Position numbers and translations under genes: made by a program
NCBI GenBank assembly: GCA_964391325.1
Contig: CAYMJM010000001.1
Span: forward strand, 1,438 to 65,437
Reading direction: 5' to 3'
From: an uncultured Candidatus Saccharibacteria bacterium
GTDB lineage: Bacteria > Patescibacteriota > Dojkabacteria > B142 > JAFGMG01
DNA length: 64,000 nt
Shown here: one piece after another, positions 1 to 64,000 of the stretch
How positions within the stretch are numbered: position 1 is the stretch's first letter
Layout of the letters: every line of letters starts with the position of its first letter
The notes under the pieces: model-generated
Seen by the model: the letters and a program-made list of their open reading frames with translations, nothing else
Told to the model about the DNA's origin: nothing
The model's database searches: none

Positions 1-107
1 GCAAGCATCGTTGAAATCTCTGGACTATTGTCTGAATTGGTGATACATTATTCTTGGATGCGTTATTCATATGAACTTATCCGTTTTTATTTTTTAGTAT
101 TAGCTGT

Positions 108-398
108 ATGGATCCGGTAGAAATTACCCTTGTTGTATTAGGGGTCAGTATTGCTGCCTCTATACTCATTTTAGCTATTCAATTAGCAAGGCTTGCACAG
201 AAATTAATCAATTTAATAAATTTTATTGAAGATACAGCAGAATCAGTTACTGATCTTATAAAGGAACTAAAGGATGATTACAGTGGTATAAAAAGCAAGA
301 TGAACTTTACAACTTTAGGTGCGATAGCTTTTACAGGGGTAGTAAAAGTTGGACGCAGCATCAGAAATTTATTTATTAACGAGGAAAACAATGAGTAG
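108..398 (+). CDS. small membrane protein (single N-terminal TM helix, charged tail); possibly DUF948/YtxG-like
   Basis: 96-aa ORF with a hydrophobic N-terminus (VVLGVSIAASILILAIQL) and a K/E-rich tail; overlaps the next small gene in a stress-protein-like pair. Confidence 0.35.
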   Translation: MDPVEITLVVLGVSIAASILILAIQLARLAQKLINLINFIEDTAESVTDLIKELKDDYSGIKSKMNFTTLGAIAFTGVVKVGRSIRNLFINEENNE

Positions 399-654
399 AC
401 ATAATACAGATTCTCCTTTGTCTTTTATGCTTGGAGCTGTCTTTGGAGCTATGGTCGGAGCAGTTGTCGGAGCATACCTAGTAGATCCTGAAGGCGCTAA
501 GAAAGCTGCCAAAAAGGCTAGGGCTAAAGTCGAGGACGCTGCAGCCAAAGGCAAGGATTTTGTTCAGGAAAAGTATGAGGAGAGCATTAAGCCGAAGGTC
601 GAGGAGGTTAAAGAAAAAGCTGAGGAAAAAGTCAAACAGACACGAGTCAGCTAG
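391..654 (+). CDS. YtxH-like small membrane protein (Gly-rich TM segment followed by K/E/A-rich helix)
   Basis: Internal ATG at 391 preceded by GAGGAAAACA (SD-like); sequence MSRHNTDSPLSFMLGAVFGAMVGAVVGAYL followed by lysine/glutamate-rich tail; the ORF track starts earlier at 349. Confidence 0.45.
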   Translation: MSRHNTDSPLSFMLGAVFGAMVGAVVGAYLVDPEGAKKAAKKARAKVEDAAAKGKDFVQEKYEESIKPKVEEVKEKAEEKVKQTRVS

Positions 655-1366
655 GATAAACGCGGTGAATAAATCCGGCCACTTCATCTGGGAGCTGCTG
701 TATTAAGTAGTGACCTTCATCAGGGTAAGTAACTACTTCAACGCCCTCTATTTGATTTACTGCATTTAGCTGTGCTTTGTAACCGAGTAAATCATCTTGG
801 GATCCTAAGAGTATGAATAAAGGTTTGGTTTGGTCATAGACGGTCAAATTGTTCTTCTGTAAATCTTTAAGCAAGTCTTTTAACCCCAAAAGCCCTTTAA
901 TGTGTTTTAATGTCGAGATTCGAAAAATAGTAGGCGGAATTGGTAGACCTTTCTGCTTGAGAATACTATTGGACTCTTGCGCTTCCTTGTAGCTAACTAC
1001 CAAGTACTTAAATAAGGAGTCTTGGAAGGCTACCGCTGGCGATATGGCTATAGTCGAGTATATCTTGTTCGGGATTGCCTTATGAAGAAGTAAGGACATA
1101 GTGCCTCCTAAAGAGTGTCCTACAAGTAAAAATTTATCTAGCCCTAGTTCTTCTATTGCTTCTAGTATGCAGTTGGTATACGATTTTAATGAGGCCTGCT
1201 TCAAGGCGGGTTTTTCTCCGAAACCAGGATAAAGTATATCAATAACTTTGTAGCTATGCCTTAATTTTTTTAGAAAAGTGTTATAAGAGTTGTGATATAT
1301 CCCTCCTACTCCGGGAAGAAAAAGGATAGGCTTTCCTTCCCCTTGTATTTTTACATCTACTCTCAT
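647..1366 (-). CDS. alpha/beta-fold hydrolase
   Basis: 239 aa; nucleophile elbow GHSLGG, oxyanion region LFLPGVGG, C-terminal PDEGHY (catalytic His region). Confidence 0.7.
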   Translation of the reverse strand: MRVDVKIQGEGKPILFLPGVGGIYHNSYNTFLKKLRHSYKVIDILYPGFGEKPALKQASLKSYTNCILEAIEELGLDKFLLVGHSLGGTMSLLLHKAIPNKIYSTIAISPAVAFQDSLFKYLVVSYKEAQESNSILKQKGLPIPPTIFRISTLKHIKGLLGLKDLLKDLQKNNLTVYDQTKPLFILLGSQDDLLGYKAQLNAVNQIEGVEVVTYPDEGHYLIQQLPDEVAGFIHRVYPS

Positions 1367-1368
1367 GC

Positions 1369-2295
1369 CTATTTTATATATTTGAGTATGGCCATGTAGC
1401 TGGTAATTGTGCCTAGTATCGCGCCAGTTATCAGGAAGGAAATAAAGACTGTGAGAATGTTGATTACATTAAACTGTGGCCAGGCTAGCTGTCCAAACAA
1501 GTTATTCAGGAATACCATGGTGGGAGAAGTCATGGCAGTATAATAAATTACTGCGCCAAATCCTACAAGTAAAATGTTGGATATTAAAGCTCCAGCAATT
1601 CCGTATATCGTTCCTTCCAATATAAAAGGCATGCGTATAAACCATAGGCTTCCCCCGACCAGCTGCATAATTCCTATTTCTTCGGATCGGTTGTAGGTTC
1701 TAAACTCAACAGTAAACAAGGTAAATAGAAAGACCACTATAAGCAGAAGTGTCATGATTACTGCTCCTCCGAGTCTTAGCCAACTAAAGACATCTCTAAT
1801 GTTATTAATGGTGTCCTCGCTGTATCTAACCCTAAAAATATCTTCATTATTTTCCTGCTCGTTGTTGACTAGATTTATGATATCTTCTGCTGTATCAACA
1901 CTATGTAACCTGAGAGCTAGGCTGGCAGGAAGTGTTCTATCTTTGATAGCTTCGGCAGCCAGAGGGTTGACATTTCTTTGAGAATTGTAAAATTCTTCTA
2001 CTGCCTGTTCTTCTGAAGTGTACTCTATATAGTCAATATTAGCTTCTCCTTCCCATCTTGATTTGAGTGCCAGTATATTCTCTTCAGGGATATCTGTTTG
2101 GAAGAAAACGTAAATATGCGGTTTATTTTCAATATATTTCAAAAACAAGTTTGAAGTATATGCAATAGCTCCAAATATTGAAATGACTAGGAAAGCCAAA
2201 GTCATTACTAATATGGATGTCCAGGCAAGCCATCCACTTCTTTTTATCTGCTTTGCAGTCGTTTGCAGAACTCTTTTGCTAGTTACTAATGCCAT
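1369..2295 (-). CDS. ftsX: cell-division ABC transporter permease-like protein FtsX
   Basis: 308 aa; N-terminal TM, large periplasmic loop, three C-terminal TM helices; immediately downstream of and overlapping ftsE. Confidence 0.8.
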   Translation of the reverse strand: MALVTSKRVLQTTAKQIKRSGWLAWTSILVMTLAFLVISIFGAIAYTSNLFLKYIENKPHIYVFFQTDIPEENILALKSRWEGEANIDYIEYTSEEQAVEEFYNSQRNVNPLAAEAIKDRTLPASLALRLHSVDTAEDIINLVNNEQENNEDIFRVRYSEDTINNIRDVFSWLRLGGAVIMTLLLIVVFLFTLFTVEFRTYNRSEEIGIMQLVGGSLWFIRMPFILEGTIYGIAGALISNILLVGFGAVIYYTAMTSPTMVFLNNLFGQLAWPQFNVINILTVFISFLITGAILGTITSYMAILKYIK

Positions 2296-3442
2296 CTTTA
2301 ATTAAATTAAGAACTGAATTAATTTGTTTTAAATCTTTTGGGGACAATTCATCAATTCTGCTCAATTTTTTATATCCAGCTTCTTGCAGCGAGCGAATGT
2401 CGTCATACCCAAAGGCCTTTAAAATACTTATTAACTTAGGGTTGAATCCTACATCTTTGATATCAGTATCTACCGTTACTTTTTTCTCCTTTTCAGTCCG
2501 GTCAATTTTTTGCTGGATTTTTGTCTCGAATTCTTCATTTTTACTTTTTTTCTTCTGCCTTTGTGTAAGACTAATAGCAGGTTCTGGATCAACCGATTGC
2601 TTTTTCTTCTTTGTCGGTTTCTTTTTCTCCTGTTTTATTTCTATTGTTTCAGCTGCTTCTGCGTTGTCGTTGATAGGATCTTCTTTGTCTGTGTTGTCTT
2701 TATGTTCTATAGCCCCTTCCTGCTCTGACTCGGCAATCTTTTTGATGGTTTCAATTTCTGCATGATCTTTGTACTTCCCTTTGATTGCGTCTCTCGTAAT
2801 ACGTCCATTTTCCAATGTTATTACTCTTTTGCCTAAGTTGTCTACTATACCGGAACCATGCGTGGCCATGAGTACAGTTGTTCCCCAATTGTTGATTTTA
2901 GACAATATTTGAACTATGTCCCAAGCTGAGTCTGGGTCCAGATTCCCTGTCGGTTCATCTGCTATTAGAAGTTTGGGATTATTTGATATTGCTCTGGCGA
3001 TTGCAACACGCTGCTTCTCTCCGCCAGAGAGCTGATTGGGGAAAGCGTCGCTTTTATTAGATAATCCTACAATATCCAGTACATAAGGGACGGTTTCCTT
3101 GATGTCGCGTGTGCTTTTGCCTGCAGCCTCCATAGCAAAGGAGACATTTTCAAATGCCGTTTTGTCAGGGACCAGTTTGTAGTCTTGAAATACCACTCCA
3201 ATCTTTCGCCTTAATTCATAGATCTGGCGTCTTTTATAGTTGGTTATTTCCTCGTCATCGAAATAAATTCTGCCTTCAGTTGGTTTTTCCTCTCGTATCA
3301 AATGCCGAATAATGGTAGTTTTCCCTGACCCAGAAGGGCCGATTAGAAAAAGAAATTCACCTTCGTTTATCTCAAAGCTTATACTGTCCAGAGCCAGGTA
3401 GTTATTGGGATATAGTTTTGAAACAGATATAAATTGAATCAC
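2279..3442 (-). CDS. ftsE: cell-division ATP-binding protein FtsE with long C-terminal K/E-rich extension and HhH-like terminal segment
   Basis: Walker A GPSGSGKTT, ABC signature LSGGEKQRVAIARA, Walker B LLIADEPTGNLD, H-loop ATHG; operonic with ftsX; about 160 extra C-terminal residues. Confidence 0.85.
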   Translation of the reverse strand: MIQFISVSKLYPNNYLALDSISFEINEGEFLFLIGPSGSGKTTIIRHLIREEKPTEGRIYFDDEEITNYKRRQIYELRRKIGVVFQDYKLVPDKTAFENVSFAMEAAGKSTRDIKETVPYVLDIVGLSNKSDAFPNQLSGGEKQRVAIARAISNNPKLLIADEPTGNLDPDSAWDIVQILSKINNWGTTVLMATHGSGIVDNLGKRVITLENGRITRDAIKGKYKDHAEIETIKKIAESEQEGAIEHKDNTDKEDPINDNAEAAETIEIKQEKKKPTKKKKQSVDPEPAISLTQRQKKKSKNEEFETKIQQKIDRTEKEKKVTVDTDIKDVGFNPKLISILKAFGYDDIRSLQEAGYKKLSRIDELSPKDLKQINSVLNLIKDGISN

Positions 3443-3569
3443 ACTAGTTTGAAATTAAAAGTTCCATAAACTAGTATAGCGAACAAATTTAATTTGAGCA
3501 ATTTCAGTCAAGTATTTTATGTAAATAGGGTCTTGACTTTAGTATAATAGAGTAATTACAGTTTATATC

Positions 3570-4049
3570 ATGAAAGGAAAATTTGTACTAGTTTTGCTGT
3601 TTGCTATATTATTTATAAATATTGCGGCAGTCTTATTTCAAGAGAGTAAGTCCACGGAGTTCAATACAGGCACCTTAGTTAATGAGATAAATTTGACAGA
3701 ACAGGTTGATACCGAGGAAAAAGAAACTGGCAGTATAGGAGAAAGCGGAGCATTTATACAAAGAGCTGAAGCTGCCGTTGATAATTCAACCGCGCTGGAA
3801 AAGTCTCGGGCTAACCAGTTGCGGATAAACCAGAATCAAAAGTGGACAGCAACTGATTATGACTTGGGTGATATACAAACCAATCCTTATGAAGTACAAT
3901 TGGGAGATACACTCTGGGAAATAGCTGAAGCCTACTACGGCAACGGACAATTATGGACGCAAATTCTGGAATTGAATAGCAGTTCAATTGGATATATAGA
4001 TAATATGCAAGTTAAAATTATCCCAGGGCAGATTCTAGTTTTAGAATAA
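3570..4049 (+). CDS. secreted LysM-domain protein
   Basis: N-terminal signal/TM (VLVLLFAILFINIAAVLF); C-terminal LysM-like block YEVQLGDTLWEIAEAYYGNGQLWTQILELN. Confidence 0.6.
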   Translation: MKGKFVLVLLFAILFINIAAVLFQESKSTEFNTGTLVNEINLTEQVDTEEKETGSIGESGAFIQRAEAAVDNSTALEKSRANQLRINQNQKWTATDYDLGDIQTNPYEVQLGDTLWEIAEAYYGNGQLWTQILELNSSSIGYIDNMQVKIIPGQILVLE

Positions 4050-4246
4050 TTGTTACTTTTTTAGCTATATGAGAAATGTATTTATGGACTTTATGGATTT
4101 TATAATAGGCTGCACAGGAGGATTGGTGGCATTTAGTCTAGGGTGTATTTTTTTGTTTCTCCTATTATTGTGTTGCTGTAGTATGTTAGCCTCTACAAGT
4201 CTATTTACTTAAATTAATCAGGGAAGGATTTCTACTCTAGGGGCAC

Positions 4247-5317
4247 TTATAACTTGATGGTTGCTTCCACAAATTCATGCAGATCTCCATCTAAGACATT
4301 CTCAACTTTATCTGTCTCTACTCCTGTCCTTAAATCTTTGACGAGTTTATATGGATGGAGTACATAATTTCTAATCTGATTTCCCCATCCAGCGATCTTA
4401 TGTTCACCTTTTAACTGGCTTGTTTGAGAAGCTTGTTTTTCCATCTCGATTTGGAATAGCTTTCCTCTTAGGATGTTCATGGCTGCTTCGCGGTTTCGGA
4501 GTTGGCTCCTTTCTGTTGAGCAATGAACCTGAATGCCTGTGGGAATATGTGTCAACCTGACTGCTGTATTAACCTTATTGACATTTTGGCCTCCAGCACC
4601 GCCTGATCGGACTGCGCTAAATTCGATATCTTCAGGTTTCAGGTTGACCTCTAAATCATCTTGAATAATAGGTAATACTTCAACACCTGCGAATGATGTC
4701 TGGCGTAGGCCTTGTGCATTAAAAGGAGAAATTCTCACCAGTCGGTGTGCTCCAGATTCACCTTTTAGATATCCGTAAACGTATCTACCCTCTATTTCCA
4801 TAGAGACAGTAGTTATACCAGTTTCGCTTCCTTTTATGAGATTAGTTATTTCTACTTTCCAGCCTTTTCTCTCAAAAAATTTAAGATACATCCTCATTAG
4901 CATTTCAGTCCAGTCGTTTGCCTCCGTGCCACCTTGGCCGGAATGAATTGACAGAATGGCATTATAGGCATCATACTTCCCATTTAAGTAAGTCTCCAAC
5001 TCAAGCTTGTCAAGTTTTGAAACTGCCAGGTCTCGGGCATCATTTATTTCCTCATTTAGTGCTTGGTTCTCTTCTGCTAGTTCTATGTAGGTAGCTAAAT
5101 CGTTTGTTGCTTCCTGCGCTTCTTTGTATTTGCTTAGGGTTTCTTTTATATCTGCTAATGACTGCATTTGTTCCTGAGCCTTTTGAGGGTCTGTCCAAAA
5201 GTCTTTGGCAAGAGAACGAACTTCTAACTCCTTTTGTTTTTTTTCTAGATCGTGAATCTGTAACTTCTGTCGTAGAGACTCCAATCTCTCTTTTAGCAAT
5301 ATAATTCCTTTCTGCAT
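4247..5317 (-). CDS. prfB: peptide chain release factor 2 (no programmed +1 frameshift)
   Basis: GGQ motif ([25 protein letters not shown]) and RF2-specific SPF motif (RISPFNAQ); preferred start is the ATG at 5317, 4 nt after the upstream gene's stop; the ORF track extends in frame to 5368. Confidence 0.9.
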
Positions 5318-5321
5318 GATC

Positions 5322-5870
5322 TTAGCTAGAGTAATTCTTGATTTTGCCCTGGGCGATGTTAATCTCATAGGCTACATCTCTGAGCAAAATAATAGTAAGT
5401 AGAAGGCTTATAGTTACAGAGAATAAAAGCACCCAGGTATATGTTTTACCCATAAGGGTGTTAACGATGATTGTAACATTCGTTAACCATACAAAGAGCA
5501 GCCAAATACTGGCTTTGTTGTAAATTTCGAAGGAGTCTTTGACTAGATCAAACAAACCGTTTATCGCCAAGCGAGTTGCTAACCGTGGATCAATATGACT
5601 ACTGTGGAAAAATACTGCCTTAATTACATAGTAACTGAAGCCCAGCAGCATCAGCAATATCACAAAAAGATCCGAATAAGAAGAGGCAAAAGCCAAATCT
5701 TCTCCTAAAAGGACGGGTCTGGCAGATACGATGGAATTTGGGGTGTTTTCTACTCCCCATTCCAAGTTAAATATATTTAACACCAAGTATAAGCCAATAA
5801 ACTTACCTGCAACCATAAGTGCAGCAGGAAAAAGTGATGCGTCTACGATTTTAACTAAGGTTTTGGACAT
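5322..5870 (-). CDS. integral membrane protein, unknown function
   Basis: 182-aa ORF with about 4-5 predicted TM helices; translationally coupled to prfB. Confidence 0.4.
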
Positions 5871-5923
5871 CTTATTTTCAACTCCCTCCCCTACTTTAGC
5901 TTACTTTGAAATTTAGGTCAAAA

Positions 5924-6193
5924 TTATTTTGTTTTTGCCGCGTTGATTTGAGTAGCTAGCTTGGCTTTGAGCCTTGCAGCTTTATTCGGGTGAACAGCAT
6001 TGCTTTTGGAAGCTTTGTCTATTTTTTTATAAGCATTTGGTAGTTCTTGTTCTGCTTTTTTTACTTCTCCGGATTTAAGCAAGTCTGTAATTTTTTTACG
6101 AGCCTCTTTGAAGGCGTTCTTCTTATTTAAGTTTACTTGGTGCTTTCTCCCCGAAACCCTGATAGCTTTTCTAGCTGAACTTGTATTTGCCAT
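5924..6193 (-). CDS. rpsT: 30S ribosomal protein S20
   Basis: 89 aa, MANTSSARKAIRVSGRKHQVNLNKKNAFKEARKKI, typical S20 basic helical protein. Confidence 0.9.
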   Translation of the reverse strand: MANTSSARKAIRVSGRKHQVNLNKKNAFKEARKKITDLLKSGEVKKAEQELPNAYKKIDKASKSNAVHPNKAARLKAKLATQINAAKTK

Positions 6194-6334
6194 TTTATTT
6201 TTTTGAAAATAATATTACTGTTGCGATTTTAGCAAGTTTAACTGATATTCTCAAGCTAAGATATATCCAAATGCTTGGGAAAACGTAATAGTGGTAGGTA
6301 ATAATAGCTGTTTTCAAAAAAATGTGATATAGTT

Positions 6335-7477
6335 TTGTATAAATCTTATGTTTATTTGATGAGCAGTTCCAAAGCAATCACCAAAATAGAAATTACTACC
6401 CTTACTATCATCAAGTCTGTCTGTATACTTGTTGGACTGTATTTTGTGTGGCAGTTGAAGGCTGTTTTCTTTATGTTGTTTTTTGCCTTTATTCTTTATT
6501 CAGCATTCAACCCAGTAGTTAATAAGCTTCAGAAGCGTAATCTACCTAGATGGTTTGCTATCTTTTGTATATATCTGATGCTTTTCATCATTATTTCATT
6601 TATTACCGTTCTAGGTGCGAATGTCCTTATTGGACAGGTACAAGCTCTTTCGAAGGATTTGGATAGTATTATTATTTCATTTTTGCAGGCGTTAGAAAGG
6701 ATTTTCCCGTGGTTACAGAATCAAGTAGATTACAATGACTTTGTCCAGAGTCTTTCAAGCGAAGGGTTTCATAACATACTTTCTTCTAGAAATCTATTTA
6801 GCGCGTTTGGTGTTTTAAGTTCTGTCGGTTCAGTAGCATTGGCTGCCTTCGCTGTAATTATGGTGAGCGTGTACATGTTAGGCCGTAAAGAAAAGTTTTA
6901 CTTAGGTATAATTAAGTATTTCCCTAAAAATCATCATCAGGACTTGGCAAAATTAATGAAGAAAATTGAAGTGGGTTTGGGATCATGGTTTGTTGGGGAG
7001 CTTATTCTGATGCTATCTGTTGGTTTCTTTACTGGAGTAGGTGTAGCATTGCCCGGGTTGTTTTTTGACAGTTATACATTGGATGATTATGCCCTCCCCA
7101 TAGCATTGATAGCTGGGTTGCTGGAAGCCTTACCTAATCTGGGGCCAACTATTACTGTTATAATTTCGGCGATTATTGCTATAGGAAGTGGAGACTTGAC
7201 TACTGCAGAGAGTACCGTTACTACTTTAGCTCAAGCCTCATATGTTAGCGGGTTAGGGCTGTTAATTCAGAATTTAGAAGCTGTGTTTTTGGTCCCGGCA
7301 GTTATGAAGAAGGTTGTCGGTGTCGATCCTATTGTTACCATACTTGCAATAGTTGGAGCTTTAGGTTTGTTTGGGATTATTGGTGCACTTATAATTGTCC
7401 CTATAATAACAACAGTGCAGATAATTATTGATTTTTATAGAGAAAACAATGCTGTCAGGAAGACTTCAGGGACTTGA
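6335..7477 (+). CDS. AI-2E family transporter (PerM/UPF0118-like)
   Basis: 380 aa, 8 predicted TM helices, topology and length typical of the AI-2E family; true start may be an internal Met. Confidence 0.65.
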   Translation: MYKSYVYLMSSSKAITKIEITTLTIIKSVCILVGLYFVWQLKAVFFMLFFAFILYSAFNPVVNKLQKRNLPRWFAIFCIYLMLFIIISFITVLGANVLIGQVQALSKDLDSIIISFLQALERIFPWLQNQVDYNDFVQSLSSEGFHNILSSRNLFSAFGVLSSVGSVALAAFAVIMVSVYMLGRKEKFYLGIIKYFPKNHHQDLAKLMKKIEVGLGSWFVGELILMLSVGFFTGVGVALPGLFFDSYTLDDYALPIALIAGLLEALPNLGPTITVIISAIIAIGSGDLTTAESTVTTLAQASYVSGLGLLIQNLEAVFLVPAVMKKVVGVDPIVTILAIVGALGLFGIIGALIIVPIITTVQIIIDFYRENNAVRKTSGT

Positions 7478-9566
7478 TTAAATCTCTTATTTCAGCGGCT
7501 TTTTCAAACTCTAGCGAATCAGAGTAGATCTGCATTTGTATTTCTAACTCTTTTAGGAAGCTTTGTCTTTCCTTCTTGTTCATCACTTTGTAGCTTTCAG
7601 CCTGTTTAAGTAAACTTAAGCCAGTTTTGTCAAGTGTGTCATCTCTTTCTTGAGCTCTTTCAAGGCTAGTTTTAGCTTCTTTCACTATTGTTGTGGGAGT
7701 AATGTTATGCTCTATATTGTATTTGTGTTGAATATTTCGTCTTTTTCTGGTTTCGTCTATAGCATATTTCATTGATTTAGTTATTCTGTCTGCATACATT
7801 ATGACTCTGCCTTCGCTATGTCGTGCTGCTCTCCCTATTGTTTGTATTAAACTTGTTTCTGATCTTAAGAATCCCTCTTTGTCCGCATCTAATATGGCAA
7901 CTAGGGACACCTCAGGGAGATCCAGTCCCTCTCTAAGTAAGTTTATCCCTACGACCACATCCACATTTCCAAGTCTAAGCTTCTGTAGGATCTCAACTCT
8001 TTCTATGGCATCCAGATCTGAGTGGAGATAGTGAACTTTGATGCCTGCTTCCTGCAAATAGGTTGTCAAATCTTCAGACATCCTTTTTGTGAGCGTGGTA
8101 ACTAGCACTCTTTGACCTTTTCGAACTGTGGAAGTAATTTCATTTATCAGGTTGTCGATCTGGTTTTCATTGTAGTTTCTGCTTTGATAAAAAGGTATGT
8201 CGGTGTACATATTTTTTCTCATGTCTGCTTTCAGGGTAGCTTGCCGCTTAGCCTCGGTTGGCCTGAGGTCTATTTCGGGATCTAAAAGGCCAGTTGGTCT
8301 GATTAACTGTTCTGCTATACCTTTATAGTTTAATAGTTTCTTTTTTGATGCTTCTACTTTGCTAAGGTTTATTTCATATTCAGCAGGTGTTGCGCTAGCA
8401 TAAATTACCTGATTAATTTTTCTGTTAAACTCATCAAATTTCAGGGGTCTATTATCTTTGGCAGACTGCATCCTGAAACCATATTGAACTAGCATATCCT
8501 TTCTCGACTTATCTCCTGCATACATTCCTCTTACTTGGGGAACTGTCATATGGGACTCATCTATAAACAACAGCCAGTCATCTGGCAGATAATCTAGCAA
8601 GGTTGATGGCGGTGAACCCGGAGGCCTGCCTTCAAAATATCTGGAATAATTTTCAATGCCCGAACAATACCCTGTTTCTTCTAACATTTCTAGATCATAT
8701 TCTGTTCTCTGACGCAGACGCTCTGCTTCAAGCAGCTTGTTTTGATCCTTGAAGGATTTTACTTCTGTAGCGAGATCCTCTCTGATTTTGCCAAGAACTG
8801 ATTTTAATTTATCGTAAGGAGTTACGAACTGTTTAGCTGGGAATATTGTAATCTGGTCAAGGTTTTCAATTATCTCACCTGAAATTGGATTGAATACTTT
8901 TATAGCTTCGATTTCATCTCCAAAAAAACCAATTCTAATAGCGGTTTCTTCTGAAGCTATATTTACATCAACCGTATCTCCTCTTACTCTATAATTGCCT
9001 GTAAAAAAATCATACTCACTTCTTTCATATAACATGTCGGTTAAATGAATCAAAAATTTTTCCTGGCTGTATCTTTGCCCTACTGAAATCTCCCTACTTA
9101 ATGATTTGTAATCTTCGGGATCACCTATACCATAAATACAAGAAACTGAAGCGACAATTATTACGTCTTTTCTTGTCAGTAAGGCCTGCATTGCAGCATT
9201 TCTGTACCTTTCGATATTGTCGTTTATAGATGTTTCTTTTTCTATATAGAGATCTCTGTTTGGAATATATGCCTCGGGCTGATAGTAATCGTAGTAAGAA
9301 ATAAAGTACTCAACTGCGTTGTCTGGGAAAAATTCTCGAAACTCGCTGAATAATTGCGCAGCCAGGGTTTTATTATGGGCTAGAACAAGTGTAGTTTTGC
9401 CGGTATTCTGGATTACGTTGGCCATGGTAAAAGTTTTTCCGGAGCCAGTTACCCCAAGTAGAGTCTGGTGCTTCATGTCCTTCTGGAGTCCTGTGGTAAG
9501 AAACTGAATTGCTTTCCCTTGATCTCCGGAAATTGCGTATTTTGTCTTGAGATTAAAAAGAGGCAT
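7455..9566 (-). CDS. uvrB: excinuclease ABC subunit B
   Basis: 703 aa; Walker A GVTGSGKTF, helicase motifs, beta-hairpin region, C-terminal UVR domain. Confidence 0.95.
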   Translation of the reverse strand: MPLFNLKTKYAISGDQGKAIQFLTTGLQKDMKHQTLLGVTGSGKTFTMANVIQNTGKTTLVLAHNKTLAAQLFSEFREFFPDNAVEYFISYYDYYQPEAYIPNRDLYIEKETSINDNIERYRNAAMQALLTRKDVIIVASVSCIYGIGDPEDYKSLSREISVGQRYSQEKFLIHLTDMLYERSEYDFFTGNYRVRGDTVDVNIASEETAIRIGFFGDEIEAIKVFNPISGEIIENLDQITIFPAKQFVTPYDKLKSVLGKIREDLATEVKSFKDQNKLLEAERLRQRTEYDLEMLEETGYCSGIENYSRYFEGRPPGSPPSTLLDYLPDDWLLFIDESHMTVPQVRGMYAGDKSRKDMLVQYGFRMQSAKDNRPLKFDEFNRKINQVIYASATPAEYEINLSKVEASKKKLLNYKGIAEQLIRPTGLLDPEIDLRPTEAKRQATLKADMRKNMYTDIPFYQSRNYNENQIDNLINEITSTVRKGQRVLVTTLTKRMSEDLTTYLQEAGIKVHYLHSDLDAIERVEILQKLRLGNVDVVVGINLLREGLDLPEVSLVAILDADKEGFLRSETSLIQTIGRAARHSEGRVIMYADRITKSMKYAIDETRKRRNIQHKYNIEHNITPTTIVKEAKTSLERAQERDDTLDKTGLSLLKQAESYKVMNKKERQSFLKELEIQMQIYSDSLEFEKAAEIRDLIKSLKSS

Positions 9567-9590
9567 ACCTTAATTTTATCAAATCTGTGG

Positions 9591-10733
9591 CTAAACAGGA
9601 ATATCGCGGATATTTTTCATCAAACTGCTGTAGAATTGTAGATTATGAATAGTGGCAAGTCTGAATCCTGCTGATTCACTAATTCTGATTAAATGCCGTA
9701 AGTAGCTTCTTGAAATGGTTTGACAAGCTTCACATTTACAGTTTGAACTTATAGGGTTAGAGTCAAATTTATATCTGTCGGATGTCAGATGAATTACATC
9801 AAAAGAATTAAATGATCTGTCCCCTTCTCCTTTATTAACGTATAAATATCCATGTCTAGCATTTCGGGTTGGCAGTACCGTGTCAAACAAATCCCAGTTT
9901 TTACCAGCGCAGTATATGATATCGTCTGGCGTTCCAACTCCCATGGCATACCTTATGTTATCTTCCGGTATCAATTCGGCAACATAAGTTAGTAGTTCAT
10001 GATAAAAGCCTTTGGATACGTTATTCCGCCATGAGTACTGATTGTGCAATGGAACACCACCGAAGTTATACATATCAAAGCCAATTTTAATTAATTCTTC
10101 AGCGCTTTGTTTTCTTAGTTCAAAATTATTTCCTCCTTGGATTACGGCACCTAATAAAGGCCTTGAGATACTTTTATCCAAAAAATCTTTTTCAGTAAGA
10201 TGATGTAGCTCTAGAAACTTTTGTTTGGATCTTTTGGCCCATTTAGTGTTTCTTTTAATGGATTGCTTGAGAATGTAAAGCGGTGCGTCTCTGATAGTTG
10301 GCTCATCCAATGCTGTTACGATATCTGCGCCAAGATTATATTGTATAATTTGGGAAATTTCAGGACTTAAAAATCTGGTTCTTCCCGTTTCTGGATCTTT
10401 GAAGCTGCACCCTGCGTCTGTTATTTTATTTAGTGTTTTGTCCCTTGAAGCGTGGATCAAGGAAAAAACTTGAAACCCACCACTGTCAGATAAAACCGGT
10501 CTGCTCCAATTAAAAAATTTATGGATCCCACCAAGTTGTTTCACGTAAGCACTTCCCAGCTTATTTTCTATATGAAGCGTGGTGGTAACTATCTCCTTTA
10601 CCTTCGCATCAGATGCATCTTTAAATGATATTGTCCTTATGGCTCCATAAGTGGCATCAGGCATAAAGGCCGGAGTCTTTATAATTCCATGTTTTGTTTT
10701 AATGTGAAGTTTGCGCATTGAGAATTTTAACAC
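9591..10733 (-). CDS. tgt: queuine tRNA-ribosyltransferase
   Basis: LSDSGGFQVFSL, GVGTPDDI, zinc site CKCEACQ...H; full-length TIM-barrel TGT. Confidence 0.9.
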   Translation of the reverse strand: MLKFSMRKLHIKTKHGIIKTPAFMPDATYGAIRTISFKDASDAKVKEIVTTTLHIENKLGSAYVKQLGGIHKFFNWSRPVLSDSGGFQVFSLIHASRDKTLNKITDAGCSFKDPETGRTRFLSPEISQIIQYNLGADIVTALDEPTIRDAPLYILKQSIKRNTKWAKRSKQKFLELHHLTEKDFLDKSISRPLLGAVIQGGNNFELRKQSAEELIKIGFDMYNFGGVPLHNQYSWRNNVSKGFYHELLTYVAELIPEDNIRYAMGVGTPDDIIYCAGKNWDLFDTVLPTRNARHGYLYVNKGEGDRSFNSFDVIHLTSDRYKFDSNPISSNCKCEACQTISRSYLRHLIRISESAGFRLATIHNLQFYSSLMKNIRDIPV

Positions 10734-11521
10734 ATACTTTGTTGCCAGAGTGCAACAAATTGTTCTGTGTCAAGCTGGGCTGGTCTTAAGTTTTCTTCTA
10801 TGTCGAGGTCTTGGAAAATTTGCGACCAGTTAATTTCTTTATAAATGTTGGATAATACTTTTTGTAGTTTTTTTCGTGGACTTGAGTATGCATTTTTCAA
10901 AAATTTAGCGTAATTTCGTATGTCTGTGTAAGGTATGTAGGGAGTCTCTCTTAATTCAAAATTTAGTATCCCCCCATCCACCCTCGGTTCAGGATAAAAC
11001 CTGTCTTTTTTGATAGTTCCTGCATATTTTACGTGATATAAAGCTGATACGTAATGGTGTAAAAAACTCGATTTTGGTGGCTGTGCAGCATAATCTTGTG
11101 CTACTTCTTTTTGAAGAATTACAGACATGCGCACAGGCTTAAGCTCGGCTTCAGTGAAATTTTGTATAATTTTTTTTGAAATATTGTAAGGAAGGCTGCC
11201 AATGACCTTATATTCTTTAATTACTCTAGAATCTAGTTCCTTTCGTAGATCTATTTGTAGGATATCCTTATGGATTACTTCAAAACTTGGATCTGTTTTA
11301 AACTTTTCCTTTAATAAGGTCACTAAATCACTATCTATTTCAACAGCAATGACTTCTTTTACTGTTCGTAATAAAATTTGAGTTACTCTCCCGTCGCCTG
11401 GTCCTATCTCAAAAACATAGTCTTCTAATGAGGGATCAAGACTATCAACTAGCTTTGCTGAGTCTGAGGCGTATTTTAAGAAATTTTGACCAAATTGTTT
11501 TTTAAAAACATGTGCAGTCAT
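10727..11521 (-). CDS. rsmA: 16S rRNA (adenine1518/1519-N6)-dimethyltransferase RsmA/KsgA
   Basis: FGQNFL N-terminal motif, SAM-binding EIGPGDG, LPYNIS motif. Confidence 0.85.
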   Translation of the reverse strand: MTAHVFKKQFGQNFLKYASDSAKLVDSLDPSLEDYVFEIGPGDGRVTQILLRTVKEVIAVEIDSDLVTLLKEKFKTDPSFEVIHKDILQIDLRKELDSRVIKEYKVIGSLPYNISKKIIQNFTEAELKPVRMSVILQKEVAQDYAAQPPKSSFLHHYVSALYHVKYAGTIKKDRFYPEPRVDGGILNFELRETPYIPYTDIRNYAKFLKNAYSSPRKKLQKVLSNIYKEINWSQIFQDLDIEENLRPAQLDTEQFVALWQQSMC

Positions 11522-11530
11522 CTCGTTCGG

Positions 11531-12325
11531 TTATAAGCTAAGTGCGAATTCATGAGCTCTCCATTCAAGATCGTCATCTAACAGAGGTAGGCTTATAAAT
11601 TTTTCCTTATAACGCCTTTGTAGAGCTAATGATAATAATAAGTCTGCTATATGTGGATTTTTGGGTAAAAATGCTCCATGCATATAGCTTCCAAAAGTAT
11701 TTTTATATCTAATCCCCTCATAACCCTGAATTTCGCTATCCCCAATCCCCCTAAGCACTCTGCCTAAATGTAAGTTATGTTTGGTAAGTATCTTGGTCCT
11801 ACCGGAATGATTTTCAAAGCCTGTTAAGGTATAGAGGATATTTTTCGTTACAGGGTATTTATAGTAGTTTTCTACTTCTCTCTTTGTCTGCTCGTTAATA
11901 ATTTCTACTGAAATATTTCCTATGCAACGTTGTCTTGTGTCAGTACCAGGGGCAACAGTCTCTATTGGAAGAAATCCTAGACCTTCTGCCTTCTGTTTAT
12001 CACCTGTAAGGTAGTATTGCCCTAGAAGCTGATACCCCCCACAGATAGCCAGTGCAGGAACATTATTGTGTAGATCTTTTAGAAGGCTTTCTTTTTTATT
12101 AAACATGTCTTTTCCTATCTCTACCTGCTGCGCATCCTGCCCTCCTCCAAAAAAGTAGATGTCTGTTTTTTGAGGTTTTAATGTATCTCCTGTAGAGATG
12201 AAATTTACGGTTACCTCTATACCCCTAGCTCTGGCCCTTCTCTCTAACACAATGATATTTCCAAGGTCTCCGTACAGATTCATTTTATCTGGGTACAGAT
12301 GTGTTATTGTAAGTTTGAATTTCAT
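11531..12325 (-). CDS. gatD: lipid II isoglutaminyl synthase glutaminase subunit GatD (CobQ-type GATase)
   Basis: 264-aa class-I glutamine amidotransferase (AICGGYQLLG catalytic Cys region; HGAF...PKNP His region) immediately downstream of murT. Confidence 0.75.
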   Translation of the reverse strand: MKFKLTITHLYPDKMNLYGDLGNIIVLERRARARGIEVTVNFISTGDTLKPQKTDIYFFGGGQDAQQVEIGKDMFNKKESLLKDLHNNVPALAICGGYQLLGQYYLTGDKQKAEGLGFLPIETVAPGTDTRQRCIGNISVEIINEQTKREVENYYKYPVTKNILYTLTGFENHSGRTKILTKHNLHLGRVLRGIGDSEIQGYEGIRYKNTFGSYMHGAFLPKNPHIADLLLSLALQRRYKEKFISLPLLDDDLEWRAHEFALSL

Positions 12326-12326
12326 T

Positions 12327-13637
12327 TTAAAATCTTTTACCTAATATTTTCCGGAACTCATTCATGGCCGTATAGGTTGGTAGTACATATACGGTCTCCT
12401 CTTTTTGTACAGTTTGCATTATATCTACTATAGCTTCTTGAATATCTTTTTTAATGGTTATCTGTGGATGCTTTTGAATATTTTTATGTGCATATTTCAA
12501 CCTAAGGGTCATATCTTCAGCTCTTTTGCCTGATACGATGACAGAGGTATACAGAATATGCTGTATTTTCTCGACTTGTGCATCCCATAGCCAGGAAACA
12601 TCTCGTCCATCAGCTATGTTGTCATTTATGATAATTAGCAGCTTCGCCTTTCTGAGTGTTTTTAACATGTTCAAAGTTAATGTAAATCCTGCTGGATTTT
12701 TAATCAAGAATAGTTGAAAATAAAACGGTTGTTTATAAAAGTTTTTGAGAGCTTTTGGAAGCGACTGTTTTTCAACTTTTAGAAGCTCTCCTCTGCCAAA
12801 CGCCGGTTTGAAATTACTCAAGCCTTGTTTGATTTGTTCTGTTTGTAACCCCAGTAGTATCGCAGCTTGCATAGCAGCAAGAGCATTGTATACATGGAAT
12901 ATGCCTGGGACATTCACATCAAAGATTGTATTATTATATTCAAATTGACTTGTTAGATCGCCATGCAGTTCGATCAGGCTTGGTTTTAGAGCAGGTTTTG
13001 TATTTAAATTATTTGGCTTATTCTCAAAAAGGAACTCTTTAGAGTATTTATTGGTTAAACTGAAGTAATATGTTTCATTCCGTGTGTTTTCTGCAAGTGA
13101 GGAAACCATGCCGTCGTCTGCATTTAGAACAAGTTTGGTATGGGGAGATTTTCTTATTGCCTCTAGTATGTATTTCCGAGTTTTATTAATTTCTCCATAA
13201 GCATCTAACTGATCTCTAAATAGGTTTGTAACTATTAAAATAGAAGGTTTAAGGGAATCTATTATCTTGGGTAATGTCGCTTCTTCCACTTCTAAAAGGG
13301 CTACGCTTGAGTTAAGCCTGCCCTTTAAGCTCGAGTTTTCTATAAAAGTAGAAATTAACCCTCTTTTTAAATTTGATCCTGAAGTATTGGTTAGGTGCTG
13401 AATCTCTGCTTCTTTGAGTACCTCGTGTAACATTGATTTTGTAGTTGTTTTTCCATTTGTGCCGGTAATTAAAATGGTTTGATTTAATTGAAGAGAAAAG
13501 TAGTCAAACAGCTCCGGATAGTATTTTTCGATTATAAGGCCAGGTAAAGCTGTCCCTGATCCTCTATTCAAAAATTTAGATAGATTTTTTGTGAACCTTG
13601 CTGTTGCAATGAAAAAAATATTTTTTACTGTATTCAT
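12327..13637 (-). CDS. murT: lipid II isoglutaminyl synthase ligase subunit MurT (Mur ligase family with C-terminal DUF1727)
   Basis: Mur-ligase P-loop ITGTNGKTTT, central Mur domain, C-terminal extension; adjacent and co-oriented with gatD. Confidence 0.8.
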   Translation of the reverse strand: MNTVKNIFFIATARFTKNLSKFLNRGSGTALPGLIIEKYYPELFDYFSLQLNQTILITGTNGKTTTKSMLHEVLKEAEIQHLTNTSGSNLKRGLISTFIENSSLKGRLNSSVALLEVEEATLPKIIDSLKPSILIVTNLFRDQLDAYGEINKTRKYILEAIRKSPHTKLVLNADDGMVSSLAENTRNETYYFSLTNKYSKEFLFENKPNNLNTKPALKPSLIELHGDLTSQFEYNNTIFDVNVPGIFHVYNALAAMQAAILLGLQTEQIKQGLSNFKPAFGRGELLKVEKQSLPKALKNFYKQPFYFQLFLIKNPAGFTLTLNMLKTLRKAKLLIIINDNIADGRDVSWLWDAQVEKIQHILYTSVIVSGKRAEDMTLRLKYAHKNIQKHPQITIKKDIQEAIVDIMQTVQKEETVYVLPTYTAMNEFRKILGKRF

Positions 13638-13792
13638 GAACGAATTTTAACAAGGATCAAAAGATATGTGAAATGTATCTTATTGTATATCATTATTGGA
13701 CATGATATAATATTTATATATTAAAATGTCTTAAATTACAATTTATTATTTGTAATTTAATTAGTATATTTACTAAATTTTAAAATTTTAAT

Positions 13793-14425
13793 ATGGTAGT
13801 TGTATCTCCAGATTCCTGTTTCGTAGGTTACAAAGAAGAGGATCGGGCTGGCATAATAGCTGATATGTTGGAGATGAGGGGTGAAATGGCACAGACAGCA
13901 TTAGAAAACCCCATTACTCCGGATTATGAGAGTCTAGCTATAGCTTTAGATCAAAGATTAAAGCAGCTACTATCGCAAGGGGCGCAATATGCAGATGTTT
14001 CAAATTTTGGTGCATATATGCTTGACGAGTACGCAACTACTCTAGAGGAAGGCGGTGTTAACTATGTCATGGACCATGTGCGGGATTCTGCTATAGGGCG
14101 AGAGATGTTAGACTATTATGATAAAAATAGAATACCTATGTCATTTTTACAACAAGCAAGGCTGTGGGCAGGGGGACCTGCACAGGACTATGTTGATGAA
14201 GTTTTTCAGGAAATATGTCTCAATGTGGCATGTTTATTGACTGAGGAAGAAGTAGCTACTTATTTTGGTGGTAGAGATATTGCTTTGAGTGTAGATCGTC
14301 CATCTACTAAGCCACGAGTGACTTATTATTCTGAATTCGGAGCGATTTTTGTACAGGGGACACATACGAGTCGTGCTGATGCGTTTGCTCCAAAGTTCGT
14401 TGAGGCAAATAGTGTTACATTCTAG
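13793..14425 (+). CDS. hypothetical cytoplasmic protein
   Basis: 210-aa ORF with reasonable codon usage after a very AT-rich divergent promoter region (13640-13790); no recognisable motifs. Confidence 0.4.
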   Translation: MVVVSPDSCFVGYKEEDRAGIIADMLEMRGEMAQTALENPITPDYESLAIALDQRLKQLLSQGAQYADVSNFGAYMLDEYATTLEEGGVNYVMDHVRDSAIGREMLDYYDKNRIPMSFLQQARLWAGGPAQDYVDEVFQEICLNVACLLTEEEVATYFGGRDIALSVDRPSTKPRVTYYSEFGAIFVQGTHTSRADAFAPKFVEANSVTF

Positions 14426-17400
14426 CGTATTTCTGGAAAAAACTGAGAGCTTGTGGAGTTGCATTAATAGTTTTCACGAGCTCTTTTTTAGAATACGGAG
14501 TCCCATAAAGAATCTTTAATCTCAGTTCATTCCCAAGATTAGAAGCTAACATCTGTTTTATTTTGCTTAGCTCCGCTTTGTCCTTGATTTCTGTTATATC
14601 TATTACCATTTCATCCTCGCTTGGCATGTCTTTGGCATATATTACATCATCCACGATTAAGCTGAATTTTTCATCTCTGAAACTTATGCTAGCTTTTAAT
14701 ATGATAGGTGTATTCTCAATCAGGAATTCTCTGATCCTATCGTATGCTTGTGGGAATACCACCCCTTCTGTTATGTCATCTCCGTCATCTATTTGGAGGA
14801 ACGCCATAGGTTTCGAGTCTTTTTTGGTATAAATAATTTTTTTCTGGGTAATGATAGAAAGTACCATTACAGCAGCTCTTTCTTGTAATTGCGCGGCATC
14901 TGCTATGCACTTGATCCTACCGTTAATCAATAACCTTCTATAATTTAATAAGGGGTGCTGACTTAAAAATGTTCCTAAAAGTTCCTTTTCCCAGCTAATC
15001 TTTTGTTGGTCTGTTTCTGGCTCTACTTCAGGCAGTCTGGTAATAGTTTTCTCTATTTCCTCTGCTCCTAGCCCGTCGAATAAAGTTCCTTGTCCTCCTT
15101 TGCGCTTAGACTCCTCCTGGCTTATTCTATCAAACACAGAGGGCATGACTGCGAGCAGTTGTTTCCTAGTGCCCCAACTTTCCATTGCTCCAACTTGTAT
15201 AAGCAGCTCAAGTACTTTCTTAGTCAGTCTGCTGGGCTTTACTCTTGTTATAAGGTCGTCCAAAGAGTTAAAGTCACCATTTTCTTCTCTTTCAGCCACG
15301 ATATTTTCTACAATTTTTCCATTTACGCCTTTGATTGCTCCCAACCCAAAACGAATTCTCTCTTTCGCATCTTCAAATTTTTTTCCTGGCTCAATCTTGA
15401 AATCGACAAAACTTTCATTAATGTCGGGAGGTAGTATTGCAATCCCCATTTCTCTTGCTTCTTTTAGGTCTCGACTGATTTTATCTGCGTTTCCTAGATC
15501 AGTCTCCATTAGCCCTGCCATAAACTGGATAGGATAATTAGCTTTCAGATAAGCTGTTTGATAGGCGACTACAGAATAGCATGCGCTATGGGATTTGTTG
15601 AAACCATAGTCAGCAAATGGTTCCATGTAAGAGAAGATATTCTCTGCTACCTTTTTGTTATATCCATTTTCTTGGGCTTTTTTCAAGAATTTTTCTTTTT
15701 CAACTTTCATAACCTCGGGTTTTTTCTTTCCCATCGCACGTCTAAGTATGTCTGCTTCTCCTAAGGAGTAGCCTCCGATTTTTACTGCTATGTTAATAAC
15801 TTGTTCTTGGTAAATAGCAAAGCCATATGTTGTTTCTAAAATTGGCTCTAAATCTTTGTGTAAATAAACAGTTTTCTGTCTTCCAAACTTACGTTCAATA
15901 TAGTCATGGATGTATTGCATTGGGCCTGGTCTGTAGGCTGCGTTCAAAAAGATGAGGTCGTCAATGCTTTCTGGTTGAAGCTCTTTCAAGTATTTCTTCA
16001 TCCCATCTGACTCAAATTGGAAGACTCCTGTTGTATTGCCTTTTTTAAATAAATCAAATGTTTTTTTGTCATTTAAATCTATTGCGTCAATGTCTAACTC
16101 CTGTTTTAAAGTGTAGTGAATTTGTTTGAGGGTGTTCTGGATAATCGTTAGGTTAGAAAGTCCTAAAAAATCAAATTTCATAAGCCCTAGATATTCGAGA
16201 GTTCCACCTTCAAACTGGGTCATTATTCTGTTTTCTTTATTCTCTTTTTGCACTGGCACAAAATTGGTGATTGGGTCTGGGGTGACCAGATATCCGCAAG
16301 CATGAGTTGAAGTATGACGTGCGATATTTTCAAGCTTGCGTACGTAGTTAGCTAGTTCTTGTAGTCTTGGATCAGAGTCAATTATATCTTTGAATTCCTT
16401 TACCTCTTCCATCATTTTGTCTACACTGTGGACACGCCCAAATTTTACTATAACCATTTTTGACAGCCTATCCGCTACTCCTAGGTCTATTCCCATGGCG
16501 CGGGCAACATCTCTAATTGCTGCTTTTGTTTTTAGCCTCCCATATGTTCCGATAAATGCAGTACAGTCATGCCCATACCTTTCAGACATGTATTTGAATA
16601 AATCGTCTCGTCTGTCGTCTTGGAAGTCGATGTCAAAGTCCGGTGGAGAAGGCCGCTCTGGGTTTAAAAATCGTTCAAAAATAAGGTCATACTTGAAGGG
16701 ATCAATATTAGTAATAGCTAAAGCGTATGCCACCACACTTCCTGCGCCTGAGCCGCGTCCGGGACCAACCATGATGCCTTGGCTCTTAGCCCATCTAACG
16801 TAATCTTCAACAACAAGAAAGTAGTCATCGTAGCCTTTGTCATGGATTATTTGCAATTCGTAGTTAATTCTTTCTTTGGTTTCTTTGTTTATTGTCCCAT
16901 ATCTGAGCTCTGCACCCTTAAAAGCCTTTTCCTTAAGTATTTTGAAAGCAGGTCTGTCTTCGGTGGTGTCAGGGTATTTAGGTTGTATTCGGTCAAAGCT
17001 CAGAGAGTATTCTTCGGTCATATCGGCAATCTTCTTTGTGTTTTCTATTGCTTCGGGCAGGTCGCTAAAAAGTTCTTCCATTTCTTCAGGAGTCTTGACC
17101 CAAAATTCTCTTGAAGCATACTGCCTTCTATTTGGGTCACTAAGTTTTGTTCCGTCGCTGATACACCAGGCTATTTCCTGGATTTGGTAGTCTTCCGGCT
17201 CTATATAGTGTGAATCTGTGGTGGCTACTATGGGAAGATTAAATTTTTCTGCAATTTTCAGTTGTTTAGGTAGTAGATTATCATTTTCTTTGTAATTAAT
17301 GCGCATCAGCTCGACATACACATTTTCAAAATTGTTTTTCAGAAATTTTATCCAATTCTCAGCTCGTTTTTGGTCATTATTTAGTAGAGCTTGATTGAGT

Positions 17401-17828
17401 GGAGAACCCATGCAACCAGTAAGGACAATGATGCCTTCTGAGTATTTTTCAAGTAGTTCTTTATCGACTCTAGGTTTGTAGTAAAATCCTTCTGTTTGTG
17501 CCAGCGAGGCTAGTTTTACAAGATTATGGTATCCAGTTCTATTCTTTGCTAGTAATGTAGTATGGTATCTTTTGTTATCAATTCCTGCTTGTTTATCAAA
17601 TCTAGTCCGTTCCGCTATGTAAATTTCACAACCAATAATTGGTTTAATCCCTGCTGCCTTCGCAGTCTCACTAAAGTCAAAGGCTCCGTATAAAACTCCG
17701 TGATCTGTTATTGCACATGCCTTCATTCCGCTCTTTTGTACTTTGTCTATAAGTGGTCCAACCTTGGAAACGCCATCCAATAATGAATATTCTGTGTGTA
17801 AATGTAGATGAGTAAAATTAGAAGACAT
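14415..17828 (-). CDS. dnaE: DNA polymerase III alpha subunit
   Basis: 1137 aa; N-terminal PHP domain (HLHLHTEYSLLDG), polymerase core, OB fold near C-terminus. Confidence 0.95.
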   Translation of the reverse strand: MSSNFTHLHLHTEYSLLDGVSKVGPLIDKVQKSGMKACAITDHGVLYGAFDFSETAKAAGIKPIIGCEIYIAERTRFDKQAGIDNKRYHTTLLAKNRTGYHNLVKLASLAQTEGFYYKPRVDKELLEKYSEGIIVLTGCMGSPLNQALLNNDQKRAENWIKFLKNNFENVYVELMRINYKENDNLLPKQLKIAEKFNLPIVATTDSHYIEPEDYQIQEIAWCISDGTKLSDPNRRQYASREFWVKTPEEMEELFSDLPEAIENTKKIADMTEEYSLSFDRIQPKYPDTTEDRPAFKILKEKAFKGAELRYGTINKETKERINYELQIIHDKGYDDYFLVVEDYVRWAKSQGIMVGPGRGSGAGSVVAYALAITNIDPFKYDLIFERFLNPERPSPPDFDIDFQDDRRDDLFKYMSERYGHDCTAFIGTYGRLKTKAAIRDVARAMGIDLGVADRLSKMVIVKFGRVHSVDKMMEEVKEFKDIIDSDPRLQELANYVRKLENIARHTSTHACGYLVTPDPITNFVPVQKENKENRIMTQFEGGTLEYLGLMKFDFLGLSNLTIIQNTLKQIHYTLKQELDIDAIDLNDKKTFDLFKKGNTTGVFQFESDGMKKYLKELQPESIDDLIFLNAAYRPGPMQYIHDYIERKFGRQKTVYLHKDLEPILETTYGFAIYQEQVINIAVKIGGYSLGEADILRRAMGKKKPEVMKVEKEKFLKKAQENGYNKKVAENIFSYMEPFADYGFNKSHSACYSVVAYQTAYLKANYPIQFMAGLMETDLGNADKISRDLKEAREMGIAILPPDINESFVDFKIEPGKKFEDAKERIRFGLGAIKGVNGKIVENIVAEREENGDFNSLDDLITRVKPSRLTKKVLELLIQVGAMESWGTRKQLLAVMPSVFDRISQEESKRKGGQGTLFDGLGAEEIEKTITRLPEVEPETDQQKISWEKELLGTFLSQHPLLNYRRLLINGRIKCIADAAQLQERAAVMVLSIITQKKIIYTKKDSKPMAFLQIDDGDDITEGVVFPQAYDRIREFLIENTPIILKASISFRDEKFSLIVDDVIYAKDMPSEDEMVIDITEIKDKAELSKIKQMLASNLGNELRLKILYGTPYSKKELVKTINATPQALSFFQKYARM

Positions 17829-18079
17829 GTTGATCTATTTGTTTTTAGTCAAGTAAAATGTTATGTAAACTTTAGCACTCTAAAATTAAAAAGCATAACT
17901 GGAAATAGGTTATCTTAATATAACCAAACTAAATTTTCTATTCAAGACTTATAGTAATTTTGTTAGCAATTTTAAGTTTTGACTGTCAGACTATTGCTTT
18001 CCCAAAAATTTTTAAAGATAATTATTGTAGCAGCAAATAGTCGAATACTGTCTGTTCTTCTAAATATTGTATATACCTT

Positions 18080-18799
18080 ATGGAAAAACCTATACACTTT
18101 AAAACGGCTGATAATAAAATAATTTACTGCAAACTAAATTACAAGAAGCTGCCAGCAGGTAAATTAATTGTTTTTGTCCATGGATTAACTGGAGATATGC
18201 ACGAACATATATTTTTTAATGCAGTCAAGTTTTTTGCTGCAAGAGGGTTCTCTACACTGCGATTTAATTTCTATTCGTCTGAGCAAAATGCCAGAAAACT
18301 GGAAGAATGCACTCTGGCCACTCATGTGGAAGATCTTGATTTGATTGTGGACAAAACCTTCCATGAATATGACAAGGTCTATGTTATTGGACATAGTCTG
18401 GCTGGGCCAGTTATCCTACAGTCTAAATTACTAAATGTCATTGATAAGGTTGTCCTGTGGGATCCAACTTTAAGCTTTGATTGGGTAGTGAAAAAATACA
18501 GGTTTAATAAAGAATTGGGGGTATACTTTAAGAGGTCATCGTGGTATAAGCCATTGGGACAGGAAATGTTTCATGAACTACAGAGCCTGGACATCCTGAA
18601 GCTTTATAAGAATACTCAAGTTCCGACAAAAGTAATAATTGCCGGAGAAAATATGTATAGTTCAGTGAAACCTCTTCTTAAGGCAGTTGTTAATAACAAC
18701 GTTCTAGTCACTGAGCTTCAAGGTGCCAGCCATAACTTTGATGAGGAAGGGACAGAAGAGGCTCTTTTTCACGCAACACTTGACTGGATAGCTTCCTAA
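18080..18799 (+). CDS. alpha/beta-fold hydrolase
   Basis: 239 aa; nucleophile elbow GHSLAG, HGLTGD oxyanion region, C-terminal SHNF His. Confidence 0.6.
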   Translation: MEKPIHFKTADNKIIYCKLNYKKLPAGKLIVFVHGLTGDMHEHIFFNAVKFFAARGFSTLRFNFYSSEQNARKLEECTLATHVEDLDLIVDKTFHEYDKVYVIGHSLAGPVILQSKLLNVIDKVVLWDPTLSFDWVVKKYRFNKELGVYFKRSSWYKPLGQEMFHELQSLDILKLYKNTQVPTKVIIAGENMYSSVKPLLKAVVNNNVLVTELQGASHNFDEEGTEEALFHATLDWIAS

Positions 18800-19740
18800 G
18801 CAAGCATTTTTTTGAAATCTTCAACCATAGCAACAGGCTCAGGATCAATATTATATTCAATAGCGAGATAATATGTTGTTACAATTTCTTCAAAAATAGA
18901 TTCTCCACGCATTTCAATAATTTCTACAGGAGCTTTCATAAGTTTTGTAAACATCTTGATTCTCCTCAAGTTACGTGAGTGCGTAAATTTAGATTGCAGT
19001 ATTATAAATAGAGGATTCATAATTAGGTTGGTAAACCCTACCATTTCGTTATGATTTAGTTCAGGGAAGATGTTAAAAAATGCCTGAATCTTGCTGTTTT
19101 CATTAAATTTGATTTTGGCAACTTTAGCTATTGACCAGTTTTCCTCTGTAGCATAAATAATAGGAACTTTGTTTTTTAATCTCTTTGCCAGTTTTTTTGC
19201 GCTTTCTTCATTCAGAGAGGTATCTATCCTGCCTGCGATACTAATTATTTCATTATCAAGCTCTTCTATGAAGCCTAGATTAGAAAGAATTTTGATTAAG
19301 CCAGATATAAAGTAACCACTCGATAGACGGGGTTGAATGCCAGTAGGGACCTCGAGTACAGGGACTTTTGTTGCATTGGCTATATCAAGTAGCCTCCCGC
19401 CTGAAGTAAGAAGGATGTGACTATAACCTTTGGACTGTATTTGTGCGAGGGCCTCCAGAGTTTCTTCGGTATTCCCAGAGTATGAAGCAATTACAAATAA
19501 AGTTTTTTCATTAACATTGTGAGGAATATTGTAGTTGCGGTTTGCTTCAAGCGTGAAGTTAATTCTCTTGCTTTTCAAATAATCATTTATTAGTTCTACA
19601 TAAAAAGCACTCCCGCCCATACCGCAAACAATTACTCTGTCAAAGGACCCAGATAGCTTTATATTTTTTGCCAGATCAATTCCTTTTTGAAATTGTGAAG
19701 GAAATGCCTTTATATCTTTATAGTATTTTTGGTTTACCAT
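18796..19740 (-). CDS. bifunctional phosphoglucose/phosphomannose isomerase (SIS domain)
   Basis: 314 aa, SIS motif VIVCGMGGSAF, length and architecture of the archaeal-type PGI/PMI family. Confidence 0.75.
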   Translation of the reverse strand: MVNQKYYKDIKAFPSQFQKGIDLAKNIKLSGSFDRVIVCGMGGSAFYVELINDYLKSKRINFTLEANRNYNIPHNVNEKTLFVIASYSGNTEETLEALAQIQSKGYSHILLTSGGRLLDIANATKVPVLEVPTGIQPRLSSGYFISGLIKILSNLGFIEELDNEIISIAGRIDTSLNEESAKKLAKRLKNKVPIIYATEENWSIAKVAKIKFNENSKIQAFFNIFPELNHNEMVGFTNLIMNPLFIILQSKFTHSRNLRRIKMFTKLMKAPVEIIEMRGESIFEEIVTTYYLAIEYNIDPEPVAMVEDFKKMLA

Positions 19741-19801
19741 ACTTTATGTGTTTATAAAAAATAGGAAGAGCTTGATTTACAACGAAGAATAGCAGCAGCT
19801 T

Positions 19802-20452
19802 TTACAATTCAATCTGGCTGTAATATAAATTAAGGTTATGAGCACCTTTTTGCCAGTTGACTATGCCATATGCTTGTGCTAAAGCAGCAAAATTTGTACC
19901 ATATCGGGCAGCATATTCTTTTGCGACCTTAGGTGTGATGTCTTTGAATGCTTGTTCGAAACTGGAGTATTTTGCTCCATTTAAATATCCGAAGCAGTTA
20001 AAATAGTAATCCTGAGCGCAAAATCCTGATTCGACTCCAATCAGCGCAAGTAAGATACGGTAGTCAGTATCGGCTTCCATAGCGCTGTCATATAATATGC
20101 CTGCTACATCAGTGTTTGCTATCGGTGATTTTTTCGTAGATAAATACGTGTTAATTCCTGCTATGTGTCCTTCCCTGCTCTCTCTTTGGCGTTGTTTTTC
20201 TGCAAGCTCTTGCCTCTCTTTTTCTTTTCTTACGTTAGCATTTTGGATGGCCTCTGAGTCGAAAACAGGGAGTTGGATAAGGGAGCCCTTCTCTGTATAC
20301 ACTTGAGCATCAAGATTTTCCCCAGCAGCAAAGATATGTATGCTTGTAAAAATCAGAAGGACAAAGGAAACAAAAAAGATAATGAAAACCCTCATAGAAA
20401 GATCAGGGTTTAATCGGGCAAATTTGTATATTCTTTTTAAGTCTCGTCTCAA
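19802..20452 (-). CDS. secreted/membrane-anchored protein with C-terminal glucosaminidase-like (peptidoglycan hydrolase) region
   Basis: N-terminal TM (IIFFVSFVLLIFTSIHIFA), charged coiled region, C-terminal LALIGVESGF...NCFGY resembling the GH73/FlgJ-type ESG...FG pattern; weak. Confidence 0.4.
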   Translation of the reverse strand: MRRDLKRIYKFARLNPDLSMRVFIIFFVSFVLLIFTSIHIFAAGENLDAQVYTEKGSLIQLPVFDSEAIQNANVRKEKERQELAEKQRQRESREGHIAGINTYLSTKKSPIANTDVAGILYDSAMEADTDYRILLALIGVESGFCAQDYYFNCFGYLNGAKYSSFEQAFKDITPKVAKEYAARYGTNFAALAQAYGIVNWQKGAHNLNLYYSQIEL

Positions 20453-20647
20453 CAGTCTGTAGGCAGGCTACTTTACTGAAATTATGCCAAAATTTATGTA
20501 ACAATTCTGGACTAATTATTATACAAAGCAGTAAAATTTTTGTCCAACAACAGTATACATTGTCATGCTATGTTTATTAAATCGTTATACTGTTATAATT
20601 GTTAAAATCGCTACTTAGTAGCTTTTTATTTGTTAATTAGCTGTTAT

Positions 20648-21532
20648 ATGAAAGTTGATAAGGCAATAATCACTGCTGCCGGTTTTGGATCCAGATTCCT
20701 CCCTATTACTAAAACCTTTCCTAAAGAATTACTACCTATTGTAGATAAGCCGATAATTCAATATCTAGTCGAAGAGTGTGCAGAAGCGGAAATAGAAGAA
20801 ATTATTATAGTTGCTAATCCTGCTGAAATAACAAAATTTGAAGATTATTTTTATGGAAGATCTATAAATGTTAGAACTTTGATGGCTAGGCAGGGCAAGA
20901 TGGACAGATGGAGTAAAGTGGAGAAAATTTTCACTCTGCCTAAAATAACAGTAGTCCCTCAGGATGAAAGATTGGCCTATGGTAATGGTTCTCCTATTTT
21001 AAGTGTCAAAGATATTGTTAAGGATGAAGACGCTTTTGTAATAATGTTTGGTGACGATATGTTTTTATCCCAAGTGTCAGGGGTGAAGCAACTTGTTGAG
21101 TATTATAATCAGAACGCCTGTGATTTATTGCTGGGTGTTATAGAAGCTCCTAAGACTTTATTAACTCAGGGAGGAGTTATCAAAGTTAAACCTGGCACGA
21201 ATAACCAAATCAGCAGTATAAAAGAGAAACCTTCTTTAGAAGAATTAGAAAGCGATCCTACCTTTACAAACTTATATTCATTCGGAAGATTTATCGCTAC
21301 ACCAAAAATTTTTGATTACTTAACTGCAGAGGCAACAGGTAAAGACAATGAATTATGGCTACAAGATGCTAATAATAAACTTGCACATGAATTCACTGCC
21401 TTGTACCTGAAATTAGATGGTGAGTTTTATACAACAGGTGATCCTTTGTACTATATGAAGGCGCATATTAAATTTATGCTGGCTAATGAAAAGTATGGCG
21501 GGGACTTAAAGAAATTCTTACATAGTCTCTAA
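20648..21532 (+). CDS. galU: UTP--glucose-1-phosphate uridylyltransferase
   Basis: N-terminal nucleotidyltransferase motif KAIITAAGFGSRFLPITKTFPKELLPI; ATG at 20648 preferred over the TTG at 20630 used by the ORF track. Confidence 0.8.
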   Translation: MKVDKAIITAAGFGSRFLPITKTFPKELLPIVDKPIIQYLVEECAEAEIEEIIIVANPAEITKFEDYFYGRSINVRTLMARQGKMDRWSKVEKIFTLPKITVVPQDERLAYGNGSPILSVKDIVKDEDAFVIMFGDDMFLSQVSGVKQLVEYYNQNACDLLLGVIEAPKTLLTQGGVIKVKPGTNNQISSIKEKPSLEELESDPTFTNLYSFGRFIATPKIFDYLTAEATGKDNELWLQDANNKLAHEFTALYLKLDGEFYTTGDPLYYMKAHIKFMLANEKYGGDLKKFLHSL

Positions 21533-22717
21533 ATCTGTAATGATATATTTGAGGATTTTATCGGCAGCATTTAGCTTCACCAGTTTTCGTGCTTCTGTTT
21601 TGGCTTCTTTCCATGTCTTCCTAGGGTTAAAGGATGTGTTGATTAATGTTTGTTCATAAGCAGTCATTATTTCTTGGTAAAGTCCCTGATCAGTGAGGCC
21701 TTCCCTAAACTCAACTATTTTTGCAATTCCAGTTTTGGAAGCAAGCTTCGCATTTTCCAATTGTTCATTATTTGACGACCAGGGTAATGGCATGAAAACT
21801 GTCGGGATGCCTTTAAAAAGTATCTTTTGTACGGTATTTGCGCCTGATCTGGAAAGCACGAGGGTCGTATTGTCAAGGATTCTGCTTAATTTTTCAGGTT
21901 CAATAAAATCAAAAACTTGATACCTTCGTTTGAATTTTGCCGGTAGAGAGACAGCCTCTTTCCGTGCGAGCTCAAGGTCTCTTGTAATACTACTATGCCC
22001 AGTTTGATGAACAATATTAAAAGTTTCTAGGTATTTCTCCAGAATAGATGATCGAAGCCTTTTATTGAATGTGTTTGCACCTTGATTGCCCCCTATGATT
22101 AGTAAGATGGGTAAATTATTAGCAAAAAATTTTTTCGATGCTCTAGCGTTAAGAAACTCTGCTTCCATCGGATTTCCGGTAATTTTTATATGCCTATGTT
22201 TCGAGAAATACTTCCTAGATTGTGCCCAGCTTAGAAACACTTGGTCAGCAAATCTATATGTTGTTCGAGTAGCTAGACCAGGTCTAACGGGCTGTTCATG
22301 CAAATACAATTTGACTCTCAAAAGTTTGATAAGTGGAAACTGTAGGAATATAGGAACATTGAGATATCCGCCGAATCCGATAATTATTTTAGGTTTGTAC
22401 TTCAAGATAATGAAAGCTGCCTGAATAAACCCACCAGGGATTAGAAGTAAGTTGAGTAAAGCTTTCTTCCACGTAGCTCTTGTCCATTTTTTCCATAATT
22501 TCCCGGTTTGAAGGTCTATGAATTTTATTGCCTTTCTATTGATTAGGCTGTATTCAGAGCTATAATTTGTGTCTCCTGTCTGGGAGTACTTCTGTCCTAT
22601 CCAAACTATGTTGTGAAAGCCTTTTTCTTGAAGTTTGTTCAAAACTGCCAGCGCAGGTGTCATGTGTCCACCAATTATTGCAATGCGTATATTTTTATCA
22701 ATAACTTTTGCCCTCAT
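21518..22717 (-). CDS. murG: undecaprenyldiphospho-muramoylpentapeptide beta-N-acetylglucosaminyltransferase (GT28)
   Basis: N-terminal IIGGHMTPALAV motif, C-terminal GGNQGANTFN glycine loop, about 400 aa. Confidence 0.8.
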   Translation of the reverse strand: MRAKVIDKNIRIAIIGGHMTPALAVLNKLQEKGFHNIVWIGQKYSQTGDTNYSSEYSLINRKAIKFIDLQTGKLWKKWTRATWKKALLNLLLIPGGFIQAAFIILKYKPKIIIGFGGYLNVPIFLQFPLIKLLRVKLYLHEQPVRPGLATRTTYRFADQVFLSWAQSRKYFSKHRHIKITGNPMEAEFLNARASKKFFANNLPILLIIGGNQGANTFNKRLRSSILEKYLETFNIVHQTGHSSITRDLELARKEAVSLPAKFKRRYQVFDFIEPEKLSRILDNTTLVLSRSGANTVQKILFKGIPTVFMPLPWSSNNEQLENAKLASKTGIAKIVEFREGLTDQGLYQEIMTAYEQTLINTSFNPRKTWKEAKTEARKLVKLNAADKILKYIITDLETM

Positions 22718-22722
22718 TTAGC

Positions 22723-24105
22723 TCACATTTTAGGTGTTAGTTCTGACTCCTTATTACTGATTTTTGTATCGTAAGCTGCTTTTTCTTCAGGAGTGAGCAA
22801 TCTGGAATCAAATTGCGGTTTAGTTTTCGTTGTGGTGTCTTTTTTCTTAAATAATTTAATTTTTTTCGTTTTAATTAAATAAGCGGTAACTAATCCAATT
22901 CCTGAAAGTATCAATAGTATTGCTATGATTAAAGTAAAGCTGTTTGTGCCATCTTCCTCTTGAGTGTCAGTGGTCGTATTAATGATAGTCAGTCTTTCGG
23001 TTGTGCTTTGCTCTGAAATCCCTGTCGCGATGACCTGAACTATGTTCTCTCCCTCCTGGAGCTCTACTGGTACTGTGAATGAGCCGTCATCAGAAATAGA
23101 AACAGCTTGGGTTAACTTTTCATCATTCAGGTATACAATGATTTCGGAGTCTAAATCATCTATCATACCTTCAATCTCATGTTCGGGCTGATCAACGTCA
23201 TATTCAAGTTCCTCGAATTTTAAAGTCGGACGTATAGAGTAAGTTGAAAATTCGGTTACATCAAAACTGACAGCTGAGGATCCTGTTAAAATAATATTTT
23301 CAACATTCTTTCCCGCTTCTGCATCATCTTTCATAATAGCCGGGGTATAATCACTGCCAAGTGATACAAAATTTAATCCATATAATGTAACTGTTGCTGG
23401 CTTATTAAGCTCTGGCATTAAATCGGTTGCTATTGATACTTCTCCAGGATGATCCATAAACACATATTGGTCCAGTTTATTCAACCTAGTTACTGTTTCG
23501 TTCATGCTTAAATCAATGCTGGTGTTGAAAACGATTTTGGCTATATCTGGAACATGCAACGTAAAGTTTTGTATAGATTTTAACTGATCTTTGGTATACC
23601 CTTGAAGTTTCGTTGTTGTGCTTGTAGGCAAGTAAAACCGAGTTGGTAACTTTATCTCTATCGTTTGTTCATTATCCTCCTTTTGATTTACAGTCTCTTT
23701 TTGTTTGGGTTTAACTCCAAAGTAAACTTCTACTTGCTCTCCAGCTTGTACGGTCTTATTTTTCGTAGCAATTTCTCCGGAGGTGAGTTCATAATTACTT
23801 CCTTCTGTGAGGTTAATTTTGATTGTATATTCACCCGCTTGTAGACCGGAGAAAACTGCTTTTCCTTGCACATCAGTATTTTTAGCTTGATCGTAATTAT
23901 TTGTCTTCAAAGAAATATTAATCCCTTGAATCAGATCTCCCTCTAGTGTTTTCGTATAGACTACTATAGTAGCTTTTTCCTCAATAGTTTCTTCTTCTGC
24001 AAAGACGGAGGCAGGAAATGGGATAGCTAGGGTAAGTAGAAGAAAGCATATTAAAACTTTTTTCATCTCTACAATATTAATAATTTTATTTAATGTGCTA
24101 GTCAA
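22723..24105 (-). CDS. cell-surface protein with carboxypeptidase-regulatory-like beta-sandwich domains and C-terminal membrane anchor
   Basis: Signal peptide (MKKVLICFLLLTLAIPFPASVFA), GxxxFxxLxxGxYT-type repeats, C-terminal TM helix plus charged tail; sits between ftsW and murG. Confidence 0.55.
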   Translation of the reverse strand: MTSTLNKIINIVEMKKVLICFLLLTLAIPFPASVFAEEETIEEKATIVVYTKTLEGDLIQGINISLKTNNYDQAKNTDVQGKAVFSGLQAGEYTIKINLTEGSNYELTSGEIATKNKTVQAGEQVEVYFGVKPKQKETVNQKEDNEQTIEIKLPTRFYLPTSTTTKLQGYTKDQLKSIQNFTLHVPDIAKIVFNTSIDLSMNETVTRLNKLDQYVFMDHPGEVSIATDLMPELNKPATVTLYGLNFVSLGSDYTPAIMKDDAEAGKNVENIILTGSSAVSFDVTEFSTYSIRPTLKFEELEYDVDQPEHEIEGMIDDLDSEIIVYLNDEKLTQAVSISDDGSFTVPVELQEGENIVQVIATGISEQSTTERLTIINTTTDTQEEDGTNSFTLIIAILLILSGIGLVTAYLIKTKKIKLFKKKDTTTKTKPQFDSRLLTPEEKAAYDTKISNKESELTPKM

Positions 24106-25279
24106 GGTTAGCGTATTTGCTTATATTTAACAAGAGACCTAAGCTTGCCAGAAGAACAATCATTGAACTTCCTCCATAGCTTATGAAAGGAAGAGCGATA
24201 CCTGTTAATGGGATGAGGCCAACATTTGCTGCTATGTTTAGGAATGCCTGAAACGATATCCATAATGTAATTCCGGAAGCAAGCAAAGCCCCGAGTTTAT
24301 CCGGGGCGTTTTGGGCTATTTTTAATCCGCGCAAAGATATGTATAAAAAGCAGGCTACTATAGCAGATGCTCCCAGTAAGCCAAGCTCTTCTGCTATAAC
24401 TGCGAATATGGTGTCACTAAAAGCTGTTTCTCCTAAATAATTAAATTTTTGCCTTGACTGTCCAAATCCCTCTCCAAGTATACCGCCAGCTCCGATTGCT
24501 GTTAGCATTTGACTTAGCTGATAGCCACTACCTAGTCTATCTTCCGGTGTGCCTGTTTTTAGGACTGTCAGATAGGTTTTGATACGGTTTATTCTGTAGC
24601 TTTCTAAGAAGGCTGCCAATAGACCAATAAGGGTAGAAGTTAGCATAATAGCGAAAAATCCAATATTGTGTATAAAGCCTTCTCCAGCCATATAGTACAT
24701 ACCTAATGCAACTATACCTATCAGGGCTGTAGTTCCTAAATCAGGCTCAATGAGTATCAGGACCAATATAATGGACAATATTAATAGGAAGGGCAACATC
24801 TCAACTACCAGGTAGTTACGTAAAGGGTTTTTATATTTTATAGCTTTGGTTTTTCTGGATAACCAGCTGGCAAGATATATGATAAGTGCAAGCTTTGTAA
24901 ATTCTGATGGCTGCGGATCAAATAGCGGCAGATCTATCCATCTTTTAGCTCCTCCTATTTCTACACCAGCAAAAAGTACAACTATTAACATTAGTATTGA
25001 AGCTGTAATAAGAATGGGGGCAACTTTGGGAAGTTTGTGGTAATCAAACCGGTACAGAAAGTATCCAGCTATAAGTCCAAGGATAATCCAAATAAATTGT
25101 CTATAGAAATAATACCACGAGTTTCTATCTTGGCTAAAAGCTACAATGACACTGGAGCTATACACCATGATCCATCCAAAAAGCGTAAGGAAACTCACTA
25201 TAATCAATAAATGAAAGTCAGGTTTTCCTGCTGTGCCTATACGAGTTCTTTTTTTGTATGTAGCCTTTCGTCTTCTCAT
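24098..25279 (-). CDS. ftsW: SEDS-family peptidoglycan glycosyltransferase FtsW/RodA
   Basis: 393 aa, 10 TM helices, conserved C-terminal PLTGIALPFISYGGSS block. Confidence 0.85.
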   Translation of the reverse strand: MRRRKATYKKRTRIGTAGKPDFHLLIIVSFLTLFGWIMVYSSSVIVAFSQDRNSWYYFYRQFIWIILGLIAGYFLYRFDYHKLPKVAPILITASILMLIVVLFAGVEIGGAKRWIDLPLFDPQPSEFTKLALIIYLASWLSRKTKAIKYKNPLRNYLVVEMLPFLLILSIILVLILIEPDLGTTALIGIVALGMYYMAGEGFIHNIGFFAIMLTSTLIGLLAAFLESYRINRIKTYLTVLKTGTPEDRLGSGYQLSQMLTAIGAGGILGEGFGQSRQKFNYLGETAFSDTIFAVIAEELGLLGASAIVACFLYISLRGLKIAQNAPDKLGALLASGITLWISFQAFLNIAANVGLIPLTGIALPFISYGGSSMIVLLASLGLLLNISKYANLD

Positions 25280-25308
25280 TAAGAGGCAGTATATAAATAC
25301 ATGACCTA

Positions 25309-25587
25309 TTGTATAATGATAACTGTTATCAGTCTAGTATGGAGGATTCTATGAAGGATATAAAAAAGAATTACAAAGTCACTTTAGATACGCCAATTGC
25401 AGAGCTTGCGGAATTATTCCCTGAAGTCGCAGAGTTCTTAACATTGGAGTATGGATTTCATTGTATAGGTTGTCCTCTATCTTATTTTGAGACTATAGGA
25501 GATGGTGTACAGGTTCATGGTCTTTTAGATACTGAAATTCAAGACCTCTTAAAACAAGTTAATGAAATAATTCAAGAAAGTAATTAA
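25309..25587 (+). CDS. DUF1858 (hybrid-cluster-protein-associated redox disulfide) domain protein
   Basis: 92 aa with FHCIGCP motif and flanking helices typical of DUF1858. Confidence 0.6.
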   Translation: MYNDNCYQSSMEDSMKDIKKNYKVTLDTPIAELAELFPEVAEFLTLEYGFHCIGCPLSYFETIGDGVQVHGLLDTEIQDLLKQVNEIIQESN

Positions 25588-26074
25588 CCTCTATGGCAGC
25601 ATTTTCACGTATCTCGCTATCCAGGCTGTTTTGTTTTTCAAGTTTAGCATTATAGTCATTGATTAGATCTTGAATATTGACTTTTTCAGAAGAAGCTAGA
25701 GCCCTTTCGTACCTTTCCGCACTTTTTATAAGTTCGCGTGATATTGCGATAAAAGACAGATTTTTTTCTTTGAGTGCTTTGTTCATAAATAGCTCTTTTG
25801 TAGTTTCAATCTTGAGTTCCAGTTCTCCAATACTGCTTTCCAAATCAGTATATACTTGATTGCTTCCCTCTTCTAGAGAATCTATTTTCAAGCTGATAGT
25901 TAGGGTTTCTGTATCGGATAAAACTTTGTTTCTTAGCGGTTGTATTTCATTTTCATATTCTACAGGCACTTTTAAGTTGCTAATAAAAAAAACTGTGATA
26001 GTTAAGCAAAGAATAATAGACAAACTGATAGTTATTGTTCGTATGTTTATATTTATTTTTACCAATTTTTTCAT
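25559..26074 (-). CDS. membrane-anchored coiled-coil protein, unknown function
   Basis: N-terminal TM helix followed by heptad-like charged region. Confidence 0.35.
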   Translation of the reverse strand: MKKLVKININIRTITISLSIILCLTITVFFISNLKVPVEYENEIQPLRNKVLSDTETLTISLKIDSLEEGSNQVYTDLESSIGELELKIETTKELFMNKALKEKNLSFIAISRELIKSAERYERALASSEKVNIQDLINDYNAKLEKQNSLDSEIRENAAIEVNYFLELFH

Positions 26075-26130
26075 AAAAGTATTTAGGTGTTAGGTTTAAG
26101 TATAACTACCTACTAACTTGTAGATACATT

Positions 26131-27330
26131 TTAAAAATCTACTTGTTTAAGAAAATCATTACCAAGCTGAATAGCCTCTGGAAGTGACATACCCATGTGT
26201 GACTCAAATAATGTTTCCCAAACTTTAAGATACTCTTCTGGTGCAACACTTTGTTGAAAAGGGCTGAGGGCATCCTGATAGTCTATAATTGCCTGTTTAA
26301 AATTTGTAATGCTTCGATAGAAAAAAGGGTAGGATTTATTTGTGTTATTTTTACTGATACGTGTGTAGTGTGCTAAAAGCGCATTGAAAATAATCGCGGA
26401 GAACAGGTAGCTTCGAGAAATTTGGGCATTTGGGAAATCTACAAATAATGAATTAACATCCATCCATTCCAGCAGAATATTTTTCCTGACGTTTTCATAA
26501 TTAAAGTCTCGAGTACTGGCTAACGGCAGTTCATCTAAGACCATAAGTAAGTCCAGGGGATTTGCTTGTATTTCAAAGGTTTGTGCGATCCCCTCGTCGA
26601 TTATAGGCAATAAACGCGTATCACTTCCCCCTGTTGCTTTCTCCATAGCAAAATGACCTAGTTCATGCTTTATACTACCTACACTTGTGTTATATATTGT
26701 TGCTACATTTTCATCTGCCCTATAATGCCCGCATTCACGAATATTTTTTTGTATTCCTAAATTTGATAGAACTAGTAAAGTCATTCCTGCAAAAATCTGT
26801 GGCTGTCCAGCAGTAAATTTGAGTACTGTTTCTAGAGACTCCCTGACATCTGCACTAAGCAGAAATTCATCGACTTCTTCGAAATTGATTTCAGCTTCCT
26901 GAGGCGGTTGCTTAAATGTAAAAAATTCAAATTCAAAAGGTTTTTTTCGTCGCCCGAGCCTATCAAGTATTGCCTTGGGTTTGAATCTCACAGTTCCAAA
27001 TGAAGGGCTTAGTTTTTGTCCTTTAATTTTATCTACAATGAACGATAAAGCTTCTAAACTCTCTAACCAGGCTTCATCATCTTTAGTCCTTGCTAATTGT
27101 CCCCCATGCTGGTACAGCATCAATGTATTAGCTGCTGTAAATAGAGCTTGAATGCCCTTGCCGTAGACAGCTTTTGCAGAATAAAAATTTCCGTCAGGAT
27201 TAGTCCATTCAGCAATCAGGTCTTCAGCATAATCAACTGGGTTTTGTGCTTCTAATATATTATCTACAAAACCATAAAAATTTTGCCGTACTTGCTGATC
27301 CTCTGGTGGTTGAATTAGTTCTTGTTGCAT
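26131..27330 (-). CDS. hypothetical cytoplasmic protein with HExxH motif (putative zinc metallohydrolase)
   Basis: 399 aa; single HELGH motif (SIKHELGHFAMEK), no signal peptide. Confidence 0.4.
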   Translation of the reverse strand: MQQELIQPPEDQQVRQNFYGFVDNILEAQNPVDYAEDLIAEWTNPDGNFYSAKAVYGKGIQALFTAANTLMLYQHGGQLARTKDDEAWLESLEALSFIVDKIKGQKLSPSFGTVRFKPKAILDRLGRRKKPFEFEFFTFKQPPQEAEINFEEVDEFLLSADVRESLETVLKFTAGQPQIFAGMTLLVLSNLGIQKNIRECGHYRADENVATIYNTSVGSIKHELGHFAMEKATGGSDTRLLPIIDEGIAQTFEIQANPLDLLMVLDELPLASTRDFNYENVRKNILLEWMDVNSLFVDFPNAQISRSYLFSAIIFNALLAHYTRISKNNTNKSYPFFYRSITNFKQAIIDYQDALSPFQQSVAPEEYLKVWETLFESHMGMSLPEAIQLGNDFLKQVDF

Positions 27331-27431
27331 TATTAGCTTTTTGTTAATTCTTTTCTCTAGTATATTTTACTATATGTTACTTGATAAATGGTTTTAATTA
27401 CTACTTAAGTAGCTGTTGCGGAGGCAGGAGT

Positions 27432-28436
27432 TTAGGTATTTACATTCTTTACATTCAAATATTGAGAATCCAAGGGTTGTTTTATCCCTTTCTTTAAAGG
27501 TTGGTGGTGCTTTTTGCTCCGTGGTTTCCTATAGCTTGCAATTGCTACTCCAGCAATTACTATAATCAATGCGATAATCTGTATTAAATAAACATTTTCT
27601 TCTAACCACAATACTCCTAGAGGTATAAATATTAACGGTTGTAAATAATAAAAAAGACTGGCCTCAGAAACTTCTATCAAAGACTGGCCTTTTAAGTATG
27701 CAGTTAAGGCTACCACCGAGCCTAAAGCCCCCATATACACTGCAGCGAAAATTACCTCCCAGTGTTGTAGATCCGATGATATAGACTGTCGAAGCGCCTC
27801 ATATGAGCCAGCTGACAAGGCAGAGATTACGAGAAAGCTGATCATGCCCACAAAGAAACTTATTCCGGCTGCATATAGTTTAGGGACATAGGTGTAAGTC
27901 TTTTTGGCAAGAATAAAATAGGTAGCGCCAGAGATATTGTTCAGTAGAATCAACATACTGCCTAAAAGTGACATTTCCATATTCACCCCGACTTTATTGA
28001 AAAAAGGGATTAAAGTCAGCAAAAGAGTCCCTGTAAATGCAAATACCAGACCTATAGCTTCGTGGCGTTCTTGCTTTTCTTTTAGAAAGATAATTCCACC
28101 CAGTACTGTGAACAAAGGAGAGGTGGTTGCTATTAAGCTAGCTTCTATCGAAGACGTCTGAGAAAGTCCTAGGTATAAAAGACTAAGCGTTAATGTGACA
28201 CCAAGTAACTCAAGGGTGATGATTTTAAATGTTGTGTGTAAATATTTTTTCTTCTGACTAACAAAATAGATGATAATAGGGACAGATAGGACAGATGCCA
28301 CACTAAAGCGGTAAAACAGGAATCTGAAAGGGTCGGTAAACTCATATGAATTTTTAACTATTTGTAGGGAAGCCCCCCAAATGATGGTATTTATCAGAAG
28401 GAGAATGTATGCTTTGGTTCTACTCGATAGGTTCAT
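27432..28436 (-). CDS. EamA/DMT-family transporter
   Basis: 334 aa, 10 TM helices in two EamA-like repeats. Confidence 0.75.
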   Translation of the reverse strand: MNLSSRTKAYILLLINTIIWGASLQIVKNSYEFTDPFRFLFYRFSVASVLSVPIIIYFVSQKKKYLHTTFKIITLELLGVTLTLSLLYLGLSQTSSIEASLIATTSPLFTVLGGIIFLKEKQERHEAIGLVFAFTGTLLLTLIPFFNKVGVNMEMSLLGSMLILLNNISGATYFILAKKTYTYVPKLYAAGISFFVGMISFLVISALSAGSYEALRQSISSDLQHWEVIFAAVYMGALGSVVALTAYLKGQSLIEVSEASLFYYLQPLIFIPLGVLWLEENVYLIQIIALIIVIAGVAIASYRKPRSKKHHQPLKKGIKQPLDSQYLNVKNVNT

Positions 28437-28483
28437 GGGGTTAATATAACTTGAAATTTATATGATGTCCAGCTTCACGTTAA

Positions 28484-28508
28484 AAGGGCGCCGAAGGCGC
28501 CCTTGTTT
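28484..28508. terminator. bidirectional rho-independent terminator hairpin
   Basis: GGGCGCC-GAAG-GCGCCC perfect 7-bp GC stem flanked by A/T runs, immediately 3' of sodA. Confidence 0.55.
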
Positions 28509-28522
28509 ATTCCTGTTGGTCT

Positions 28523-29140
28523 TCAGTTATTTGCTTTAAATAATTCTGCAACTTTTTTCCAATTAACTACATTCCACCAATTTTCGATATACTCAGGTCT
28601 CCTGTTTTGGTACTTCAGATAGTATGCATGCTCCCACACATCCAAACCAAGAATAGGCACATAGTCTTGCATATAAGGAGAATCTTGGTTTGGCGTACTT
28701 GATATCTCCAATTCCCCGTTGTTAAACACCAGCCAGACCCAGCCACTTCCAAATCTTGTAGAGGCAGCACTATTAAATTCCTGTTGAAAATCTTCAAAGC
28801 TCCCGAATTTAGTTTCTATTGCAGCCCGTAATTCTCCTTCAGGTTCTTTCCCTGCTTTTGGAGCCATAATCTCCCAAAATAACATATGATTGGCATGCCC
28901 CCCACCATTATTTATGACCTGTTGGCGGATATCATCCGGTATATTTTGAATATCTCGCAGTATTTCTGTGATATCTACTGTATAATATTCGTTATGGTCT
29001 TCGAGAGCAGCATTAAGCTTATCTATGTATCCTTGATGGTGCTTTGTATGATGAAGCTCCATAGTCTTAGCATCTATGAATGGCTCAAGAGCAGCATATC
29101 CATAAGGAAGATCCGGAAGAGTAAATTTGTCTTCTGTCAT
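28523..29140 (-). CDS. sodA: Fe/Mn superoxide dismutase
   Basis: [22 protein letters not shown]-terminal DVWEHAYY metal-ligand motif; start taken at the internal ATG (29140) rather than the TTG at 29173. Confidence 0.9.
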
Positions 29141-29214
29141 ATAACTTAGATAATATATAAAATATTTTAACAAGAAACTCTAAATTAGAACTATATTAAC
29201 TCCTTTTTATTACA

Positions 29215-29667
29215 ATGAAAAATAGCAGAGTCATTAAAGTCGTCTATTATTACTACTTAAATATTCTTTTGATAATTACAGGAATTGGCACTATTATTAG
29301 TCTGTATATAAGTGAGTTCCAAGACCTTCCCCCATGTGACCTGTGCTGGTATCAAAGGGTATTTTTCTATCCAATCTTTTTTATCACACTTTTTGCATTA
29401 ATTAGAAAAGATCAGAAAGCTTATTATTATCTGCTCCCATTGGCTGTAACTGGGTTGCCAATCTCCATCTATCATCATCTACTGAAAGTTACTACCCTCT
29501 TTCCTAAGGAAACTTTTTTTTGCGGAGAACTTGGATCGTGCAGCGAAATTGACTGGGAACTCATACAAGGAAGTGGAATAACTCTTCCACTGCTTGCAGG
29601 GTTAGGCTTTCTTTCCGTCATTTTGGTTTCGATTCTTGCTATTTATCAAAGTAGACGAAGTAAATAA
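29215..29667 (+). CDS. disulfide bond formation protein B (BdbC-type)
   Basis: 150 aa, 4 TM helices, CDLCWYQR redox pair and second Cys pair in periplasmic loop; closely resembles Bacillus BdbC layout. Confidence 0.75.
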   Translation: MKNSRVIKVVYYYYLNILLIITGIGTIISLYISEFQDLPPCDLCWYQRVFFYPIFFITLFALIRKDQKAYYYLLPLAVTGLPISIYHHLLKVTTLFPKETFFCGELGSCSEIDWELIQGSGITLPLLAGLGFLSVILVSILAIYQSRRSK

Positions 29668-29673
29668 TTTTGC

Positions 29674-29964
29674 CTAACTATTGATAAATCTAACTCTGCC
29701 GCTAGTTTCTAAATCGATGGCTATACGTCTTACTTGCTCAGGAAGTATAGGAGGTTTTAAAGAATATCCAAGTAGCTGCTCGGAATTTTCAGGATTTAAT
29801 AATAGTGATCCTACTATTGTCAGTAAGGCTTCTCTTTTTACTATGTGAAATGCCTCTGCTGTTTTAAGACTTTCTGGGTCATAACCGAAGCTTTCCACAA
29901 CTGGACCTATTGGTTCCTTTGCTTGGGCAGAAGGGTATATTTCAATAGTAAATACATTTGCCAT
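29674..29964 (-). CDS. hypothetical protein
   Basis: 96-aa ORF, no motifs. Confidence 0.3.
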   Translation of the reverse strand: MANVFTIEIYPSAQAKEPIGPVVESFGYDPESLKTAEAFHIVKREALLTIVGSLLLNPENSEQLLGYSLKPPILPEQVRRIAIDLETSGRVRFINS

Positions 29965-30099
29965 AGATCCCTATCTAATAACTACTGGGTTATAACAGAA
30001 ATTTAGATTCAAGTAAAAAGTGAGTTAGATGCATATTAAAATTTTTGTAATAAATAATTATTGCATGTAGAATGCCGAGATAATTATTAAGGAAGTTTT

Positions 30100-30330
30100 A
30101 TGCCAGAAGCAACACCTACTCCAGTACCTCAGGATGAACAGCTTAGGCCATCAGCTTGGGATCCAGATAATCCATGTTATCCATATGAGCCTGGGCCAGA
30201 TGTCCCTGAAGGATCTTTAGAAGCTTCAGGTGTAATGTTTGGAGATGATTTGTATGATGACCCTTATAGAGATAACAGTAATGAAGGCATGGGGCATGTT
30301 GACTGGAGGGGTACGCAAAGTCCGAAATAG
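30100..30330 (+). CDS. small Pro/Asp-rich hypothetical protein
   Basis: 76-aa ORF preceded by AAGGAAG 8 nt upstream of ATG. Confidence 0.3.
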   Translation: MPEATPTPVPQDEQLRPSAWDPDNPCYPYEPGPDVPEGSLEASGVMFGDDLYDDPYRDNSNEGMGHVDWRGTQSPK

Positions 30331-30676
30331 AACTAATAATAAAAGGTCCGAGTACTCGAACCTTTTTGCTATATTAAGTTTACTCTTTTATTCACTTTCC
30401 TTAAATTTATTTATTAGTTTCTCCACAGCCGCTCTTTTCGAATCTGTTGTAGTTGGAGGCACTGTTTCTGTCTCGCTGGTGCTTGCTGCCTCTTCAGGTA
30501 AATCATTTGGTGAATTATCTATAGGGTCTCCTGCTGCAGGAGGTGGTACCTCAGGTGAAGGTATATTCATCCTAATTTTTTAATATATAATGATTACAAC
30601 ATACCATACTAATTTATTAAATAAAAGACTCTTTACATATATATTAATGTGAATTAGGAATTAGCGAGAAGTGTCG

Positions 30677-30777
30677 TTCTCGATACGCCAGCCTTCGGCT
30701 GGCTACTCGAACTGACAGGGTTAATATGTTAGCTCACACTGTCACTTCGAGCCTTGAGCGAAGGTAAGGGGTCGAGA
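30677..30777. repeat. structured palindromic repeat element, copy A
   Basis: Nested inverted repeats (TCTCGA...TCGAGA outer; CTCGAACTGACA...TGTCACTTCGAG inner) plus GCCAGCC-TTCG-GGCTGGC hairpin; homologous in inverted orientation to 57072-57190. Confidence 0.45.
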
Positions 30778-30893
30778 TGATCTTGTTGAAAGGTAGACAC
30801 GAATATTCGAATTAATTAATTATTGCCGACTCTTTATCAATGAGATATAATCAAACTGCGTATTTAAACAGAGTAATTAGGTATTGATACATA

Positions 30894-30969
30894 GCCGAGG
30901 TAGCTCAGTTGGTAGAGCACGCGACTGAAAATCGCGGTGTCGCCGGTTCAATCCCGGCCCTCGGCACCA
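30894..30969 (+). tRNA. tRNA-Phe(GAA)
   Basis: Cloverleaf folded by hand: acceptor GCCGAGG/CCTCGGC, D-arm GCTC/GAGC, anticodon loop CTGAAAA, T-loop TTCAATC, encoded CCA. Confidence 0.9.
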
Positions 30970-31021
30970 GGTTAATATGATTAGTACGCATAAATTGTTG
31001 AATGACATTCAATAAGAATGT

Positions 31022-31098
31022 GGGCGCCTAGCTCAACTGGCTAGAGCAATTCGTTTACACCGAATAGGTTGAGGGTTCGAGTCCCCCGGCGCCCACCA
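31022..31098 (+). tRNA. tRNA-Val(TAC)
   Basis: Acceptor GGGCGCC/GGCGCCC, anticodon stem ATTCG/CGAAT, loop TTTACAC, T-loop TTCGAGT, encoded CCA. Confidence 0.85.
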
Positions 31099-31605
31099 AT
31101 TTTTAATAGTGCCTTCATGTCAAAAATTAATAATGAACCTTGTTGTTGCTGTCCATAAGCTTTTTAAGCTTGGCTTTGGTTTATTTATTAATTTTGCAGA
31201 TGTGATTACTCCTGAATCTCAAATCCAATCTGATATACCGCCAGATAGACAGAATCAAGCAACAGTCATGCTTACGAACCTTGGCCTAACTTTGGTAATG
31301 AACAAAGGTGGATGTTTTATGAATCCGGATTTATTAGAGATGGATATCAAATAAGGGCTTTGTTCGTACAAGCTCGTAGGTACTATTTATGGTGTTGACG
31401 CGGAAGAACTTTATTTTGAAATATCTGCTCAGGACCGAGATTTATGCCTCCCTGCTCCTTGGAGAGTACAAACTGAATTGTGGGTCCAGACATTTAACAA
31501 GCTGCTGAGAGGCGATGTGGATTTACTAGGGGCCTATTCTGTGTTACAGGAAAATTATATTTGCAATTTGCGTAATTGCATTTAGTTTATGATAAAATAT
31601 GCTAT

Positions 31606-31715
31606 GCGGCAGTAGTTCAGTCCCGACATGAACCGCAAGGGTTTCATGTCGTGGATCCTCGATTTAGTGATTCGCCTTCGGCGAAAGCTAAATCGGGATT
31701 GGCTAGAACGTTTCC
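31606..31715 (+). pseudogene. 5'-half fragment of tRNA-Gly(GCC) (positions 1-32) interrupted in the D-loop by a 78-nt two-hairpin insertion
   Basis: GCGGCAGTAGTTCAGT + 78-nt insert + TGGCTAGAACGTTTCC is identical to the first 32 nt of the intact tRNA at 31739; the insert folds as CGACATGAACC-GCAA-GGGTTTCATGTCG and a 12-bp hairpin with a TTCGCC/GGCGAA inner stem. Confidence 0.5.
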
Positions 31716-31738
31716 GTATCTATTGATAAACGAATATT

Positions 31739-31815
31739 GCGGCAGTAGTTCAGTTGGCTAGAACGTTTCCTTGCCAAGGAAAAGGTCGCCGGTTCGACCC
31801 CGGTCTGCCGCTCCA
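31739..31815 (+). tRNA. tRNA-Gly(GCC)
   Basis: Acceptor GCGGCAG/CTGCCGC, anticodon stem TTTCC/GGAAA, loop TTGCCAA, T-loop TTCGACC, discriminator U, encoded CCA. Confidence 0.9.
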
Positions 31816-31920
31816 GAAATATCTTTAAGTCTAGCAAGCACATCCAAAGTACTAGCTACCGTCCACTCGAACCGGAATGTATATTCGAGTATAATGCCTT
31901 GTATTTATTAAGGTATCTTT

Positions 31921-32238
31921 ATGATCCATATGAGCAAAAATGACGATGCCAAAGGCTGGTATCTAGGGCCGTGGAACTCAAATATTGAGATCCCAATCGG
32001 ATTTGCCAATAGGGGGATAAGGGAAGAACATGTTCATCGAAGGATGAATGAGATATATTTAATTGCTAGAGGAACTAGCACGCTTGTAATTGATAATAAA
32101 CAAATAGCACTTAAAGAAGGTGACATTATTGTGGTAGAACCAAATGAAATACATATGTTTAAAGACAGTTCCGAAGATTACCTGCATTTTGTAATTCATA
32201 CCCCTTTCTCAAAAGACGACAAAGAGCTTATTACATAA
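31921..32238 (+). CDS. cupin-domain protein
   Basis: 105 aa, two-motif cupin pattern (HxH...E ... H) with GDIIVVEPNEIHMF. Confidence 0.55.
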   Translation: MIHMSKNDDAKGWYLGPWNSNIEIPIGFANRGIREEHVHRRMNEIYLIARGTSTLVIDNKQIALKEGDIIVVEPNEIHMFKDSSEDYLHFVIHTPFSKDDKELIT

Positions 32239-32256
32239 AATCTTATAGCTCAAAAA

Positions 32257-32751
32257 ATGATAATTTCAAACCGTGATGCGCAGCGCTTTTTTAACGAATT
32301 TATGCGAAATCGCCAGATAAATATAGACTTTTATGAAAGGGTGCCCGAGGAAAAGTCCGATTTTAGACTAGTTGATACAAACGAACGAAAATCAGATTCA
32401 ATAAGAGAGAGCCTTGCACACCAGATTAATGTTCAAAGGACATATATAAAGGCTGTAGAGACAGGGAATTTGAAGTTTGGCCCTTACTATTATAAAGATT
32501 TAAGCCTGAAGACGAAAAAAGATTTATTGTTGGAGGCATTAGATGCAGATTTAAGGTTGGAAGAATTATTGTCTCACGAGATCAATTGCAGAAAACTAAT
32601 TACTGTACCTTGGGACTCAAAAAAAGTAAATTCTATTGTTATGCTATGGTCATTAAATTCTCATGAAATACTACATACAGGGTGGAATTTGGCATTGATG
32701 GATGCTCTAGGCATTGACCGCTATGACTCATTAAAGCAAATGTGGGGGTAG
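32257..32751 (+). CDS. DinB/YfiT-like (DinB_2) four-helix-bundle metalloprotein
   Basis: 164 aa with spaced His residues (LAHQ..., HEILHTGWN) in predicted helices. Confidence 0.45.
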   Translation: MIISNRDAQRFFNEFMRNRQINIDFYERVPEEKSDFRLVDTNERKSDSIRESLAHQINVQRTYIKAVETGNLKFGPYYYKDLSLKTKKDLLLEALDADLRLEELLSHEINCRKLITVPWDSKKVNSIVMLWSLNSHEILHTGWNLALMDALGIDRYDSLKQMWG

Positions 32752-32867
32752 TCTTCCCCTTACTAGATGCTTATAAAAAGCTTTGCTTGTTGATATAATG
32801 AAGGTACTATGAGAATAAGATCAGCAGTATTGAAGATTATCCTAAGATACTTGAGGCAAGAGGGTCT

Positions 32868-33368
32868 GTGCTTAATTCGAAACTAAGTAACTCTTCTCTA
32901 ACAAAGCTCAGTCGAAGCGGATTCTTAATTGGCGATTATAACGCGGATGAATTCAGAAAGGACCTAGCAGAGATATTTTTAGTTGCAGTTGAAAATAAAG
33001 ATATAGCTGGATATATAGTGCTTTCAAAACGGAAAGAGTATATAAATAATAAGTACAAGGTCTGGAGCTTTGATAGTGCAAAATCTCTATATTACTCTGA
33101 ACAGGGCATAGAGTTGAAAACGATAATAGTACGAGATAAATTCAGAAGAACAGGCCTGGCTAAGAAATTATTGACTAGAGCTTTGAGGATCTCAGACCAA
33201 AAATTTCAAGCGATGTTTAGCGTTATCAGTTTGGCACCAGTACCCAATTATGCTTCATTAAACTTCCATCTTAAGAACGGTTTTAAGGTAGTTTCTATAT
33301 CACAGCCAAGAGAACTATTTGGTATTACAAATTATCAGAGCATGTTACTTATGAAAAACCTTGGCTAG
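32868..33368 (+). CDS. GNAT-family N-acetyltransferase
   Basis: 166 aa, acetyl-CoA motif A-like IIVRDKFRRTGLAKKLL. Confidence 0.55.
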   Translation: MLNSKLSNSSLTKLSRSGFLIGDYNADEFRKDLAEIFLVAVENKDIAGYIVLSKRKEYINNKYKVWSFDSAKSLYYSEQGIELKTIIVRDKFRRTGLAKKLLTRALRISDQKFQAMFSVISLAPVPNYASLNFHLKNGFKVVSISQPRELFGITNYQSMLLMKNLG

Positions 33369-33503
33369 CAATTAGTATTAATAACGAAGATTTAGTACAC
33401 CACCATGTCGCCATCTACCAGCATTTGTGATAGTATCATATTTAAGTAGCAGTATGTAGAGTATGCCGAAAAACATATTAAACTTTTTAATGAAGAGGCT
33501 TAG

Positions 33504-34433
33504 ATGGTAAAAATAGTAGGTATTGATCCAATTGTACTTTTCCCAGAGCATGTTAAAAAGCTAGAGAGCCTTGGAGAACTAACTCTTTGCGATACTGTCC
33601 CTAATGATGACGTGGAAATTATTGATCGTGTAGGAGATGCAGAAATCATCTTAGGTTTCTGGACTGCTTTGTCAAAGAGTGTCATACAGAATTTCAGTAA
33701 TGTGAAAATGATCTGTAGTGCAGCTGCAGGTTATGACTGGATAGATGTTAAAGCAGCTATAGAAAAAGAAATCACTGTTACTCACTGCCCAGGGCACAAT
33801 GCTCAAGCAGTAGCAGAACATACAGTCGGATTGTTACTCGCGGCTATGCGTCTCACCAGAAAAGCAAGCTGTGAAGTCAGAAAAGGGGAATTTTTGCCAG
33901 AGTCATATGTGGGCAAAGAACTGAAAGGGAAAACGGTTGGCATCATAGGATATGGCTCTATTGGCAAGAAAGTCGCTGAGATTTTGCAGAGAGGTTTTGG
34001 GGCCAAAATAGTATATGTTAATTCTCGAAGCTCCCGCGAAGATTTAGAGCGTTTACTAATAGTCAGTGACTTTATCTCCATCAACGCGCCCTTAAGTGAT
34101 AAAACTAGAAATCTTATTAGTAATAGAGAATTTGATTTAATGAAAGATGATGTAGTTATTGTAAATACTGGAAGAGGTGCAATTATAGATGAGATAGCAC
34201 TATTGCAAAATCTAGAAAATGGCAAAGTCTTTGCAGCAGGTCTTGACACTCTAGCCAAAGAGCCTTTCCAAGATTCAAACCCTCTCCTGTCCTATCCAAA
34301 TGTTATAATCACCCCACATATTGGTTGGAATACCAGAGAGTCGGAGTATAGGCTTTCTGCTCAGGTAGTAGAAATTATTACTGCTTTTGTCCAGGGAAAT
34401 CCAATTTATATTATTCCAGAACAAAGGAGATAG
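33504..34433 (+). CDS. D-isomer-specific 2-hydroxyacid dehydrogenase (glycerate/phosphoglycerate dehydrogenase-like)
   Basis: NAD-binding GIIGYGSIGKKVA, catalytic R/E/H region (PHIGWNTRES). Confidence 0.8.
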   Translation: MVKIVGIDPIVLFPEHVKKLESLGELTLCDTVPNDDVEIIDRVGDAEIILGFWTALSKSVIQNFSNVKMICSAAAGYDWIDVKAAIEKEITVTHCPGHNAQAVAEHTVGLLLAAMRLTRKASCEVRKGEFLPESYVGKELKGKTVGIIGYGSIGKKVAEILQRGFGAKIVYVNSRSSREDLERLLIVSDFISINAPLSDKTRNLISNREFDLMKDDVVIVNTGRGAIIDEIALLQNLENGKVFAAGLDTLAKEPFQDSNPLLSYPNVIITPHIGWNTRESEYRLSAQVVEIITAFVQGNPIYIIPEQRR

Positions 34434-34436
34434 CAC

Positions 34437-35435
34437 ATGGACCAAGAACCAATAAATCTTCAATATACGACAATAAAAGATCCATTGCCGGATTTTATTT
34501 ATGATGGATTGGCTCCCTACTCGAAAGTAGCCAATGCTTATAAGCCACAACCAATTGAACTAGTCGAGAAATTAGCAAAAAAGCATAATTTGCCAAAAGA
34601 AATGATTTATTTGACTGCAGGTATAGACGAGGCGATACAAATGTTTGCTAAAGCTTATGGGCAGAGCGCCTATGTGTTTACACCTACGTATGTTGTTTAT
34701 GCTGATGTAGAAGAGTTTGGTGGTAAGTTGACGCAAATCCCTTCTGTACGGGGTGCAGGATATATTATTGAAACTGAGGCTATCCAAGATGCTACGCTTA
34801 TATATCTTGCAAATCCGAATAACCCATCTGGAATTACAAGTAGAGAAAATGTGTTAAAGCTGATCAGGAACAATCCTCACGCTAAGGTAGCAATTGATGA
34901 AGCTTATGGTGAATTTGCTGACCTTTCAGTTATAAATGAGGTAGAAAAATTTTCTCATATGGCTGTCTTTCGTAGTTTTTCAAAGGCTTATTCTATGGCT
35001 GGTAATCGTATAGGCTATATTGTTGCACATCCTGAGGTAATAGAGGTTGTTAAGAATAAAAGTCAATGGTCTAATGCTTCCTATCTTTCGGTAGGAGCGG
35101 CGATAATCGCACTAGATCACGAGAATTATTTTTCAAACATACGAGCAGACATTAATCAAAGGTGCAAAGAATTTGTATCGTTCCTTAAAGGGGCCGGGTT
35201 CTCTGTTTTCCCTTCAAGAATAAACGCAGTGCTTATTAAGTTTCAATCAGAAGCTGAAGCAACCACTTTCGTTAGTTATTTAAGCGAGAATAACTTTATA
35301 GTCAGCCACGGCAATGGCAATAGTAATATCGGTCTTGATAGCTCTTTCGTCAGAATAGCTATTGGAAACGAAGGTCAAATGGGGAGATTAAAAGATATAA
35401 TTTCCAAATACCGAAATAAGTTAGCCCACCAATAA
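34437..35435 (+). CDS. class I/II PLP-dependent aminotransferase (HisC/CobD-like)
   Basis: NPNNPSG, IDEAYGEF, FSKAYSMAGNRIGY (PLP-lysine region). Confidence 0.75.
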   Translation: MDQEPINLQYTTIKDPLPDFIYDGLAPYSKVANAYKPQPIELVEKLAKKHNLPKEMIYLTAGIDEAIQMFAKAYGQSAYVFTPTYVVYADVEEFGGKLTQIPSVRGAGYIIETEAIQDATLIYLANPNNPSGITSRENVLKLIRNNPHAKVAIDEAYGEFADLSVINEVEKFSHMAVFRSFSKAYSMAGNRIGYIVAHPEVIEVVKNKSQWSNASYLSVGAAIIALDHENYFSNIRADINQRCKEFVSFLKGAGFSVFPSRINAVLIKFQSEAEATTFVSYLSENNFIVSHGNGNSNIGLDSSFVRIAIGNEGQMGRLKDIISKYRNKLAHQ

Positions 35436-35693
35436 AAATATTAGACTATATTCTTCCGTTTAACATCTGCGATTTTAACAGACCAATAATTTTATTACGC
35501 GGACATTTACCCCCTCTTTGCTAATTTATATAACTATGATACAATCCTCAGCATGTTTGATTGCCCACCGGAAACAACACCCGAAGCGTTGCCTGTTGCT
35601 CGCTTACACCATTTTACTAAGTGGCTAGAACTAATGGATTTAGCCCATTAAATAGACGCTAATTCATTAGGGGAATTCCCTCAAAGTGGAATA

Positions 35694-36026
35694 GTGCTAT
35701 CTGAAGAAAACTATAGAGCTCTTCGGGATCAGTATATTATACACTCCAATCAAGAGCGTTTAATTTCTGCAAGTAGGGCTATTAGGGTGAACCGTGTTTT
35801 CGAGGGTGTAGAGCAAGAGGATTTCATATTAAAACCAAGCATTCAGGACTTATTTACAGCTTATTATTCTGTTTCCAGGTACGGAATAGACATAGGGGCA
35901 GTCCTTTCATTTAGAAGTAAGTTGAGTTTTGATTCAGAGATGAGTAGTCTACAAGATGAGCTAGATAGCTTTATTGTCCCTTATTTAGATGTTTTGAGGG
36001 GGAAATACTTGATGACTTCCAAGTAA
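35694..36026 (+). CDS. hypothetical protein
   Basis: 110-aa ORF (GTG start) downstream of a strong sigma70-like promoter and about 150-nt leader. Confidence 0.3.
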   Translation: MLSEENYRALRDQYIIHSNQERLISASRAIRVNRVFEGVEQEDFILKPSIQDLFTAYYSVSRYGIDIGAVLSFRSKLSFDSEMSSLQDELDSFIVPYLDVLRGKYLMTSK

Positions 36027-36196
36027 CTAGGAGTATTGTTATACAGTCACCTTTCCTCGGTAAGAATTATTATGGAGACCTATATGGCAGTGAAAGCTTA
36101 TTTGAAAGAGATCTGCATCCAAGTTGTTTATTTGCATTTAAAGCAATATCTAAATGGTGTAAACTCCCAGGAGAAACACAAATATCACTAAATACC

Positions 36197-36517
36197 GTGG
36201 GAAAAGATGACTTCTGTAGGACACGTGCTGTGGGGGAGCATTGCTCACCTAACTTGTTAAGAATTCCTGATGATATCACCTGCTCTCCGCAGCTAACAAC
36301 CCTACTTTCCAATCTGAGTTGTGGACGGGACTATCTCGAACGTGTATCTTTTTCAGAGTGGTTGGGAGCAAATTCTTATGCAGAATATTTACAGCAGTGT
36401 AATGTGTGTACTAATGCTACTTCGGCTTTGACTTTACCTGTGGGAATATATCGAGATTATCTGCTAGAAAAGTTTGAACAGACTGTAAATGAACAACAAC
36501 AAGATTATGCATCATAG
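36197..36517 (+). CDS. hypothetical Cys-containing small protein
   Basis: 106-aa ORF, 7 Cys, no motifs. Confidence 0.25.
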   Translation: MGKDDFCRTRAVGEHCSPNLLRIPDDITCSPQLTTLLSNLSCGRDYLERVSFSEWLGANSYAEYLQQCNVCTNATSALTLPVGIYRDYLLEKFEQTVNEQQQDYAS

Positions 36518-36576
36518 CTGTCTTCAAGTATAAAAAAGCTTACTTAGAAAAGCGAGTCTCATTCTTAACTAAACAG

Positions 36577-38739
36577 TTATAAGATACACAGACTGAAGTT
36601 GCACGTAAGGCACTTTATACATCCCTCTGCACTTATTAAACGAGATTTTTTGCAATTCGGACATGAATCTCCTGGTTTCAATTCTCTCATGCTTTTTTGT
36701 TTTTGATCGCCAAATTCTATTACTTGGTCTTTTTTACTTTGATCTCTATATATTGTAATTCCTTTGCAGCCACTTTCCCAAGCCATCATGTAAGCCTTCT
36801 CTACATCATCCGCGATAGCAGATCCTGGCATGTTTATTGTTTTTGTGATGGCATTGTCTATATGTCTTTGCCATGCTGCCTGCATTCTAATATGGTCCTT
36901 CCATTCAATTTCATGTGCTGTTAAAAAGAGTTTTTTGATACGTTTTGGAATCTCAGATATATTCTGTATACTTCCATGATGCTCAAAAATTTGTTCAAAT
37001 AGATTCTCAATTTCTATTCCCTCCTGTTTTAGCTTATGCTCTAATAACTCATTAACATTCTTAATCCTAACTCCTCCTAAAATATTCTGATAATATGCCA
37101 AAGCAAAAAATGGCTCAATACTATAGGATGTTCCAAAAATAACTGCATTGCCGCTGCTCGGTGGAAGTGTGTTGACGGTCACATTTCTGGGTTGTCTTCT
37201 TTTGTTTGCCCATATTGAGTACTCGACATACGGAAAAGGCCCTTTTTCTTCCCCTAAGTTAAATGATTCATCATGACAAGCATCTGAAATTACTTTAGAC
37301 ACTTTCTCTGCTAGCTTAAATGCTTTTTGATCATCGTAGGGTATTTCTAGATGAACTAATAAATCGGCCCAACCCACAACGCCTATTCCTAGCCTCCTAA
37401 AGCTTTTAATATTTTTAGTTTGCTCTGCGATTGGAAACCATGACATTTCGATTACATCATCCATAAATCGGGTTGATATCCGTGATACTTCTTCTAATCT
37501 TTTAAAATCTAACTCGGCTTTTCCGTTGTTATCTCGAATAAATGCTGTCAGATTAATGTACCCTAAATTACATGATTCATAAGGATATTGAGGTATTTCT
37601 CCACACACGTTTGTAGCCTGTATTGGTCCAAAATGCTTGAGTACGGGATTGCCTTTATTGATATTGTCTAGAAAGATTACTCCAGGGTCACCAGTTTTGT
37701 GTGCGTATGTTACAGCTAACTCCCATATAGCTCTCGCTTTGATATTGTTTGTAACTTGTCCTGTGCGAGGATTGATCAGCTTCCACTGTTTGTCTTTCTT
37801 GACTGCATCCATGAATCCTTCTGTGATTCCGATGGATATATTCGTTTTTGGAAGGATTCCATCTGTTTCTTTTGCAGTAATAAATTCCAGAATGTCAGGG
37901 TGGTCTACATTCAGTATTGCCATGTTACCGCTTTCATACCTGCCCTGTTGTCTAAAAATGCTTGTCGGTAAGTCAAACATTTTCATGATCTCTACAGGTC
38001 CGGCAGCAAGTCCTGGTTCATCCGCAACAAGATCTCCTTTTGGTCTTATTTTAGAGAAATTATACCCGCAGCCTCCTCCATGCTTTTTTGTCACACTGGA
38101 TTCATACAAACTCTTAAAGATTGTTTCAATGCTGTCTTTTATGTCAAAGACAAAGCAGTTTGCCAGCTGGGGGTTTTTTGTTCCAGCATTTGACAGCACC
38201 CTAGTCCCGGGCAGAAACTCCCATTTCGTCATAATATTCAGAAATTCTTTTTCCCATTTTTTCCTCTTTGCTTTGTTTGATTCAGCTGTAGCTACAAAGC
38301 GTGCAACCCTTTCCAACATTTGTAAGGGAGTCTCTTTTGTTCTGCCTTGTTTATCTTTTTTTAGATAGCGTTCTTTAAGGATAAACAAAGAGTTATAGTT
38401 TAGGTGTCCTATATCATCCTGTACACCAAGTTCTTGGATTTGTACATATTGTTGCCTTTTCTTTTCACGCGCGAGAATGAACTCTTTCACTGTCTGGTAG
38501 TGGCCCCTTTTAACTAGTACCCTTTCAACCGCGGAACCAATATCTGAAGTTTTGATGGGCTTATCTGATGGGTAGATTTCTGTTATATACTCCAATACTT
38601 CCTGGGCTACTGCAGTTGCTAGTTTCTTATCTCGTCCTCCTACATTTTTTGCAGCAGTCCAAATTGATTTCGTAATCTTTTCTGCTTGGAAAATTTCTTG
38701 GGCACCATTTCGTTTCACCACTTGTTTAGGAAGCTTCAT
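36577..38739 (-). CDS. nrdJ: class II (adenosylcobalamin-dependent) ribonucleotide reductase
   Basis: N-terminal ATP-cone, active-site CGEIPQYPYESCNLG, C-terminal zinc ribbon CPNCK...CIKCLTC. Confidence 0.9.
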   Translation of the reverse strand: MKLPKQVVKRNGAQEIFQAEKITKSIWTAAKNVGGRDKKLATAVAQEVLEYITEIYPSDKPIKTSDIGSAVERVLVKRGHYQTVKEFILAREKKRQQYVQIQELGVQDDIGHLNYNSLFILKERYLKKDKQGRTKETPLQMLERVARFVATAESNKAKRKKWEKEFLNIMTKWEFLPGTRVLSNAGTKNPQLANCFVFDIKDSIETIFKSLYESSVTKKHGGGCGYNFSKIRPKGDLVADEPGLAAGPVEIMKMFDLPTSIFRQQGRYESGNMAILNVDHPDILEFITAKETDGILPKTNISIGITEGFMDAVKKDKQWKLINPRTGQVTNNIKARAIWELAVTYAHKTGDPGVIFLDNINKGNPVLKHFGPIQATNVCGEIPQYPYESCNLGYINLTAFIRDNNGKAELDFKRLEEVSRISTRFMDDVIEMSWFPIAEQTKNIKSFRRLGIGVVGWADLLVHLEIPYDDQKAFKLAEKVSKVISDACHDESFNLGEEKGPFPYVEYSIWANKRRQPRNVTVNTLPPSSGNAVIFGTSYSIEPFFALAYYQNILGGVRIKNVNELLEHKLKQEGIEIENLFEQIFEHHGSIQNISEIPKRIKKLFLTAHEIEWKDHIRMQAAWQRHIDNAITKTINMPGSAIADDVEKAYMMAWESGCKGITIYRDQSKKDQVIEFGDQKQKSMRELKPGDSCPNCKKSRLISAEGCIKCLTCNFSLCIL

Positions 38740-38867
38740 AATAAGGATAAATTACAACTATAAAATAATGGACTTCTTTTGCAGTTTTTACATAATAGCA
38801 GTAAAGTTTTAAGTTGACAAAACTTCTTTGTAAAGGCTGCAGTGAGAATAAATTTGGATAGTTAAGC

Positions 38868-41795
38868 CTATAAAAATTCCTTAAGGTCAACAGGTTCGTC
38901 AAAATGTAGGCTGGATATATGCAGGTACGCCTGCCTTACTAATTCCCTAATACGTTCTGTGTCTATCTTGTCTGCAGTAAATATTTCGGATTTTATATTG
39001 CCTCTTGAATCTGGTTTAATAAAAGCAATCTCAAATTCGACAGGAATAAAATCAAACCTATCATCTAGTTCTATAAGCATTTTATAAAATTGTAATTGTC
39101 TAAGCAGTTTTCCATCTGATGATTTAGTTTTACCTAGAATTTCATTCCTCGATCTCGGACGGCTGGTCTTATAGTCTGTAATTTTTACATAGCGCTTTGA
39201 CTTGTCTATCCATTCTAATTTGTCTATTTTTCCCGTTAGGGAAATGCTGTCAAGTGCAATATTTCGATTTTTAAAATTAAATTCAACTTCCGCACAGGGT
39301 TTTGATATAGTCTTTAATATCTCAAAATATTTACTGAAAAGGTTTTCTGCCTCTGTCTTTATTGTAGTAGCCTCTGATTCAATAAGGTATTCTCTTTTTA
39401 ATATCAGATCAACAAGGCCTAAATAGTAAGAAAGTTCTTTTGTTTTTTTCTGGACAAAATCACGGTTAAACCTTTCGAGGAGAGCATGAATAACTGTCCC
39501 TAGGATTAGTTCTTTGGATTTTACCTTAGGTAATTTTATTATATATTCATATAAAAAGTTTCTAGGGGAGTCAATGTAGCAATTTAAAGATGTTAAACTT
39601 AATTTAAACTCGGCTAATTGTGACTTCAGGTACTCCTTTTCTAGCATAGTTAAGTCAAGTGGGGGTACCTGCTCAAGAATTATTGTATTGACAGAGTCGT
39701 TTGATGGTATAGTTTCTGTTTGTAACGCTTTTTGAGAAATCTCACTAATGAACTGAGAGCGGACCAGTGACCTTTCTTTTCCCTCTTCTATGCTTTTTTG
39801 GGGGTATGTTAATATGACTGATTTTTTCGCTCTTGTCAGACCGACATATAGTAGTCGTCTTTCCTCTTCATTGGGATCCATCTTGTTTATATTTATAGTA
39901 TCGACAACACCGCCAGGAAGTGGTATTTTATCCATCACCTTTCTATTCCCCCATACCCTATCATTCAATTTGATAATGAACACATATTCAAACTCAAGTC
40001 CTTTAGCTCTATGCACAGTCATAAAATTGACTCCTCCGATGTTGTCAGTGTAATCCATGGCTATTGATAACCGGTTTTCTTGAAGAGCTTTCAAATCATT
40101 TAACAGATTTGGCAGTGTGTAAGTCCATGAGTTCATACTTATGTTTCGGGAAAACTGAAATAATGAGATAAGAGCATTGAGTGCGTCTATATCATGCTTG
40201 TTTTTTAGGTAGTCCAGTAGACCAGATTCATAGAGAATTTTTTCAAGAAGTCTGACTAAATGCATGTTATAAGCGTCATTATTCCAATTTATTATGTTAT
40301 TTTTCAAGTTTATAATATCGTTCTCTTTTCTCTCCTGTAACAGATCCCAGAGATTTTTATTTTGAGAATAAGCTTCTCTTGCAAGTTTAAAAAGGAGAAG
40401 TCTATCTATCTGGAAAAAATCATAATTGAGTATTTCAAAAAGTAGTTGGTCATCTTCGTAAGATGCTATCGTTTTTAAAAGGTTAATAAATTTCTTTACA
40501 TATTCATTCTCAAGTATGTCTACCCTATCTTGGATGTTAATAGCCACTTTGGATTTAAGAAATACTTGTTTGATATTTGCTGTGTCTTTATGGTTTCTAT
40601 AAAGAACAGCTATCTCGGAAGGATTGACTCCGTTTTTGATTAACGTTTTCACTTCTTCCAGAACATATAATTCTTCTTGATCAGCAGTTTCAAACTCTTT
40701 GACCTCTATGAAACTTTTGGCTTTATTTGTAGATTTTAAGTTTTTATTTAATGAGCTTATCTGGTTTTCAAGAGAAGTTTTATTGTACTTAATTAGTGAC
40801 CTCGCACCATCCAGTACTTTTTGAGGACATCGATATGTCTGATTTAGTGTAATAATTTTAGTCTCTGGATACTGTTTGATGAATTCAAACATATTTTCAA
40901 CATTTGCACCCTGAAATCTATATATTGACTGGTCGTCATCTCCTACAACAAATATGTTAGGACTACGATCAAAGCTTCCCAGTAGTTTCAGTATACGGCT
41001 TTGTGCTCCATTGGTGTCCTGAAATTCATCTACTAAAATATACAGGTATTGCTCTTGGAAATTGGCCAAAAGCTCTTCGTCCTTTTCAAATCTCTCTGTG
41101 ACAAATAAAATCATATCATCGTAGTCATACAGTTCGTTTTCTTCCATGTACTCCTGATAATGTCTGTATATTTTGAGAAGTTCTGTGTTTTTATTAACTA
41201 TTTTTTCTTGCTTTAGCCATTTCCCGTAAGGTTTATTTGTTCGTGGATTGAGTTTTTCCATAGAATCTAATTCGTCTTGCTCAGCTTTTATCATGTCTTC
41301 TAGTTCATCCGCAGTAATCGCTTCTCTTTTCAGATCTGAAATGGATTTAATAATGTCATTTTTGTAAAGATGTGGATTTGAAAATGTAGTTAAGTGCTCA
41401 AGCTCGAGCTCATCAATGAATTGCTCAATTAACCTTATCTTTTCTAGATCTGTAATCTGACGTGAATTTCCGGAGAAGCCAAATTTATCTGGATATCTTT
41501 GAATTACCTCATTACAGAAAGCATGGAAAGTCATTAACTTTACTTTGTATGCATCACTACCGATAAATTCTCTGAGCTTATTGCGCATGTTTGAAGCAGC
41601 ATTATCAGTAAAGGTTAAGGCAAGAATGTTTGAAGGATGAGCGTCTGTTTCTTTCAGTATGTTGGCTATTCTTGCAGTTAAAGTGTAAGTCTTACCACTA
41701 CCTGGTCCTGCTACTAGTATAACCGGGCCTTCTATCGTTTTTACTGCTTCCAGCTGTTTGGGATTTAGGGATTTGAGAACTTCATGAAAATTCAT
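38868..41795 (-). CDS. UvrD/PcrA-like superfamily-1 helicase fused to C-terminal PD-(D/E)xK (RecB/Cas4-like) nuclease domain
   Basis: Walker A AGPGSGKTY, SF1 motifs, C-terminal GKIDKLEW...ITDYKTS nuclease core; start taken at MNFHEVLK (41795). Confidence 0.8.
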   Translation of the reverse strand: MNFHEVLKSLNPKQLEAVKTIEGPVILVAGPGSGKTYTLTARIANILKETDAHPSNILALTFTDNAASNMRNKLREFIGSDAYKVKLMTFHAFCNEVIQRYPDKFGFSGNSRQITDLEKIRLIEQFIDELELEHLTTFSNPHLYKNDIIKSISDLKREAITADELEDMIKAEQDELDSMEKLNPRTNKPYGKWLKQEKIVNKNTELLKIYRHYQEYMEENELYDYDDMILFVTERFEKDEELLANFQEQYLYILVDEFQDTNGAQSRILKLLGSFDRSPNIFVVGDDDQSIYRFQGANVENMFEFIKQYPETKIITLNQTYRCPQKVLDGARSLIKYNKTSLENQISSLNKNLKSTNKAKSFIEVKEFETADQEELYVLEEVKTLIKNGVNPSEIAVLYRNHKDTANIKQVFLKSKVAINIQDRVDILENEYVKKFINLLKTIASYEDDQLLFEILNYDFFQIDRLLLFKLAREAYSQNKNLWDLLQERKENDIINLKNNIINWNNDAYNMHLVRLLEKILYESGLLDYLKNKHDIDALNALISLFQFSRNISMNSWTYTLPNLLNDLKALQENRLSIAMDYTDNIGGVNFMTVHRAKGLEFEYVFIIKLNDRVWGNRKVMDKIPLPGGVVDTININKMDPNEEERRLLYVGLTRAKKSVILTYPQKSIEEGKERSLVRSQFISEISQKALQTETIPSNDSVNTIILEQVPPLDLTMLEKEYLKSQLAEFKLSLTSLNCYIDSPRNFLYEYIIKLPKVKSKELILGTVIHALLERFNRDFVQKKTKELSYYLGLVDLILKREYLIESEATTIKTEAENLFSKYFEILKTISKPCAEVEFNFKNRNIALDSISLTGKIDKLEWIDKSKRYVKITDYKTSRPRSRNEILGKTKSSDGKLLRQLQFYKMLIELDDRFDFIPVEFEIAFIKPDSRGNIKSEIFTADKIDTERIRELVRQAYLHISSLHFDEPVDLKEFL

Positions 41796-41832
41796 AATAT
41801 GATTATACCAGCAAATATACAGGCTGTGTTCA

Positions 41833-42978
41833 TTAGGCAATAAAATATAGCCATAATCCAACCAAAGCACAGACTATGCCAGCAAGCCAGAATCTCATAG
41901 TTACCTTTTCTTCATTCCACCCTGCTACTTCAAAGTGATGGTGGAGGGGGGCCATTTTGAAGACTCTCCTTCCGATAGTTCTTCGGGCTACTCCCTGTAT
42001 TAACGAACTACCTACCTCAGCTACAAAGGGAAATCCAATTACAGGCAATAGCATAGGAACTCGAAGTTCTAATGCAATAGTAGCTAAAAGCGCTCCTAGC
42101 GAAAGCGATCCGACGTCTCCCATTTGAAACCTGGCAGGAGGTATGTTGAAGTATAGGTACGACATTAAAGAAGCCATTACAGAGATGGTCAATAAGGTCA
42201 TTGGCATCATCTCTGTCGGTGCATCACTTAGGTAAGGTTGTAATATTTCTTGGTTAAAAGATATGGCAAAGAGAGCTCCAAATGCTGGGAGCAATAACCC
42301 TGCTGCTAAAGCATCCATTCCGTCTGAAAGATTGACAGCATTAGTCATAGCGACTACCACAAATACAACAAAGGGGATCATTAAGAAACCAATATCTATT
42401 GTTCCTAAACCAAAAAATGAGAGCTCTCCTGGATTGGTCCAGCCAGATTCAAAAAATAGCCACCAGGCCACAAGTAACCCAGCTAATGATTGTACAATGA
42501 CTTTTTCATGCGCTTGGATACCTTTGCCCGGGTTAGAACCTAAGAGGTAGAAGAATCTTTTATAGGTCAACCACGGTAGTAAAAGGATATATTTAATTCT
42601 CTGTACTTTACTTTTGTGAACTTTAATTAGTGTAACTACTCTATCGAGGTGCATTACTTTACGCTCTTTTCCGTAAATATTTAGAATGTCATCAAAAGCT
42701 CCGAGCAATGCTGAGACAAAGAATACCAACAAGGGAATCTTGGTAACATCATTCCAGTTTGCAATAACGTTCGTGAATAAAACGCTTACTACTATGATTA
42801 ACCCACCCATTATAGGGGTACCTACCTTTAATTTTCTTTTCTCAATAAGCGTAGAAAAGTCAATATCTATTTTCCTAGTAATCCCAAACTCATAAAGCAG
42901 TCGTATGATTGGGAATGCTATAAGAAAACTAAAAAAAAGATTGAGTATGGCAAATGTGGTAATTGTCTCGAAATTCAT
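41833..42978 (-). CDS. mraY: phospho-N-acetylmuramoyl-pentapeptide transferase
   Basis: 381 aa, 10 TM helices, conserved MraY cytoplasmic loops (NAVNLSDGMDALAAG; HHHFE). Confidence 0.9.
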   Translation of the reverse strand: MNFETITTFAILNLFFSFLIAFPIIRLLYEFGITRKIDIDFSTLIEKRKLKVGTPIMGGLIIVVSVLFTNVIANWNDVTKIPLLVFFVSALLGAFDDILNIYGKERKVMHLDRVVTLIKVHKSKVQRIKYILLLPWLTYKRFFYLLGSNPGKGIQAHEKVIVQSLAGLLVAWWLFFESGWTNPGELSFFGLGTIDIGFLMIPFVVFVVVAMTNAVNLSDGMDALAAGLLLPAFGALFAISFNQEILQPYLSDAPTEMMPMTLLTISVMASLMSYLYFNIPPARFQMGDVGSLSLGALLATIALELRVPMLLPVIGFPFVAEVGSSLIQGVARRTIGRRVFKMAPLHHHFEVAGWNEEKVTMRFWLAGIVCALVGLWLYFIA

Positions 42979-43144
42979 ATGAATTGTCTAATAAATCACT
43001 AGGTATTATTATGCTAATCTTTATCATTTTTGTCCAGAGCCTCATTGTTGGTTATTATAATGCATGCTATACTCAACGATGAGAAGGTTATTTAAAATAT
43101 AAGGTATTAATAACGCAGAGGATATAAAATTATTTCATAACAAA

Positions 43145-43360
43145 ATGGCTCAAAGATTGCTAAAAAAGTTAATAGCTCCTATGCAGCAAGTACTGCTACA
43201 AAGAGGTCTGTGCCCTGCCTGTACAAGGAGACTCGATGATATAAAACATAGAGATCCACGACCAAATAACACTGTGAGAGTTCAGTGTGAATGTGGTCGT
43301 ATCTATATACTAGACGTAACAACTGATACATATAGAAGAGCTATGCTGTCAGAAGTCTGA
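43145..43360 (+). CDS. small zinc-ribbon protein, unknown function
   Basis: 71 aa, CPAC ... CECG pairs. Confidence 0.35.
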   Translation: MAQRLLKKLIAPMQQVLLQRGLCPACTRRLDDIKHRDPRPNNTVRVQCECGRIYILDVTTDTYRRAMLSEV

Positions 43361-43371
43361 TACAATAGTAT

Positions 43372-44913
43372 ATGAAACTAAGCAAAGAGTACTTACAATC
43401 GCTACCATCATCCCCAGGCTGCTATATCTACAAAGATAAGTACGGGAAAGTGCTATATGTTGGCAAGGCTGTAAATATCAGAGCCAGAGTTGGCTCCTAT
43501 TTCTCTTCTGATAGAAGCCTACCTTCAAAAATCCAACTAATGCTCAAGCAAGCGGTGAAGATTGAAATTATTACAGTGGATTCTGAGGTCGAAGCTTTGA
43601 TACTTGAAACAAATTTGATAAAAAAATACCGCCCTAAATACAATAGGTTGATGAAGGATGATAAAAACTATGTATGGGTTATGTTTGATAATACAAGAGC
43701 ATTCGCGAAGCCCGAAATCGTCAGGGAAAAACGTGTTCCTAAAGCAACCTACTTTGGTCCTTATCCGCAAAAATTCCCCGCAGCAAAAGTTCTACGGAGA
43801 CTTCGGAGGTTATTTCCTTACTGCAACACTTCATTTAAAACAACTGTGATACAAAGAGGTACTAAAAAACAATATATTGGAAGAGAGGCTAGACCTTGTT
43901 TAGACTACCATCTCGGTTTATGCAGCGGGGTTTGTGCTGGACTGGCTTCGCAGACAGAGCATAGAAGAAATATAAACAATATCAAAAGATTTTTCAGAGG
44001 GGAAAAAATGTCAATTTATCAGAATTTGGAAAAAAGGATGAAAAAATTAGCAGCGCAGAAAAACTTTGAAGAGGCTGGAAAAATTCGAGATCAGCTCAGC
44101 GATCTTGAATATGTAACACAGCGAATCAGGATTGATAATACAACAGATGATGATAATTTCTTGAAAAAGAAATTAAGTACTAATCATCAAGCAATAGAAC
44201 AGCTAGGACAGAAGCTTAAAATTGATTTATTTCAAGAAAAGATCAAAACAAAAGATTTAAATACTATTAGAATTGAATGTTATGATATTTCTAATATTCA
44301 GGGTTCAAATGCGACTGGATCAATGGTAGTATTTGTAGGTGGAAGACCTGCAAAAGATCATTATAGGAAATTCAAAATACGATTGAAAACAACACCAGAT
44401 GACTTTGCCATGATGCAGGAAGTATTAACTAGAAGGTTTGGTCGTAAACCATCACAAGACCTTAGTTTTAGAGAAATCCCCGATTTAATCATAATTGACG
44501 GTGGAAAGGGGCAGTTAAGCAGTGCATATGAGATATTAGGAGGTCTAAGTATTATTAAAAGTGTTTCTATTGTTGGCTTGGCAAAGAAGCAAGAAGAAAT
44601 ATTTAAAATTGCCGAAGGAGAGTTCAAAAGAATTGTGTTACCCCGTAGGTCCAATGCTCTTTATCTGGTTCAGAGAATTAGAGATGAAGCGCATAGGTTT
44701 GCAATAGGTTATCATAGACTACTAAGATCAAAATCAAGCACAAAATCAAGGTTAGATGATGTACCTGGTATTGGAAATGTTACAAAAAAACGTCTACTGC
44801 TTGCATTTGGGAGCTTAGAGGGAATTAAAAAGGCGTCTGAGAAAGATCTCGCTACTGTTGTTCGCAACAGACGCACAGTGAATGCAATTTTAAAATTGAG
44901 AAGCGAATTATAG
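43372..44913 (+). CDS. uvrC: excinuclease ABC subunit C
   Basis: N-terminal GIY-YIG (GCYIYKD...VLYVGKAVN), UvrBC-interaction region, RNase-H-like endonuclease, C-terminal HhH; 513 aa (short). Confidence 0.9.
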   Translation: MKLSKEYLQSLPSSPGCYIYKDKYGKVLYVGKAVNIRARVGSYFSSDRSLPSKIQLMLKQAVKIEIITVDSEVEALILETNLIKKYRPKYNRLMKDDKNYVWVMFDNTRAFAKPEIVREKRVPKATYFGPYPQKFPAAKVLRRLRRLFPYCNTSFKTTVIQRGTKKQYIGREARPCLDYHLGLCSGVCAGLASQTEHRRNINNIKRFFRGEKMSIYQNLEKRMKKLAAQKNFEEAGKIRDQLSDLEYVTQRIRIDNTTDDDNFLKKKLSTNHQAIEQLGQKLKIDLFQEKIKTKDLNTIRIECYDISNIQGSNATGSMVVFVGGRPAKDHYRKFKIRLKTTPDDFAMMQEVLTRRFGRKPSQDLSFREIPDLIIIDGGKGQLSSAYEILGGLSIIKSVSIVGLAKKQEEIFKIAEGEFKRIVLPRRSNALYLVQRIRDEAHRFAIGYHRLLRSKSSTKSRLDDVPGIGNVTKKRLLLAFGSLEGIKKASEKDLATVVRNRRTVNAILKLRSEL

Positions 44914-44918
44914 CCTAC

Positions 44919-45980
44919 TTATCTATGATATAACATGTACTTTGTCCCTCTTCCCTGCCCTTCTATTTTTAAAAGTTTTTTTTCCACTAATTCTGTTAGG
45001 TCTCTATACGCAGTCATTGTACTTACATCCATCATATGAACGTAATCCTCTCTTTTAACTGTTGGAATGGTTTGCAGGTACCTTAGTATTTTTAACTGTC
45101 TTTTATTTAGATCTAGAAAGGGTTGTTTAGAACCTTTTTCTTCGTCACGAACCGATTTTCGCATCTCTTCTTTTGTTTCTCTCATATCAGAGGCAAGATT
45201 TTTAGTAAGCCTCTCTAGCCAGATGGTGATGTTCTTCCCTTCTGTTTTTCCCGTATTATTTTTAATTTGATTCCAGGCATCTAAATACTCATCTTCATAT
45301 ACGTCAAAATTTCGGGAAGTTGGGAGGTAAGATTTCGCGACATATCCATTTTTATACAGTAAATAATCGGCTATTGCTATTGCCGTTAGTTTATTTGCAA
45401 AAAGAAGAGGACAGATTTCGATAAACTTCTCAATGAATACACCTACTCTTAAAAGGTCATGCACTTTGGACATGCTGTTCTTGTACCAGTCAATTAAAAG
45501 TGCTATTTGCTGTTGGACCTTCATAGGCTCTATTGATTCATCTCTTAAAGTTGCCCAGTTTTCTAGGGTAAGGTCCACACCCTCTCCGCCAGTTCTAAAT
45601 TTAGCCTCCCAGCTCTCTCGCCAGTCAGTCAGCAAAATTTTATTTAAGTGCAGAATAATGTTTAAATCTATATCTACATAAGTGTCTGAAATATTGGATC
45701 TGGTAAACTCTAAGACATTTCTATAGTTATTTAGAACTGTGCCTCTAATATCTTCAGTAACAACTCTTTTCCCTTCGCTGACTTTTTCTGCATCTCTTAG
45801 GGTTAAGTTTACATTTAAAATATGCGCGAAGTGAAACAAGTCTAAAGTTTTTGCTCTTTGGCTTAGTCTATTCCTGGTGCGTGTAGAAAAAACGGTATTT
45901 TCAACAGCTTGTTTGTCAATTTCAAGTTTGACTATGTTATTTAAGATATTATCTGTGATGGTATAGTTAGGCTCGTACAT
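44919..45980 (-). CDS. Fic/DOC-like protein with degenerate active-site motif and C-terminal winged HTH
   Basis: Helical core resembles the Fic fold, but the canonical HPFx(D/E)GNGR is replaced by CPLLFANKL; C-terminal wHTH (KILRYLQTIP...YRDLTELVEKKLL); immediately downstream of tRNA-Thr. Confidence 0.35.
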   Translation of the reverse strand: MYEPNYTITDNILNNIVKLEIDKQAVENTVFSTRTRNRLSQRAKTLDLFHFAHILNVNLTLRDAEKVSEGKRVVTEDIRGTVLNNYRNVLEFTRSNISDTYVDIDLNIILHLNKILLTDWRESWEAKFRTGGEGVDLTLENWATLRDESIEPMKVQQQIALLIDWYKNSMSKVHDLLRVGVFIEKFIEICPLLFANKLTAIAIADYLLYKNGYVAKSYLPTSRNFDVYEDEYLDAWNQIKNNTGKTEGKNITIWLERLTKNLASDMRETKEEMRKSVRDEEKGSKQPFLDLNKRQLKILRYLQTIPTVKREDYVHMMDVSTMTAYRDLTELVEKKLLKIEGQGRGTKYMLYHR

Positions 45981-46024
45981 TTGTATTGTTATAATTTAAG
46001 AAGTGGACACGGTATTCAAGACCA

Positions 46025-46097
46025 AGCTGGTTGTGAGAGTCGAACTCACGACCTATCCCTTACGAAGGGAGTGCTCTACCAACTGAGCTAAACCAGC
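46025..46097 (-). tRNA. tRNA-Thr(CGT)
   Basis: Acceptor GCTGGTT/AACCAGC, D-arm GCTC/GAGC, anticodon loop TTCGTAA, T-arm GTGAG-TTCGACT-CTCAC; one C-U mismatch at 27:43; no encoded CCA. Confidence 0.8.
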
Positions 46098-46172
46098 ATT
46101 GTAGCTAAATTCTAGTAAGTTAACTTATGATAACATAAGCATATCATTTTGTGTATCATTTTACGCAACTTT

Positions 46173-46835
46173 TCAATGAACTGGCTGATCTGTAGTTTTT
46201 ATAAGCTGTGCGTTGTAGGCATCTAGTATGTATGTTGTTACAGGCGTATTCTTTTTATCCCCTGCTGTACTTATTTCTTCTATTTTCCAAACATAGCCGT
46301 AGTCTTCTGTTTCTCCTAAATACATGCTGTAATAATTAGCTTGAGGGTCAAGGCCATTGGCTACAGCACTTTTATATATGACGCTCGAATTCAAAACTCT
46401 ATTATAATCTTTGGGGTAACTTATATTCTCGTATCGTAAGTCGTCCTCGTTAATTTTTTCAGAGTTCTTTAATGGATCGACAATAACTTCTCCTTCTTTA
46501 TATTGAACAGTAAGTATAGAATATTTAATTTTAGAGTAATAAATACAATCCCATGTGTAAAATTTTCCTTCGTCAACTCCTAGCAACCCAAATTGCGTAG
46601 AATCTGGCGCAATCCCAGTGCAGCTATATAGCCTGGCATCAGAAGACCACTGTTCTGCTTTTTTAGAAGTACTAATAACAGCTTCGTAGCTATCACGTTC
46701 ATCATATTCAGGAGATGTGGCAAGGTTATTCTGGCTAGTCTTTTTACTGCTTATGTCAAGCAGTAAAAAAGCGCCTAATCCAAGTAGAATAATCAGAAAA
46801 ATTCCTGTAGCTATTTTTATTAATTTAGGGTTCAT
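46173..46835 (-). CDS. membrane-anchored extracytoplasmic protein, unknown function
   Basis: 220 aa, N-terminal TM (IATGIFLIILLGLGAFLLL) then Tyr/Asp-rich soluble domain. Confidence 0.45.
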   Translation of the reverse strand: MNPKLIKIATGIFLIILLGLGAFLLLDISSKKTSQNNLATSPEYDERDSYEAVISTSKKAEQWSSDARLYSCTGIAPDSTQFGLLGVDEGKFYTWDCIYYSKIKYSILTVQYKEGEVIVDPLKNSEKINEDDLRYENISYPKDYNRVLNSSVIYKSAVANGLDPQANYYSMYLGETEDYGYVWKIEEISTAGDKKNTPVTTYILDAYNAQLIKTTDQPVH

Positions 46836-47145
46836 AATGATTATATAAAAATGTAGTTTAATATACTATAAATTAAAGTTAAGATTATATAGTGTTTTAT
46901 CTTAATACTTACAAATCTAAAATGCTCTATATTAGAAGATTTTTGACATTAGAGGTGCACTCCCCACTAAATGTCTAGGCGAGACAATGACTAAACTACC
47001 TTGGAAGGTTTACTGATTGACCAGTATACTCTCCCCTCACAAAACCATAATCAGTACTGACTAGCTTTAAATCCTCTTGTGTTTTCCATGTGGCGTTTGG
47101 GGACTACAAAAGTCGTTTATTTGTTTCCCTAATTCGTAGCTTATC

Positions 47146-47667
47146 TTAATTATATCTGAATCTAACTTTCTGGGTCTTCTCTCTAGTACTGACATAAGCG
47201 ACAATGTCTATATCAGGTGAGGCTAGTTGAACCATAGTTCCTACGCCAGGCTGCTCATATAGACTGACACCTGGAATTTCCTGCTTTTCAACTTGTTTGA
47301 TAAGTTCGTTGTATTGAGCGTCTTCAGTATAAAAGTCAACATCACCTAGGTACTGTCCGTATGGTGTTGGATCGGGCTTTCTTATATACAAGTAAGTATA
47401 AGCTACTTCAGGCGCATCCCTGTTTGCTGGAAAAATTATTGGCTCATGTAATCTAAAATATTTACGGTTTGGCTCGCTAGAAGCCTCGGTTAGCTGAGTA
47501 CGTAATTTGACTAGAAATTCATACTCATTATCAAAGTGACAAAACACTCCTATGTTACCTGGATTAGGGAAGTAATGATTGAAGGATTGCTTACATAGTT
47601 TATAGGCAGAATAGTGAATGTATTTAATGCGTTTTAACAATTCATCCGCTGTGTTAATTGGGGTCAT
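47146..47667 (-). CDS. hypothetical cytoplasmic protein
   Basis: 173-aa ORF starting 20 nt downstream of tRNA-Gly(CCC); no motifs. Confidence 0.4.
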   Translation of the reverse strand: MTPINTADELLKRIKYIHYSAYKLCKQSFNHYFPNPGNIGVFCHFDNEYEFLVKLRTQLTEASSEPNRKYFRLHEPIIFPANRDAPEVAYTYLYIRKPDPTPYGQYLGDVDFYTEDAQYNELIKQVEKQEIPGVSLYEQPGVGTMVQLASPDIDIVAYVSTREKTQKVRFRYN

Positions 47668-47686
47668 AGGTTTGTATTGATAAAAA

Positions 47687-47759
47687 AGCGAACGACGAGA
47701 TTCGAACCCGCGACCTCTTCCTTGGGAAGGAAGCGTTCTACCAACTGAACTACGTTCGC
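47687..47759 (-). tRNA. tRNA-Gly(CCC)
   Basis: Acceptor GCGAACG/CGTTCGC, anticodon stem CTTCC/GGAAG, loop TTCCCAA, T-arm GCGGG-TTCGAAT-CTCGT (two G-U pairs), discriminator U, followed by a T-run. Confidence 0.85.
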
Positions 47760-47805
47760 TTATACCTAGATATTAATACTTTTCCGTTGATTTGAAAAGA
47801 GACTG

Positions 47806-48309
47806 TCAAACTTTATAAGCAATAAGTTTCCCTGTCTTTTTTATTTGTTCAAAGCCTTCTAAATGAAACGTGTTAGTTATAATTCGGGTCCCTGGTCTAA
47901 GCTCCTGCTTAAATTTTCCTGCCAAATCAGACATAGTTGCCGGTAATAGGTAACAAAAAATCACATCATAGTCTCTTAGATTAACTTTATATAGATTTTT
48001 TCTTTCCACTTGAACGTCTGTGTGTGTGATTGCAGCCTTCACTTTTGTATAAGTCACAAGGAAAGGGTTTAATTCAACACCAACTACAATCTTGGCATGC
48101 TTGCTGGCCTCAAATAAAATTCTACCATCTCCCGAGCCTAAGTCTATAACTTTATCATCTTTACCGATATCAGCTATCTCAACCATATTCCTAACTAATT
48201 TTTTATTTGAAGGATAGTAAGGGGGAGATCCAAATACCGGCGGGATAAACCAGTAGCACAAAAAAATCGCATATGTAAAAAGTAATAGTAACAAAAGTAT
48301 TTCAACCAT
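47806..48309 (-). CDS. class I SAM-dependent methyltransferase
   Basis: N-terminal TM, motif I VIDLGSGDGRILF, acidic motif II. Confidence 0.7.
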   Translation of the reverse strand: MVEILLLLLLFTYAIFLCYWFIPPVFGSPPYYPSNKKLVRNMVEIADIGKDDKVIDLGSGDGRILFEASKHAKIVVGVELNPFLVTYTKVKAAITHTDVQVERKNLYKVNLRDYDVIFCYLLPATMSDLAGKFKQELRPGTRIITNTFHLEGFEQIKKTGKLIAYKV

Positions 48310-49271
48310 CAGATTCCACTAATAATACAAACAGGACTAGAATATCTTCTTTTCTTGCCTAGGGCGCGTATGAGTCCTGCAAAGGAGAGGCAGCCATTAT
48401 AAGTTAGGTCTGGCAGGTTAGTCTTTTTTTGAAGGAATGTTGTAGCTTTAATAATTTCTTTTGTTGATAAAACCCACCCTGAGCCCTGGGAATTTTTAAT
48501 TATTTCTATAACTTCTTCTTTTCTTTTTGCTACCTTATCTACAATTGCATCTGCAGGGCTATCTCCCGACTGCTCGAAGGCCATATCAAACCCTTTTGCC
48601 ATAGGATGAACTTTGGTTGTTTGGCATATATGAATTTGGGGTATTGGTATATCTATATCATTATAGCCTTTTGCCAACCCGACTGTGCTTGTTCCGGAGC
48701 TGCAGGGGATAAAAATTGCGTCGGTTTGAGGAGCTTCTTTTGCAAGTTCGTATGAAATTGTTTTAAACCCTTCGATCGCTATTTTATCTTCCGAGCCTCT
48801 GAGATTAATATAGTTCCCCTGGTTACTAAACTTTATTGCATCAGACTTAGCTCTTTCAGAGAAATTCAAAGTAATTCTTGGGTTGGTGTTAATAATGTGC
48901 TCTAAGTGTTTTAACTTATTTTTATTTATTTTATTGGATACAAAAATTGCTAACTTGATATCAGTAAGGTTGACATAAGCAGCAGCTGAGTTTGCAGCAT
49001 TGCCTGACGATGATATAAGCAGTTTTTTCTTCCCATGGGTGTTGTAATATGAGACCTGAAAAGCAAGGCTTCTATCCTTAAAAGATTTATTTGGGTTCAT
49101 GGTTTCCAGTTTCAGTAATACTTTTTGTGTACTTTTAGCTTCAACCCCTAGGTGTTTTAGTTCATATCTATCAAGATAAATTGTATAAATATTAGTTTGC
49201 CCTTCTCCCAAGCTCAGCTGGAACTTTTCGGGAATTTGAGCGCTGATTTTAGGGAACCTCCAAATTGACAT
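48309..49271 (-). CDS. fold-type-II PLP-dependent enzyme, threonine-synthase-like
   Basis: PLP-lysine motif NPNKSFKDRS, Gly-rich SSGNAANS loop. Confidence 0.65.
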   Translation of the reverse strand: MSIWRFPKISAQIPEKFQLSLGEGQTNIYTIYLDRYELKHLGVEAKSTQKVLLKLETMNPNKSFKDRSLAFQVSYYNTHGKKKLLISSSGNAANSAAAYVNLTDIKLAIFVSNKINKNKLKHLEHIINTNPRITLNFSERAKSDAIKFSNQGNYINLRGSEDKIAIEGFKTISYELAKEAPQTDAIFIPCSSGTSTVGLAKGYNDIDIPIPQIHICQTTKVHPMAKGFDMAFEQSGDSPADAIVDKVAKRKEEVIEIIKNSQGSGWVLSTKEIIKATTFLQKKTNLPDLTYNGCLSFAGLIRALGKKRRYSSPVCIISGI

Positions 49272-49373
49272 TTTGTAGTGAAATTTATTAATAATTTGCG
49301 TTAATATATTGCTTTGCTTATCATAGCAAAGGACAGGGTAAAATAAAATGTATTATTTTTTATCTAGAATGTT

Positions 49374-49556
49374 ATGGAAGAGAGTTTAATTACTACAGGA
49401 CAATCCTACGTCTGTCTGGAATGCAAGAATGAAAACACTCTCGATAGTACAAATATTGGAGATGTCGTAGAATGTGATTTTTGCGGAATAGAATATGAAA
49501 TTATTGAGGAGGAAGGGAAAAATTATAAACTGGTTATCATAGAGGAAGAAAAATAG
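49374..49556 (+). CDS. LysW-like zinc-ribbon amino-group carrier protein homologue with acidic C-terminal tail (EEEK)
   Basis: 60 aa; CLEC ... GDVVECDFCGIEYEI mirrors the LysW CPxC...GEhhxCxxCGAxLEV pattern; acidic tail IIEEEGKNYKLVIIEEEK; first gene of a three-gene operon. Confidence 0.55.
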   Translation: MEESLITTGQSYVCLECKNENTLDSTNIGDVVECDFCGIEYEIIEEEGKNYKLVIIEEEK

Positions 49557-49582
49557 TAGAATAAGGAAAGTATTTTAAGCAA

Positions 49583-51034
49583 ATGTCTAAAGTTGACTTC
49601 TTCCTTAAACAAATAAATTTTAAGCTCAAAGATAAACCTTTATTTTACATATGTAATGATCCGGAGAGGGCCTTGGGGCTTGAGGCTTTGCTGAAAAACT
49701 ATCATATCGTGTGCGTGGATGACTCGGATTTGTTTACTTATATAAAACTTCAAATTGGAAATATTTTCTCTCTGGAAAACCATGTTGGACAAAAAAATGC
49801 TCTCTTTAGAAGCTCAGCGAAGTTACTTGAAGAAGAGTCAGTAGCAGAGTATATCAATAACAATTCAAAGCAAAATGAAAGATTTTTTCAAACATTCAAA
49901 ATTTCTTCAAGATTTCAAAAATTAGCGGAAAGATACAATGCTACACTACTCAATACAACTTCGCAGCTAAACAAAAGCTTTGAGAATAAACTTAGGCAAT
50001 ATAGGTTACTAAAACAGTATGAAGTTAACTTTCCACCAACTTTAATATCCAAACTCAAAGAATTGGACTATCAGACTTTAGCAGATAAGCTAGGCAATAG
50101 TCTTGTTATTCAGTTTGACCGCGGCCACACAGGAACTGGAACGGTCTTTATCAATTCTATTGATGAATTTAAAAGTATACAGCAAAAATTTCCTGATAGA
50201 GAAGCTAGAGTTGCAAGTAGAGTAGAAGGATTCAGCTATACAGTTAATGCAGCAGTAAGCAGAAATGGAATTTATGTAGCAGGTTTGAGCTATCAAATAA
50301 CAGGAGTGCCTGAATTGACCCACTTGGAGGGAGGGACTGTAGGAAACGACTTTAGCTGCAGACAAGGTATTAGTTCCAAACTTAAGCAGCAAATTATAGA
50401 AGAGGTTACCAAGGTTGGGTTTGCTATGAAGGAAGCAGGATACAAAGGCTTATTTGGTGTTGATCTAATAGTTTCTTCTGATCAAGTGTATATAATTGAG
50501 GTTAATGCCCGACAGCCTGCGTCCGTTCCTTTTCATGCTAAGCTACAGCTAAGACAGGACGAGGTTCCACTGTCGATAATTCACATTATGGAATTTATGG
50601 ATCTAATTTATGATATAGATCCGATAGAATACTGTAACAAAGGCTTGGAGCCTGTTTCAGCAGGCCAACTGTTTCTGCGCAATGTTACTCCAGAACGATT
50701 TATAGTAAATGGTAAAATTAAAACTGGAGTTTATAGATTACAGAGTGATAACTCTGCCCTAATATTTAAAGAACATGGAACAGAAGTCAAAGCAAATACA
50801 ATATTTTTAGATGAAGAAAAAGATAAGCCTTTAATCTTTCAAAAGGAAGGGTACTCTATAGATTCAATTGAAGATGGAGGCTTTTTGATAGCGAGTCAGT
50901 TACAAGGAAAACAAGTTAATCAGGGAAATGAAATAGCACGAATTCAAGCATTACAGTCTCTGGTAGGTAAGGATGGTAAGCCTTTCCCGTGGGCTATAGA
51001 AGCATTACAGGCAATATACGAATATTTACGTTAG
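49583..51034 (+). CDS. ATP-grasp ligase (LysX/RimK-like) with about 170-aa N-terminal extension
   Basis: C-terminal half has the ATP-grasp pattern (QFDRGHTGTGTVFI; VGNDFSCRQG; GLFGVDLIV...YIIEVNARQ); 26-nt gap after the LysW-like gene. Confidence 0.7.
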   Translation: MSKVDFFLKQINFKLKDKPLFYICNDPERALGLEALLKNYHIVCVDDSDLFTYIKLQIGNIFSLENHVGQKNALFRSSAKLLEEESVAEYINNNSKQNERFFQTFKISSRFQKLAERYNATLLNTTSQLNKSFENKLRQYRLLKQYEVNFPPTLISKLKELDYQTLADKLGNSLVIQFDRGHTGTGTVFINSIDEFKSIQQKFPDREARVASRVEGFSYTVNAAVSRNGIYVAGLSYQITGVPELTHLEGGTVGNDFSCRQGISSKLKQQIIEEVTKVGFAMKEAGYKGLFGVDLIVSSDQVYIIEVNARQPASVPFHAKLQLRQDEVPLSIIHIMEFMDLIYDIDPIEYCNKGLEPVSAGQLFLRNVTPERFIVNGKIKTGVYRLQSDNSALIFKEHGTEVKANTIFLDEEKDKPLIFQKEGYSIDSIEDGGFLIASQLQGKQVNQGNEIARIQALQSLVGKDGKPFPWAIEALQAIYEYLR

Positions 51035-51043
51035 TTTCATAAT

Positions 51044-51808
51044 ATGATTCATAAAACAATTCATCCAAAAGCCCAAGAAGCAATTCACAGGTACTTTAAC
51101 CTTCCTTTTGGCAGAAAGAGGGTAAAATGCCCTTATTATATGAATATTAAAAAGGAAAGGGCTGGTCTACGAGTAATGGTAGGTAAAGGGAGTGTAGCCG
51201 AGATAGTGCACGAGACAAAAGTATGGGCACAGCTAAAAGGTTTTAATCTAAGTCGGAAAAGCGAAGAGGAAATTAGGGAGTTTATGATTAAGAAGGGAAT
51301 AGGAATTGACTGCTCGGGTTTTATTGCACATATTTTAGATCATTGGTTTAAATCTGAAAACAGAGGAAGAGTATGGAACAACCTTAAATTTCAGGATAAC
51401 AGTATATACGCTCGATTTCGTAGATTTTTGAGACCTATTGAAAATATAGGTGCTAACTTGCTCACTTCTGATTTGAATTGCATACATATAGATAATTTTG
51501 ATGATATAGGGCCTGGAGATCTGATTAGAGCGAAAGGAAAGCAAAAAAATGCTCACCATGTAGCAATTATTACTGATACTCATAAGAGTGAAAGCGGCAA
51601 ACTTAAAAAGTTTGACTATGTGCATGCACATAGATTTTATGAGGAAGAAAATGGAGTTAGAAAAGGTACAGTAATAATCTCTAAACCAGAAGGGTCTCTA
51701 AAAGATCAGGAATGGCGGGATACTTACAATGGGAAAAATTATATGCTTGAGGATCTGAAAGTAAACTACGAGGATAATGGCATTAGAAGGCTAAAAGCAT
51801 TAGCATAA
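51044..51808 (+). CDS. cytoplasmic NlpC/P60-family (papain-like) cysteine hydrolase
   Basis: GIDCSGFIAHIL catalytic-Cys motif and downstream NAHHVAIITD His; no signal peptide; 9-nt gap after the ATP-grasp gene. Confidence 0.55.
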   Translation: MIHKTIHPKAQEAIHRYFNLPFGRKRVKCPYYMNIKKERAGLRVMVGKGSVAEIVHETKVWAQLKGFNLSRKSEEEIREFMIKKGIGIDCSGFIAHILDHWFKSENRGRVWNNLKFQDNSIYARFRRFLRPIENIGANLLTSDLNCIHIDNFDDIGPGDLIRAKGKQKNAHHVAIITDTHKSESGKLKKFDYVHAHRFYEEENGVRKGTVIISKPEGSLKDQEWRDTYNGKNYMLEDLKVNYEDNGIRRLKALA

Positions 51809-51898
51809 AAACTATCCTAGGAATAGCGCGTTTTTTACTAAATATTGCTTGTAAAGCAGGGTAGTATGTTATTATAGAGTTTTATTACTTTCATTTGA

Positions 51899-53281
51899 AT
51901 GGTGGGGTCTGATAGGGAAATATTCAACTTTGTAGACGTAGAGACTACAGGAACTAAGAGTGCCGAGGATAGAATTATAGAAGTAGCTGCTATTAAAACG
52001 CAGGGAGATAAAATTCTTGATATTTACACTGCCTTGGTTAATCCTGGTTTTAGACCATCAAGCTTCATATTGGGACTGACAGGAATTAAATATGAAGACC
52101 TGGAAGTATCTAAACGCTTCCAAGATATAGCAGGAGAGCTTTATGAATTTTTGAGTCAGGGTACTTTTGTTGCCCATAATGCAAGGTTTGATTATTCTTT
52201 TTTAAAGAATGAGTTCCTTAGAGCAGGATTTAGCTTTCTACCAAAGATTCTATGTACGGTTAGGCTCTCTAGCGCACTCTACCCTCACTTGAAAAAACAT
52301 AACTTGGAATCCTTAGTTAAACGTCTGCATATTAAATTGGAAAACCACCACCGAGCTTATGATGATGCGTATAGCCTTTTTGAGTTTATAAAGCTCGAAA
52401 GATGTAATCGACAAGATCACGATTTCCACAGAATTATAAGTGAGTTAACTGGCTCGCCAGCTATCCCCAAGCTAATTAGCAAGGCTGATCTAGACAGCAT
52501 TCCTGATACTACAGGAGTTTATTTATTCTTAAATGCACAAGCCTATCCTATTTATATTGGAATGAGTAAGAGCATCAGGCAAAGAGTTTTATCACATTTT
52601 TACCAGAACTTAAGCAGGAGCAAAGAAATGAAAATTTCCACAAGCCTCAATAAAATTCATTATATAGAAACAGCTGGTATCTTGGGGGCACAACTTCGGG
52701 AGTCGCAATTAATCAAGCAATACCAGCCTTTGTATAACCGAAAACTTCGCAGAAATGACTACTTAACTTGTGTTATCGCAGAGGAAAATGAGAATGAGTA
52801 TATTAACCTGTCTATTGGGCGTAGGAAAAACATAAATCAACAAAATTTGCATTACATAGTTGGTATTTACAATAGTGTAAAGCAAGCCAAAGCTAATTTA
52901 GCTGAAATTGCAAAGGAACATAAACTATGTCCTCAATACCTAGGGTTGGAGCCTAGATCTCGCAACAGTTGTTTTAATTATTATCTGAAGCTGTGCTCAG
53001 GTGCGTGCCGTCATGATATCCCAGTAGAAGAATATAACAGAAGTGTGTACAAAGCTTTTAACAAAACACGCTTGTGTGCCTGGCCTTATGGAGGTGAGAT
53101 AGAGGTAGTTGAGGAGACAAACAAATTTAAGGAGACTTTCGTTATAGACAAATGGGTAGTTAAGAGTGCTAGGTTTGAAGGAGACTACATAAGAAGTCAA
53201 CCTACCCTTGAAGCAGGTCGATTTGACCTAGATACTTATAAAATTCTGCATTCCTTTTTAAATCGCGAGTTTACCACTTAG
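51899..53281 (+). CDS. DnaQ-like 3'-5' exonuclease fused to GIY-YIG (UvrC N-terminal-like) nuclease domain
   Basis: Exo I FVDVETTG, Exo II FVAHNARFDYSFL, Exo III HRAYDDA; then GIY-YIG GVYLFLNAQAYPIYIGMSKSIRQR...E. Confidence 0.75.
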   Translation: MVGSDREIFNFVDVETTGTKSAEDRIIEVAAIKTQGDKILDIYTALVNPGFRPSSFILGLTGIKYEDLEVSKRFQDIAGELYEFLSQGTFVAHNARFDYSFLKNEFLRAGFSFLPKILCTVRLSSALYPHLKKHNLESLVKRLHIKLENHHRAYDDAYSLFEFIKLERCNRQDHDFHRIISELTGSPAIPKLISKADLDSIPDTTGVYLFLNAQAYPIYIGMSKSIRQRVLSHFYQNLSRSKEMKISTSLNKIHYIETAGILGAQLRESQLIKQYQPLYNRKLRRNDYLTCVIAEENENEYINLSIGRRKNINQQNLHYIVGIYNSVKQAKANLAEIAKEHKLCPQYLGLEPRSRNSCFNYYLKLCSGACRHDIPVEEYNRSVYKAFNKTRLCAWPYGGEIEVVEETNKFKETFVIDKWVVKSARFEGDYIRSQPTLEAGRFDLDTYKILHSFLNREFTT

Positions 53282-53355
53282 AAATTAATGCAAAGTGATC
53301 TATCCTCGTACTTTAGCTGAACTCAAGCTATAGATATTGATATAAGAAAGGCCAT

Positions 53356-53419
53356 TTGGCACTTGAAATTTATAGCTGCTAATGTTAGACTATTGGCACT
53401 TTAGTTATATAGTTGCTAA
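53356..53419 (+). promoter_or_regulatory. two tandem degenerate CIRCE-like inverted repeats (HrcA operator candidates)
   Basis: TTGGCACTT-N9-AGCTGCTAA (53356-53382) and TTGGCACTT-N9-AGTTGCTAA (53393-53419), compared with the CIRCE consensus TTAGCACTC-N9-GAGTGCTAA; directly upstream of hrcA. Confidence 0.4.
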
Positions 53420-53421
53420 TT

Positions 53422-54153
53422 ATGATAACTGCCAGACAAAAGCGTTTACTTGAAGCAATAATAAAAGAATTTATAGAAACAGCTGAGGCAGTCGGTTCTA
53501 TTGACTTACCTGAAAAATATGGACTGGATGTTAGTCCTGCTACGATAAGAAATGAGATGGCAACACTTGTATCCTTAGGATATCTGAATAAAACTCACGC
53601 CTCCTCAGGGAGAATCCCAACTACAAGGGCATTTAAATATTTTTTACAAGAAATACTAGATCAATTGCAGGAGTTGGATGTAAGAGAACAAGCACATTTC
53701 AACGAGGACATGTTTCAGAAAAGATACAATATTGACCAATTGATGATATCAGCTGTGAGAGCTTTAAGCTCCATAACTCACAATCCATCAATTGCGTTGG
53801 TAAATGACAGGATTTATCATATTGGTTTAGATATGTTATTAAATAACCCAGAGTATCGTGACTACACGAAACTACAACACATATTGGCTATGTTGGATGA
53901 TTATGCCAATCTGGTTCATATCTTTAAATCTCATAAAAGTGAACAAGATATTAAAGTGTTAATTGGGGAAGATTTAAGACACCCAGCCCTCTACGATTCT
54001 GCTATTGTTTTCGCAAATATCCCTAGTTTTCACAAAAGTAGTGGTTATATTGCTATTTTAGGCCCGAACCGGATGCAATACGAGAAGGTTATACCTGCTA
54101 TAAGGTATGTCTCAAATAAAATTTCTAACTTACTAAAAGACTGGAAAATTTAA
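53422..54153 (+). CDS. hrcA: heat-inducible transcription repressor HrcA (short form)
   Basis: N-terminal wHTH LTARQKRLLEAIIKEFIETAEAVGS...ATIRNEMATL; ATG at 53422 preferred over the TTG at 53413. Confidence 0.8.
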   Translation: MITARQKRLLEAIIKEFIETAEAVGSIDLPEKYGLDVSPATIRNEMATLVSLGYLNKTHASSGRIPTTRAFKYFLQEILDQLQELDVREQAHFNEDMFQKRYNIDQLMISAVRALSSITHNPSIALVNDRIYHIGLDMLLNNPEYRDYTKLQHILAMLDDYANLVHIFKSHKSEQDIKVLIGEDLRHPALYDSAIVFANIPSFHKSSGYIAILGPNRMQYEKVIPAIRYVSNKISNLLKDWKI

Positions 54154-54169
54154 ATTTTAAAGTTTTCTC

Positions 54170-55105
54170 ATGATTAAATTGGAGCAACTATCTGCTTTAA
54201 TCAAAAGCCAAGAAAAAGTAAGGATAGAGCAGCTTAAGGATCTAATCCTCTCGCTGGATAGTGCAAACCTGCAAACAAAAAGTAAAGAAGATTTCCAAGT
54301 TTTCTCGGAGGCGCTTGAAAAGGCTGGTTTATCTAAATTTAAACAAGTCTCTCATGCAGGTAGGAAAATAAATGTATATAAGGTCAGTCCGGAGTTAAAA
54401 AAAGAATTTTTCGATCTTAATTTTATCGAACTTTCTGAGCCAAAGCCAGGCAAACACCTGAGACACACTGAGTGGGAATATGTTTCATACATTGCCGATA
54501 ACTATGATCTATTATTGAAAATGCTGACTTCTAAAGATAAAGTGACAAAAATTCGACAAATAGAAGATGATAAATTTAGCTATTATTCTCCAAGCGACAA
54601 CAAAATACAGTTCAGGAATAAGAGCATAGGAGAAACTGAAAACTATAATAAGCCAGTAGATACAACAGAAAAAGAATTAGAGTCGGAACTAGAAAAGGAG
54701 AAACAGGCAAGGATGAAACTCATAGCGGATTTTGATAACTATCGTAAATCAACTGAGGCACGACTCAGTCAAGTTATGCAGAATGCTAATTCTAAAGTTA
54801 TTATTAAATTAATTGATATTATAGATGATTTTGAAAGAGCTTTACAAACCAAGGAAGATGGAGGGATACAACTTATTTATAATAAATTAATAAATTTGCT
54901 AAAAGAAGAAAATGTAGAAATGATTAAGTTAGAGCAGGGAGCCAAATATGAACCTTATCAAATGGAAGCTTTAAGCATCAGTGAAACTGATAATGAGTCC
55001 GAAAATAATACTGTCGAACGAATCATACAACAAGGCTATGTCAATGTCGAAACAGGAAGCATTTTAAGACCTACTAGAGTTATAGTCAAAAAACTAAAAC
55101 AGTAA
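54170..55105 (+). CDS. grpE: nucleotide exchange factor GrpE with about 170-aa N-terminal extension of unknown function
   Basis: C-terminal about 140 aa matches the GrpE coiled-coil plus beta-domain (KLIADFDNYRKS...); position between hrcA and dnaK. Confidence 0.75.
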   Translation: MIKLEQLSALIKSQEKVRIEQLKDLILSLDSANLQTKSKEDFQVFSEALEKAGLSKFKQVSHAGRKINVYKVSPELKKEFFDLNFIELSEPKPGKHLRHTEWEYVSYIADNYDLLLKMLTSKDKVTKIRQIEDDKFSYYSPSDNKIQFRNKSIGETENYNKPVDTTEKELESELEKEKQARMKLIADFDNYRKSTEARLSQVMQNANSKVIIKLIDIIDDFERALQTKEDGGIQLIYNKLINLLKEENVEMIKLEQGAKYEPYQMEALSISETDNESENNTVERIIQQGYVNVETGSILRPTRVIVKKLKQ

Positions 55106-55156
55106 CTACATTCTCATGCTGTTTAGAATTTCTATTTTAAATTTTAGTTAAATAAC

Positions 55157-57058
55157 ATGTCTAAAATAGTTGGAATTGACCTTGGAACTAGTAACTCCGC
55201 AATAGCCTATGTGACCGGAGGGAAGCCTGAAATAATTGCAAACAAAGAAGGTGGAAGGACAACCCCTTCTGTAATTGCAATATCTTCTGATGCTGTAGAA
55301 GAAATTATTGTGGGCGTGCCAGCCAAGAATCAGATGGTAACAAACCCCGAACAGACTTTCTACTCAATAAAAAGATTGATTGGAAGGAGATGGGATGATC
55401 CGGATATTGAACAAGACAAGAAGCTCCTACCCTTTGAGCTAAGGAAAAGCGGTAAAGGTGGAGTTGAAATAGAATTTGGAAACCAATGGCTTGCTCCAGA
55501 AGCAATTTGTGCCAAAGTACTTGCTAAACTGAAAGCAGATGCTGAGGCTTTCTTGGGTGAAGAAGTTAAGGAAGCAGTGATAACAGTTCCCGCTTACTTT
55601 GATGATTCTCAAAGACAGGCAACCAAAAATGCAGGGAAAATAGCAGGTCTCGATGTAAAAAGAATTATTAACGAGCCTACAGCTGCAGCTCTGGCTTACG
55701 GTCTGGATCAGAAACAGGATCAAAATATTGCGGTCTATGATCTGGGTGGAGGCACGTTTGATATTTCAATTCTCGAAATTGGTGATGGTATATTTGAGGT
55801 TAAGGCCACAAATGGAGATACCCATCTAGGAGGAGATGACTTTGATCAGGAAATAATTGATAGCTTAATCGATGAATTTAAAAAAGACACAGGAATTGAT
55901 TTAAGGAGTGATCCTGCTGCGTTACAGAGGCTTAAAGAAGCAGTTGAAAAGGCAAAAATTACACTGTCAAGCACAGAAAAAACAGAGATTAACTTGCCAT
56001 ACATAACGGCAGACAAAAATGGTCCAAAGCATTTTAGGAAAGAGATGACCCGATCTGATTTGGAAAAATTAGTTTCGGACCTTATTGACAAGACTCTTGA
56101 GCCGTGTAGAAAAGCACTTGTCGACGCAAAACTCTCTGTATCAGATATAGATGAAGTAATTTTAGTCGGGGGAATGACCAGAATGCCACTTATCAAGAAA
56201 AAGGTTGAGGAGTTTTTTGGTAGAAAACCTCATGAAGGTGTAAATCCTGATGAAGTTGTGGCAATTGGAGCAGCTATACAAGGTGCAGTTCTTGCTGGAG
56301 ATGAAAATGTGAAAGACGTCACCCTCCTAGATGTTACTCCGCTAACTTTAGGCTTGGAAACCCTTGGAGGGGTTAGAACACCCTTGATTCCTCGGAATAC
56401 AACTATACCAACAGAAAAATCACAGGTTTTTTCGACAGCTGCCGATAACCAGACAGCAGTAGAAATTCATGTATTGCAGGGAGAAAGGGAGATGGCAAGT
56501 GATAATAAAACTTTAGGAAAATTTATACTTGACGGTATCCCTCCGGCACCAAGGGGGGTTCCTCAAGTAGAAGTTACTTTTAAAATAGATGCTAATGGGA
56601 TACTAAGTGTTTCTGCTAAAGACAAAGCAACAGGTAAAGAGCAAAGCATAACAATCACAGCATCTACTCACATGAGTGAAGATGAAATTGACAAAATGGT
56701 CGAAGAGGCTTCAAAATATGCTGCTGAAGATAAAAAGAAGAAGGAAAGGGTTGAAATCCATAATGTCGCTGATACGTTAGTATTTCAGGTAGAAAAATTT
56801 ATCGAAGAAATGAAAGAAAAATTAGATAATACCGATAAGGAGGAGCTTGAGGAAAAAGCAAAAGAGCTGAAAGAGATAATTAATAAAGAAGACTTCGTTA
56901 ACGAAGATGTAAAAATTAAGACGGAAGAGCTATCAAAGTTACTGCAGCAAAAAGGGGCTAAGATGTACGAAAAAGCATCAAAAGAAGCTGAAGAAGAACA
57001 GAAAGATTCCAAAAGTGAAGAAAAAAGTTCGGAAGCTGAAGAAGGGGAAGTGGTCTAA
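55157..57058 (+). CDS. dnaK: molecular chaperone DnaK (Hsp70)
   Basis: [18 protein letters not shown], full nucleotide-binding and substrate-binding domains, acidic tail. Confidence 0.97.
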
Positions 57059-57071
57059 TAAAACCACAGCA

Positions 57072-57190
57072 CCTCTCGACCCTTCGTTTACACTCAGGAC
57101 TCAAGGCTCAAACTGACACGCTATATTTTGATTTAATATGTCAGTTCGAGCCTGTCGAGACCTTATTTCCCATAGCTAAGGTATGTCGAG
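57072..57190. repeat. structured palindromic repeat element, copy B (inverted relative to copy A)
   Basis: CTCTCGAC ... GGCTCAAACTGACACG - loop - TGTCAGTTCGAGCC ... GTCGAGAC/GTCGAGAG; reverse complement aligns with 30677-30777; sits in the convergent dnaK/nrnA-like intergenic region. Confidence 0.45.
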
Positions 57191-57206
57191 AGAAAATACT
57201 ATTATT

Positions 57207-58202
57207 TTAGGTACCAAAATATTCTGAGATTTTTTTCCTGGTAAGTGCTAATGCTTCATAGGGGTCATCTGTATCTAATGTGGCACCGGAAGCTGAGTCG
57301 TGCCCTCCACCCCCTAACAGTTCAGCAACTTTTCGCACATTTTGACCATTCATCCTTGATCTAAAGGATACTTTGCATTCTTTGGCATCACTATCAGGAT
57401 TCACTAAGAACCCCCAATTATACCCTTCTCTACCTAGCAAAATATCAATGATTAGATTCTTCAGTATATCCATTTGTGTAGAATTGAGACCAAGCAGATC
57501 ATATACATCTTTAGTAATGTAGCTGTAGGAGTATTTCAGCTGCTCATCAAACTTAAGATTGTTTATAATTACCTTAGCTGCGTTAAGTACAGGTTCATCG
57601 TACGATTTAATTTTTTCGGCTATTTCTGACGCTACAGCACCATTCTCAATTAACTTCGCTACAATTTCGAAAGTATTCTTATTAACTGTCTTGGTAGAAA
57701 AGCCATTTGTATCATCGTAGATCCCTGCTAGAAGCGCTTTTGCTGTCTGAACGCTAAAGTCTACATGCTCCTGGAATAGCTCAAAGACGATCTCACTAGT
57801 CGAAGGATAATTCTTACGAACATATAAAACTGCTTCCAAATCAGATTCGTAGATGTGATGATCTATTACAACTACTTTTTGTTCTGGCTGTAGAGGAAAG
57901 TCTCCTTTTGTTATTCTAGATTTTCTGTTTGCGTCGAGCACTATTATTAAGTCAAATTTCTGCGTAAAAACAGAATCTGATAAATTGGCTTGAATGATCC
58001 TCTTAGTACCTTCTAAAAATGAATAAGCGTGAGGGGGTGAGTCCTCTACAGCCATAGTTATCTCTTTATCTTTAAATCCTTTAAGAATCCAATATAGTCC
58101 GACCATAGATCCAATAGCATCAAAATCATGGTTAAGATGCGTGGTAAGCAATATATTAGCTGATTGATTAATGGTCTCTATTAATTCTTTACTTTCTTGC
58201 AT
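57207..58202 (-). CDS. DHH/DHHA1 phosphoesterase (NrnA-like oligoribonuclease / pAp phosphatase)
   Basis: DHH motifs (HLNHDFDAIGS; DHH at about 115), DHHA1 GGGGH. Confidence 0.75.
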   Translation of the reverse strand: MQESKELIETINQSANILLTTHLNHDFDAIGSMVGLYWILKGFKDKEITMAVEDSPPHAYSFLEGTKRIIQANLSDSVFTQKFDLIIVLDANRKSRITKGDFPLQPEQKVVVIDHHIYESDLEAVLYVRKNYPSTSEIVFELFQEHVDFSVQTAKALLAGIYDDTNGFSTKTVNKNTFEIVAKLIENGAVASEIAEKIKSYDEPVLNAAKVIINNLKFDEQLKYSYSYITKDVYDLLGLNSTQMDILKNLIIDILLGREGYNWGFLVNPDSDAKECKVSFRSRMNGQNVRKVAELLGGGGHDSASGATLDTDDPYEALALTRKKISEYFGT

Positions 58203-58203
58203 C

Positions 58204-59595
58204 TTATTTGTTTAAATTATTAGAAACCCAATTAAAAATTTCAGGTACGCTAATTCTTTGCTGCTCCATGGTGTCTCGATCTCTTATCGTGACTGTATTG
58301 TCGTCTAAGGAGCTGTAATCAACAGTGATACACCACGGTGTGCCGATTTCATCCTGTCGTCTGTACATCTTTCCTATATTTCCAGCATCGTCGTATTCGC
58401 ATGAAAAATTTTGACTTAAGTCATTATAGATTTTTCGTGCGAGGCTTTGTAGTTTTTCATCTTTTTGCAATGGAAACACTGCAACCTGTACTGGGGCAAT
58501 ATTTTTAGGAAACTTTAAAACAACTCGAGATTTTCCATTTTCCAGGGACTCCTCAGTATAAGCAGCATACATTGTAACTAAAACTGCTCTTGCCAGACCA
58601 AAAGAAGGCTCCAGTATGTGAGGAATATACTCTCTATTTGTTTTAGGGTCTTTATATGTTAAGCTCTTACCGCTTTTTTGTGAATGTGCTTGTAAATCAA
58701 AATCGACCCTATGTGCTAGTCCCGCTATCTCCGCCCAGCCAAAATCAAACTTGTACTCTGGATCGTAAGTTCGCTTTGAGTAATGTGATAGCTCCTCTTC
58801 TTCATGCTGTCTAAATCTTAAATCCTCTTCTCTTGCCCCTAAATTTAGATAAAAATTTTTCATATCTTCAAGCCATGTGTTCATAAGTTTTTCCCAATCT
58901 GCTTGCGGATCAATAAAGTACTCTATTTCCATTTGTTCTGTTTCAATTGTGCGAAAGATAAACTGTCCTTTTGTAATCTCATTTCGAAAGGCCTTTCCCA
59001 CTTGGGCTATACCAAATGGAATACGCATGCGCACAGTATTTAAGACATTTTTAAAGTTAATAAATATTGACTGAGCAGTTTCTGGTCTTAGGTAAGCAAG
59101 ATCTTCTTCATTTTTATCAAAGCCTGCATGGGTTTCAAACATTTGATTAAATAATTTAGGGCCAGCTAACTCATTTCCTTCTGGGCTCTTAATATCATTT
59201 TTTTCTATAAATTCCTTCATCTCTTCTAAATTCAGTGATTCCACTTTGATCTCCTGGTTATTTTTTTTTGCAAATGCCTGTATTAAATGATCTGCTCTAT
59301 ACCTTTTGTGAGTTACTTTATCTTCAACTAGAGCCTCATTAAAGCTATCTGTGTGACCCGAAGCCTCCCAGACTTCTTTTTGCATCAAAATCGCTCCATC
59401 TAGCCCTATAATCTCCTCTCTTTGAGTTACAAATGTCTTCCACCATAGGTCTGCTATATTCTTTTTAAGCTGAGTTCCGTACGGTCCATAATCGTAATTA
59501 TTAGCGAATCCTCCATAGATATCCGAAGTCTGATATACAAACCCTCTTCTTTTTGCCCAAGCTACTATTTTTTCCAGAGTAACTTGATTTAACAT
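58204..59595 (-). CDS. glyQS: glycine--tRNA ligase (alpha2 dimeric type)
   Basis: 463 aa, class II aaRS motifs, N-terminal YQTSDIYGGFANNYDYGPYG typical of GlyRS. Confidence 0.9.
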   Translation of the reverse strand: MLNQVTLEKIVAWAKRRGFVYQTSDIYGGFANNYDYGPYGTQLKKNIADLWWKTFVTQREEIIGLDGAILMQKEVWEASGHTDSFNEALVEDKVTHKRYRADHLIQAFAKKNNQEIKVESLNLEEMKEFIEKNDIKSPEGNELAGPKLFNQMFETHAGFDKNEEDLAYLRPETAQSIFINFKNVLNTVRMRIPFGIAQVGKAFRNEITKGQFIFRTIETEQMEIEYFIDPQADWEKLMNTWLEDMKNFYLNLGAREEDLRFRQHEEEELSHYSKRTYDPEYKFDFGWAEIAGLAHRVDFDLQAHSQKSGKSLTYKDPKTNREYIPHILEPSFGLARAVLVTMYAAYTEESLENGKSRVVLKFPKNIAPVQVAVFPLQKDEKLQSLARKIYNDLSQNFSCEYDDAGNIGKMYRRQDEIGTPWCITVDYSSLDDNTVTIRDRDTMEQQRISVPEIFNWVSNNLNK

Positions 59596-59975
59596 TTTTA
59601 ATCAGTAATAAATATTCTAATGTTAGGGTGAATTACCATCCTATGAGAGTAAAAAGTCCCTTATATAATCTAACACAGACCACTGCATTTAGGCTAGATA
59701 ATATAAGGGACCCAGTTAATCAATTAGACTCCTCGTAATCTTTGATGCTCAACTAAAATTGTTTCAATTAAGCATCACATGTCGACGATAGTGAATTGAA
59801 CGGGCGGTTCCACCCTACTTTCCATTCTCGCTAGAGTGTCACTTTGGAGCGAACAATGGACAAGCCCTATAATAATAGGACGACTTTTGAACGATATTAA
59901 ATTGTCTCCAATACTTTTGCTGATTTTCACTGTAACTCAGCTCACTTAATAAATTCTAGCACAAGCTAGGATCAG
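59596..59975 (-). promoter_or_regulatory. T-box-like leader (glycine-specific candidate) with expanded antiterminator and downstream intrinsic-terminator hairpin
   Basis: On the minus strand: AAAGUAGGGUGGAACCGCCCG (complement of 59801-59820) against the T-box consensus AAUUAGGGUGGNACCGCG; UGGA would pair with the UCCA 3' end of tRNA-Gly (discriminator U); terminator GGGUCCCUUAUAU-loop-AUAUAAGGGAC-UUUUU (59651-59715) overlaps the predicted antiterminator 3' strand. Confidence 0.55.
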
Positions 59976-59978
59976 GAA

Positions 59979-60746
59979 TCAATCGAAGACCGTTCTCGCC
60001 TCTGATGGAATACCTCGAATGAGCTCAGGGTGTTTAGATTTTATCTCTTTGAATATAGCAGATGGCTGAAGCATTAAATTTTTCTTTGTAATCATATCCA
60101 TCAATATATCAGGATCTTTCTCATATTCCTGCATCAGCATTTCTAACTTTTGAGTTGCCTGCTTGTTATCAAAATTTTTATAATACCCCCCGAGTTCTTT
60201 GATAATTATTAGAGCTGTCTCTTCTATCCCTAGCTCTGACGTGTCTATTATCAAATTATATTTTTTATTGATCAATTTTTCATCAAAAATATCTACGTTG
60301 AATCTCTTTGTCCAGTCTCGTCTTAAAACGTGATCACGCTTTTCAATATCCTCTTTTCGCTTGTCTAATTTACTTCTTTGAGATCTAGCCTTCAAAGATG
60401 CCTTTATAAAAATTTTAAAAATATTATTACTTTTTATTAAAAATCCTGCTGTTTTCCCTTCGAGCAAGGTGCGTCTTGTCGATTTTATTTTCAAGGCGAT
60501 ATAGTTTTCCCAAATATAGTCCCAGACTTCGTGGTATTTTTCAGCCCACAAATTAATCTCATTTGTCTTTGGGTCATACCCCATTTTCTCTATCCAATAT
60601 TTTAGGACTCCCCCGGCGTAGATGTAATTCATATCTAGAATTAAAACAAGCAATCTGGCCTGCGTTGACCCACCAGAAGAAGGCCATCCAGAAACTATGA
60701 TGTTAGAGTTTTCTAATTTATTCTTTTTGTTGTGCGATATGTTCAT
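59979..60746 (-). CDS. P-loop nucleotide/nucleoside kinase-like protein (cytidylate-kinase-like fold)
   Basis: N-terminal IIVSGWPSSGGSTQARLL P-loop; rest is helical and Lys-rich. Confidence 0.45.
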   Translation of the reverse strand: MNISHNKKNKLENSNIIVSGWPSSGGSTQARLLVLILDMNYIYAGGVLKYWIEKMGYDPKTNEINLWAEKYHEVWDYIWENYIALKIKSTRRTLLEGKTAGFLIKSNNIFKIFIKASLKARSQRSKLDKRKEDIEKRDHVLRRDWTKRFNVDIFDEKLINKKYNLIIDTSELGIEETALIIIKELGGYYKNFDNKQATQKLEMLMQEYEKDPDILMDMITKKNLMLQPSAIFKEIKSKHPELIRGIPSEARTVFD

Positions 60747-61410
60747 CGTGAAGGACTTTCTTTAACAATTGATAAGATTTTAATTCCTTTTCTAAGATAT
60801 TTAGAATTTGATTATAGACATAATTATCTAACATATCGATATCCTTTGTCGTTGTTGTAAGTTTTTTCACTTGATCAAAGTCAGTGTTTTTAAGAAACTG
60901 AATGATTTTATAAAGTCTTTGCTGTTGTAGGGTATGAGTGCTTCGCTTCTCAGGTACACGTAAAAATCCTGATTTATCAAGGAGTTTTACTTCAAATCCT
61001 ATGACTAGATTGCTAATTTGAGCAATATCATTACTAATTAAATCTAGAGTTTCTAGCACTGATCGCAGATCTTCATATAGGTCTTCGCCTAGCCCTGGGT
61101 CAGAATAGAATTTATTGATCAATTGTAGAATAAAGGAAACTGAAGCAATTTTAAGCATAGACTTTTTGTTATTTTGATAGGAATTCAACAGTTTGACCTC
61201 AGTGATTATGTCAAATGTCCTTCCACGAGCAAGACTGAAGCTGGCTCTATTTGCTAGATCTATTGAAGCTGACTTTCTAGACTTTGGCTTTCTGACACCT
61301 TTAGCAATGGCATTAATTCTTCCCTTCCCTTTCGATAACAAAGTAATTATTTTATCTGCTTCTGAAAAGTCTCTGAAATTGACTATTATTGCTTCTTGCG
61401 TATATATCAT
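60718..61410 (-). CDS. recO: DNA repair protein RecO
   Basis: N-terminal OB fold EAIIVNFRDFSEADKIITLLSKGKGRINAIAKGVRK, length 230 aa. Confidence 0.75.
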   Translation of the reverse strand: MIYTQEAIIVNFRDFSEADKIITLLSKGKGRINAIAKGVRKPKSRKSASIDLANRASFSLARGRTFDIITEVKLLNSYQNNKKSMLKIASVSFILQLINKFYSDPGLGEDLYEDLRSVLETLDLISNDIAQISNLVIGFEVKLLDKSGFLRVPEKRSTHTLQQQRLYKIIQFLKNTDFDQVKKLTTTTKDIDMLDNYVYNQILNILEKELKSYQLLKKVLHDEHIAQQKE

Positions 61411-61440
61411 ACTTAATTCTAACTCACACAGGGTAATAAA

Positions 61441-61472
61441 AAAAGCCCGCCAAAGGCAGGCCTTTTCATTTC
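61441..61472 (-). terminator. rho-independent terminator
   Basis: GCCTGCC-TTTG-GCGGGC hairpin followed by a U-run on the minus strand, directly after the large surface-protein gene. Confidence 0.55.
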
Positions 61473-61480
61473 AGTAGTTA

Positions 61481-64000
61481 TTAAGGATTTGGCGTAAATC
61501 TCACATCATTACCTCCACCTGAGATAACTCGAATGAAGTAACCTTGTTTTTCCAATAAGTTGAAGTCATTTCCGAAAAGAATATCTCCCTCATACACAAC
61601 ATTTGTGTAGAGGCTGCTATCATATTTTGATACTGTATCAGCTGTGATTCCTTTAGATTTCATATCTTTTAGCAAATTTTCAGCTGTATATTGCTTTTCA
61701 TTGGTATAAACCCCAACTAAGTTCCATCCGTTGCTTACCCTGAAAGGCACAGGTTCGTCAAACCTGTTTCCCTGTAAATTTACAGTTGCTACTTGATAGT
61801 TTAAGACGAAGTATCCCTGTCCGGGTATTATATTAAAATCATTCGAGTATTCGATATCGCCTTCTCTTTTTGTATACATCTGAAATCCAGAGTCTGTGTA
61901 TCTGGCTATGTGCTTAATATCCGCACCTTGTTCATTAAAATGATCTATCAATTTACTTGCGGTATCAATACTCTGATTAGAAATAACTGGAAATGCTATC
62001 AAGCTCCAGCCGAGATTCAAATTATACGTGGCGACCTCAGATTCTTTTTTTATTTGAAGCTGGGTGTAGTCGATAAAGTATTCCTCGTCTGCATCTTTTA
62101 TACCATTTGCGTTAGCATCGATAAATAGTCTGATTTCAGCTTTTTGAGAGCCTTCGAGGTTTACAGCTACTTCCGAAATAGATTGTTCAAAAGTATCGTC
62201 TGTATATATCTTATAAAAACCTGATTCCCCTACCTCCAGCTTGGCATCGCTATCTCCTAGCACCTGAGTGGATGCCACGGATACCACTGAGTCTTTTGGT
62301 TCTGGATTATACCCCTGATCTGGCAAAGGAGAATCCGAAAAAGGATTGCATGCAGGACCGTTAGTATTGGCCAGGTTACTTCTGTCCTCTTCACACTGAC
62401 CATCACCATCTGCATCTCTGATCCTTATGAGCTCTGTTGGGCTCCCGTTATTGTAATATAGTCTACCAATATAAGCTCTCTGGTTACATTCTTTCCATTC
62501 GCATTGTCTACTTTCAGGTAGCATACTAGGCATATTAAATTCCCTTCTGTCCTTGCACTCGTATCTTCTGTCTGTTACTACTACTTCGCTTAAATCCAGT
62601 GGATTACATATAAGTTCGCCAGTATCAGATAAAGAGGTATTCTTTACTATACGAAGGGTACCTTCATGGCAAATCAGTAAATTTAGTGGTAAATAAATGC
62701 CACTTTCCTCAACCTTACACATGTTTACGGGAGAGTTAATCGACTGACTTGGTGTGCTTGCACTGCCCGTTTCTGGCACAACATTCCCAGACCCGTCATC
62801 TAGAGGTGGGCTGTTGCTACCAGTCTGACTGGAACCGGTAGATGGAGGTTGACTGCTAGACTGTCCTGTGTCTGATGCAGGTGTCTCTGTAGCAGATTTT
62901 TCTCCGCACCAGCAGTATGCATCATTTTTATAGGCCCCCCATGATAAACCACAGGCAGAATTTGACCCTGGTTCTCCACTGCGGCACCTGTCCGCGGCTA
63001 TACAACCCACATTGTGAAAATATAAATAGCCTGGAGCGCACTTTTTGCTAGAACTCTGCTCTTGAGTCTGTGCTGCAGGTTGAGTCTGACCCTGTGTCTG
63101 TCCTTGGTTCTTTTTAACACAATCCTCTCGCTCGAAACAGTTTCCATACTGGGCGTAGTGCTGCCATTGCCCGTCGACACATTGATACATTAAGCAATCA
63201 CTTTGCGAGTTACAGTGAAAGGACTCATCCTCTGCCCAACCATGGCATTTATTCCCGGCTGACACAGTTGGAATGAGGGAGCTATAAGATGTTTTAACTA
63301 TTTCTCGTTCGACTATAAACTGATCAGCAGGTTTGTCGTATTGAGGATTAATATCATAGGTTAAACTACTGCCATTCTCATTCATTACCGTAAATTGCTC
63401 GATATCAGTTTCTTCATTGATCTCTAGATATTTCTGAAGGGCCACATCCTTTAGGGTATTTACATCTAAACTCCACGTAGCTTTCTCAGAAATATAATTT
63501 GATATGACTTGGCTTTTGATTGCGCCATCTTTATCTTTTACAACCATCTTTACAATAGCCTCTTTAGGTAAGGAGTCATCTGGATACTTTACATTTCCGT
63601 AAGCTGGATCAGGTAGTCTGAGCTCCTCTGTAACAGTGGGGGTGGTAAAGGAAACAAGTTTATTATCAAAAGCATCTTTATCTGTCGTTCCTAGTCCGCT
63701 TGCAATCCTAAATTGGTACTCAGTTTCTGGCTTTAAGGCTCTTACAGTAACATGATGCGTCCTACGCTCCTGGGAGCCAGACTCTTTTAATACATACATC
63801 CCTTCATTATTTTGCACCATATCTCTGTCATCATGGAAAGCTTCCAGACCGCGTTTAGACAAAACAGGTAATTTAGACCATGTGCCTTCTGATTTCTCGC
63901 GGACATAGACAATTCCTTCGCTTGGCTCATCGGTGTACCAGGTTATGGTAACACCTGAATCTGTAAGATTTGTGATATCAATATATTTGGGGGATACTGT
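61481..64000 (-). CDS. large secreted/cell-surface protein (FN3-like N-terminal modules, Cys-rich core, S/T/P/Q-rich linker, two C-terminal about 100-aa repeats); 5' end lies beyond the window
   Basis: ORF is open to the window edge with no stop upstream of 63862; FN3-like GVTITWYTDEPSEGIVYV and ETEYQFRIASG; low-complexity QGQTQGQTQ / SSQPPSTGSSQTGS; repeated GNDFN(I/L)...QGYF blocks. Confidence 0.6.
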   Translation of the reverse strand, partial: TVSPKYIDITNLTDSGVTITWYTDEPSEGIVYVREKSEGTWSKLPVLSKRGLEAFHDDRDMVQNNEGMYVLKESGSQERRTHHVTVRALKPETEYQFRIASGLGTTDKDAFDNKLVSFTTPTVTEELRLPDPAYGNVKYPDDSLPKEAIVKMVVKDKDGAIKSQVISNYISEKATWSLDVNTLKDVALQKYLEINEETDIEQFTVMNENGSSLTYDINPQYDKPADQFIVEREIVKTSYSSLIPTVSAGNKCHGWAEDESFHCNSQSDCLMYQCVDGQWQHYAQYGNCFEREDCVKKNQGQTQGQTQPAAQTQEQSSSKKCAPGYLYFHNVGCIAADRCRSGEPGSNSACGLSWGAYKNDAYCWCGEKSATETPASDTGQSSSQPPSTGSSQTGSNSPPLDDGSGNVVPETGSASTPSQSINSPVNMCKVEESGIYLPLNLLICHEGTLRIVKNTSLSDTGELICNPLDLSEVVVTDRRYECKDRREFNMPSMLPESRQCEWKECNQRAYIGRLYYNNGSPTELIRIRDADGDGQCEEDRSNLANTNGPACNPFSDSPLPDQGYNPEPKDSVVSVASTQVLGDSDAKLEVGESGFYKIYTDDTFEQSISEVAVNLEGSQKAEIRLFIDANANGIKDADEEYFIDYTQLQIKKESEVATYNLNLGWSLIAFPVISNQSIDTASKLIDHFNEQGADIKHIARYTDSGFQMYTKREGDIEYSNDFNIIPGQGYFVLNYQVATVNLQGNRFDEPVPFRVSNGWNLVGVYTNEKQYTAENLLKDMKSKGITADTVSKYDSSLYTNVVYEGDILFGNDFNLLEKQGYFIRVISGGGNDVRFTPNP

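Follow-up and report, generated by a model that had tools for sequence, protein, structure and literature searches.

Two palindromic elements of a Dojkabacteria-like genome belong, by sequence and predicted fold, to a repeat family found around a small GIY-YIG nuclease gene in Bacteroidota

The DNA analyzed here, from now on referred to as the window, is a 64-kb stretch of about 37% G+C that carries five tRNA genes and encodes a DHH/NrnA protein whose named homologues are found only in Candidatus Dojkabacteria, at about 50% identity. On this basis, its source is a Dojkabacteria-like bacterium of the candidate phyla radiation (CPR). Apart from tRNA, the window matches no Rfam family. Two palindromic elements, copy A and copy B, could be identified in it. 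Copy A has a small minus-strand ORF on one side and the genes for tRNA-Phe and tRNA-Val on the other, and is co-oriented with the tRNAs. Copy B is located in the spacer between convergent nrnA (ending at 57207, minus strand) and dnaK (ending at 57058, plus strand), where it represents the only strong structure, and is co-oriented with the upstream nrnA. As the coordinates confirm, both elements are intergenic and occupy opposite strands about 26 kb apart, as stated in a preliminary description of this DNA. Positions and component parts are collected in Table 1.

Table 1 Positions and parts of the two elements and of associated features in the window
Feature	Position	Strand	Remarks
Copy A	30677-30778	+	palindromic element, intergenic
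Inter-unit spacer remnant, GCGAGAAGT-GTCG	30664-30676	+	likeness to array junctions
Copy A left module M(+)	30677-30717	+	outer arm, hairpin, TA, inner arm
Copy A left outer arm TTCTCGATAC	30677-30686	+	
Copy A first hairpin GCCAGCC-TTC-GGCTGGC	30687-30703	+	
Copy A left inner arm CTCGAACTGACA	30706-30717	+	preceded by TA
Copy A variable linker/loop L3	30718-30739	+	22 nt
Copy A right module M(-)	30740-30778	+	inner arm, hairpin, TAAG, outer arm
Copy A right inner arm TGTCACTTCGAG	30740-30751	+	
Copy A second hairpin CCTT-GAGCG-AAGG	30752-30764	+	followed by TAAG
Copy A right outer arm GGGTCGAGAT	30769-30778	+	
Promoter-like site TTGCCG-17-TATAAT	30823-30851	+	downstream of copy A, upstream of tRNA-Phe
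Copy B	57073-57192	-	palindromic element, intergenic, block order as in copy A
Copy B left module	57139-57192	-	outer arm, hairpin, extra segment, inner arm
Copy B left outer arm CTCTCGAC	57192-57185	-	
Copy B first hairpin ACCTTA...TAAGGT	57182-57160	-	sequence wholly unlike the first hairpin of copy A
Copy B extra segment CTCGACAGG	57159-57151	-	
Copy B left inner arm CTCGAACTGACA	57150-57139	-	
Copy B variable linker/loop L3	57119-57138	-	20 nt
Copy B right module	57073-57118	-	inner arm, CCTTGAG...GAAGG region, outer arm
Copy B right inner arm TGTCAGTTTGAG	57118-57107	-	one G:U pair
Copy B CCTTGAG...GAAGG region	57106-57081	-	
Copy B right outer arm GTCGAGAG	57080-57073	-	

The outer inverted repeat TCTCGA/TCGAGA first described for copy A is present and perfect, and the closing arm of both copies contains GTCGAGA. 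The inner arms of copy A do form the inverted repeat assigned to them, with a central C:C mismatch that the preliminary description lacked. The inner loop given there as 20 nt has this length in copy B and two further nucleotides in copy A, while the GC hairpin exists but consists of a 7-bp stem and a 3-nt TTC loop, the reported TTCG string having one G too many. Ordered blocks said to be shared with the reverse complement of 57072-57190 correspond to what is now copy B, in which they are arranged identically. The left-module blocks of copy A are identical to the Flavobacteriaceae consensus presented below, and the block CTCAAGG-CTCGAAGTGACA, on the opposite strand of its right module, is common to copy B and to a unit found on a metagenome contig (L025). 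By sequence comparison, the spacer remnant that precedes copy A is similar to the flavobacterial inter-unit junction ...ATCGAGAAGTA...GTCGAG. Around copy A, GTGTC at 30671-30675 is complementary to GACAC at 30796-30800.

Two additional features were observed in the neighborhood of copy A. The only canonical terminator-like hairpin near it (AAAAGGTTCGAGTACTCGGACCTTTT with a T-rich tail, 30341-30366, minus strand) is located downstream of a 60-aa low-complexity ORF (30388-30570), the gene status of which is uncertain. Further, the stretch at 31606-31738 (plus strand) duplicates the 5' part of tRNA-Gly(GCC) (GCGGCAGTAGTTCAGT ... TTGGCTAGAACGTTTCC), the tRNA-Gly itself being located at 31739-31815. 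A hairpin-rich insert (cccgacatgaaccgcaagggtttcatgtcg...gatttagtgattcgccttcggcgaaagctaaatc, about 78 nt) interrupts the duplicate within its D-loop region. The duplicate could be an integration or recombination remnant or else an unusual structured element linked to the tRNA; scanning 31095-31745 against Rfam at permissive thresholds gave no match.

Copies A and B each fold into a four-way junction (z = -4.0 and -6.1, respectively), with none of 200 shuffled controls being as stable as either copy, and the same junction is the minimum-energy fold in most units of the wider family. In both window copies, a single module, M, occurs as an inverted doublet. In M, a variable hairpin is framed by the outer arm TTCTCGAyAC and the inner arm ACTCGAA(C/G)TGACA. 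The family consensus reads GTTCTCGATAC-AAT...ATC-ACTCGAA-C-TGACA for the left half and TGTCA-C-TTCGAGT-GAT...ATT-GTATCGAGAA for the right half. Because these halves are reverse complements of one another, save for the central C/G and the first base, a unit can be described as two inverted copies of M, and the mirror relationship extends even to positions at the hairpin bases that do not pair (AAT...ATC versus GAT...ATT). Likewise, a G:U at the base of the fourth helix, found in 13 of 20 units, mirrors an A:C at the base of the second helix. If a strand folds on itself or the duplex is extruded, the outer arms would pair with each other, the inner arms would do the same and each module would form its own hairpin, resulting in a four-way junction that is paired almost perfectly. 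In a covariation alignment of 23 units, standard pairs occupied 92% of cells and 13 pairs had changed on both sides; the observed pairing values were reached by none of 500 shuffles, and sliding the partners lowered pairing to 29-45%. Hammerhead, twister-sister and other ribozyme cores, as well as a tRNA-like cloverleaf and a T-arm-like hairpin in the inner arm, were considered by eye and rejected, the conserved nucleotides required for each being absent.

Membership of both copies in this family was established with a covariance model (R2) built from 20 aligned Bacteroidota units (alignment A4) and containing zero window sequence, for which the outer helix, the inner helix and the bases of both hairpins were specified as structure. 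R2 assigned 42 bits to copy A (E 6e-9), 38 bits to copy B (E 6e-8) and 43 bits to the L025 unit, and matched nothing beyond copies A and B in 120 kb comprising the window and three relatives' loci. A fuller model (R1), used without filters, likewise returned only copies A and B from the window, the next match scoring 13 bits. Both copies were also recovered by a descriptor scan and carry the ordered family blocks TTCTCGAyAC...ACTCGAAsTGACA-linker-TGTCAsTTCGAG...GTrTCGAGAA. Judged by their sequences, copies A and B are therefore related members of a real structured repeat family. The idea that they are chance palindromes or unrelated GC-rich hairpins could draw on there being only two copies in 64 kb and on 12-mers that, allowing up to two mismatches, occur outside both loci at near-chance frequency, but it is refuted by the E-values of the independent model and by blocks identical to, and ordered as in, those of another phylum, and we regard it as extremely improbable. 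Since a model made solely from Bacteroidota finds both copies and nothing else in the window or in three relatives' loci, the match is due neither to chance nor to generic terminator hairpins; the shared blocks are specific conserved arms, not the generic GC hairpins that had been named as the possible extent of the similarity.

Outside the window, Flavobacteriaceae, Leadbetterella and one AT-rich metagenome contig (L025, 38.6% G+C) yielded more than 40 units that agree with the copies in architecture and almost completely in their core blocks, in support of the initial view that the elements represent a dispersed repeat family and not a chance palindrome. Collection scans used strict patterns. 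Scanning the genome collection for the inner helix yielded Leadbetterella, Flagellimonas, a Flavobacteriaceae MAG and Psychroflexus gondwanensis, all belonging to the Bacteroidota, and these matches keep the block order and near-identical arms. Two other matches (L016 and L020), found in high-GC sequence and missing the outer arms, were treated as chance. The metagenome scan with a CPR-type pattern returned only a JGI contig with the copy A locus of the same species, arranged as in the window (L024), and L025, the latter probably also derived from a CPR bacterium; three CPR-type copies are known, namely A, B and the one on L025. The L025 copy (1526-1700) is a mosaic with three segments of inner-arm type (CTCGAAGCGACA, CTCGAACTGACA and TGTCACTTCGAG) and can alternatively form a long hairpin (-72.7 kcal/mol). 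There were 0 matches among viral contigs and 0 among plasmids, and no copies were found in the relatives' loci L011, L012, L014 and L033-L036.

Flavobacteriia carry tandem arrays of modules in alternating orientation. The Psychroflexus locus (L023) contains a tandem array of eight complete units and additional partial ones with a period of 124-146 nt, as well as a solo unit 4.6 kb from the array; solo doublets occur in Leadbetterella, too. Arrays follow the order M(+)-L3-M(-)-S-M(+)... with two linker types, L3 and S. L3 varies more than any other segment of the family. Two module classes can be distinguished by a C or G at the center of the inner arm. Alternating arrays with two linkers are the layout of Escherichia coli BIMEs. 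Mosaic arrays alternating between the two classes are found in Psychroflexus, Maribacter and Winogradskyella but not in the window, which has two solo doublets 26 kb apart and in which motif scans detected neither isolated modules nor further copies. In Psychroflexus, each module class has its own set of hairpin types, shuffled among units, while hairpins are nearly absent in Leadbetterella, where the units on two different contigs of one genome (L017 and L022) are near-identical except for L3 and two other substitutions. Short tandem repeats with 7-, 14- and 21-nt periods (GACTAAC / CGACTAACAACCCC) abut the end of the Psychroflexus array (L023, 3168-3235).

A small gene accompanies the flavobacterial units. 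Within its array, Psychroflexus carries an ORF of 87-95 aa with a GIY-YIG domain (Pfam PF01541), and the Flavobacteriaceae MAG has such an ORF between its two units; it corresponds to a stand-alone 95-aa UPF0213 gene, for whose product NCBIfam holds no family name. More than 200 close homologues exist, all of about 95-100 aa and, wherever the source is named, from Flavobacteriaceae, and the only relatives with solved structures are the UPF0213 proteins 1zg2 and 1ywl. Residues Y5, Y15, G17, R25, H29 and E63 are invariant in seven homologues, and we take them to be catalytic positions of this fold. Modules flank the gene at each of the eight loci examined. Two of these loci were reached through the repeat (L021 and L023), the others through the protein only (L026, L027, L028, L029, L030 and L031/L032), the latter picks being Hyunsoonleella, Winogradskyella, two Maribacter genomes, a Bacteroidota MAG and Algibacter. 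All protein-picked loci have modules on both sides, running in the same direction as the gene, and the Bacteroidota MAG (L030) exhibits the minimal form M(-)-gene-M(+). Module order is polar relative to the gene at each of the six informative loci, where unit polarity, read as the strand of the C:C mismatch, always matches the GIY-YIG sense strand. The position of the gene is not fixed, being inside L3 in Winogradskyella (L027) and in the spacer elsewhere. A fixed homing site was considered and rejected, as the linker that holds the gene varies from genus to genus. The tip of the inner helix in Winogradskyella covaries around the gene, from ACA/TGT to ACG/CGT. This consistent adjacency suggests that the flavobacterial nuclease may act on the repeats. 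In the 64-kb window, no GIY-YIG gene was detected by tblastn or phmmer.

Array size differs between close strains. The two Maribacter genomes have flanks that are 96.5-98.7% identical, and their unit counts differ by exactly one both before and after the gene. One of them also carries a gene matched by the 23S_rRNA_IVP family (PF05635; L028, 4110-4469), which the other (L029) lacks although the region is colinear in all else.

With respect to the window copies, orthologous sites in relatives lack them. Relatives with 72%, 56% and 50% NrnA identity have no copy B in their nrnA-dnaK spacer, two of the three having an ordinary two-way terminator hairpin at this place, and copy A is absent upstream of the tRNA-Phe promoter-like site in a relative with 75% SOD identity (L033). 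Copy B is found in all ten contigs that share the exact NrnA protein, a sample biased to near-identical strains. At the strain level, contig L034 is 99.35% identical over 4.9 kb (window 25735-30675) and then loses colinearity at 30675/30676, exactly at the 5' edge of copy A; as a Logan contig it may, in principle, be a chimera, though a shared 31-mer is not apparent. In its place, L034 (1330-1510) carries a single module, ACCTTGAGCTT-GCCCGCCCGCCGGCTGGCG-TGGTCGAAAGGT, within the same GTGTC...GACAC frame, followed by ndk and other genes absent from the window, which replace the tRNA cluster. The block CCTTGAGCTTGTCGAAAGGT is common to this allele and the L025 copy. A second contig of the same strain type (L035) ends about 3 nt short of the copy A edge. 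No insertion or excision event was caught among these sequences, L034 representing a rearranged allele and not a clean empty site. The L034 allele is bounded by a 16-nt inverted repeat (TTAATGTGAATTAGGA / TCCTAATTCACATTAA), of which the window has the left copy only. As a separate observation, Dojkabacteria relatives (L011, 1-3077; L012 and L013, each 1-3727) encode a ribonucleotide reductase large subunit of 1432-1444 aa that matches the RNR N- and C-terminal domains twice each in addition to TSCPD, which suggests an intein or an internal duplication.

Some of these properties would be expected of MITE-like elements, with the outer arms serving as terminal inverted repeats and movement in trans by a DDE, HUH or serine transposase: the terminal inverted repeats themselves, small size, intergenic position, lineage specificity and association with a break in synteny. 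However, target-site duplications are found in the flanks of neither copy A nor copy B, no IS-type transposase adjoins any unit examined and the 95-aa GIY-YIG gene is the only one embedded among the units at the eight loci. Head-to-tail arrays of alternating modules are also atypical of MITEs, as are conserved internal arms and cores that are near-identical across phyla. We therefore consider a MITE-like nature very improbable.

The immediate surroundings of the copies were analyzed for transcription signals. The promoter-like site that separates copy A from tRNA-Phe is kept as TTGCCT-17-TATAAT in L033 (about 500-530) and, on the strength of this conservation, is probably the real promoter of the tRNA operon; no promoter-like site was found upstream of copy A. 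As this shared site intervenes and the 75% relative does without the element, the position of copy A upstream of the tRNA-Phe/Val cluster looks incidental. A consensus scan for a stem followed by a T run found no terminator at copy A, at copy B or elsewhere in the nrnA-dnaK spacer. Beyond the outer helix of copy B, one strand continues with GGTTTTATT and the opposite strand with AAAATACTATTATTTT. Copy B occupies the position of the relatives' terminator hairpin and has probably been co-opted as a two-way terminator and RNA-stabilizing structure between convergent nrnA and dnaK. This placement, in a spacer with no other terminator, together with the dyad symmetry of the core, would also fit elements that are nothing but binding sites for a host protein or elaborate two-way terminators lacking mobility of their own. 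Neither function would need a core of about 45 nt held in common by Bacteroidota and a Dojkabacteria-like genome, arrays of up to about 10 units or a location around a nuclease gene; moreover, copy A is situated between divergent units, where a terminator is unneeded, and neither copy has the stem plus T run of the scan. Such an explanation seems rather improbable to us.

An RNA-level function deserves more consideration. The units could be structured non-coding RNA genes or domains of about 100-130 nt with a four-way junction, which in Flavobacteriia would be transcribed with or beside the GIY-YIG gene, for example as an inhibitor resembling a type III antitoxin, a scaffold or a guide; in the window, copy A would be a stand-alone RNA and copy B a 3' UTR element. 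The strong fold and its compensatory changes are consistent with this, as are the directions of copy A and copy B relative to the tRNAs and nrnA, the agreement of unit polarity with the GIY-YIG sense strand and the resemblance of tandem arrays beside a small nuclease gene to ToxI/ToxN. Further, both window copies fold better in the orientation given in Table 1, with 5 G:U pairs compared with 0-1 on the other strand. Across the family, however, there is no consistent bias as to which strand folds better, and the units of Maribacter and several of those of Psychroflexus favor the antisense strand. An argument from the conserved G:U of the fourth helix to an RNA was dropped, this pair mirroring the A:C of the opposite module, as expected of one DNA module present in two orientations. 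Other points against an RNA are the lack of a promoter-like site upstream of copy A, the conserved tRNA promoter being downstream of it, the absence of the copies from close relatives and their variability between strains, and the variable copy number in arrays. Characterized GIY-YIG enzymes act on DNA. Finally, searches of the window copies, six Bacteroidota loci and the Psychroflexus array against Rfam 15, at gathering and permissive thresholds, brought only tRNAs to threshold, sub-threshold permissive matches being to unrelated families with a best E of 0.029-0.5 and bit scores of at most half the gathering score. Overall, we judge an RNA role to be unlikely.

A DNA repeat similar to REP and BIME elements is better supported. 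It is favored by the dyad-symmetric modules, the alternating arrays with variable linkers, the gain and loss of units between close strains, the orthologous sites without copies, the location of one copy at a breakpoint, the missing strand bias in the family and the consistent embedding of a DNA nuclease of the Slx1/ANKLE1 superfamily among the modules. We infer that the active form is DNA, and our reading is that copies A and B are probably non-autonomous REP/BIME-like DNA repeats with a GIY-YIG nuclease as partner enzyme. We hypothesize that the small nuclease would recognize the conserved arms in folded or branched DNA and nick or cut there, after which repair, recombination or re-insertion could spread, amplify and reshuffle the modules. 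Its role would parallel that supposed for RAYT transposases in the case of REPs. The window copies may then be orphans that entered a Dojkabacteria-like lineage recently, in connection with a local rearrangement. A more far-reaching proposal, which we put forward only tentatively and hold to be doubtful, is that the repeat and the 95-aa UPF0213 GIY-YIG protein constitute an unrecognized class of mobile or selfish DNA, in which a minimal structure-specific nuclease recognizes a self-folding four-way-junction repeat and drives its spread, array amplification and recombination.

If the REP/BIME-like reading holds, it would represent a second bacterial partnership of repeat and nuclease beside REP/RAYT, with another nuclease fold and another DNA structure. 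It would give a testable function to the widespread UPF0213/YhbQ GIY-YIG family, to which no role is assigned despite solved structures, and account for the long structured intergenic arrays of marine Flavobacteriia. The more far-reaching proposal would imply a system able to cross phyla, from Bacteroidota to CPR bacteria. The near-identical core of about 45 nt in a tiny CPR genome and in Bacteroidota points to either recent DNA exchange or very strong sequence-specific recognition. In practical terms, the elements mark strain-level breakpoints and contig ends and can be mistaken for small RNA genes or terminators. In the full-text literature searched, a scope outside which much subscription literature falls, we found no description of the element or of its association with GIY-YIG genes.

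Several known systems resemble the one described here. REP, BIME and REPIN elements are extragenic imperfect palindromes that form mosaic arrays and have a RAYT partner (PMC3116915, PMC3337134, PMC8266576). Shared with them are the extragenic imperfect palindromes, the alternation of two-class modules in mosaic arrays with two kinds of linker, the inverted doublet as the dispersed unit, a single- or low-copy nuclease gene flanked by repeats and secondary roles in termination and mRNA stabilization. In contrast, modules measure about 26-60 nt here, or about 40-55 nt by a narrower estimate, and 20-40 nt in REPs, and have arms TTCTCGAyAC and ACTCGAACTGACA around a variable hairpin instead of the GTAG/CGTC head of REPs. 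The doublet folds into a four-way junction and not, as in REP/REPIN, into a single hairpin, the partner gene encodes a 95-aa UPF0213 GIY-YIG protein in place of an HUH Y1 transposase and the hosts are Bacteroidota and CPR bacteria, whereas REP/BIME/RAYT systems are found in Proteobacteria.

As to the enzyme, Slx1 acts on branched DNA. The GIY-YIG nuclease ANKLE1 is reported to cleave a cruciform junction (PMC10287932). Slx1, ANKLE1 and UPF0213/YhbQ have the catalytic fold in common with the flavobacterial protein, and the predicted junction of the repeat would be a branched substrate of this type. They are, however, repair or resolution factors without a known cognate repeat family, and the activity of the flavobacterial protein is putative.

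Palindromic elements of Rickettsia, the Correia elements of Neisseria and other MITE-like structured repeats of bacteria are often co-transcribed with neighboring genes and can terminate transcription. Like the present units, they are dispersed, about 100-150 nt long and endowed with strong predicted secondary structure. Unlike them, they show target-site duplications or in-frame insertion into genes, are not known to form alternating arrays or to have a dedicated GIY-YIG partner and are confined to one genus or family. Type III ToxI/ToxN systems likewise place structured tandem repeats next to a co-directed small nuclease gene. ToxI units, however, are about 36 nt long, are located only upstream of the toxin and are not known as dispersed solo copies, whereas the units described here are found on both sides of the GIY-YIG gene and also far from any such gene; ToxN, moreover, is an endoribonuclease of unrelated fold. 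We rate the combination of a repeat with a dedicated nuclease as a known kind of system, and the enzyme fold and the DNA structure as what is new here.

Follow-up and report, generated by a model that had tools for sequence, protein, structure and literature searches.

A tRNA-Gly(GCC) 5' fragment split by a hairpin-forming insert looks like a recombination relic upstream of the intact gene in Dojkabacteria

Introduction

Why does a genome of the Dojkabacteria carry, directly upstream of an intact tRNA-Gly(GCC) gene, the 5' part of a second one that is broken in its D-loop by a short sequence able to fold into two hairpins? This arrangement was described in an earlier note on the window, that is, the whole 64-kb stretch of DNA analyzed here, and three origins were proposed for it: a tRNA-derived structured small RNA, a scar left by an unconventional integration, or what remains of a small RNA element that was mobile or self-processing. 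In the present work, we show that a scar or remnant agrees with the data, whereas a multi-copy mobile element, a self-processing RNA and a conserved structured small RNA find no support in them. The feature appears to be a relic of recombination rather than a novel RNA gene or a mobile element that is still active.

The locus combines two known kinds of feature, namely tRNA gene remnants at recombination hot spots and palindromic insertions. By itself, such a single relic matters little, and the only interesting part is an unexplained recurrence of precise hairpin insertions in the remnants of other tRNA genes.

Structure of the locus

The tRNA genes of this region and the parts of the interrupted fragment are as follows:

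Starts at 30894, + strand: tRNA-Phe (ARAGORN, Rfam)
Starts at 31022, + strand: tRNA-Val (ARAGORN, Rfam)
31590..31598, + strand: extended -10-like motif TGATAAAAT, candidate promoter of the whole unit (sequence reading)
31606..31621, + strand: piece A, nt 1-16 of tRNA-Gly(GCC) (16/16 identical to 31739-31754)
31622..31699, + strand: insert X, 78 nt, two adjacent hairpins (fold; single copy)
31700..31715, + strand: piece B, nt 17-32 of tRNA-Gly (identical to 31755-31770)
31716..31738, + strand: spacer Y, 23 nt, AT-rich (sequence)
31739..31815, + strand: intact tRNA-Gly(GCC), 77 nt, CCA encoded (ARAGORN; Rfam RF00005, 66.8 bits)

Two direct repeats define the copy. TGCGGCAGTAGTTCAGT is found at 31605-31621 and again at 31738-31754 (spacing 133), and TTGGCTAGAACGTTTCC at 31699-31715 and again at 31754-31770; both match the tRNA-Gly(GCC) gene at 31739-31815 with 100% identity and in collinear order. 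Together, pieces A and B make up tRNA nt 1-32 and match the intact gene at 32/32 positions, and thus the copy 133 nt upstream of the gene is exactly as the earlier note had read it. Each of these 17-mers has a BLAST E value of ~1e-3 against the 64-kb window and, given also their collinearity, a chance origin is excluded. Piece A covers the 5' acceptor strand, the 5' strand of the D-stem and the start of the D-loop, while piece B covers the remainder of the D-loop, the 3' strand of the D-stem, nt 26 and the 5' anticodon-stem strand. The copy ends with the last base of the latter strand (31715), at the anticodon loop, and nothing 3' of nt 32 is present. The earlier note had already placed the end there, and its view that this is not the usual 3' att remnant was borne out. 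At gathering thresholds, Rfam found five tRNAs and nothing else in the whole window. The fragment itself (31606-31715) was not called as a tRNA by ARAGORN or by Rfam, even at E <= 10; its cloverleaf is incomplete and it is probably without tRNA function.

The TGATAAAAT motif ends 7 nt before the first base of the fragment. A consensus promoter scan did not call it and found no -35 at 16-18 nt. A weaker -10-like motif, TGATAAACG, lies inside spacer Y at 31724-31732, and its distance to the intact gene equals that of TGATAAAAT to piece A. When compared by eye, spacer Y and the 21 nt that precede piece A agree at ~12/21 positions (~55%). The complete identity of pieces A and B (32/32) against ~55% for the spacer agrees better with gene conversion or selection still at work than with an old, simple tandem duplication. 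The fragment does resemble the tRNA pseudogenes that arise by tandem duplication in being a truncated copy directly upstream of its parent and in the same orientation. It differs from them in that the repeat starts essentially at tRNA position 1, with flanks only ~55% alike, and in that the copy has suffered a precise structured insertion instead of point decay.

The insert

Insert X may be placed at 31622-31699 or at 31621-31698 on account of one ambiguous T, that is, in the D-loop between positions 16/17 or 17/18; apart from this T, the splitting of the D-loop by a 78-nt insert proved exact. The predicted fold of X (-42.1 kcal/mol, z = -6.65) was not equalled in stability by any of 200 shuffled sequences (0/200), and ~500 nt upstream of the fragment were found not to be structured. 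The two stable hairpins claimed before thus stand (31622-31654 and 31655-31699), but the stems had been described as having 11 and 12 bp and these minor details have to be corrected. Hairpin 1 consists of 9 bp, a bulge and 2 bp closed by a 5-nt GCAAG loop (which may equally be drawn as a GCAA tetraloop next to a bulged G), and hairpin 2 of 4 + 9 bp, an internal loop, a 6-bp UUCGCC/GGCGAA helix and a 3-nt loop. With the 31621-31698 placement, X is bounded by a 6-nt terminal inverted repeat, TCCCGA/TCGGGA (31621-31626 and 31693-31698). The target-site duplication amounts to 0-1 nt, the ambiguous T alone.

Small palindromic elements such as the Rickettsia palindromic elements and the MITE-like Correia elements of Neisseria can sit inside genes, RNA genes included. 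X is similar to these MITE-like elements in its size (78 nt), its hairpins, its short terminal inverted repeat and its precise insertion. It is unlike them in being single-copy in all the DNA examined, in having no target-site duplication and in having no relatives in the collections searched. No second copy of either hairpin was detected in the 64-kb window, either by searches allowing up to three mismatches or by blastn-short, and a covariance model of piece A plus the left part of X, run over 15 related loci (258 kb), recovered two orthologues only. Scans of viral contigs and BLAST searches of phage and plasmid collections, with X as the query, gave no match other than a 26-nt chance one in a haloarchaeal plasmid. 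A metagenome-collection scan with the 20-mer of the A|X junction returned the same species and two chance matches in GC-rich coding DNA. A multi-copy mobile element, as the earlier note had considered, is therefore not what these searches describe.

The idea of a self-processing RNA fared no better, since models of the hammerhead, twister, pistol, hatchet and HDV-like ribozymes found no match at E <= 10 in 31350-31950. At E <= 10, Rfam yielded tRNAs only over 31350-31950 and 30600-31650, and no family for X. The group I introns of Patescibacteria interrupt tRNA genes of the same phylum; they are longer than 200 nt, lie in the anticodon loop (e.g., 35/36), match Rfam intron models and are self-splicing, and the paper describing them covers anticodon-loop group I introns only (PMC13011429). 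X, in contrast, measures 78 nt, lies in the D-loop of a truncated gene and matches no model, which upholds the previous statement that it is not such an intron.

Presence within the species and in outgroups

Proteins encoded nearby and tRNA-based matches assign the window to Patescibacteria, Candidatus Dojkabacteria. Nine independent ENA/Logan metagenome contigs and one contig from JGI, which come from different samples, show the arrangement base for base. Two SNPs among those contigs fall in the fragment region, namely 31602 C/T and 31710 G/A (tRNA position 26 of the fragment, in piece B). There is no strain SNP in X, against 12 in the 300 nt at 31115-31411.

An assembly or chimera artefact, which the earlier note had listed among the findings that would speak against it, was also considered. 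The 17-nt repeats are shorter than usual assembly k-mers. The identical arrangement in the 10 contigs, which derive from various samples and assemblers, and a diverged orthologue in another species refute an artefact, whose probability we regard as practically nil.

The tRNA-Gly locus of more distant relatives has no such fragment. In the species represented by L033/L034 (RNR 79% identical), tRNA-Val and tRNA-Gly are separated by 14 nt and there is no half copy upstream of Gly. In L030 (RNR 74%), 13 nt separate tRNA-Phe from tRNA-Gly, again with no half copy. In L020, 2.1 kb of genes lie between Val and Gly and no fragment is present. A scan of a genome collection with the 5' half of tRNA-Gly found it in four other Patescibacteria genomes (the species of the window is not among the representatives), and none of the four has the fragment. 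With the outgroups devoid of the half copy, the element is a derived feature, passed on vertically and confined to a single locus in a small clade.

The surroundings of the Phe-Val-Gly cluster are a turnover hot spot: gene order is different in every species examined and includes an inversion. In the window, tRNA-Gly and the RNR gene are separated by a 4.7-kb block with genes for a cupin, a DinB-like protein, an acetyltransferase, a 2-hydroxyacid dehydrogenase and an aminotransferase. In the sister species described below, other genes occupy this place (a kinase-like protein, a 235-aa protein, a deaminase and a RibD_C protein). The closest homologue of the cupin (80%) adjoins another tRNA-Gly (UCC) in another species. 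Hairpins located downstream of the tRNA-Gly(UCC) by the cupin gene in L011 have GATTTAGT, CATGTCG and CTAAATC in common with X, with an alignment score not above that of shuffles. No 3' tRNA-Gly remnant was found at the far end of the cupin-aminotransferase block, and in the 507-nt spacer between Val and piece A of the window no remains were detected of the three genes that L020 has between Val and Gly. The contigs retrieved with cupin homologues P0004 and P0124 and with RNR homologue P0154 held no informative tRNA-Gly locus.

The locus in a sister species

The diverged orthologue belongs to a sister species, represented by two contigs (L019 and L029, run SRR17161168) that overlap by 30 nt inside tRNA-Gly. 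Its DsbB and RNR are 74% and 87% identical to those of the window, and its genes show 69-73% nucleotide identity. The order in this species is tRNA-Val, 76 nt, piece A' (GCAGCAGTAGTTCAGT), ~84 nt corresponding to X (X'), 19 AT-rich nt and an intact tRNA-Gly(GCC). A' matches piece A at 15/16 positions, the change being G3A, and TATTGATAAT, which resembles TGATAAAAT, is found upstream of it. Piece B is absent from the sister species. A' together with the left part of X' is 83.6% identical to the window over 61 nt; the left 44 nt of X are 80% identical, and the right part is partly deleted.

The fold of X has partly decayed in the sister species: hairpin 1 is broken at its apex, and hairpin 2 has had its inner helix deleted and basal pairs lost. 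Among the 32 pairs of X, nine are broken and eight deleted (17/32 in all), one shows a compensatory change and one has become G-U. Hairpin 1 keeps its basal stem and hairpin 2 keeps six pairs, with one change from A-U to U-A and one from A-U to G-U. X' folds no better than shuffled sequences (z -1.65; with A', z -0.18), and covariation measures for X and X' do not exceed shuffles, a comparison of two sequences having almost no power. A conserved structured sRNA, with 17/32 pairs broken or deleted and a single compensatory change, thus finds no support in this comparison of two species. An insert lacking conserved structure had been named in the earlier note as counter-evidence to its reading, and this is found in part; against a simply neutral relic, the 5' 61 nt are 84% identical while coding DNA is at ~70%. 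The structure statistics are weak, the element being present in two species only.

The functional tRNA-Gly of the sister species is itself different. Its acceptor stem is GCGAACG/CGTTCGC and its anticodon stem TCTCC/GGAGA, and the 3' acceptor strand CGTTCGC and the 3' anticodon-stem strand GGAGA are common to it and to the more distant L027 (a contig with the 3' part of the tRNA-Gly gene only), unlike those of the window. Moreover, GTCTGCCGCT, a 10-nt exact copy of the window-type 3' end, occurs 85 nt downstream of the sister tRNA-Gly, a match whose chance probability we estimate at ~2e-4 in 200 nt. From this copy and the swapped acceptor stem it follows that the new tRNA-Gly allele of the sister species would sit between the 5' and 3' ends of the old gene. 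Such sequence comparisons point to a replacement of the tRNA-Gly gene in this species, with the old ends left behind. A' can pair at 6/7 positions with the old 3' strand kept 85 nt downstream; it cannot pair with the 3' strand of the sister's own tRNA-Gly. The similarity of the region downstream of the sister tRNA to the right part of X plus piece B is not significant.

Origin and possible role of the fragment

We favor, with moderate confidence, the view that the feature is a non-functional relic, namely the 5' piece of a tRNA-Gly(GCC) gene (either a duplicate or a former gene) that was broken by a small palindromic insertion, lies at a tRNA recombination hot spot and today probably belongs to the leader of the functional gene. 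Within the proposals of the earlier note, this belongs to the scar or remnant family, with which the observations agree: the element is a derived trait of one small clade, does not occur in the outgroups, exists as a single copy and is decaying in the sister species. It would have originated in the common ancestor of the sister species and the Dojkabacteria species of the window. A partial duplication or recombination may first have placed the 5' fragment upstream of the intact gene, and a small hairpin element may then have inserted precisely into the D-loop of the fragment. We infer this order as the most economical one. Insertions of this kind can survive only in dispensable copies.

The fragment would most likely lie within the 5' leader of the tRNA-Gly precursor, with transcription presumably starting at its own extended -10 promoter (TGATAAAAT) and the 133-nt leader being removed by RNase P. 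A role as leader could explain why the promoter-proximal 61 nt are kept while the distal part decays. Some constraint exists, because a neutral relic of such age should be unalignable, whereas piece A and the left part of X are 83.6% identical over 61 nt and coding DNA between the two species only 69-73%. This constraint could stem from the promoter or leader role, from a protein-binding inverted repeat (CGACATG..CATGTCG) or from past gene conversion.

The same conservation speaks for a second explanation, in which the fragment is a functional cis-acting leader, small RNA or DNA site controlling the expression or maturation of tRNA-Gly. The conserved block would comprise the promoter, the tRNA-like 16 nt, a 7-bp CGACATG/CATGTCG stem and ATCCUCGAUUU, and it might act by alternative pairing of the acceptor-like strand of the leader with the 3' acceptor strand or through a protein bound to the inverted repeat. 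When the whole precursor is folded in silico, its first acceptor-like strand does pair with the 3' acceptor strand. The possible pairing between A' and the old 3' strand of the sister species, the pairs kept there in hairpin 1 and hairpin 2 with their A-U to U-A and A-U to G-U changes, and the lack of strain SNPs in X point in the same direction. On the other hand, the absence of the element from all outgroups means that there is no general requirement for it, more than half of the pairs of X are lost in a sister version that folds no better than shuffles, covariation does not rise above shuffles (with almost no power), no known RNA family matches and A' is unable to pair with the 3' strand of its own tRNA. 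On balance, we consider a function of this kind unlikely.

Somewhat less improbable, though still a minority view, is an att scar. In Klebsiella, islands upstream of tRNA-Arg are reported to occupy a rare D-loop/5'-end sublocation, with a repeat made up of the 5' acceptor strand, the D-stem and a portion of the D-loop (bioRxiv 10.1101/2020.11.02.365908), which is what the TGCGGCAGTAGTTCAGT repeat of the window spans. By analogy, a recombinase crossing over in the D-loop would have integrated an element upstream of the tRNA gene, and nearly all of this element would later have been deleted. Piece A would then represent the chromosomal 5' end after its displacement (attL), X would be the left end of the element, and spacer Y and the second copy of A would be a promoter and 5' end supplied by the element and fused to the remainder of the chromosomal gene (attR). 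The layout of the sister species, with A', X', 19 nt and the intact gene but no piece B, is the arrangement so predicted; the start of X (...CAT GAAC) could mimic the 3' strand of the D-stem as a core-type site; and the locus is a hot spot of turnover in which the sister tRNA allele looks foreign.

The att scars of islands and prophages do share with the window a tRNA segment that is directly repeated beside an intact gene, at a hot spot of gene-order change. Several features, however, speak against such an origin. Only 116 nt lie between the two copies of A, with no integrase or element body within them, and the Pfam listings of the genes called in the 12.6 kb from 29.6 to 42.2 kb of the window include no integrase, transposase or other recombinase. 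Unlike in att scars, there is no island between the repeats, and the fragment continues past the insert to nt 32: piece B follows directly after X, both halves of the D-loop flank X, and the junctions (..TTCAGT / TGGCTA..) have one T in common and no identical 6-8-bp crossover core, unlike a tyrosine-recombinase junction. Additionally, piece A lies 507 nt (window) or 76 nt (sister species) from Val, compared with the 14 nt between Val and Gly in outgroups, and is thus not simply an undisturbed 5' end. Finally, the viral, phage and plasmid collections hold no sequence related to X.

Hairpin insertions in other tRNA remnants

Two further remnants were found in L033/L034. A direct repeat of 141 nt (93-96% identity) lies before their tRNA-Val; it is a clear tandem repeat and is made up of 129 nt of upstream sequence and nt 1-12 of tRNA-Val. 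The repeat is followed by a 38-nt hairpin insert (H), nt 13-22 of tRNA-Val and unrelated sequence. Downstream of tRNA-Gly, the same species has a 3' remnant of a different tRNA-Gly allele, composed of GTCGCGAGT, 57 nt that form two hairpins (T57) and TTCGAATCTCGTCTGCCAC, which amounts to an insertion in the T-loop. In all three remnants (the fragment of the window, tRNA-Val of L033 and the 3' tRNA-Gly of L033) the hairpin inserts lie exactly in the D- or T-arm, the flanking tRNA bases have almost no point mutations and no tRNA bases were lost or gained. X shows no significant similarity to the inserts H and T57 or to the repeat unit (U) of L033.

Three exact arm insertions exceed what random decay predicts and hint at a mechanism that links remnant and insertion. 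Three remnants with such precise inserts, unlike random decay, run counter to the reading of the fragment as a relic. One explanation that would unite them is that X is an intervening sequence, either intron-like or a hairpin excised by RNase III, of a once-functional interrupted tRNA-Gly that was later superseded by an uninterrupted copy, with the hairpin inserts in the tRNA-Val and tRNA-Gly remnants of the other species being of the same kind. Besides the precision of the three insertions in D- and T-arm positions and the nearly unmutated bases around them, it is favored by the ability of the ends of X to form a closing helix (TCCCGA/UCGGGA) and by the introns and rRNA insertions that are unusually abundant in Patescibacteria (PMC13011429). 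However, we found no tRNA gene whose only copy is interrupted, X is well below the size of a group I intron and matches nothing in Rfam, and X, H and the T-loop insert have no sequence in common. By inspection, the junctions of X form a continuous 9-bp helix, CAGUCCCGA/UCGGGAUUG, without 3-nt bulges, so that there is no bulge-helix-bulge motif. The archaeal splicing endonuclease, moreover, is not known from bacteria. We hold an intervening sequence to be very improbable.

A broader possibility, which we put forward as speculative and unlikely to hold, is that tRNA loci of the Dojkabacteria (CPR) are shaped by an undescribed process that places short hairpin sequences, unrelated to each other, precisely in D- or T-arms and leaves the ends of old genes nested around a replacement gene, the fragment of the window being one of at least three footprints. 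Such a process could consist of loop-targeting mini-insertions or excised intervening sequences, or of the insertion of a new tRNA copy into an old one.

The weight of these observations depends on whether the recurrence is mechanistic. If it is, the three remnants in two to three species and the swapped tRNA-Gly alleles with old ends left behind would be of greater importance than one relic: they would reveal an unknown route by which an essential tRNA gene is turned over in the streamlined, DNA-scavenging Patescibacteria or, alternatively, a new family of insertions that target tRNA arms. For genome annotators, 5' fragments of tRNA genes with structured inserts do occur upstream of intact genes in CPR genomes, and they can break assemblies or mislead tRNA counts.

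Interrupted tRNA copies in a related species

The tRNA-Val(TAC) region of L033 (JGI 3300021843, Ga0226657_10000776), a related species' locus without the tRNA-Gly fragment, has the same architecture as that fragment of the window; the inserts are unrelated.

L033 7066-7504: tRNA-Val(TAC) region with repeat and insert
L033 7207-7244: 38-nt hairpin insert, immediately after the direct repeat
L033 7245-7254: tRNA-Val nt 13-22, 3' of the 38-nt insert
L033 7643-7727: 3' remnant from another tRNA-Gly allele; the intact tRNA-Gly(GCC) ends 49 nt before it

Upstream of tRNA-Val(TAC) we found a 141-nt direct repeat, whose copies are 93-96% identical and whose unit consists of 129 nt of the upstream region plus tRNA-Val nt 1-12, and the piece with nt 13-22 is followed by about 45 unrelated nucleotides. 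The same arrangement is present in L034 (GCA_964444125.1, CAYUFB010000004.1), the NCBI assembly showing a run of N within the first repeat copy.

The 3' tRNA-Gly remnant of L033 consists of GTCGCGAGT, a 57-nt two-hairpin insert, which is a T-loop insertion, and TTCGAATCTCGTCTGCCAC. Its T-arm and acceptor are of the type found in L018 and the window, unlike the functional tRNA-Gly of that genome, with acceptor GCGGATG/CATCCGC.

The tRNA-Gly allele of the sister species

L019 12552-12705 joined to L029 15322-15098 (reverse strand): sister-species tRNA-Gly(GCC) locus, the join being a 30-nt overlap between two contigs of one run

In the sister species, tRNA-Gly(GCC) has the acceptor GCGAACG/CGTTCGC and no encoded CCA. 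Old-type pieces flank it, GCAGCAGTAGTTCAGT upstream and GTCTGCCGCT 85 nt downstream, the latter followed by a T-rich run. The 3' strand of this gene's acceptor stem (CGTTCGC) and the GGAGA strand of its anticodon stem also occur in the more distant L027 (8056-8101), suggesting that the gene was replaced by a foreign allele.

Sequences around the fragment and its insert

Window 31099-31605: spacer of 507 nt from tRNA-Val to the fragment
L011 9658-9750: two long hairpins between tRNA-Gly(UCC) and a cupin gene

In the window, the spacer from tRNA-Val to the fragment has no ORF longer than 81 aa, no Rfam match and no excess structure; the corresponding stretch of the sister species is just 76 nt long. 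Among strains, 31115-31411 has 12 SNPs plus one 7-nt indel, and 31412-31605 a single SNP (31602).

The L011 hairpins (AGATTTAGT..ACTAAATCT and ATCCCGTAAA..TTTACGGGAT) have in their stems GATTTAGT, CTAAATC and ATCC.CG..CGGGAT in common with hairpin 2 of X, the insert of the fragment; CATGTCG is also shared. This likeness may be due to chance, since the overall alignment with X did not score above shuffles.

Other tRNA-Gly genes and a five-gene block

Window 47686-47760 and 46025-46097, - strand: tRNA-Gly(CCC)-Thr(CGT) pair
Window 31921-35435: cupin, DinB-like, GNAT acetyltransferase, 2-hydroxyacid dehydrogenase and aminotransferase genes

No tRNA fragments were seen near the pair, whose synteny is kept in the sister species and L030; tRNA-Gly(CCC) is 90% identical to tRNA-Gly(GCC) over 53 nt.

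The five-gene block separates tRNA-Gly(GCC) from the RNR gene in the window species only (compared with L011 9586-10865, L020, L029 and L030). The closest cupin (80% identical) lies, with a GNAT gene, directly 3' of tRNA-Gly(UCC) in GCA_964444125.1. The block resembles a tRNA-Gly-associated island; neither an integrase nor a 3' tRNA repeat was found. Near its far end, in a non-coding stretch 3' of the aminotransferase gene, AAGTGGCTAGAACTAATGG (window 35615-35632) resembles the tRNA-Gly D-arm AGTTGGCTAGAAC (12/13, one gap), possibly by chance.

Follow-up and report, generated by a model that had tools for sequence, protein, structure and literature searches.

A LysW-like zinc-ribbon gene in a conserved ATP-grasp, PLP-enzyme and NlpC/P60 gene module of Patescibacteria, with a possible tie to peptidoglycan precursor synthesis

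Gene content, conservation and context

The stretch of DNA analysed here (the window, 64,000 nt) carries three co-directional genes, separated by gaps of 26 and 9 nt, that encode a zinc-ribbon protein (ZR), an ATP-grasp ligase (GRASP) and an NlpC/P60 hydrolase (P60). The initial annotation had described this arrangement, and the three-gene set is real; it is not, however, the complete unit, as two members on the opposite strand, a PLP enzyme and a methyltransferase, had been overlooked. The features of the locus are:

47806 to 48309, minus strand: methyltransferase gene, membrane-anchored class I SAM methyltransferase, accessory member
48309 to 49271, minus strand: PLP gene, fold-type II PLP enzyme, threonine-synthase-like
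49312 to 49331, no strand assigned: palindrome CTTTGCT-TATCAT-AGCAAAG in the divergent PLP/ZR intergenic region
49374 to 49556, plus strand: ZR (60 aa), LysW-like zinc-ribbon protein, proposed carrier
49583 to 51034, plus strand: GRASP (483 aa), ATP-grasp carboxylate-amine ligase, PRK06524-like
51044 to 51808, plus strand: P60 (254 aa), cytoplasmic NlpC/P60-fold cysteine hydrolase

Relatives of GRASP were found in 429 species-level genomes, and those fetched were nearly all Patescibacteria (CPR). P60 lies immediately downstream of GRASP in 63 of 70 loci, and in some genomes the two are fused into one protein of ~739 aa. The PLP gene and the zinc-ribbon gene are divergently oriented and constantly side by side: ZR adjoins the PLP gene in essentially all assessable loci, GRASP-anchored or ZR-anchored. 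Among 50 genome loci the two are adjacent in 42, the others lying at contig edges or having a single gene inserted, and 20 of the 22 metagenome loci anchored on ZR show the same adjacency. Comparison of neighbourhoods across genomes showed that the small ORF is conserved, with ZR homologues in 51 loci, and that it co-occurs with the ATP-grasp gene, ZR sharing the GRASP-P60 neighbourhood in nearly all lineages. At one locus (L107) ZR and the PLP gene are present and GRASP and P60 are absent within 9 kb; at five GRASP loci (L021, L022, L025, L056 and L060) neither ZR nor the PLP gene occurs within 6 kb. The methyltransferase gene overlaps the end of the PLP gene by 1 nt; of 46 fully flanked loci, 23 have it placed between the PLP gene and GRASP, and roughly half of the lineages possess it. 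Some loci carry unrelated secreted or membrane proteins between module members, which gave no further enzymatic clue; other inserts, as judged by eye, are an apparent MltG-like protein and a probable protein-isoaspartate methyltransferase. No published description of the module was found in a literature search; it is apparently undescribed so far, as the initial annotation had suspected.

Recurrent neighbours of the module are MraY, MurF, MurB, FemAB and an ATE-like transferase. At four loci (L106, L110, L111 and L112) the ZR, PLP and GRASP genes lie inside a mur operon, flanked by MraY or MurD on one side and by FtsW on the other; there the module occupies the position that murD has in E. coli. 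MurD adjoins the module in two of these four (L106 and L111), and MurE is found in the same operons as the module. A DgcN-like gene follows MraY at L061, L062 and L068, and an Amidohydro_3 gene is present at L106. In the Dojkabacteria, including this window, the module is 6.4 kb from MraY, amid housekeeping genes (hrcA-grpE-dnaK) and outside any mur operon. Since the module sits among genes for cell-wall precursors, its probable function is to produce or convert an amino acid destined for the wall.

The divergent intergenic region between the PLP gene and ZR is 102 nt long and holds a perfect 7+7 palindrome. The palindrome is indeed located upstream of ZR; its proposed role as a conserved operator did not hold, as it is shared with one relative only and is statistically undistinctive (a single occurrence in the window, for a chance expectation of 0.48 at 2 mismatches). 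A look-alike, TTTGATATCATATCAAA, occurs at L013 only, and the other lineages carry unrelated AT-rich palindromes. The element is a possible candidate for a lineage-specific operator. Promoter and terminator scans of positions 47000 to 52100 remained at chance level, and an Rfam scan of the window returned five tRNAs and nothing else.

The encoded proteins

The four-Cys zinc ribbon, the acidic tail and the C-terminus EEEK in place of Glu, all read earlier from the ZR sequence, were confirmed. ZR matches the Pfam family Zn_ribbon_LysW (PF21344) with 27.7 bits for a cut-off of 27, this domain is present in nearly all ZR homologues, and a tandem-domain relative (P0302) reaches 81 bits in the test for a LysW-type zinc ribbon. 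Against the PDB, the family profile retrieves LysW (3wwl_A, E 2.9e-5) and also 5k2m_E. By sequence homology ZR is a LysW homologue, and the suggested LysW likeness is upheld; some of its relatives bear the name 'lysine biosynthesis protein LysW' in the source databases, through automated annotation. The NCBIfam LysW models, with cut-offs of 53-75 bits, give 22-24 bits. The tail has the form ...[ILV][ILV]EEEK (...IIEEEK in the window protein, with variants DEGK, EEGK and SDMMK), and the terminal residue is Lys in all 51 locus homologues. A terminal K is found in 109 of the top 150 library representatives and a terminal E in 19; the latter often carry the classical ...EDWGE tail, and such sequences are distant matches only. 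ZR itself lacks the ...EDWGE tail with a cargo-bearing terminal Glu that marks members of the LysW/ArgW group. As its tail ends in Lys instead of Glu, the attachment chemistry must differ, through an amine or an alpha-carboxylate and not a gamma-carboxylate. ZR also lacks the beta-grasp fold with C-terminal Gly-Gly of CysO, MetO and ThiS, being a zinc ribbon that ends in Glu-Lys. A zinc ribbon is known from ThrC (as cited in PMC5906684). The reading of ZR as a detached N-terminal ribbon of ThrC was rejected on two grounds: the PDB chains matched by the profile were LysW and RNA-polymerase ribbons, with none from ThrC, and there was no match to NCBIfam ThrC models.

GRASP has the three canonical domains of an ATP-grasp fold plus a C-terminal beta domain, and its Lys and the E-x-N-x-R nucleotide/Mg2+ motif are present. 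Its assignment as an ATP-grasp ligase stands and its placement with LysX and RimK does not: the closest characterised relatives are MfnD and BesA (glutamate gamma-carboxyl-amine ligases) by sequence, and PylC, a top neighbour, and PurK by structure. MfnD and BesA join the gamma-carboxyl group of Glu to an amine; PylC acylates the epsilon-amino group of Lys. What had been taken for an extra N-terminal domain of ~170 aa is the ordinary pre-ATP-grasp domain. Models for Ddl and D-aspartate ligase gave no match at E 0.1 or better. PRK06524 relatives on Rhizobium and Chondrinema plasmids share ~23% identity with GRASP over 80-90% of its length, and no carrier gene was found near these plasmid-borne homologues. 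Since the distant proteobacterial relatives operate in a triad of PLP decarboxylase, ligase and C45 peptidase without a carrier gene, a carrier is not intrinsic to the ligase family.

The PLP enzyme matches Pfam PALP (1.4e-34) and its best PDB match is M. tuberculosis ThrC (2d1f, E 5e-12). Scores against NCBIfam ThrC models are at most 106 bits for cut-offs of at least 266 (e.g. 106 versus 358), and TIGR00260 gives 47.3 bits versus 167.1. The Schiff-base Lys65 (SFKDR) is conserved. The N-S-x-N-P-x-R segment that binds the phosphate of O-phosphohomoserine is absent: aligned to M. tuberculosis ThrC, the NSxNPxR motif is replaced by GSEDKIA, and the family consensus keeps only nLrgS.D..a..G at this segment. 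Judged from these alignments, the enzyme is threonine-synthase-like and probably no bona fide ThrC. SbnA-type models match it weakly.

The methyltransferase gives weak matches to Pfam Methyltransf_31/25, DOT1 and PrmA, and its best NCBIfam match is the archaeal protein-lysine N-methyltransferase NF041081 (aKMT/FAM173-type; 66 bits, cut-off 200). An N-terminal TM helix, kept in nearly all of 31 homologous loci, is followed by a conserved (A/T)P(Y/F)YP(S/T) motif.

P60 is, as first proposed, a cytoplasmic NlpC/P60 hydrolase with its catalytic Cys-His-polar triad intact. A conserved N-terminal domain of about 85 aa accompanies the papain-like alpha+beta fold of DL-endopeptidases. Its best structural neighbours are 2evr, CwlO, LytE and 3m1u, and the top structural matches are gamma-D-Glu-Lys/DAP endopeptidases; these neighbours suggest a specificity for gamma-D-glutamyl-Lys/DAP bonds. 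Known NlpC/P60 enzymes cut gamma-D-Glu that is linked to Lys or DAP through the alpha-amino group and not through the epsilon-amino one.

A possible carrier mechanism and competing explanations

We tentatively propose, short of holding it probable, that ZR, the PLP enzyme, GRASP and P60, with or without the methyltransferase, form one conserved module of four to five genes in the Patescibacteria, tied to peptidoglycan precursor synthesis; this guarded estimate applies to the module, the peptidoglycan tie and the carrier mechanism taken together. The observations behind it are the co-occurrence and fusion of genes, the homologies, the intact catalytic residues and the placement within mur operons; the mechanism as a whole is one that we infer. 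In an ATP-dependent step, GRASP would attach an amino acid (L-glutamate being the most plausible) through one of its carboxyl groups to the epsilon-amine of the Lys that terminates the carrier. Tethering through the carboxyl would leave the alpha-amino group of the cargo free, as PLP chemistry requires, and the polarity of attachment would be the reverse of that of LysW, where the terminal Glu carboxylate binds the amino group of the cargo. The PLP enzyme would transform the residue while it is tethered, and P60 would hydrolyse the isopeptide bond and regenerate the carrier. The methyltransferase, which has no role within this model, possibly N-methylates the terminal Lys. A precedent is MetM, a ThrC homologue that works on a carrier, MetO, together with a hydrolase, Mec.

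Several hints point to glutamate as the cargo: the kinship of GRASP with MfnD and BesA, its structural likeness to PylC, the endopeptidase matches of P60, the cargo of LysW (natively Glu or aminoadipate), the adjacency of MurD (L106 and L111) and the DgcN-like and Amidohydro_3 genes. In the specific version that we favour, L-Glu would be loaded via its gamma-carboxyl group, the PLP enzyme would epimerise it and P60 would free gamma-D-glutamyl only, so that MurD would be fed with D-glutamate by a one-way process driven by ATP. The module would then be a CPR counterpart of LysW with reversed polarity, performing a carrier-templated, PLP-dependent deracemisation of L-Glu to D-Glu with D-specific release; spelled out to this degree, the proposal is unlikely. 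ATP-dependent one-way epimerisation giving D-Glu has a precedent in MurL. Against this version, we know of no fold-type II PLP enzyme that epimerises glutamate on a tethered substrate. The carrier model as a whole has against it the alpha-amino linkage cut by known NlpC/P60 enzymes, the location of the module outside mur operons in the Dojkabacteria, the loci that lack part of the gene set, the carrier-free triads of the distant ligase relatives and the methyltransferase, which it leaves without a role.

A pair of enzymes acting on small molecules without a true carrier, which we regard as possible if rather unlikely, would have GRASP make and P60 break an amide on a free metabolite or a nucleotide-linked peptidoglycan precursor, for instance a D-amino-acid dipeptide or a branch on the Lys3 side chain (compare Ddl/VanX, the D-aspartate ligase Aslfm with its racemase, and glutathionylspermidine synthetase/amidase). 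The PLP enzyme would provide an unusual amino acid, and the zinc ribbon would do no more than assist or regulate the PLP enzyme as a subunit. This does not account for a LysW homologue whose terminal Lys stays invariant and whose tail stays acidic over more than 100 diverged clusters, nor for a ZR that remains near GRASP-P60 in nearly all lineages; the lack of Ddl and D-aspartate-ligase matches to GRASP also speaks against it. The invariant Lys would be accounted for if the PLP enzyme and/or the methyltransferase altered the epsilon-amine of this encoded residue itself, for example by a beta- or gamma-replacement yielding a lysinoalanine-like diamino-dicarboxylic acid, after which P60 would remove the modified Lys and GRASP would add Lys back to ...EEE, as in the tubulin tyrosine ligase/vasohibin cycle; the cycle would supply MurE with a diamino acid, or would be regulatory. 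The protein-lysine methyltransferases as best named relatives of the methyltransferase, the weak SbnA-type matches of the PLP enzyme (SbnA-type reactions place an amine nucleophile on a PLP-bound aminoacrylate), the GRASP-P60 fusion, which suits two enzymes sharing one C-terminus, and MurE in the same operons all agree with such a cycle, which we nevertheless judge clearly improbable.

Sulfur transfer of the CysO/CysM/Mec or MetO/MetM/Mec kind would require GRASP to convert the ZR C-terminus into an acyl-phosphate and then a thiocarboxylate, the ThrC-like enzyme to condense it with O-phospho-serine or O-phospho-homoserine, and P60 to hydrolyse the ZR-amino acid amide so formed, freeing cysteine or homocysteine. 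The gene set here covers the four roles as well (a carrier, an ATP-dependent activator, a ThrC-like enzyme, a peptidase), and in the known case MetM is a ThrC homologue, the C-terminus of a small carrier is the nucleophile and a dedicated hydrolase takes part. The route is nonetheless very improbable: ZR is a Lys-ending zinc ribbon and not a beta-grasp protein ending in Gly-Gly, to our knowledge no ATP-grasp enzyme makes thiocarboxylates, sulfur-transfer genes are not recurrent in the neighbourhood, the Arg/Asn motif that binds phosphate in ThrC is not conserved, and the mur-operon context would be left unexplained. Canonical lysine or arginine biosynthesis through LysW/ArgW has in its favour the homologous zinc-ribbon domain and the database names. 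It is refuted by the features tested, in line with the initial view that this is not a canonical LysW pathway: the terminus is Lys and not Glu, the LysW models stay far below their cut-offs, GRASP is not of the LysX/ArgX type, and when ORFs from 80 loci were clustered, none of the recurrent families was flagged as a LysZ/Y/J/K-type partner.

Should the carrier model be correct, the LysW/amino-group-carrier principle would gain a new attachment chemistry, with terminal Lys for Glu, new partner enzymes (a PRK06524-type ligase, a ThrC-like PLP enzyme and release by NlpC/P60) and a new role in peptidoglycan precursor supply, in a huge, largely uncultured and metabolically minimal bacterial radiation. 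A function would be given to four or five genes now called 'hypothetical', which hundreds of CPR species have kept and which lie within their mur operons, and the automatic labels 'lysine biosynthesis protein LysW', 'threonine synthase' and 'biotin carboxylase' would be corrected. Were the D-glutamate reading to hold, it would add a previously unknown route to peptidoglycan's universal D-Glu, with its genes taking the place of murD in the mur operon.

Comparison with known systems

The LysW/ArgW amino-group carrier protein (AmCP) systems of Thermus, Sulfolobus and Thermococcus (LysW-LysX-LysZ-LysY-LysJ-LysK), and the AmCP secondary-metabolite pathways, share with the module a homologous zinc-ribbon domain, an acidic C-terminal tail, an ATP-grasp ligase alongside, a potential product-releasing hydrolase and the same logic of tethering, modification and release. 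They differ in the tail residue (Glu there, invariant Lys here), in the ligase (RimK/LysX there, the PRK06524/MfnD/BesA/PylC-like group here), in release (the M20 metallopeptidase LysK, whereas a Cys-His NlpC/P60 enzyme is proposed here), in the modifying enzymes (kinase, reductase and aminotransferase, as against a ThrC-like PLP enzyme) and in genomic context, which here is peptidoglycan synthesis. CysO-CysM-Mec and MetO-MetM-Mec likewise combine a fold-type II PLP enzyme, a small carrier with a reacting C-terminus, as proposed here, an ATP-dependent activator and a dedicated hydrolase; their beta-grasp Gly-Gly thiocarboxylate carrier, E1-like activator and JAMM metalloprotease belong to families that are not represented here.

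The plasmid triads of the PRK06524 'biotin carboxylase-like' type contain a homologous ligase preceded by a PLP enzyme and followed by a hydrolase with a cysteine nucleophile. Their PLP enzyme, however, is of the Orn/Lys/Arg-decarboxylase type (fold I), their hydrolase is of the C45/AAT Ntn type, a zinc-ribbon gene is missing and the setting is catabolic (polyamines or amino acids). Glutathionylspermidine synthetase/amidase (GspSA) has its domains in the opposite order and acts on free small molecules, with neither a carrier nor a PLP enzyme. Finally, if the D-glutamate model holds, the outcome would be the same as with the alternative MurD2/MurL route and MurI/Dat: the stem peptide would have D-Glu as its second residue, obtained through a one-way L-to-D conversion that consumes ATP and is encoded beside MurD. 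With a PLP enzyme proposed to act on a protein carrier, this would be an analogy, in which nothing is homologous.

Genes and conservation of the module

The three co-directional ORFs of the initial annotation were confirmed in the window, with gaps of 26 nt and 9 nt. They are conserved together, but the unit is wider than the proposed three genes and includes a divergent PLP enzyme and methyltransferase.

Module genes in the window
47806-48309 (-): MT, membrane-anchored methyltransferase, divergent upstream of gene 1
48309-49271 (-): PLP, ThrC-like fold-type II PLP enzyme, divergent upstream of gene 1
49374-49556 (+): ZR (gene 1), LysW-like zinc-ribbon protein, 60 aa
49583-51034 (+): GRASP (gene 2), ATP-grasp ligase, 483 aa
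51044-51808 (+): P60 (gene 3), NlpC/P60-fold cysteine hydrolase, 254 aa

Composition is uniform in the window (GC ~36-37%), with local GC rising to 0.43 in its last 2 kb. Its best named relatives assign it to Candidatus Dojkabacteria (WS6, Patescibacteria/CPR). Homologues of the small ORF, whose conservation had been in question, were found in 51 of the fetched genome loci, 22 metagenome loci and 206 clusters (at 50% identity, from a library of 1.84 billion proteins). This wide set, the invariant residues and the independent assemblies in which the ORF is also called as a gene indicate that ZR is a real gene.

The search with GRASP covered 185,579 species genomes, 429 of which carried a relative, and 80 loci were fetched. 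The gene neighbourhood, proposed as a check, was found to be conserved: P60 lies directly 3' of GRASP in 63 of the 70 assessable loci and ZR adjoins PLP in 42/50, the remainder being contig edges or cases with 1-3 inserted genes. GRASP-P60 fusions of ~720-740 aa occur in at least four clusters. The commonest order is ZR(-), PLP(+), optionally MT(+), GRASP(+) and P60(+), MT being present in 23 of the 46 fully flanked loci; inversion of the PLP-MT block in the window, L001, L013 and L086 places ZR immediately before GRASP. When metagenome loci were anchored on ZR, PLP was adjacent in 20 of 22 (the other two are contig ends), and GRASP and P60 follow wherever the contig is long enough. Adjacency seen from both anchors identifies the PLP enzyme as the closest partner of ZR. 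Combined, these results make it very probable that the module genes form one unit.

The protein components

ZR carries Cys14/17/34/37, contains 16 acidic and 4 basic residues, and terminates in ...VIIEEEK, so that the four-Cys layout, acidic tail and terminus initially described are present. It barely reaches the Pfam LysW zinc-ribbon model (27.7 bits, threshold 27); a tandem-domain relative scores 81 bits, and almost all ZR homologues contain the domain. With the ZR-family profile, matches were obtained to the LysW proteins of Thermus (3wwl; E 2.9e-5) and Thermococcus. By these profile comparisons ZR is homologous to LysW; the expected LysW/ArgW match holds at the level of the domain and the Thermus profile but not at that of the curated LysW equivalogs, whose cut-offs lie far above its scores. 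The invariant positions comprise the four Cys, several Glu and the terminal residue, which is Lys in 51/51 locus homologues, mostly as [ILV][ILV]EEEK, with the lineage variants DEGK, EEGK and SDMMK. In the top 150 representatives of the library, the final residue is K in 109 and E in 19, and many of these 19 have a classical ...EDWGE tail. All named family members are Patescibacteria. Long variants of 106-142 aa occur in a Dojkabacteria sublineage (L018, L023, L027, L032, L047, L049; genes at ~4000-4500), with a low-complexity N-terminal extension, a ~40-aa insert separating the two zinc knuckles, and tails of the form ...EPS[DE]M[MI]K, in which the EEE run is gone and the terminal Lys retained.

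GRASP, with invariant K136, E306, N308 and R310, is a competent ATP-grasp ligase with an intact active site. It is matched over its whole length by the uncharacterised PRK06524 'biotin carboxylase-like' family, and among characterised proteins it is closest in sequence to the tyramine-L-glutamate ligase MfnD and the propargylglycine-L-glutamate ligase BesA rather than to the LysX/RimK-type enzymes first suggested. As the PRK06524 match is full-length, the N-terminal 130 residues are a normal pre-ATP-grasp domain; the ATP-grasp assignment thus stands but the extra N-terminal domain does not. The unusual portion is a beta-rich C-terminal domain (~residues 360-483).

P60 falls under the Pfam NlpC/P60 threshold. 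Its catalytic Cys/His pair is retained as invariant C90 (within D-C-S-G) and H172, with a polar residue at position 194, and its active site is intact. Neither a signal peptide nor a TM segment was found in it, in agreement with the initial annotation. The N-terminal domain is conserved, with invariant P30, Y31, G47, K48 and G49. The PLP enzyme retains the Schiff-base lysine (SFKDR), and its active site is likewise intact; it scores far under all ThrC equivalog cut-offs and is devoid of N-S-x-N-P-x-R, the phosphate-binding segment of ThrC. The methyltransferase has a conserved N-terminal transmembrane helix, and its best named relative, at a score far under cut-off, is an archaeal protein-lysine methyltransferase.

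Peptidoglycan context

Recurrent neighbours of the module are MraY, MurF, MurB, FemAB and an arginyltransferase-like (aminoacyl-tRNA transferase) protein. ZR representatives gave access to four extra CPR lineages, and in all four the unit lies within a mur/dcw operon.

Cell wall genes in the window
11531-13637 (-): adjacent MurT-like (436 aa; MurT_C domain) and GatD-like (264 aa) proteins, lipid II isoglutaminyl synthase pair
21518-22717 (-): MurG
24098-25279 (-): FtsW
41833-42978: MraY

Gene orders in the four additional lineages
L106: MraY-x-amidohydrolase-NlpC/P60-MurD-[ZR]-PLP-GRASP-FtsW-MurG-MurC-MurB
L110: FtsI-MurE-(267-aa ORF)-MurC-MurA-MurF-MraY-[ZR]-PLP, then contig end
L111: NlpC/P60-x-MurD-[ZR]-PLP-GRASP-FtsW
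L112: FtsI-MurE-(ATE-like)-MurC-MurA-MurF-MraY-[ZR]-PLP, then GRASP, FtsW

By E. coli gene order the unit occupies the position of murD, and murD itself adjoins it in two of the four (L106, L111). In some lineages insertions adjoin the GRASP-P60-MraY or P60-MurD genes: a DgcN-like (DUF1611) gene 3' of MraY in L061, L062 and L068, and an Amidohydro_3 amidohydrolase (PRK09061-like) beside P60-MurD at L106 11347-12921. DgcN is of the D-glutamate N-acetyltransferase family. Both insertions represent families tied to N-acyl-D-glutamate metabolism, PRK09061 through an older CDD name. The MurT/GatD pair suggests that D-iso-glutamate in the organism's stem peptide is amidated, as in Lys-type Gram-positive walls. 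A peptidoglycan role for the module is slightly favoured.

Other features of the window were recorded. The ftsW-murG pair contains an unusual insert, a 460-aa ORF (22723-24105, -) with only weak glucodextranase-B and S59-autopeptidase-like matches. A second small Cys-rich ORF (43154-43360, +; CxxC...CxC, ~68-71 aa) lies directly 5' of UvrC, has no family match and occupies the same position in 11 related loci (cluster c16). Family matches are also absent for a 220-aa ORF with an N-terminal hydrophobic segment (46173-46835) and a 173-aa ORF (47146-47667); flanked by tRNA genes (46025-46097, 47687-47759), the two are located between a conserved 353-aa HTH protein (44919-45980) and the module. 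Directly 3' of the module, a PRK07883-type fusion of a DEDDh (DnaQ-like) 3'-5' exonuclease and a GIY-YIG/Cho-like nuclease (51899-53281, +) is followed by hrcA-grpE-dnaK. At E 1e-5, Pfam gave no match for a 793-aa ORF (61481-63862, -).

Proposed carrier mechanism, alternatives and known systems

With the conserved module, the LysW homology, the intact GRASP, P60 and PLP active sites, the GRASP-P60 fusion and the mur-operon context established, a carrier mechanism has about an even chance. Glutamate or aminoadipate is the native cargo of the LysW family. PLP enzymes require a free alpha-amino group, so LysW-style attachment through the cargo amine would block their chemistry; the terminal Lys amine of ZR could instead hold the cargo carboxyl. 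This would be the type of reaction catalyzed by MfnD and BesA, which link the gamma-carboxyl of Glu with an amine, and by PylC, which joins a carboxyl to the epsilon-amine of Lys. Gamma-D-glutamyl-Lys/DAP bonds are the typical targets of NlpC/P60 enzymes. The ligase relatives, LysW cargo, NlpC/P60 specificity and position at or next to MurD lead to the most economical specific model, itself rather unlikely: GRASP would gamma-glutamylate Lys60 of ZR using L-Glu, the PLP enzyme would epimerise the tethered Glu and P60 would free the D-form only, giving an ATP-driven, one-way supply of D-Glu to MurD. Such D-selective release would let a ligase be fused to a hydrolase of 'the same' bond without a futile cycle.

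A rival to the carrier mechanism is that there is no true carrier, GRASP and P60 being a small-molecule or UDP-precursor ligase/amidase pair, with ZR serving the PLP enzyme as an accessory subunit. It is favoured by L107, where ZR-PLP is present with no GRASP or P60 within 9 kb, and by triads on Rhizobium and Chondrinema plasmids (L108 4217-9414, L109 2525-9514). There, distant GRASP homologues (PRK06524 type, annotated 'biotin carboxylase') are conserved with a ~900-aa Orn/Lys/Arg-decarboxylase-like PLP protein and a C45/AAT-family peptidase, and no carrier gene was found around them; they look like another uncharacterised PLP/ligase/cysteine-hydrolase set. A further rival keeps the terminal Lys as the working site, in a clip-and-recharge cycle yielding a modified lysine or diamino acid. 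A sulfur-carrier analogue is a weak candidate, as the fold and terminus of ZR are wrong and sulfur-transfer genes are not recurrent nearby. Canonical LysW lysine biosynthesis is refuted, as the initial annotation had anticipated.

No description of the module was found in the literature searched on its protein families and on Patescibacteria/CPR, and source databases label its genes as hypothetical, 'LysW', 'ATP-grasp domain-containing protein' or 'C40 family peptidase'. MetM/MetO/Mec provide a precedent for parts of the carrier model, and MurL for an ATP-dependent one-way epimerase. The module resembles LysW/AmCP systems in carrier-protein-templated amino-acid chemistry, but its tail, ligase clade, modifying and release enzymes and biological setting set it apart from them.

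Follow-up and report, generated by a model that had tools for sequence, protein, structure and literature searches.

The 64-kb stretch of DNA analysed here (the window), from a bacterium of the Candidate Phyla Radiation, carries on its minus strand a 383-nt intergenic leader (59978–59596), which separates a cytidylate-kinase-like ORF (stop codon at 59979) from the ATG of glyS (59595). Homologues of the GlyRS encoded by this gene are annotated as glycine--tRNA ligase, the closest named ones being from Candidatus Dojkabacteria. A sequence-only reading of this DNA had placed glyQS downstream of the leader; the Pfam domains instead identify a single-chain alpha2-type GlyRS, and no glyQ/glyS pair is present. 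The leader length given in that reading, 380 nt, needed correcting, and the elements it quoted are present on the minus strand with small corrections of their own. As a whole the leader folds with z = −5.3, and its features are collected in Table 1. A 51-aa ORF within the leader (59775–59930) was judged spurious; it is unconserved because the leader of the closest relative is far shorter.

Table 1 Features of the glyS leader, of its gene and of the tRNA-Gly genes in the window, in order of transcription for the leader (strand − throughout, except for one tRNA gene).
Feature	Positions	Strand	Remarks
−35-like hexamer TTGATT	59977..59982	−	From promoter scan; overlaps stop codon of upstream cytidylate-kinase-like ORF
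Extended −10 TGCTAGAAT	59953..59961	−	Predicts a start at ~59948–59946, directly 5′ of the AG-bulge motif
AG-bulge motif AGUGA	59942..59946	−	Placed at AGAGA in the Rfam RF00230 alignment; AG(U/C)(G/A)A kept in 8 leaders
Distal stem I hairpin	59919..59941	−	Helix GCUGA/UCAGC; 13-nt loop GUUACAGUGAAAA (59936–59924); second T-loop UGAAA (consensus UGxRA)
Specifier codon GGA (Gly), then G	59907..59909	−	In tract AAAAGUAUUGGAGACAA, predicted single-stranded, 9 nt past the distal helix
Purine-rich linker CAAAAG	59884..59889	−	Precedes the stem III region; CAAAAG(U/C)G kept in relatives, fits Rfam consensus AAAGuG
Extra small hairpin CCUAU-UAUU-AUAGG	59866..59879	−	In MFE folds; missing in the L081 leader; holds the second specifier candidate of the sequence-only reading
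Stem III	59822..59859	−	11 bp, one bulge, 15-nt loop; −9.6 kcal/mol, z = −1.9
T-box sequence AAAGUAGGGUGGAACCGCCCG	59801..59821	−	A1 5′ strand AGGG 59816–59813; bulge UGGAACC 59812–59806 (7 nt); A2 5′ strand GCCCG 59805–59801
Local competing hairpin GGGUG/CGCCC	59802..59815	−	−6.4 kcal/mol; masks U-G of UGGA until the distal strands are transcribed
Insertion in A2 apical loop	59715..59800	−	86 nt; rod of closing helix UUCAAUU/AAUUGA and 16-bp hairpin 59776–59744
A2 3′ strand UGGGU (59714–59710) and A1 3′ strand CCCU (59709–59706)	59706..59714	−	Common to the terminator 5′ arm
Intrinsic terminator	59651..59711	−	18-bp interrupted stem (11 + 7 bp, 1 × 1 mismatch); 18-nt loop with small 4-bp hairpin; then UUUUU 59655–59651
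glyS, regulated gene (predicted)	58204..59595	−	Single-chain (alpha2-type) glycyl-tRNA synthetase, 463 aa; Pfam tRNA-synt_2b and HGTP_anticodon
tRNA-Gly(GCC)	31739..31815	+	Discriminator U73, CCA encoded; candidate ligand
tRNA-Gly(CCC)	47686..47760	−	Discriminator U73, CCA unencoded

Promoter, stem I and specifier codon

At the 5′ end of the leader, the promoter scan returned TTGATT, an 18-nt spacer and TAGAAT with its TG extension, an arrangement that is repeated in the closest relative (L081). Across the clade, TGnTAnnAT ends 6–10 nt upstream of the AG motif in seven of eight type-b leaders (background chance 0.009 per site), and not one of 200,000 resamples reaches the observed sum for this placement. 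The transcription start that follows is a prediction, derived from bacterial promoter rules that may not fit this phylum.

Structurally, the distal platform of stem I is present, with AGUGA (59946–59942) and the UGAAA of the hairpin loop as its two halves (T-loop and AG-bulge consensus from PMC7583486). All five pairs of the distal helix covary among six distinct sequences, with 96.7% of cells paired and none of 500 shuffles reaching the score. Past this hairpin, after 6–12 nt, a homologous WWUGG(A/C) is found in the window leader, in L081, L082, L084, L165, L167, L171 and L116, and in the canonical leader L086, and in each of these nine glyS leaders the specifier position reads GGA or GGC. 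Two specifier candidates had been put forward from the sequence: GGA in UAUUGGAG stands, aligning with the conserved motif (UAUUGGAGACAA), and GGC in UAGGGCUUG was rejected, as it sits in the extra hairpin that is missing from L081.

The proximal half of stem I gave a different picture from the normal stem I that had been assumed. In seven of seven leaders, the 40 nt upstream were no more complementary to the strand that follows the codon than shuffled sequences were, the K-turn helix of the canonical L086 leader (−10.1 kcal/mol) serving as positive control for this search. Neither a K-turn/GA motif nor a closed specifier loop was found in the window leader, where the extended −10 occupies that position, and the proximal stem I that the Rfam alignment draws for L116 consists of six non-canonical pairs. 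Hairpins that present GGA in a loop, drawn by eye for several leaders, were also set aside: they have four to five A-U pairs, hold the codon on the wrong side and are inconsistent across leaders. Because the extended −10 lies just before the AG motif and neither a 5′ partner strand nor a K-turn was detected, stem I appears, as far as the sequence can tell, to be reduced to the hairpin that would bind the tRNA elbow, with the codon after it lying open in a single strand; on this evidence, both the 5′ proximal strand and the K-turn seem to be missing. Sister leaders in the clade take canonical, proximal-only (ultrashort, with terminators) and platform-only forms.

Downstream of the linker, stem III lies at the same position as in the relatives and is longer than theirs. 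The flanking purines are found where a T-box leader would have them, AAAGUA lying directly 3′ of stem III (59859–59822) and before the T-box sequence.

T-box sequence, competing hairpins and the A2 insertion

The near match to the T-box consensus noted in the sequence-only reading was borne out: AAAGUAGGGUGGAACCGCCCG (59821–59801) supplies the AAnnnGGGUGGNACCGCG-like 5′ half of an antiterminator and has counterparts in the homologous leaders of relatives, with GGUGGAACC invariant across 14 leaders. Exact matches to GGTGGNACC in the 64 kb number two only, one in the leader and the other at 30542 (GGTGGTACC), the latter rejected as a second T-box as its T-box context is missing. Also correct was the pairing proposed between the UGGA of the bulge and the UCCA end of tRNA-Gly, since both tRNA-Gly genes in the window carry discriminator U73; no tRNA-Gly(UCC), the predicted partner of a GGA specifier, is encoded within the 64-kb window.

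Helix A1 is formed by AGGG (59816–59813) with CCCU (59709–59706) and helix A2 by GCCCG (59805–59801) with UGGGU (59714–59710), the bulge-adjacent pair being a G·U wobble. Positions 59714–59706 serve both the antiterminator and the terminator, and the two structures are mutually exclusive. Energetically, the terminator hairpin (59711–59656) reaches −26.3 kcal/mol (z = −6.0, 0/200 shuffles as stable), and the full-length MFE structure is the terminator state, at −61.2 kcal/mol versus −45.1 kcal/mol with the antiterminator enforced; when the RNA stops at CCCUU, the MFE structure obtained without constraints is the antiterminator with its bulge free (−34.7 kcal/mol). Folding of both states, together with the relatives, all of which have a long hairpin and U-run at the leader end that overlap the A1 3′ strand, supported the earlier suggestion that A1 (AGGG/CCCU) competes with a strong hairpin followed by UUUUU.

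Evolutionarily, the antiterminator cores of 14 leaders have 88% of cells paired, with both-side changes in seven of nine pairs, and a covariation score of 0.60 against 0.27 in shuffles (0/500 reach the score) and at most 0.17 in slid registers, all in an alignment that is biased towards pairing because its register was chosen by eye and its loops removed. The cores were of fixed length; MAFFT had lost the UUGG motif and the A1 and A2 3′ strands. Both covariance models applied (Rfam and R1, described below) close A1 on an adjacent CCC and not on the distal CCCU, and a fold from the predicted start through CCCUU gives the antiterminator a probability of ~0, long-range predictions of this kind being unreliable. 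The local hairpin GGGUG/CGCCC, which is exclusive to the window leader among the leaders compared, has a probability of ~1 in nascent RNA as long as the 3′ strand of A2 is still to be made.

Between GCCCG and UGGGU, helix A2 holds a structured insertion, a rod that folds at −25.7 kcal/mol (z = −5.0, 0/200 shuffles as stable). The A2 loops of relatives measure 4–24 nt as against 86 nt here, with 10 nt (CAAAUCACGA) in L081 and 24 nt at the A2 tip of L169, and with extended A2 hairpins in L041 and L140. An enclosed loop with its own hairpin had already been seen in the sequence-only reading; that part stands, and its size of about 75 nt does not (86 nt, 59800–59715). The hairpin 3′ arm quoted there as AAUUGAAC actually reads AAUUGAAAC, and the UUCAAUU hairpin was misdrawn: the partner of UUCAAUU in the most stable fold is AAUUGA, close to the opposite end of the insert, and the 16-bp hairpin (59776–59744) dominates.

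The insertion is missing from the closest relative, L081 (78% identical), from L082 and from all other relatives, and is identical in two independent assemblies, L173 and L174; the leader itself recurs in samples SRR8925734 and SRR7082976. Neither further copies nor sequence similarity to it turned up in the 64-kb window or in about 170 loci, and an origin as a repeat or mobile element was rejected on this single-copy status. Because it is single-copy, missing in the closest relative and identical in the two other assemblies, the insertion is a strain-specific expansion, of the same kind as the staphylococcal stem Sa, without the lineage-wide conservation of the latter. The three leader copies are identical and therefore silent on selection acting on it. 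The claim that the insertion is unusual holds for its size and not for its kind, A2 insertions having been described in the staphylococcal glyS T-box (PMC9177973) and in translational T-boxes (PMC7583486).

Homologous leaders and known T-box systems

Homologous leaders with the same element order were found at 12 distinct glyS loci of related Patescibacteria, mostly Dojkabacteria-like (L083 is a duplicate of L082, and L168 lies on the same contig as L086). The useful relatives came from exact-protein look-ups; genome- and metagenome-wide glyS scans yielded mostly distant lineages, with L001, L002 and L086 close among the matches listed. The glyS leaders of relatives thus bear out the T-box, with antiterminator pairs that covary, in the comparison of related leaders that the sequence-only reading had put forward as a check. 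In L001 (65% GlyRS identity) the T-box is wholly lost, and in L082 both stem III and the terminator loop carry expansions.

Rfam RF00230 gives the window leader 10.5 bits against a gathering cutoff of 93 (E = 7.8, 601 nt). The same model gives 55.7 bits (E = 1.6e-9) for L086, which has a full stem I, a K-turn and a GGC-A specifier, 43.3 bits for L116, 40.6 for L081 and 23.5–28.2 for L055, L140 and L082, all below threshold. The lack of a significant Rfam hit, which had been named beforehand as counting against a T-box, is formally what the search returned, and it is overruled by the leaders of the homologues. An antiterminator covariance model, R1, was built from seven relatives (in-frame subset) with the window excluded; it finds six further non-training members at 21–41 bits, and its best match in the 64-kb window is 59822–59796 (21.1 bits, E = 2.6e-4). 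Its second match (55242–55273) lies inside the dnaK coding region and was taken as chance.

Compared with the class I glycine T-boxes of Bacilli (Bacillus subtilis glyQS; Geobacillus kaustophilus and Oceanobacillus iheyensis glyQ; RF00230), the window leader shares the order of double T-loop stem I, Gly specifier, purine linker without stem II, stem III and T-box, the 7-nt UGGN bulge under a G·U pair (with UGGA matching U73), the antiterminator/terminator competition with a U-tract and the position before a glycyl-tRNA synthetase gene, which it would regulate as they do. Unlike them, it lacks the K-turn, the S-turn GAA and a 5′ strand closing the specifier loop; its specifier is GGA rather than the usual GGC, an extra hairpin precedes stem III, the A2 tip measures 86 nt instead of a few, and the gene encodes an alpha2-type GlyRS instead of glyQ/glyS. 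Other glycine T-boxes do function without a recognisable GA motif or specifier-loop GAA, as here, but their specifier loop is still closed by pairing in the lower stem I, whereas in the window leader the partner was undetected and a predicted promoter stands in its place.

The staphylococcal glyS T-box, with its 42-nt stem Sa (Apostolidi 2015; Giarimoglou 2022, PMC9177973), likewise precedes an alpha2 GlyRS gene and combines the absence of stem II with a lineage-specific structured A2 insertion and a poorly conserved stem I; it too was missed by standard bioinformatic tools, owing to the A2 insertion (PMC9177973). Stem Sa is, however, kept in all staphylococci, whereas the 86-nt insert of the window occurs in one strain only; stem I is closed in the staphylococcal T-box, and stem Sa and the window insert shared no detectable sequence similarity. 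A drastically reduced stem I is known from the actinobacterial translational ileS T-boxes (ultrashort stem I; Sherwood 2015, reviewed in PMC7583486), in which stem III and helix A2 insertions are also frequent. In those T-boxes the distal platform is gone and both K-turn and specifier loop remain, the opposite truncation to that of the window leader, and they are translational and stem II-dependent, whereas the window leader has a terminator with a U-tract and no stem II; with both platform and terminator present, it falls outside the ultrashort-stem I class.

Proposed mechanism, alternatives and significance

From the sequence elements, alternative folds, homology and covariation observed, we conclude that the leader is probably a glycine-specific T-box riboswitch that controls glyS via transcription attenuation. 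Functionally, transcription would begin at the extended −10 promoter (59961–59953), just 5′ of the AG-bulge motif, and the distal hairpin of stem I would be the first element to fold because the start directly precedes that motif, its T-loops AGUGA and UGAAA providing a platform that stacks on the tRNA elbow. The GGA codon (59909–59907), which follows after 9 nt within an open stretch rich in A and U, would then pair with the anticodon, most likely that of tRNA-Gly(UCC), with the extra hairpin and stem III preceding the T-box sequence. The 3′ UCCA of an uncharged tRNA would pair with the UGGA of the 7-nt bulge and stabilise the antiterminator (A1 AGGG/CCCU, A2 GCCCG/UGGGU), which would keep the CCCU/UGGGU strand from the terminator (59711–59651) and let glyS be transcribed; a charged tRNA would be unable to do so, and the far more stable terminator would form.

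Two departures from the familiar scheme would mark this mechanism, one of them clade-wide, namely a stem I without a 5′ proximal strand, K-turn and closed specifier loop, and the other strain-specific, the rod at the A2 tip, which would leave the A2 strands neighbours in space but separate their synthesis by ~90 nt of transcription. Over this interval the local hairpin GGGUG/CGCCC would mask part of the tRNA-binding bulge. Joining the two, we posit, as a tentative reading that falls somewhat short of an even chance, that the clade of Dojkabacteria and neighbours uses transcriptional glycine T-boxes which start at the double T-loop hairpin and have the anticodon read by an open single-stranded codon without K-turn, S-turn or closed loop, and that in this strain the A2 rod and local hairpin may act as a co-transcriptional delay offsetting slower tRNA capture.

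A functional, non-neutral role for the insertion itself, as an acceptor-arm contact or isoacceptor-tuning module in the manner of stem Sa, or as a timer giving the weakened stem I longer to capture tRNA, we consider rather unlikely. The site is that of stem Sa, which affects read-through and isoacceptor discrimination (PMC9177973), the insertion is highly structured and co-occurs with the unique local hairpin that would shield the T-box strand during the delay, and enlarged A2 tips recur in the clade (L169, L041 and L140, as above). Yet L081, with a stem I of the same type, does without the insertion, which has no sequence relatives, and strains expand different apical loops (stem III and the terminator loop in L082), a pattern that looks like neutral growth at permissive sites.

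Less probable again, to the point of being distinctly doubtful, is a decaying relic in which the insertion and the GCCC change that creates the local hairpin have disabled sensing, and in which leaky read-through, or a weak promoter downstream of the terminator, would account for glyS expression. The local hairpin does sequester part of UGGA and dominates the nascent folds, and folding in full context does not yield the antiterminator, yet the A1-to-A1 element alone folds as antiterminator. The covariance models did not recover the distal pairing and no relative conserves the insertion, but the insertion, which folds with its two ends meeting, leaves the complementarity of A2 (GCCCG/UGGGU, with the canonical G·U beside the bulge) and of A1 (AGGG/CCCU) intact. 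At least one relative, L001, has lost its T-box entirely; here, by contrast, the consensus is kept in stem I, specifier and bulge. A −10-like TAGAAT does lie between terminator and ATG (59619–59614), but it has no TG extension and no −35 (2/6 matches) and was not called by the promoter scan, and an uncountered strong terminator (−26.3 kcal/mol plus U5) could hardly be tolerated in front of a synthetase gene that is essential and single-copy. That the leader resembles a T-box by coincidence, being an unremarkable long 5′ UTR in which GGGUGGAACC and a terminator-like hairpin happen to occur, is vanishingly improbable, for although the Rfam match is non-significant (E = 7.8) and the 9-mer pattern, when one mismatch is allowed, occurs in the window no more often than expected by chance, the idea is refuted by comparative data, with 12 distinct orthologous loci showing homologous leaders, significant T-box scores and covariation, and with six independent T-box elements keeping order and spacing.

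T-boxes are riboswitches long familiar from Firmicutes and Actinobacteria, and full-text searches of one literature library found no paper on T-boxes in the Candidate Phyla Radiation or Patescibacteria. All leaders found here score below the Rfam threshold, and standard annotation would therefore miss them; the window leader is missed because of its 86-base A2 insertion and the apparently missing lower half of stem I. One review asks whether any T-box can function without a K-turn and calls the distal platform essential in transcriptional T-boxes (PMC7583486); the clade offers natural test cases before one gene, in leaders that are platform-only, proximal-only with a terminator, or canonical. 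If the proposed reading is true, the platform-only leaders would mirror the ultrashort stem I of Actinobacteria and, with canonical and ultrashort sister leaders alongside, the clade would form a natural dissection series of stem I. The 86-nt expansion shows how large an RNA load the A2 tip can bear and represents a natural construct with which kinetic control of antitermination could be tested. For the organism itself, it would mean that a bacterium with a reduced genome retains tRNA-charging feedback on an essential synthetase.

Identity of the glyS leader

In this low-GC DNA (~37% in the window) of a candidate-phyla-radiation bacterium, glyS encodes a GlyRS whose nearest named relatives are Candidatus Dojkabacteria, and the minus-strand gene order (RecO, a cytidylate-kinase-like gene, leader, glyS, DHH phosphoesterase) is identical in L081, the closest relative among the loci gathered. 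Upstream of recO, a 793-aa ORF (61481-63862, minus strand; 952 to >1200 aa in relatives), matched solely and weakly by a purple-acid-phosphatase N-terminal domain, encodes a large, variable, poorly characterised protein. A 15-bp inverted repeat (57104-57153; 93% complementary, 20-nt spacer) sits between the convergent dnaK (end 57058) and DHH gene (end 57207), and is probably a bidirectional terminator common to both.

All elements quoted by the sequence-only reading, which proposed a T-box, are present in the leader, with three small corrections. The Rfam T-box check that it suggested returned no match in the leader at the curated threshold, and a permissive scan gave an insignificant 10.5 bits (cutoff 93; E = 7.8), although despite the low score its alignment placed the AG bulge, distal loop and GGGUGGAACC in the correct order. 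The suggested comparison was more productive: among glyS loci drawn from genomes, metagenomes and exact-protein look-ups, a T-box core occurs in at least 12 distinct loci (L083 duplicates L082), before glyS or before the one or two small genes preceding it. Rfam scores reached 55.7 bits (E = 1.6e-9) in the relative L086, with a complete stem I, K-turn and specifier AAAUGGCA, 43.3 bits in L116, 40.6 bits in L081 and 23.5-28.2 bits in L055, L140 and L082. The compact L081 leader (209 nt; GlyRS identity 78%) carries a stem I hairpin as in the window, UUGGAA, stem III, and the antiterminator AAUUAGGGUGGAACC-ACGG-(10 nt)-CCGU-CCCUU, then a terminator. A covariance model, R1, trained on antiterminator modules from seven relatives with the window left out, recovered six non-training members (21-41 bits), and its top match in the 64-kb window was 59822-59796 (21.1 bits, E = 2.6e-4). 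We consider this comparative evidence decisive for T-box identity. We judge it quite probable, regulation included, that the leader truly is a glycine T-box, built in a non-standard way, that attenuates transcription; its function, tRNA choice and transcription start we infer.

Features of the leader and of related leaders
Feature	Coordinates	Strand	Remark
GlyRS gene (glyS)	58204-59595	minus	Pfam tRNA-synt_2b + HGTP_anticodon
Leader	59978-59596	minus	
Specifier GGA, then G	59909-59907	minus	WWUGG(A/C) layout of 8 leaders
Local hairpin GGGUG/CGCCC	59815-59802	minus	-6.4 kcal/mol
A2 tip insertion, 86 nt	59800-59715	minus	between A2 strands
Terminator	59711-59656 + U5	minus	-26.3 kcal/mol, z = -6.0
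Short stem I leaders	L169:1800-1990, L172:880-1070, L041:2330-2500, L170:90-290		

The switch and the A2 insertion

Helices A1 (AGGG/CCCU) and A2 (GCCCG/UGGGU) flank a 7-nt bulge, UGGAACC, and the adjoining A2 pair is a G.U wobble, the usual T-box arrangement (PMC11404447). As the sequence-only reading noted, UGGA matches U73, the discriminator shared by the window's two tRNA-Gly genes. tRNA-Gly(GCC) (31739-31815, plus strand) encodes its CCA end; in tRNA-Gly(CCC) (47686-47760, minus strand) CCA is not encoded and U73 is followed by UUUUU. Across 14 leaders, trimmed to fixed-length antiterminator cores that omit the apical loops, 88% of cells are paired, 7/9 pairs changed on both sides, and covariation scores 0.60 versus 0.27 shuffled (0/500) and at most 0.17 in slid registers; because the register was picked by eye, the pair count is biased towards structure. 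The predicted competition between antiterminator and terminator is also borne out, since 59714-59706 supplies the A2 and A1 3' strands as well as the start of the terminator 5' arm: the full-length discriminator folds as terminator (-61.2 kcal/mol, versus -45.1 with the antiterminator enforced), and RNA ending at CCCUU adopts, unconstrained, the antiterminator and leaves the bulge free (-34.7 kcal/mol). No antiterminator at all appears in the fold of RNA spanning the predicted start to CCCUU, long-range prediction of this kind being weak evidence. A second TAGAAT hexamer (59614-59619, minus strand) lies between terminator and glyS start codon, without a TG extension or convincing -35, and could give low constitutive glyS expression bypassing the switch.

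Because the A2 5' strand GCCC complements the A1 5' strand, a local hairpin (GGGUG/CGCCC) has a predicted probability of ~1 during insert transcription and masks the U-G of UGGA; it is the A1 closure favoured by both covariance models (Rfam, R1) and is found in none of the relatives compared. It could be a transient that does no harm or even protects, or could be a sign of decay.

The oversized A2 loop is present, at 86 nt rather than the ~75 nt first estimated, and the arm quoted as AAUUGAAC reads AAUUGAAAC. The loop is predicted to be structured, the best fold being a rod closed by UUCAAUU/AAUUGA around a central 16-bp hairpin rather than the hairpin proposed; folded alone, this rod joins the insert ends at -25.7 kcal/mol (z = -5.0, 0/200 shuffles). 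An assembly artefact is ruled out by a 100% identical leader in two independent assemblies from other samples. The insert is single-copy within the 64-kb window, with no sequence relatives among ~170 loci. In relatives, A2 tips measure 4 nt (L084, L055), 6-7 nt (L167, L165, L086), ~9-12 nt (L082, L081, L116, L170, L172) and 24 nt (L169), and A2 hairpins are extended in L041 and L140. The large insertion is real, structured and strain-specific. It reads most simply as growth, typical of the lineage, at tips that tolerate it structurally: other strains expand other apical loops (L082, 74% identical and with a short A2 tip, has a stem III expansion of >100 nt at L082:2700-2845 and a ~70-nt terminator-loop insert with its own 13-bp hairpin at L082:2880-2975) and in the window leader stem III is long and a further hairpin occurs at 59879-59866. 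A2 insertions are known in translational T-boxes (PMC7583486), and stem Sa of the glyS T-boxes of staphylococci, which standard detection likewise missed, occupies the exact same site, at 42 nt versus 86 nt here (PMC9177973); the insertion is a larger example of known variation.

Leader types among relatives

The canonical form occurs in the same clade (L086), alongside proximal-only forms (L169, L172, L041, possibly L170) in which stem I is very short, a short helix is flanked by K-turn-like GUUGA...UGAG and a GGC-A codon occupies the terminal loop. These four lack a distal platform and evident stem II, and each, like L086, has a terminator, ending here in a U-run; they are unusual because the platform is described as essential in transcriptional T-boxes (PMC7583486). 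L171 (800-945) keeps the leader with a variant bulge, UGGGACA, whose G would form a wobble with U73, and which motif scans and R1 missed. The more distant L140 leader (1800-1960) looks translational: downstream of CCCUAAGG come AAGGGAGAAGG and AUG, and pairing of the A1 3' strand could thereby hide the ribosome-binding site rather than build a terminator. No T-box lies upstream of glyS in L001 (790-957; Dojkabacteria MAG, GlyRS identity 65%). Between T-box and glyS lie genes for a GNAT acetyltransferase (L165:1876-2418), a DUF3800-like protein (L084:1949-2914) and a 170-aa, probably membrane, protein (L086:1415-1930), or two small ORFs (L172:1069-1984); in these loci the glycine T-box would control small operons.

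Stem I, specifier and promoter

Eight leaders (window, L081, L082, L084, L165, L167, L171, L116) share the order AG[U/C][G/A]A, helix, UGxRA loop, 6-12 unpaired nt and WWUGG(A/C). The platform helix (5-6 bp) covaries at 5/5 counted pairs, and the AG motif and UGxRA fit the two T-loop consensus sequences (PMC7583486). Of the two specifier candidates proposed, this common layout selects GGA; GGC in UAGGGCUUG is rejected, as the hairpin holding it is missing from L081. The expected ligand is therefore tRNA-Gly(UCC), for which no gene was found within the 64-kb window. The segment from codon to the conserved CAAAAG linker is A-rich and unpaired but, at 14-21 nt, about as long as in L086 (17 nt).

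In 7/8 leaders, 6-10 nt separate the AG motif from the end of an upstream extended -10 (TGnTAnnAT; background chance 0.009 per position), with TTGACA-17-TAAACT in its place in L084, and no upstream strand pairs with sequence 3' of the codon above shuffles, in a test that found the K-turn helix of the canonical control L086. Transcription would then start at the platform hairpin, and stem I would have lost the proximal strand on its 5' side together with the K-turn and the closed specifier loop. The proposed reduction of stem I is the point that the sequence-only reading missed; promoter prediction and missing pairing suggest that the proximal half has been lost clade-wide, which would be more novel than the insertion.
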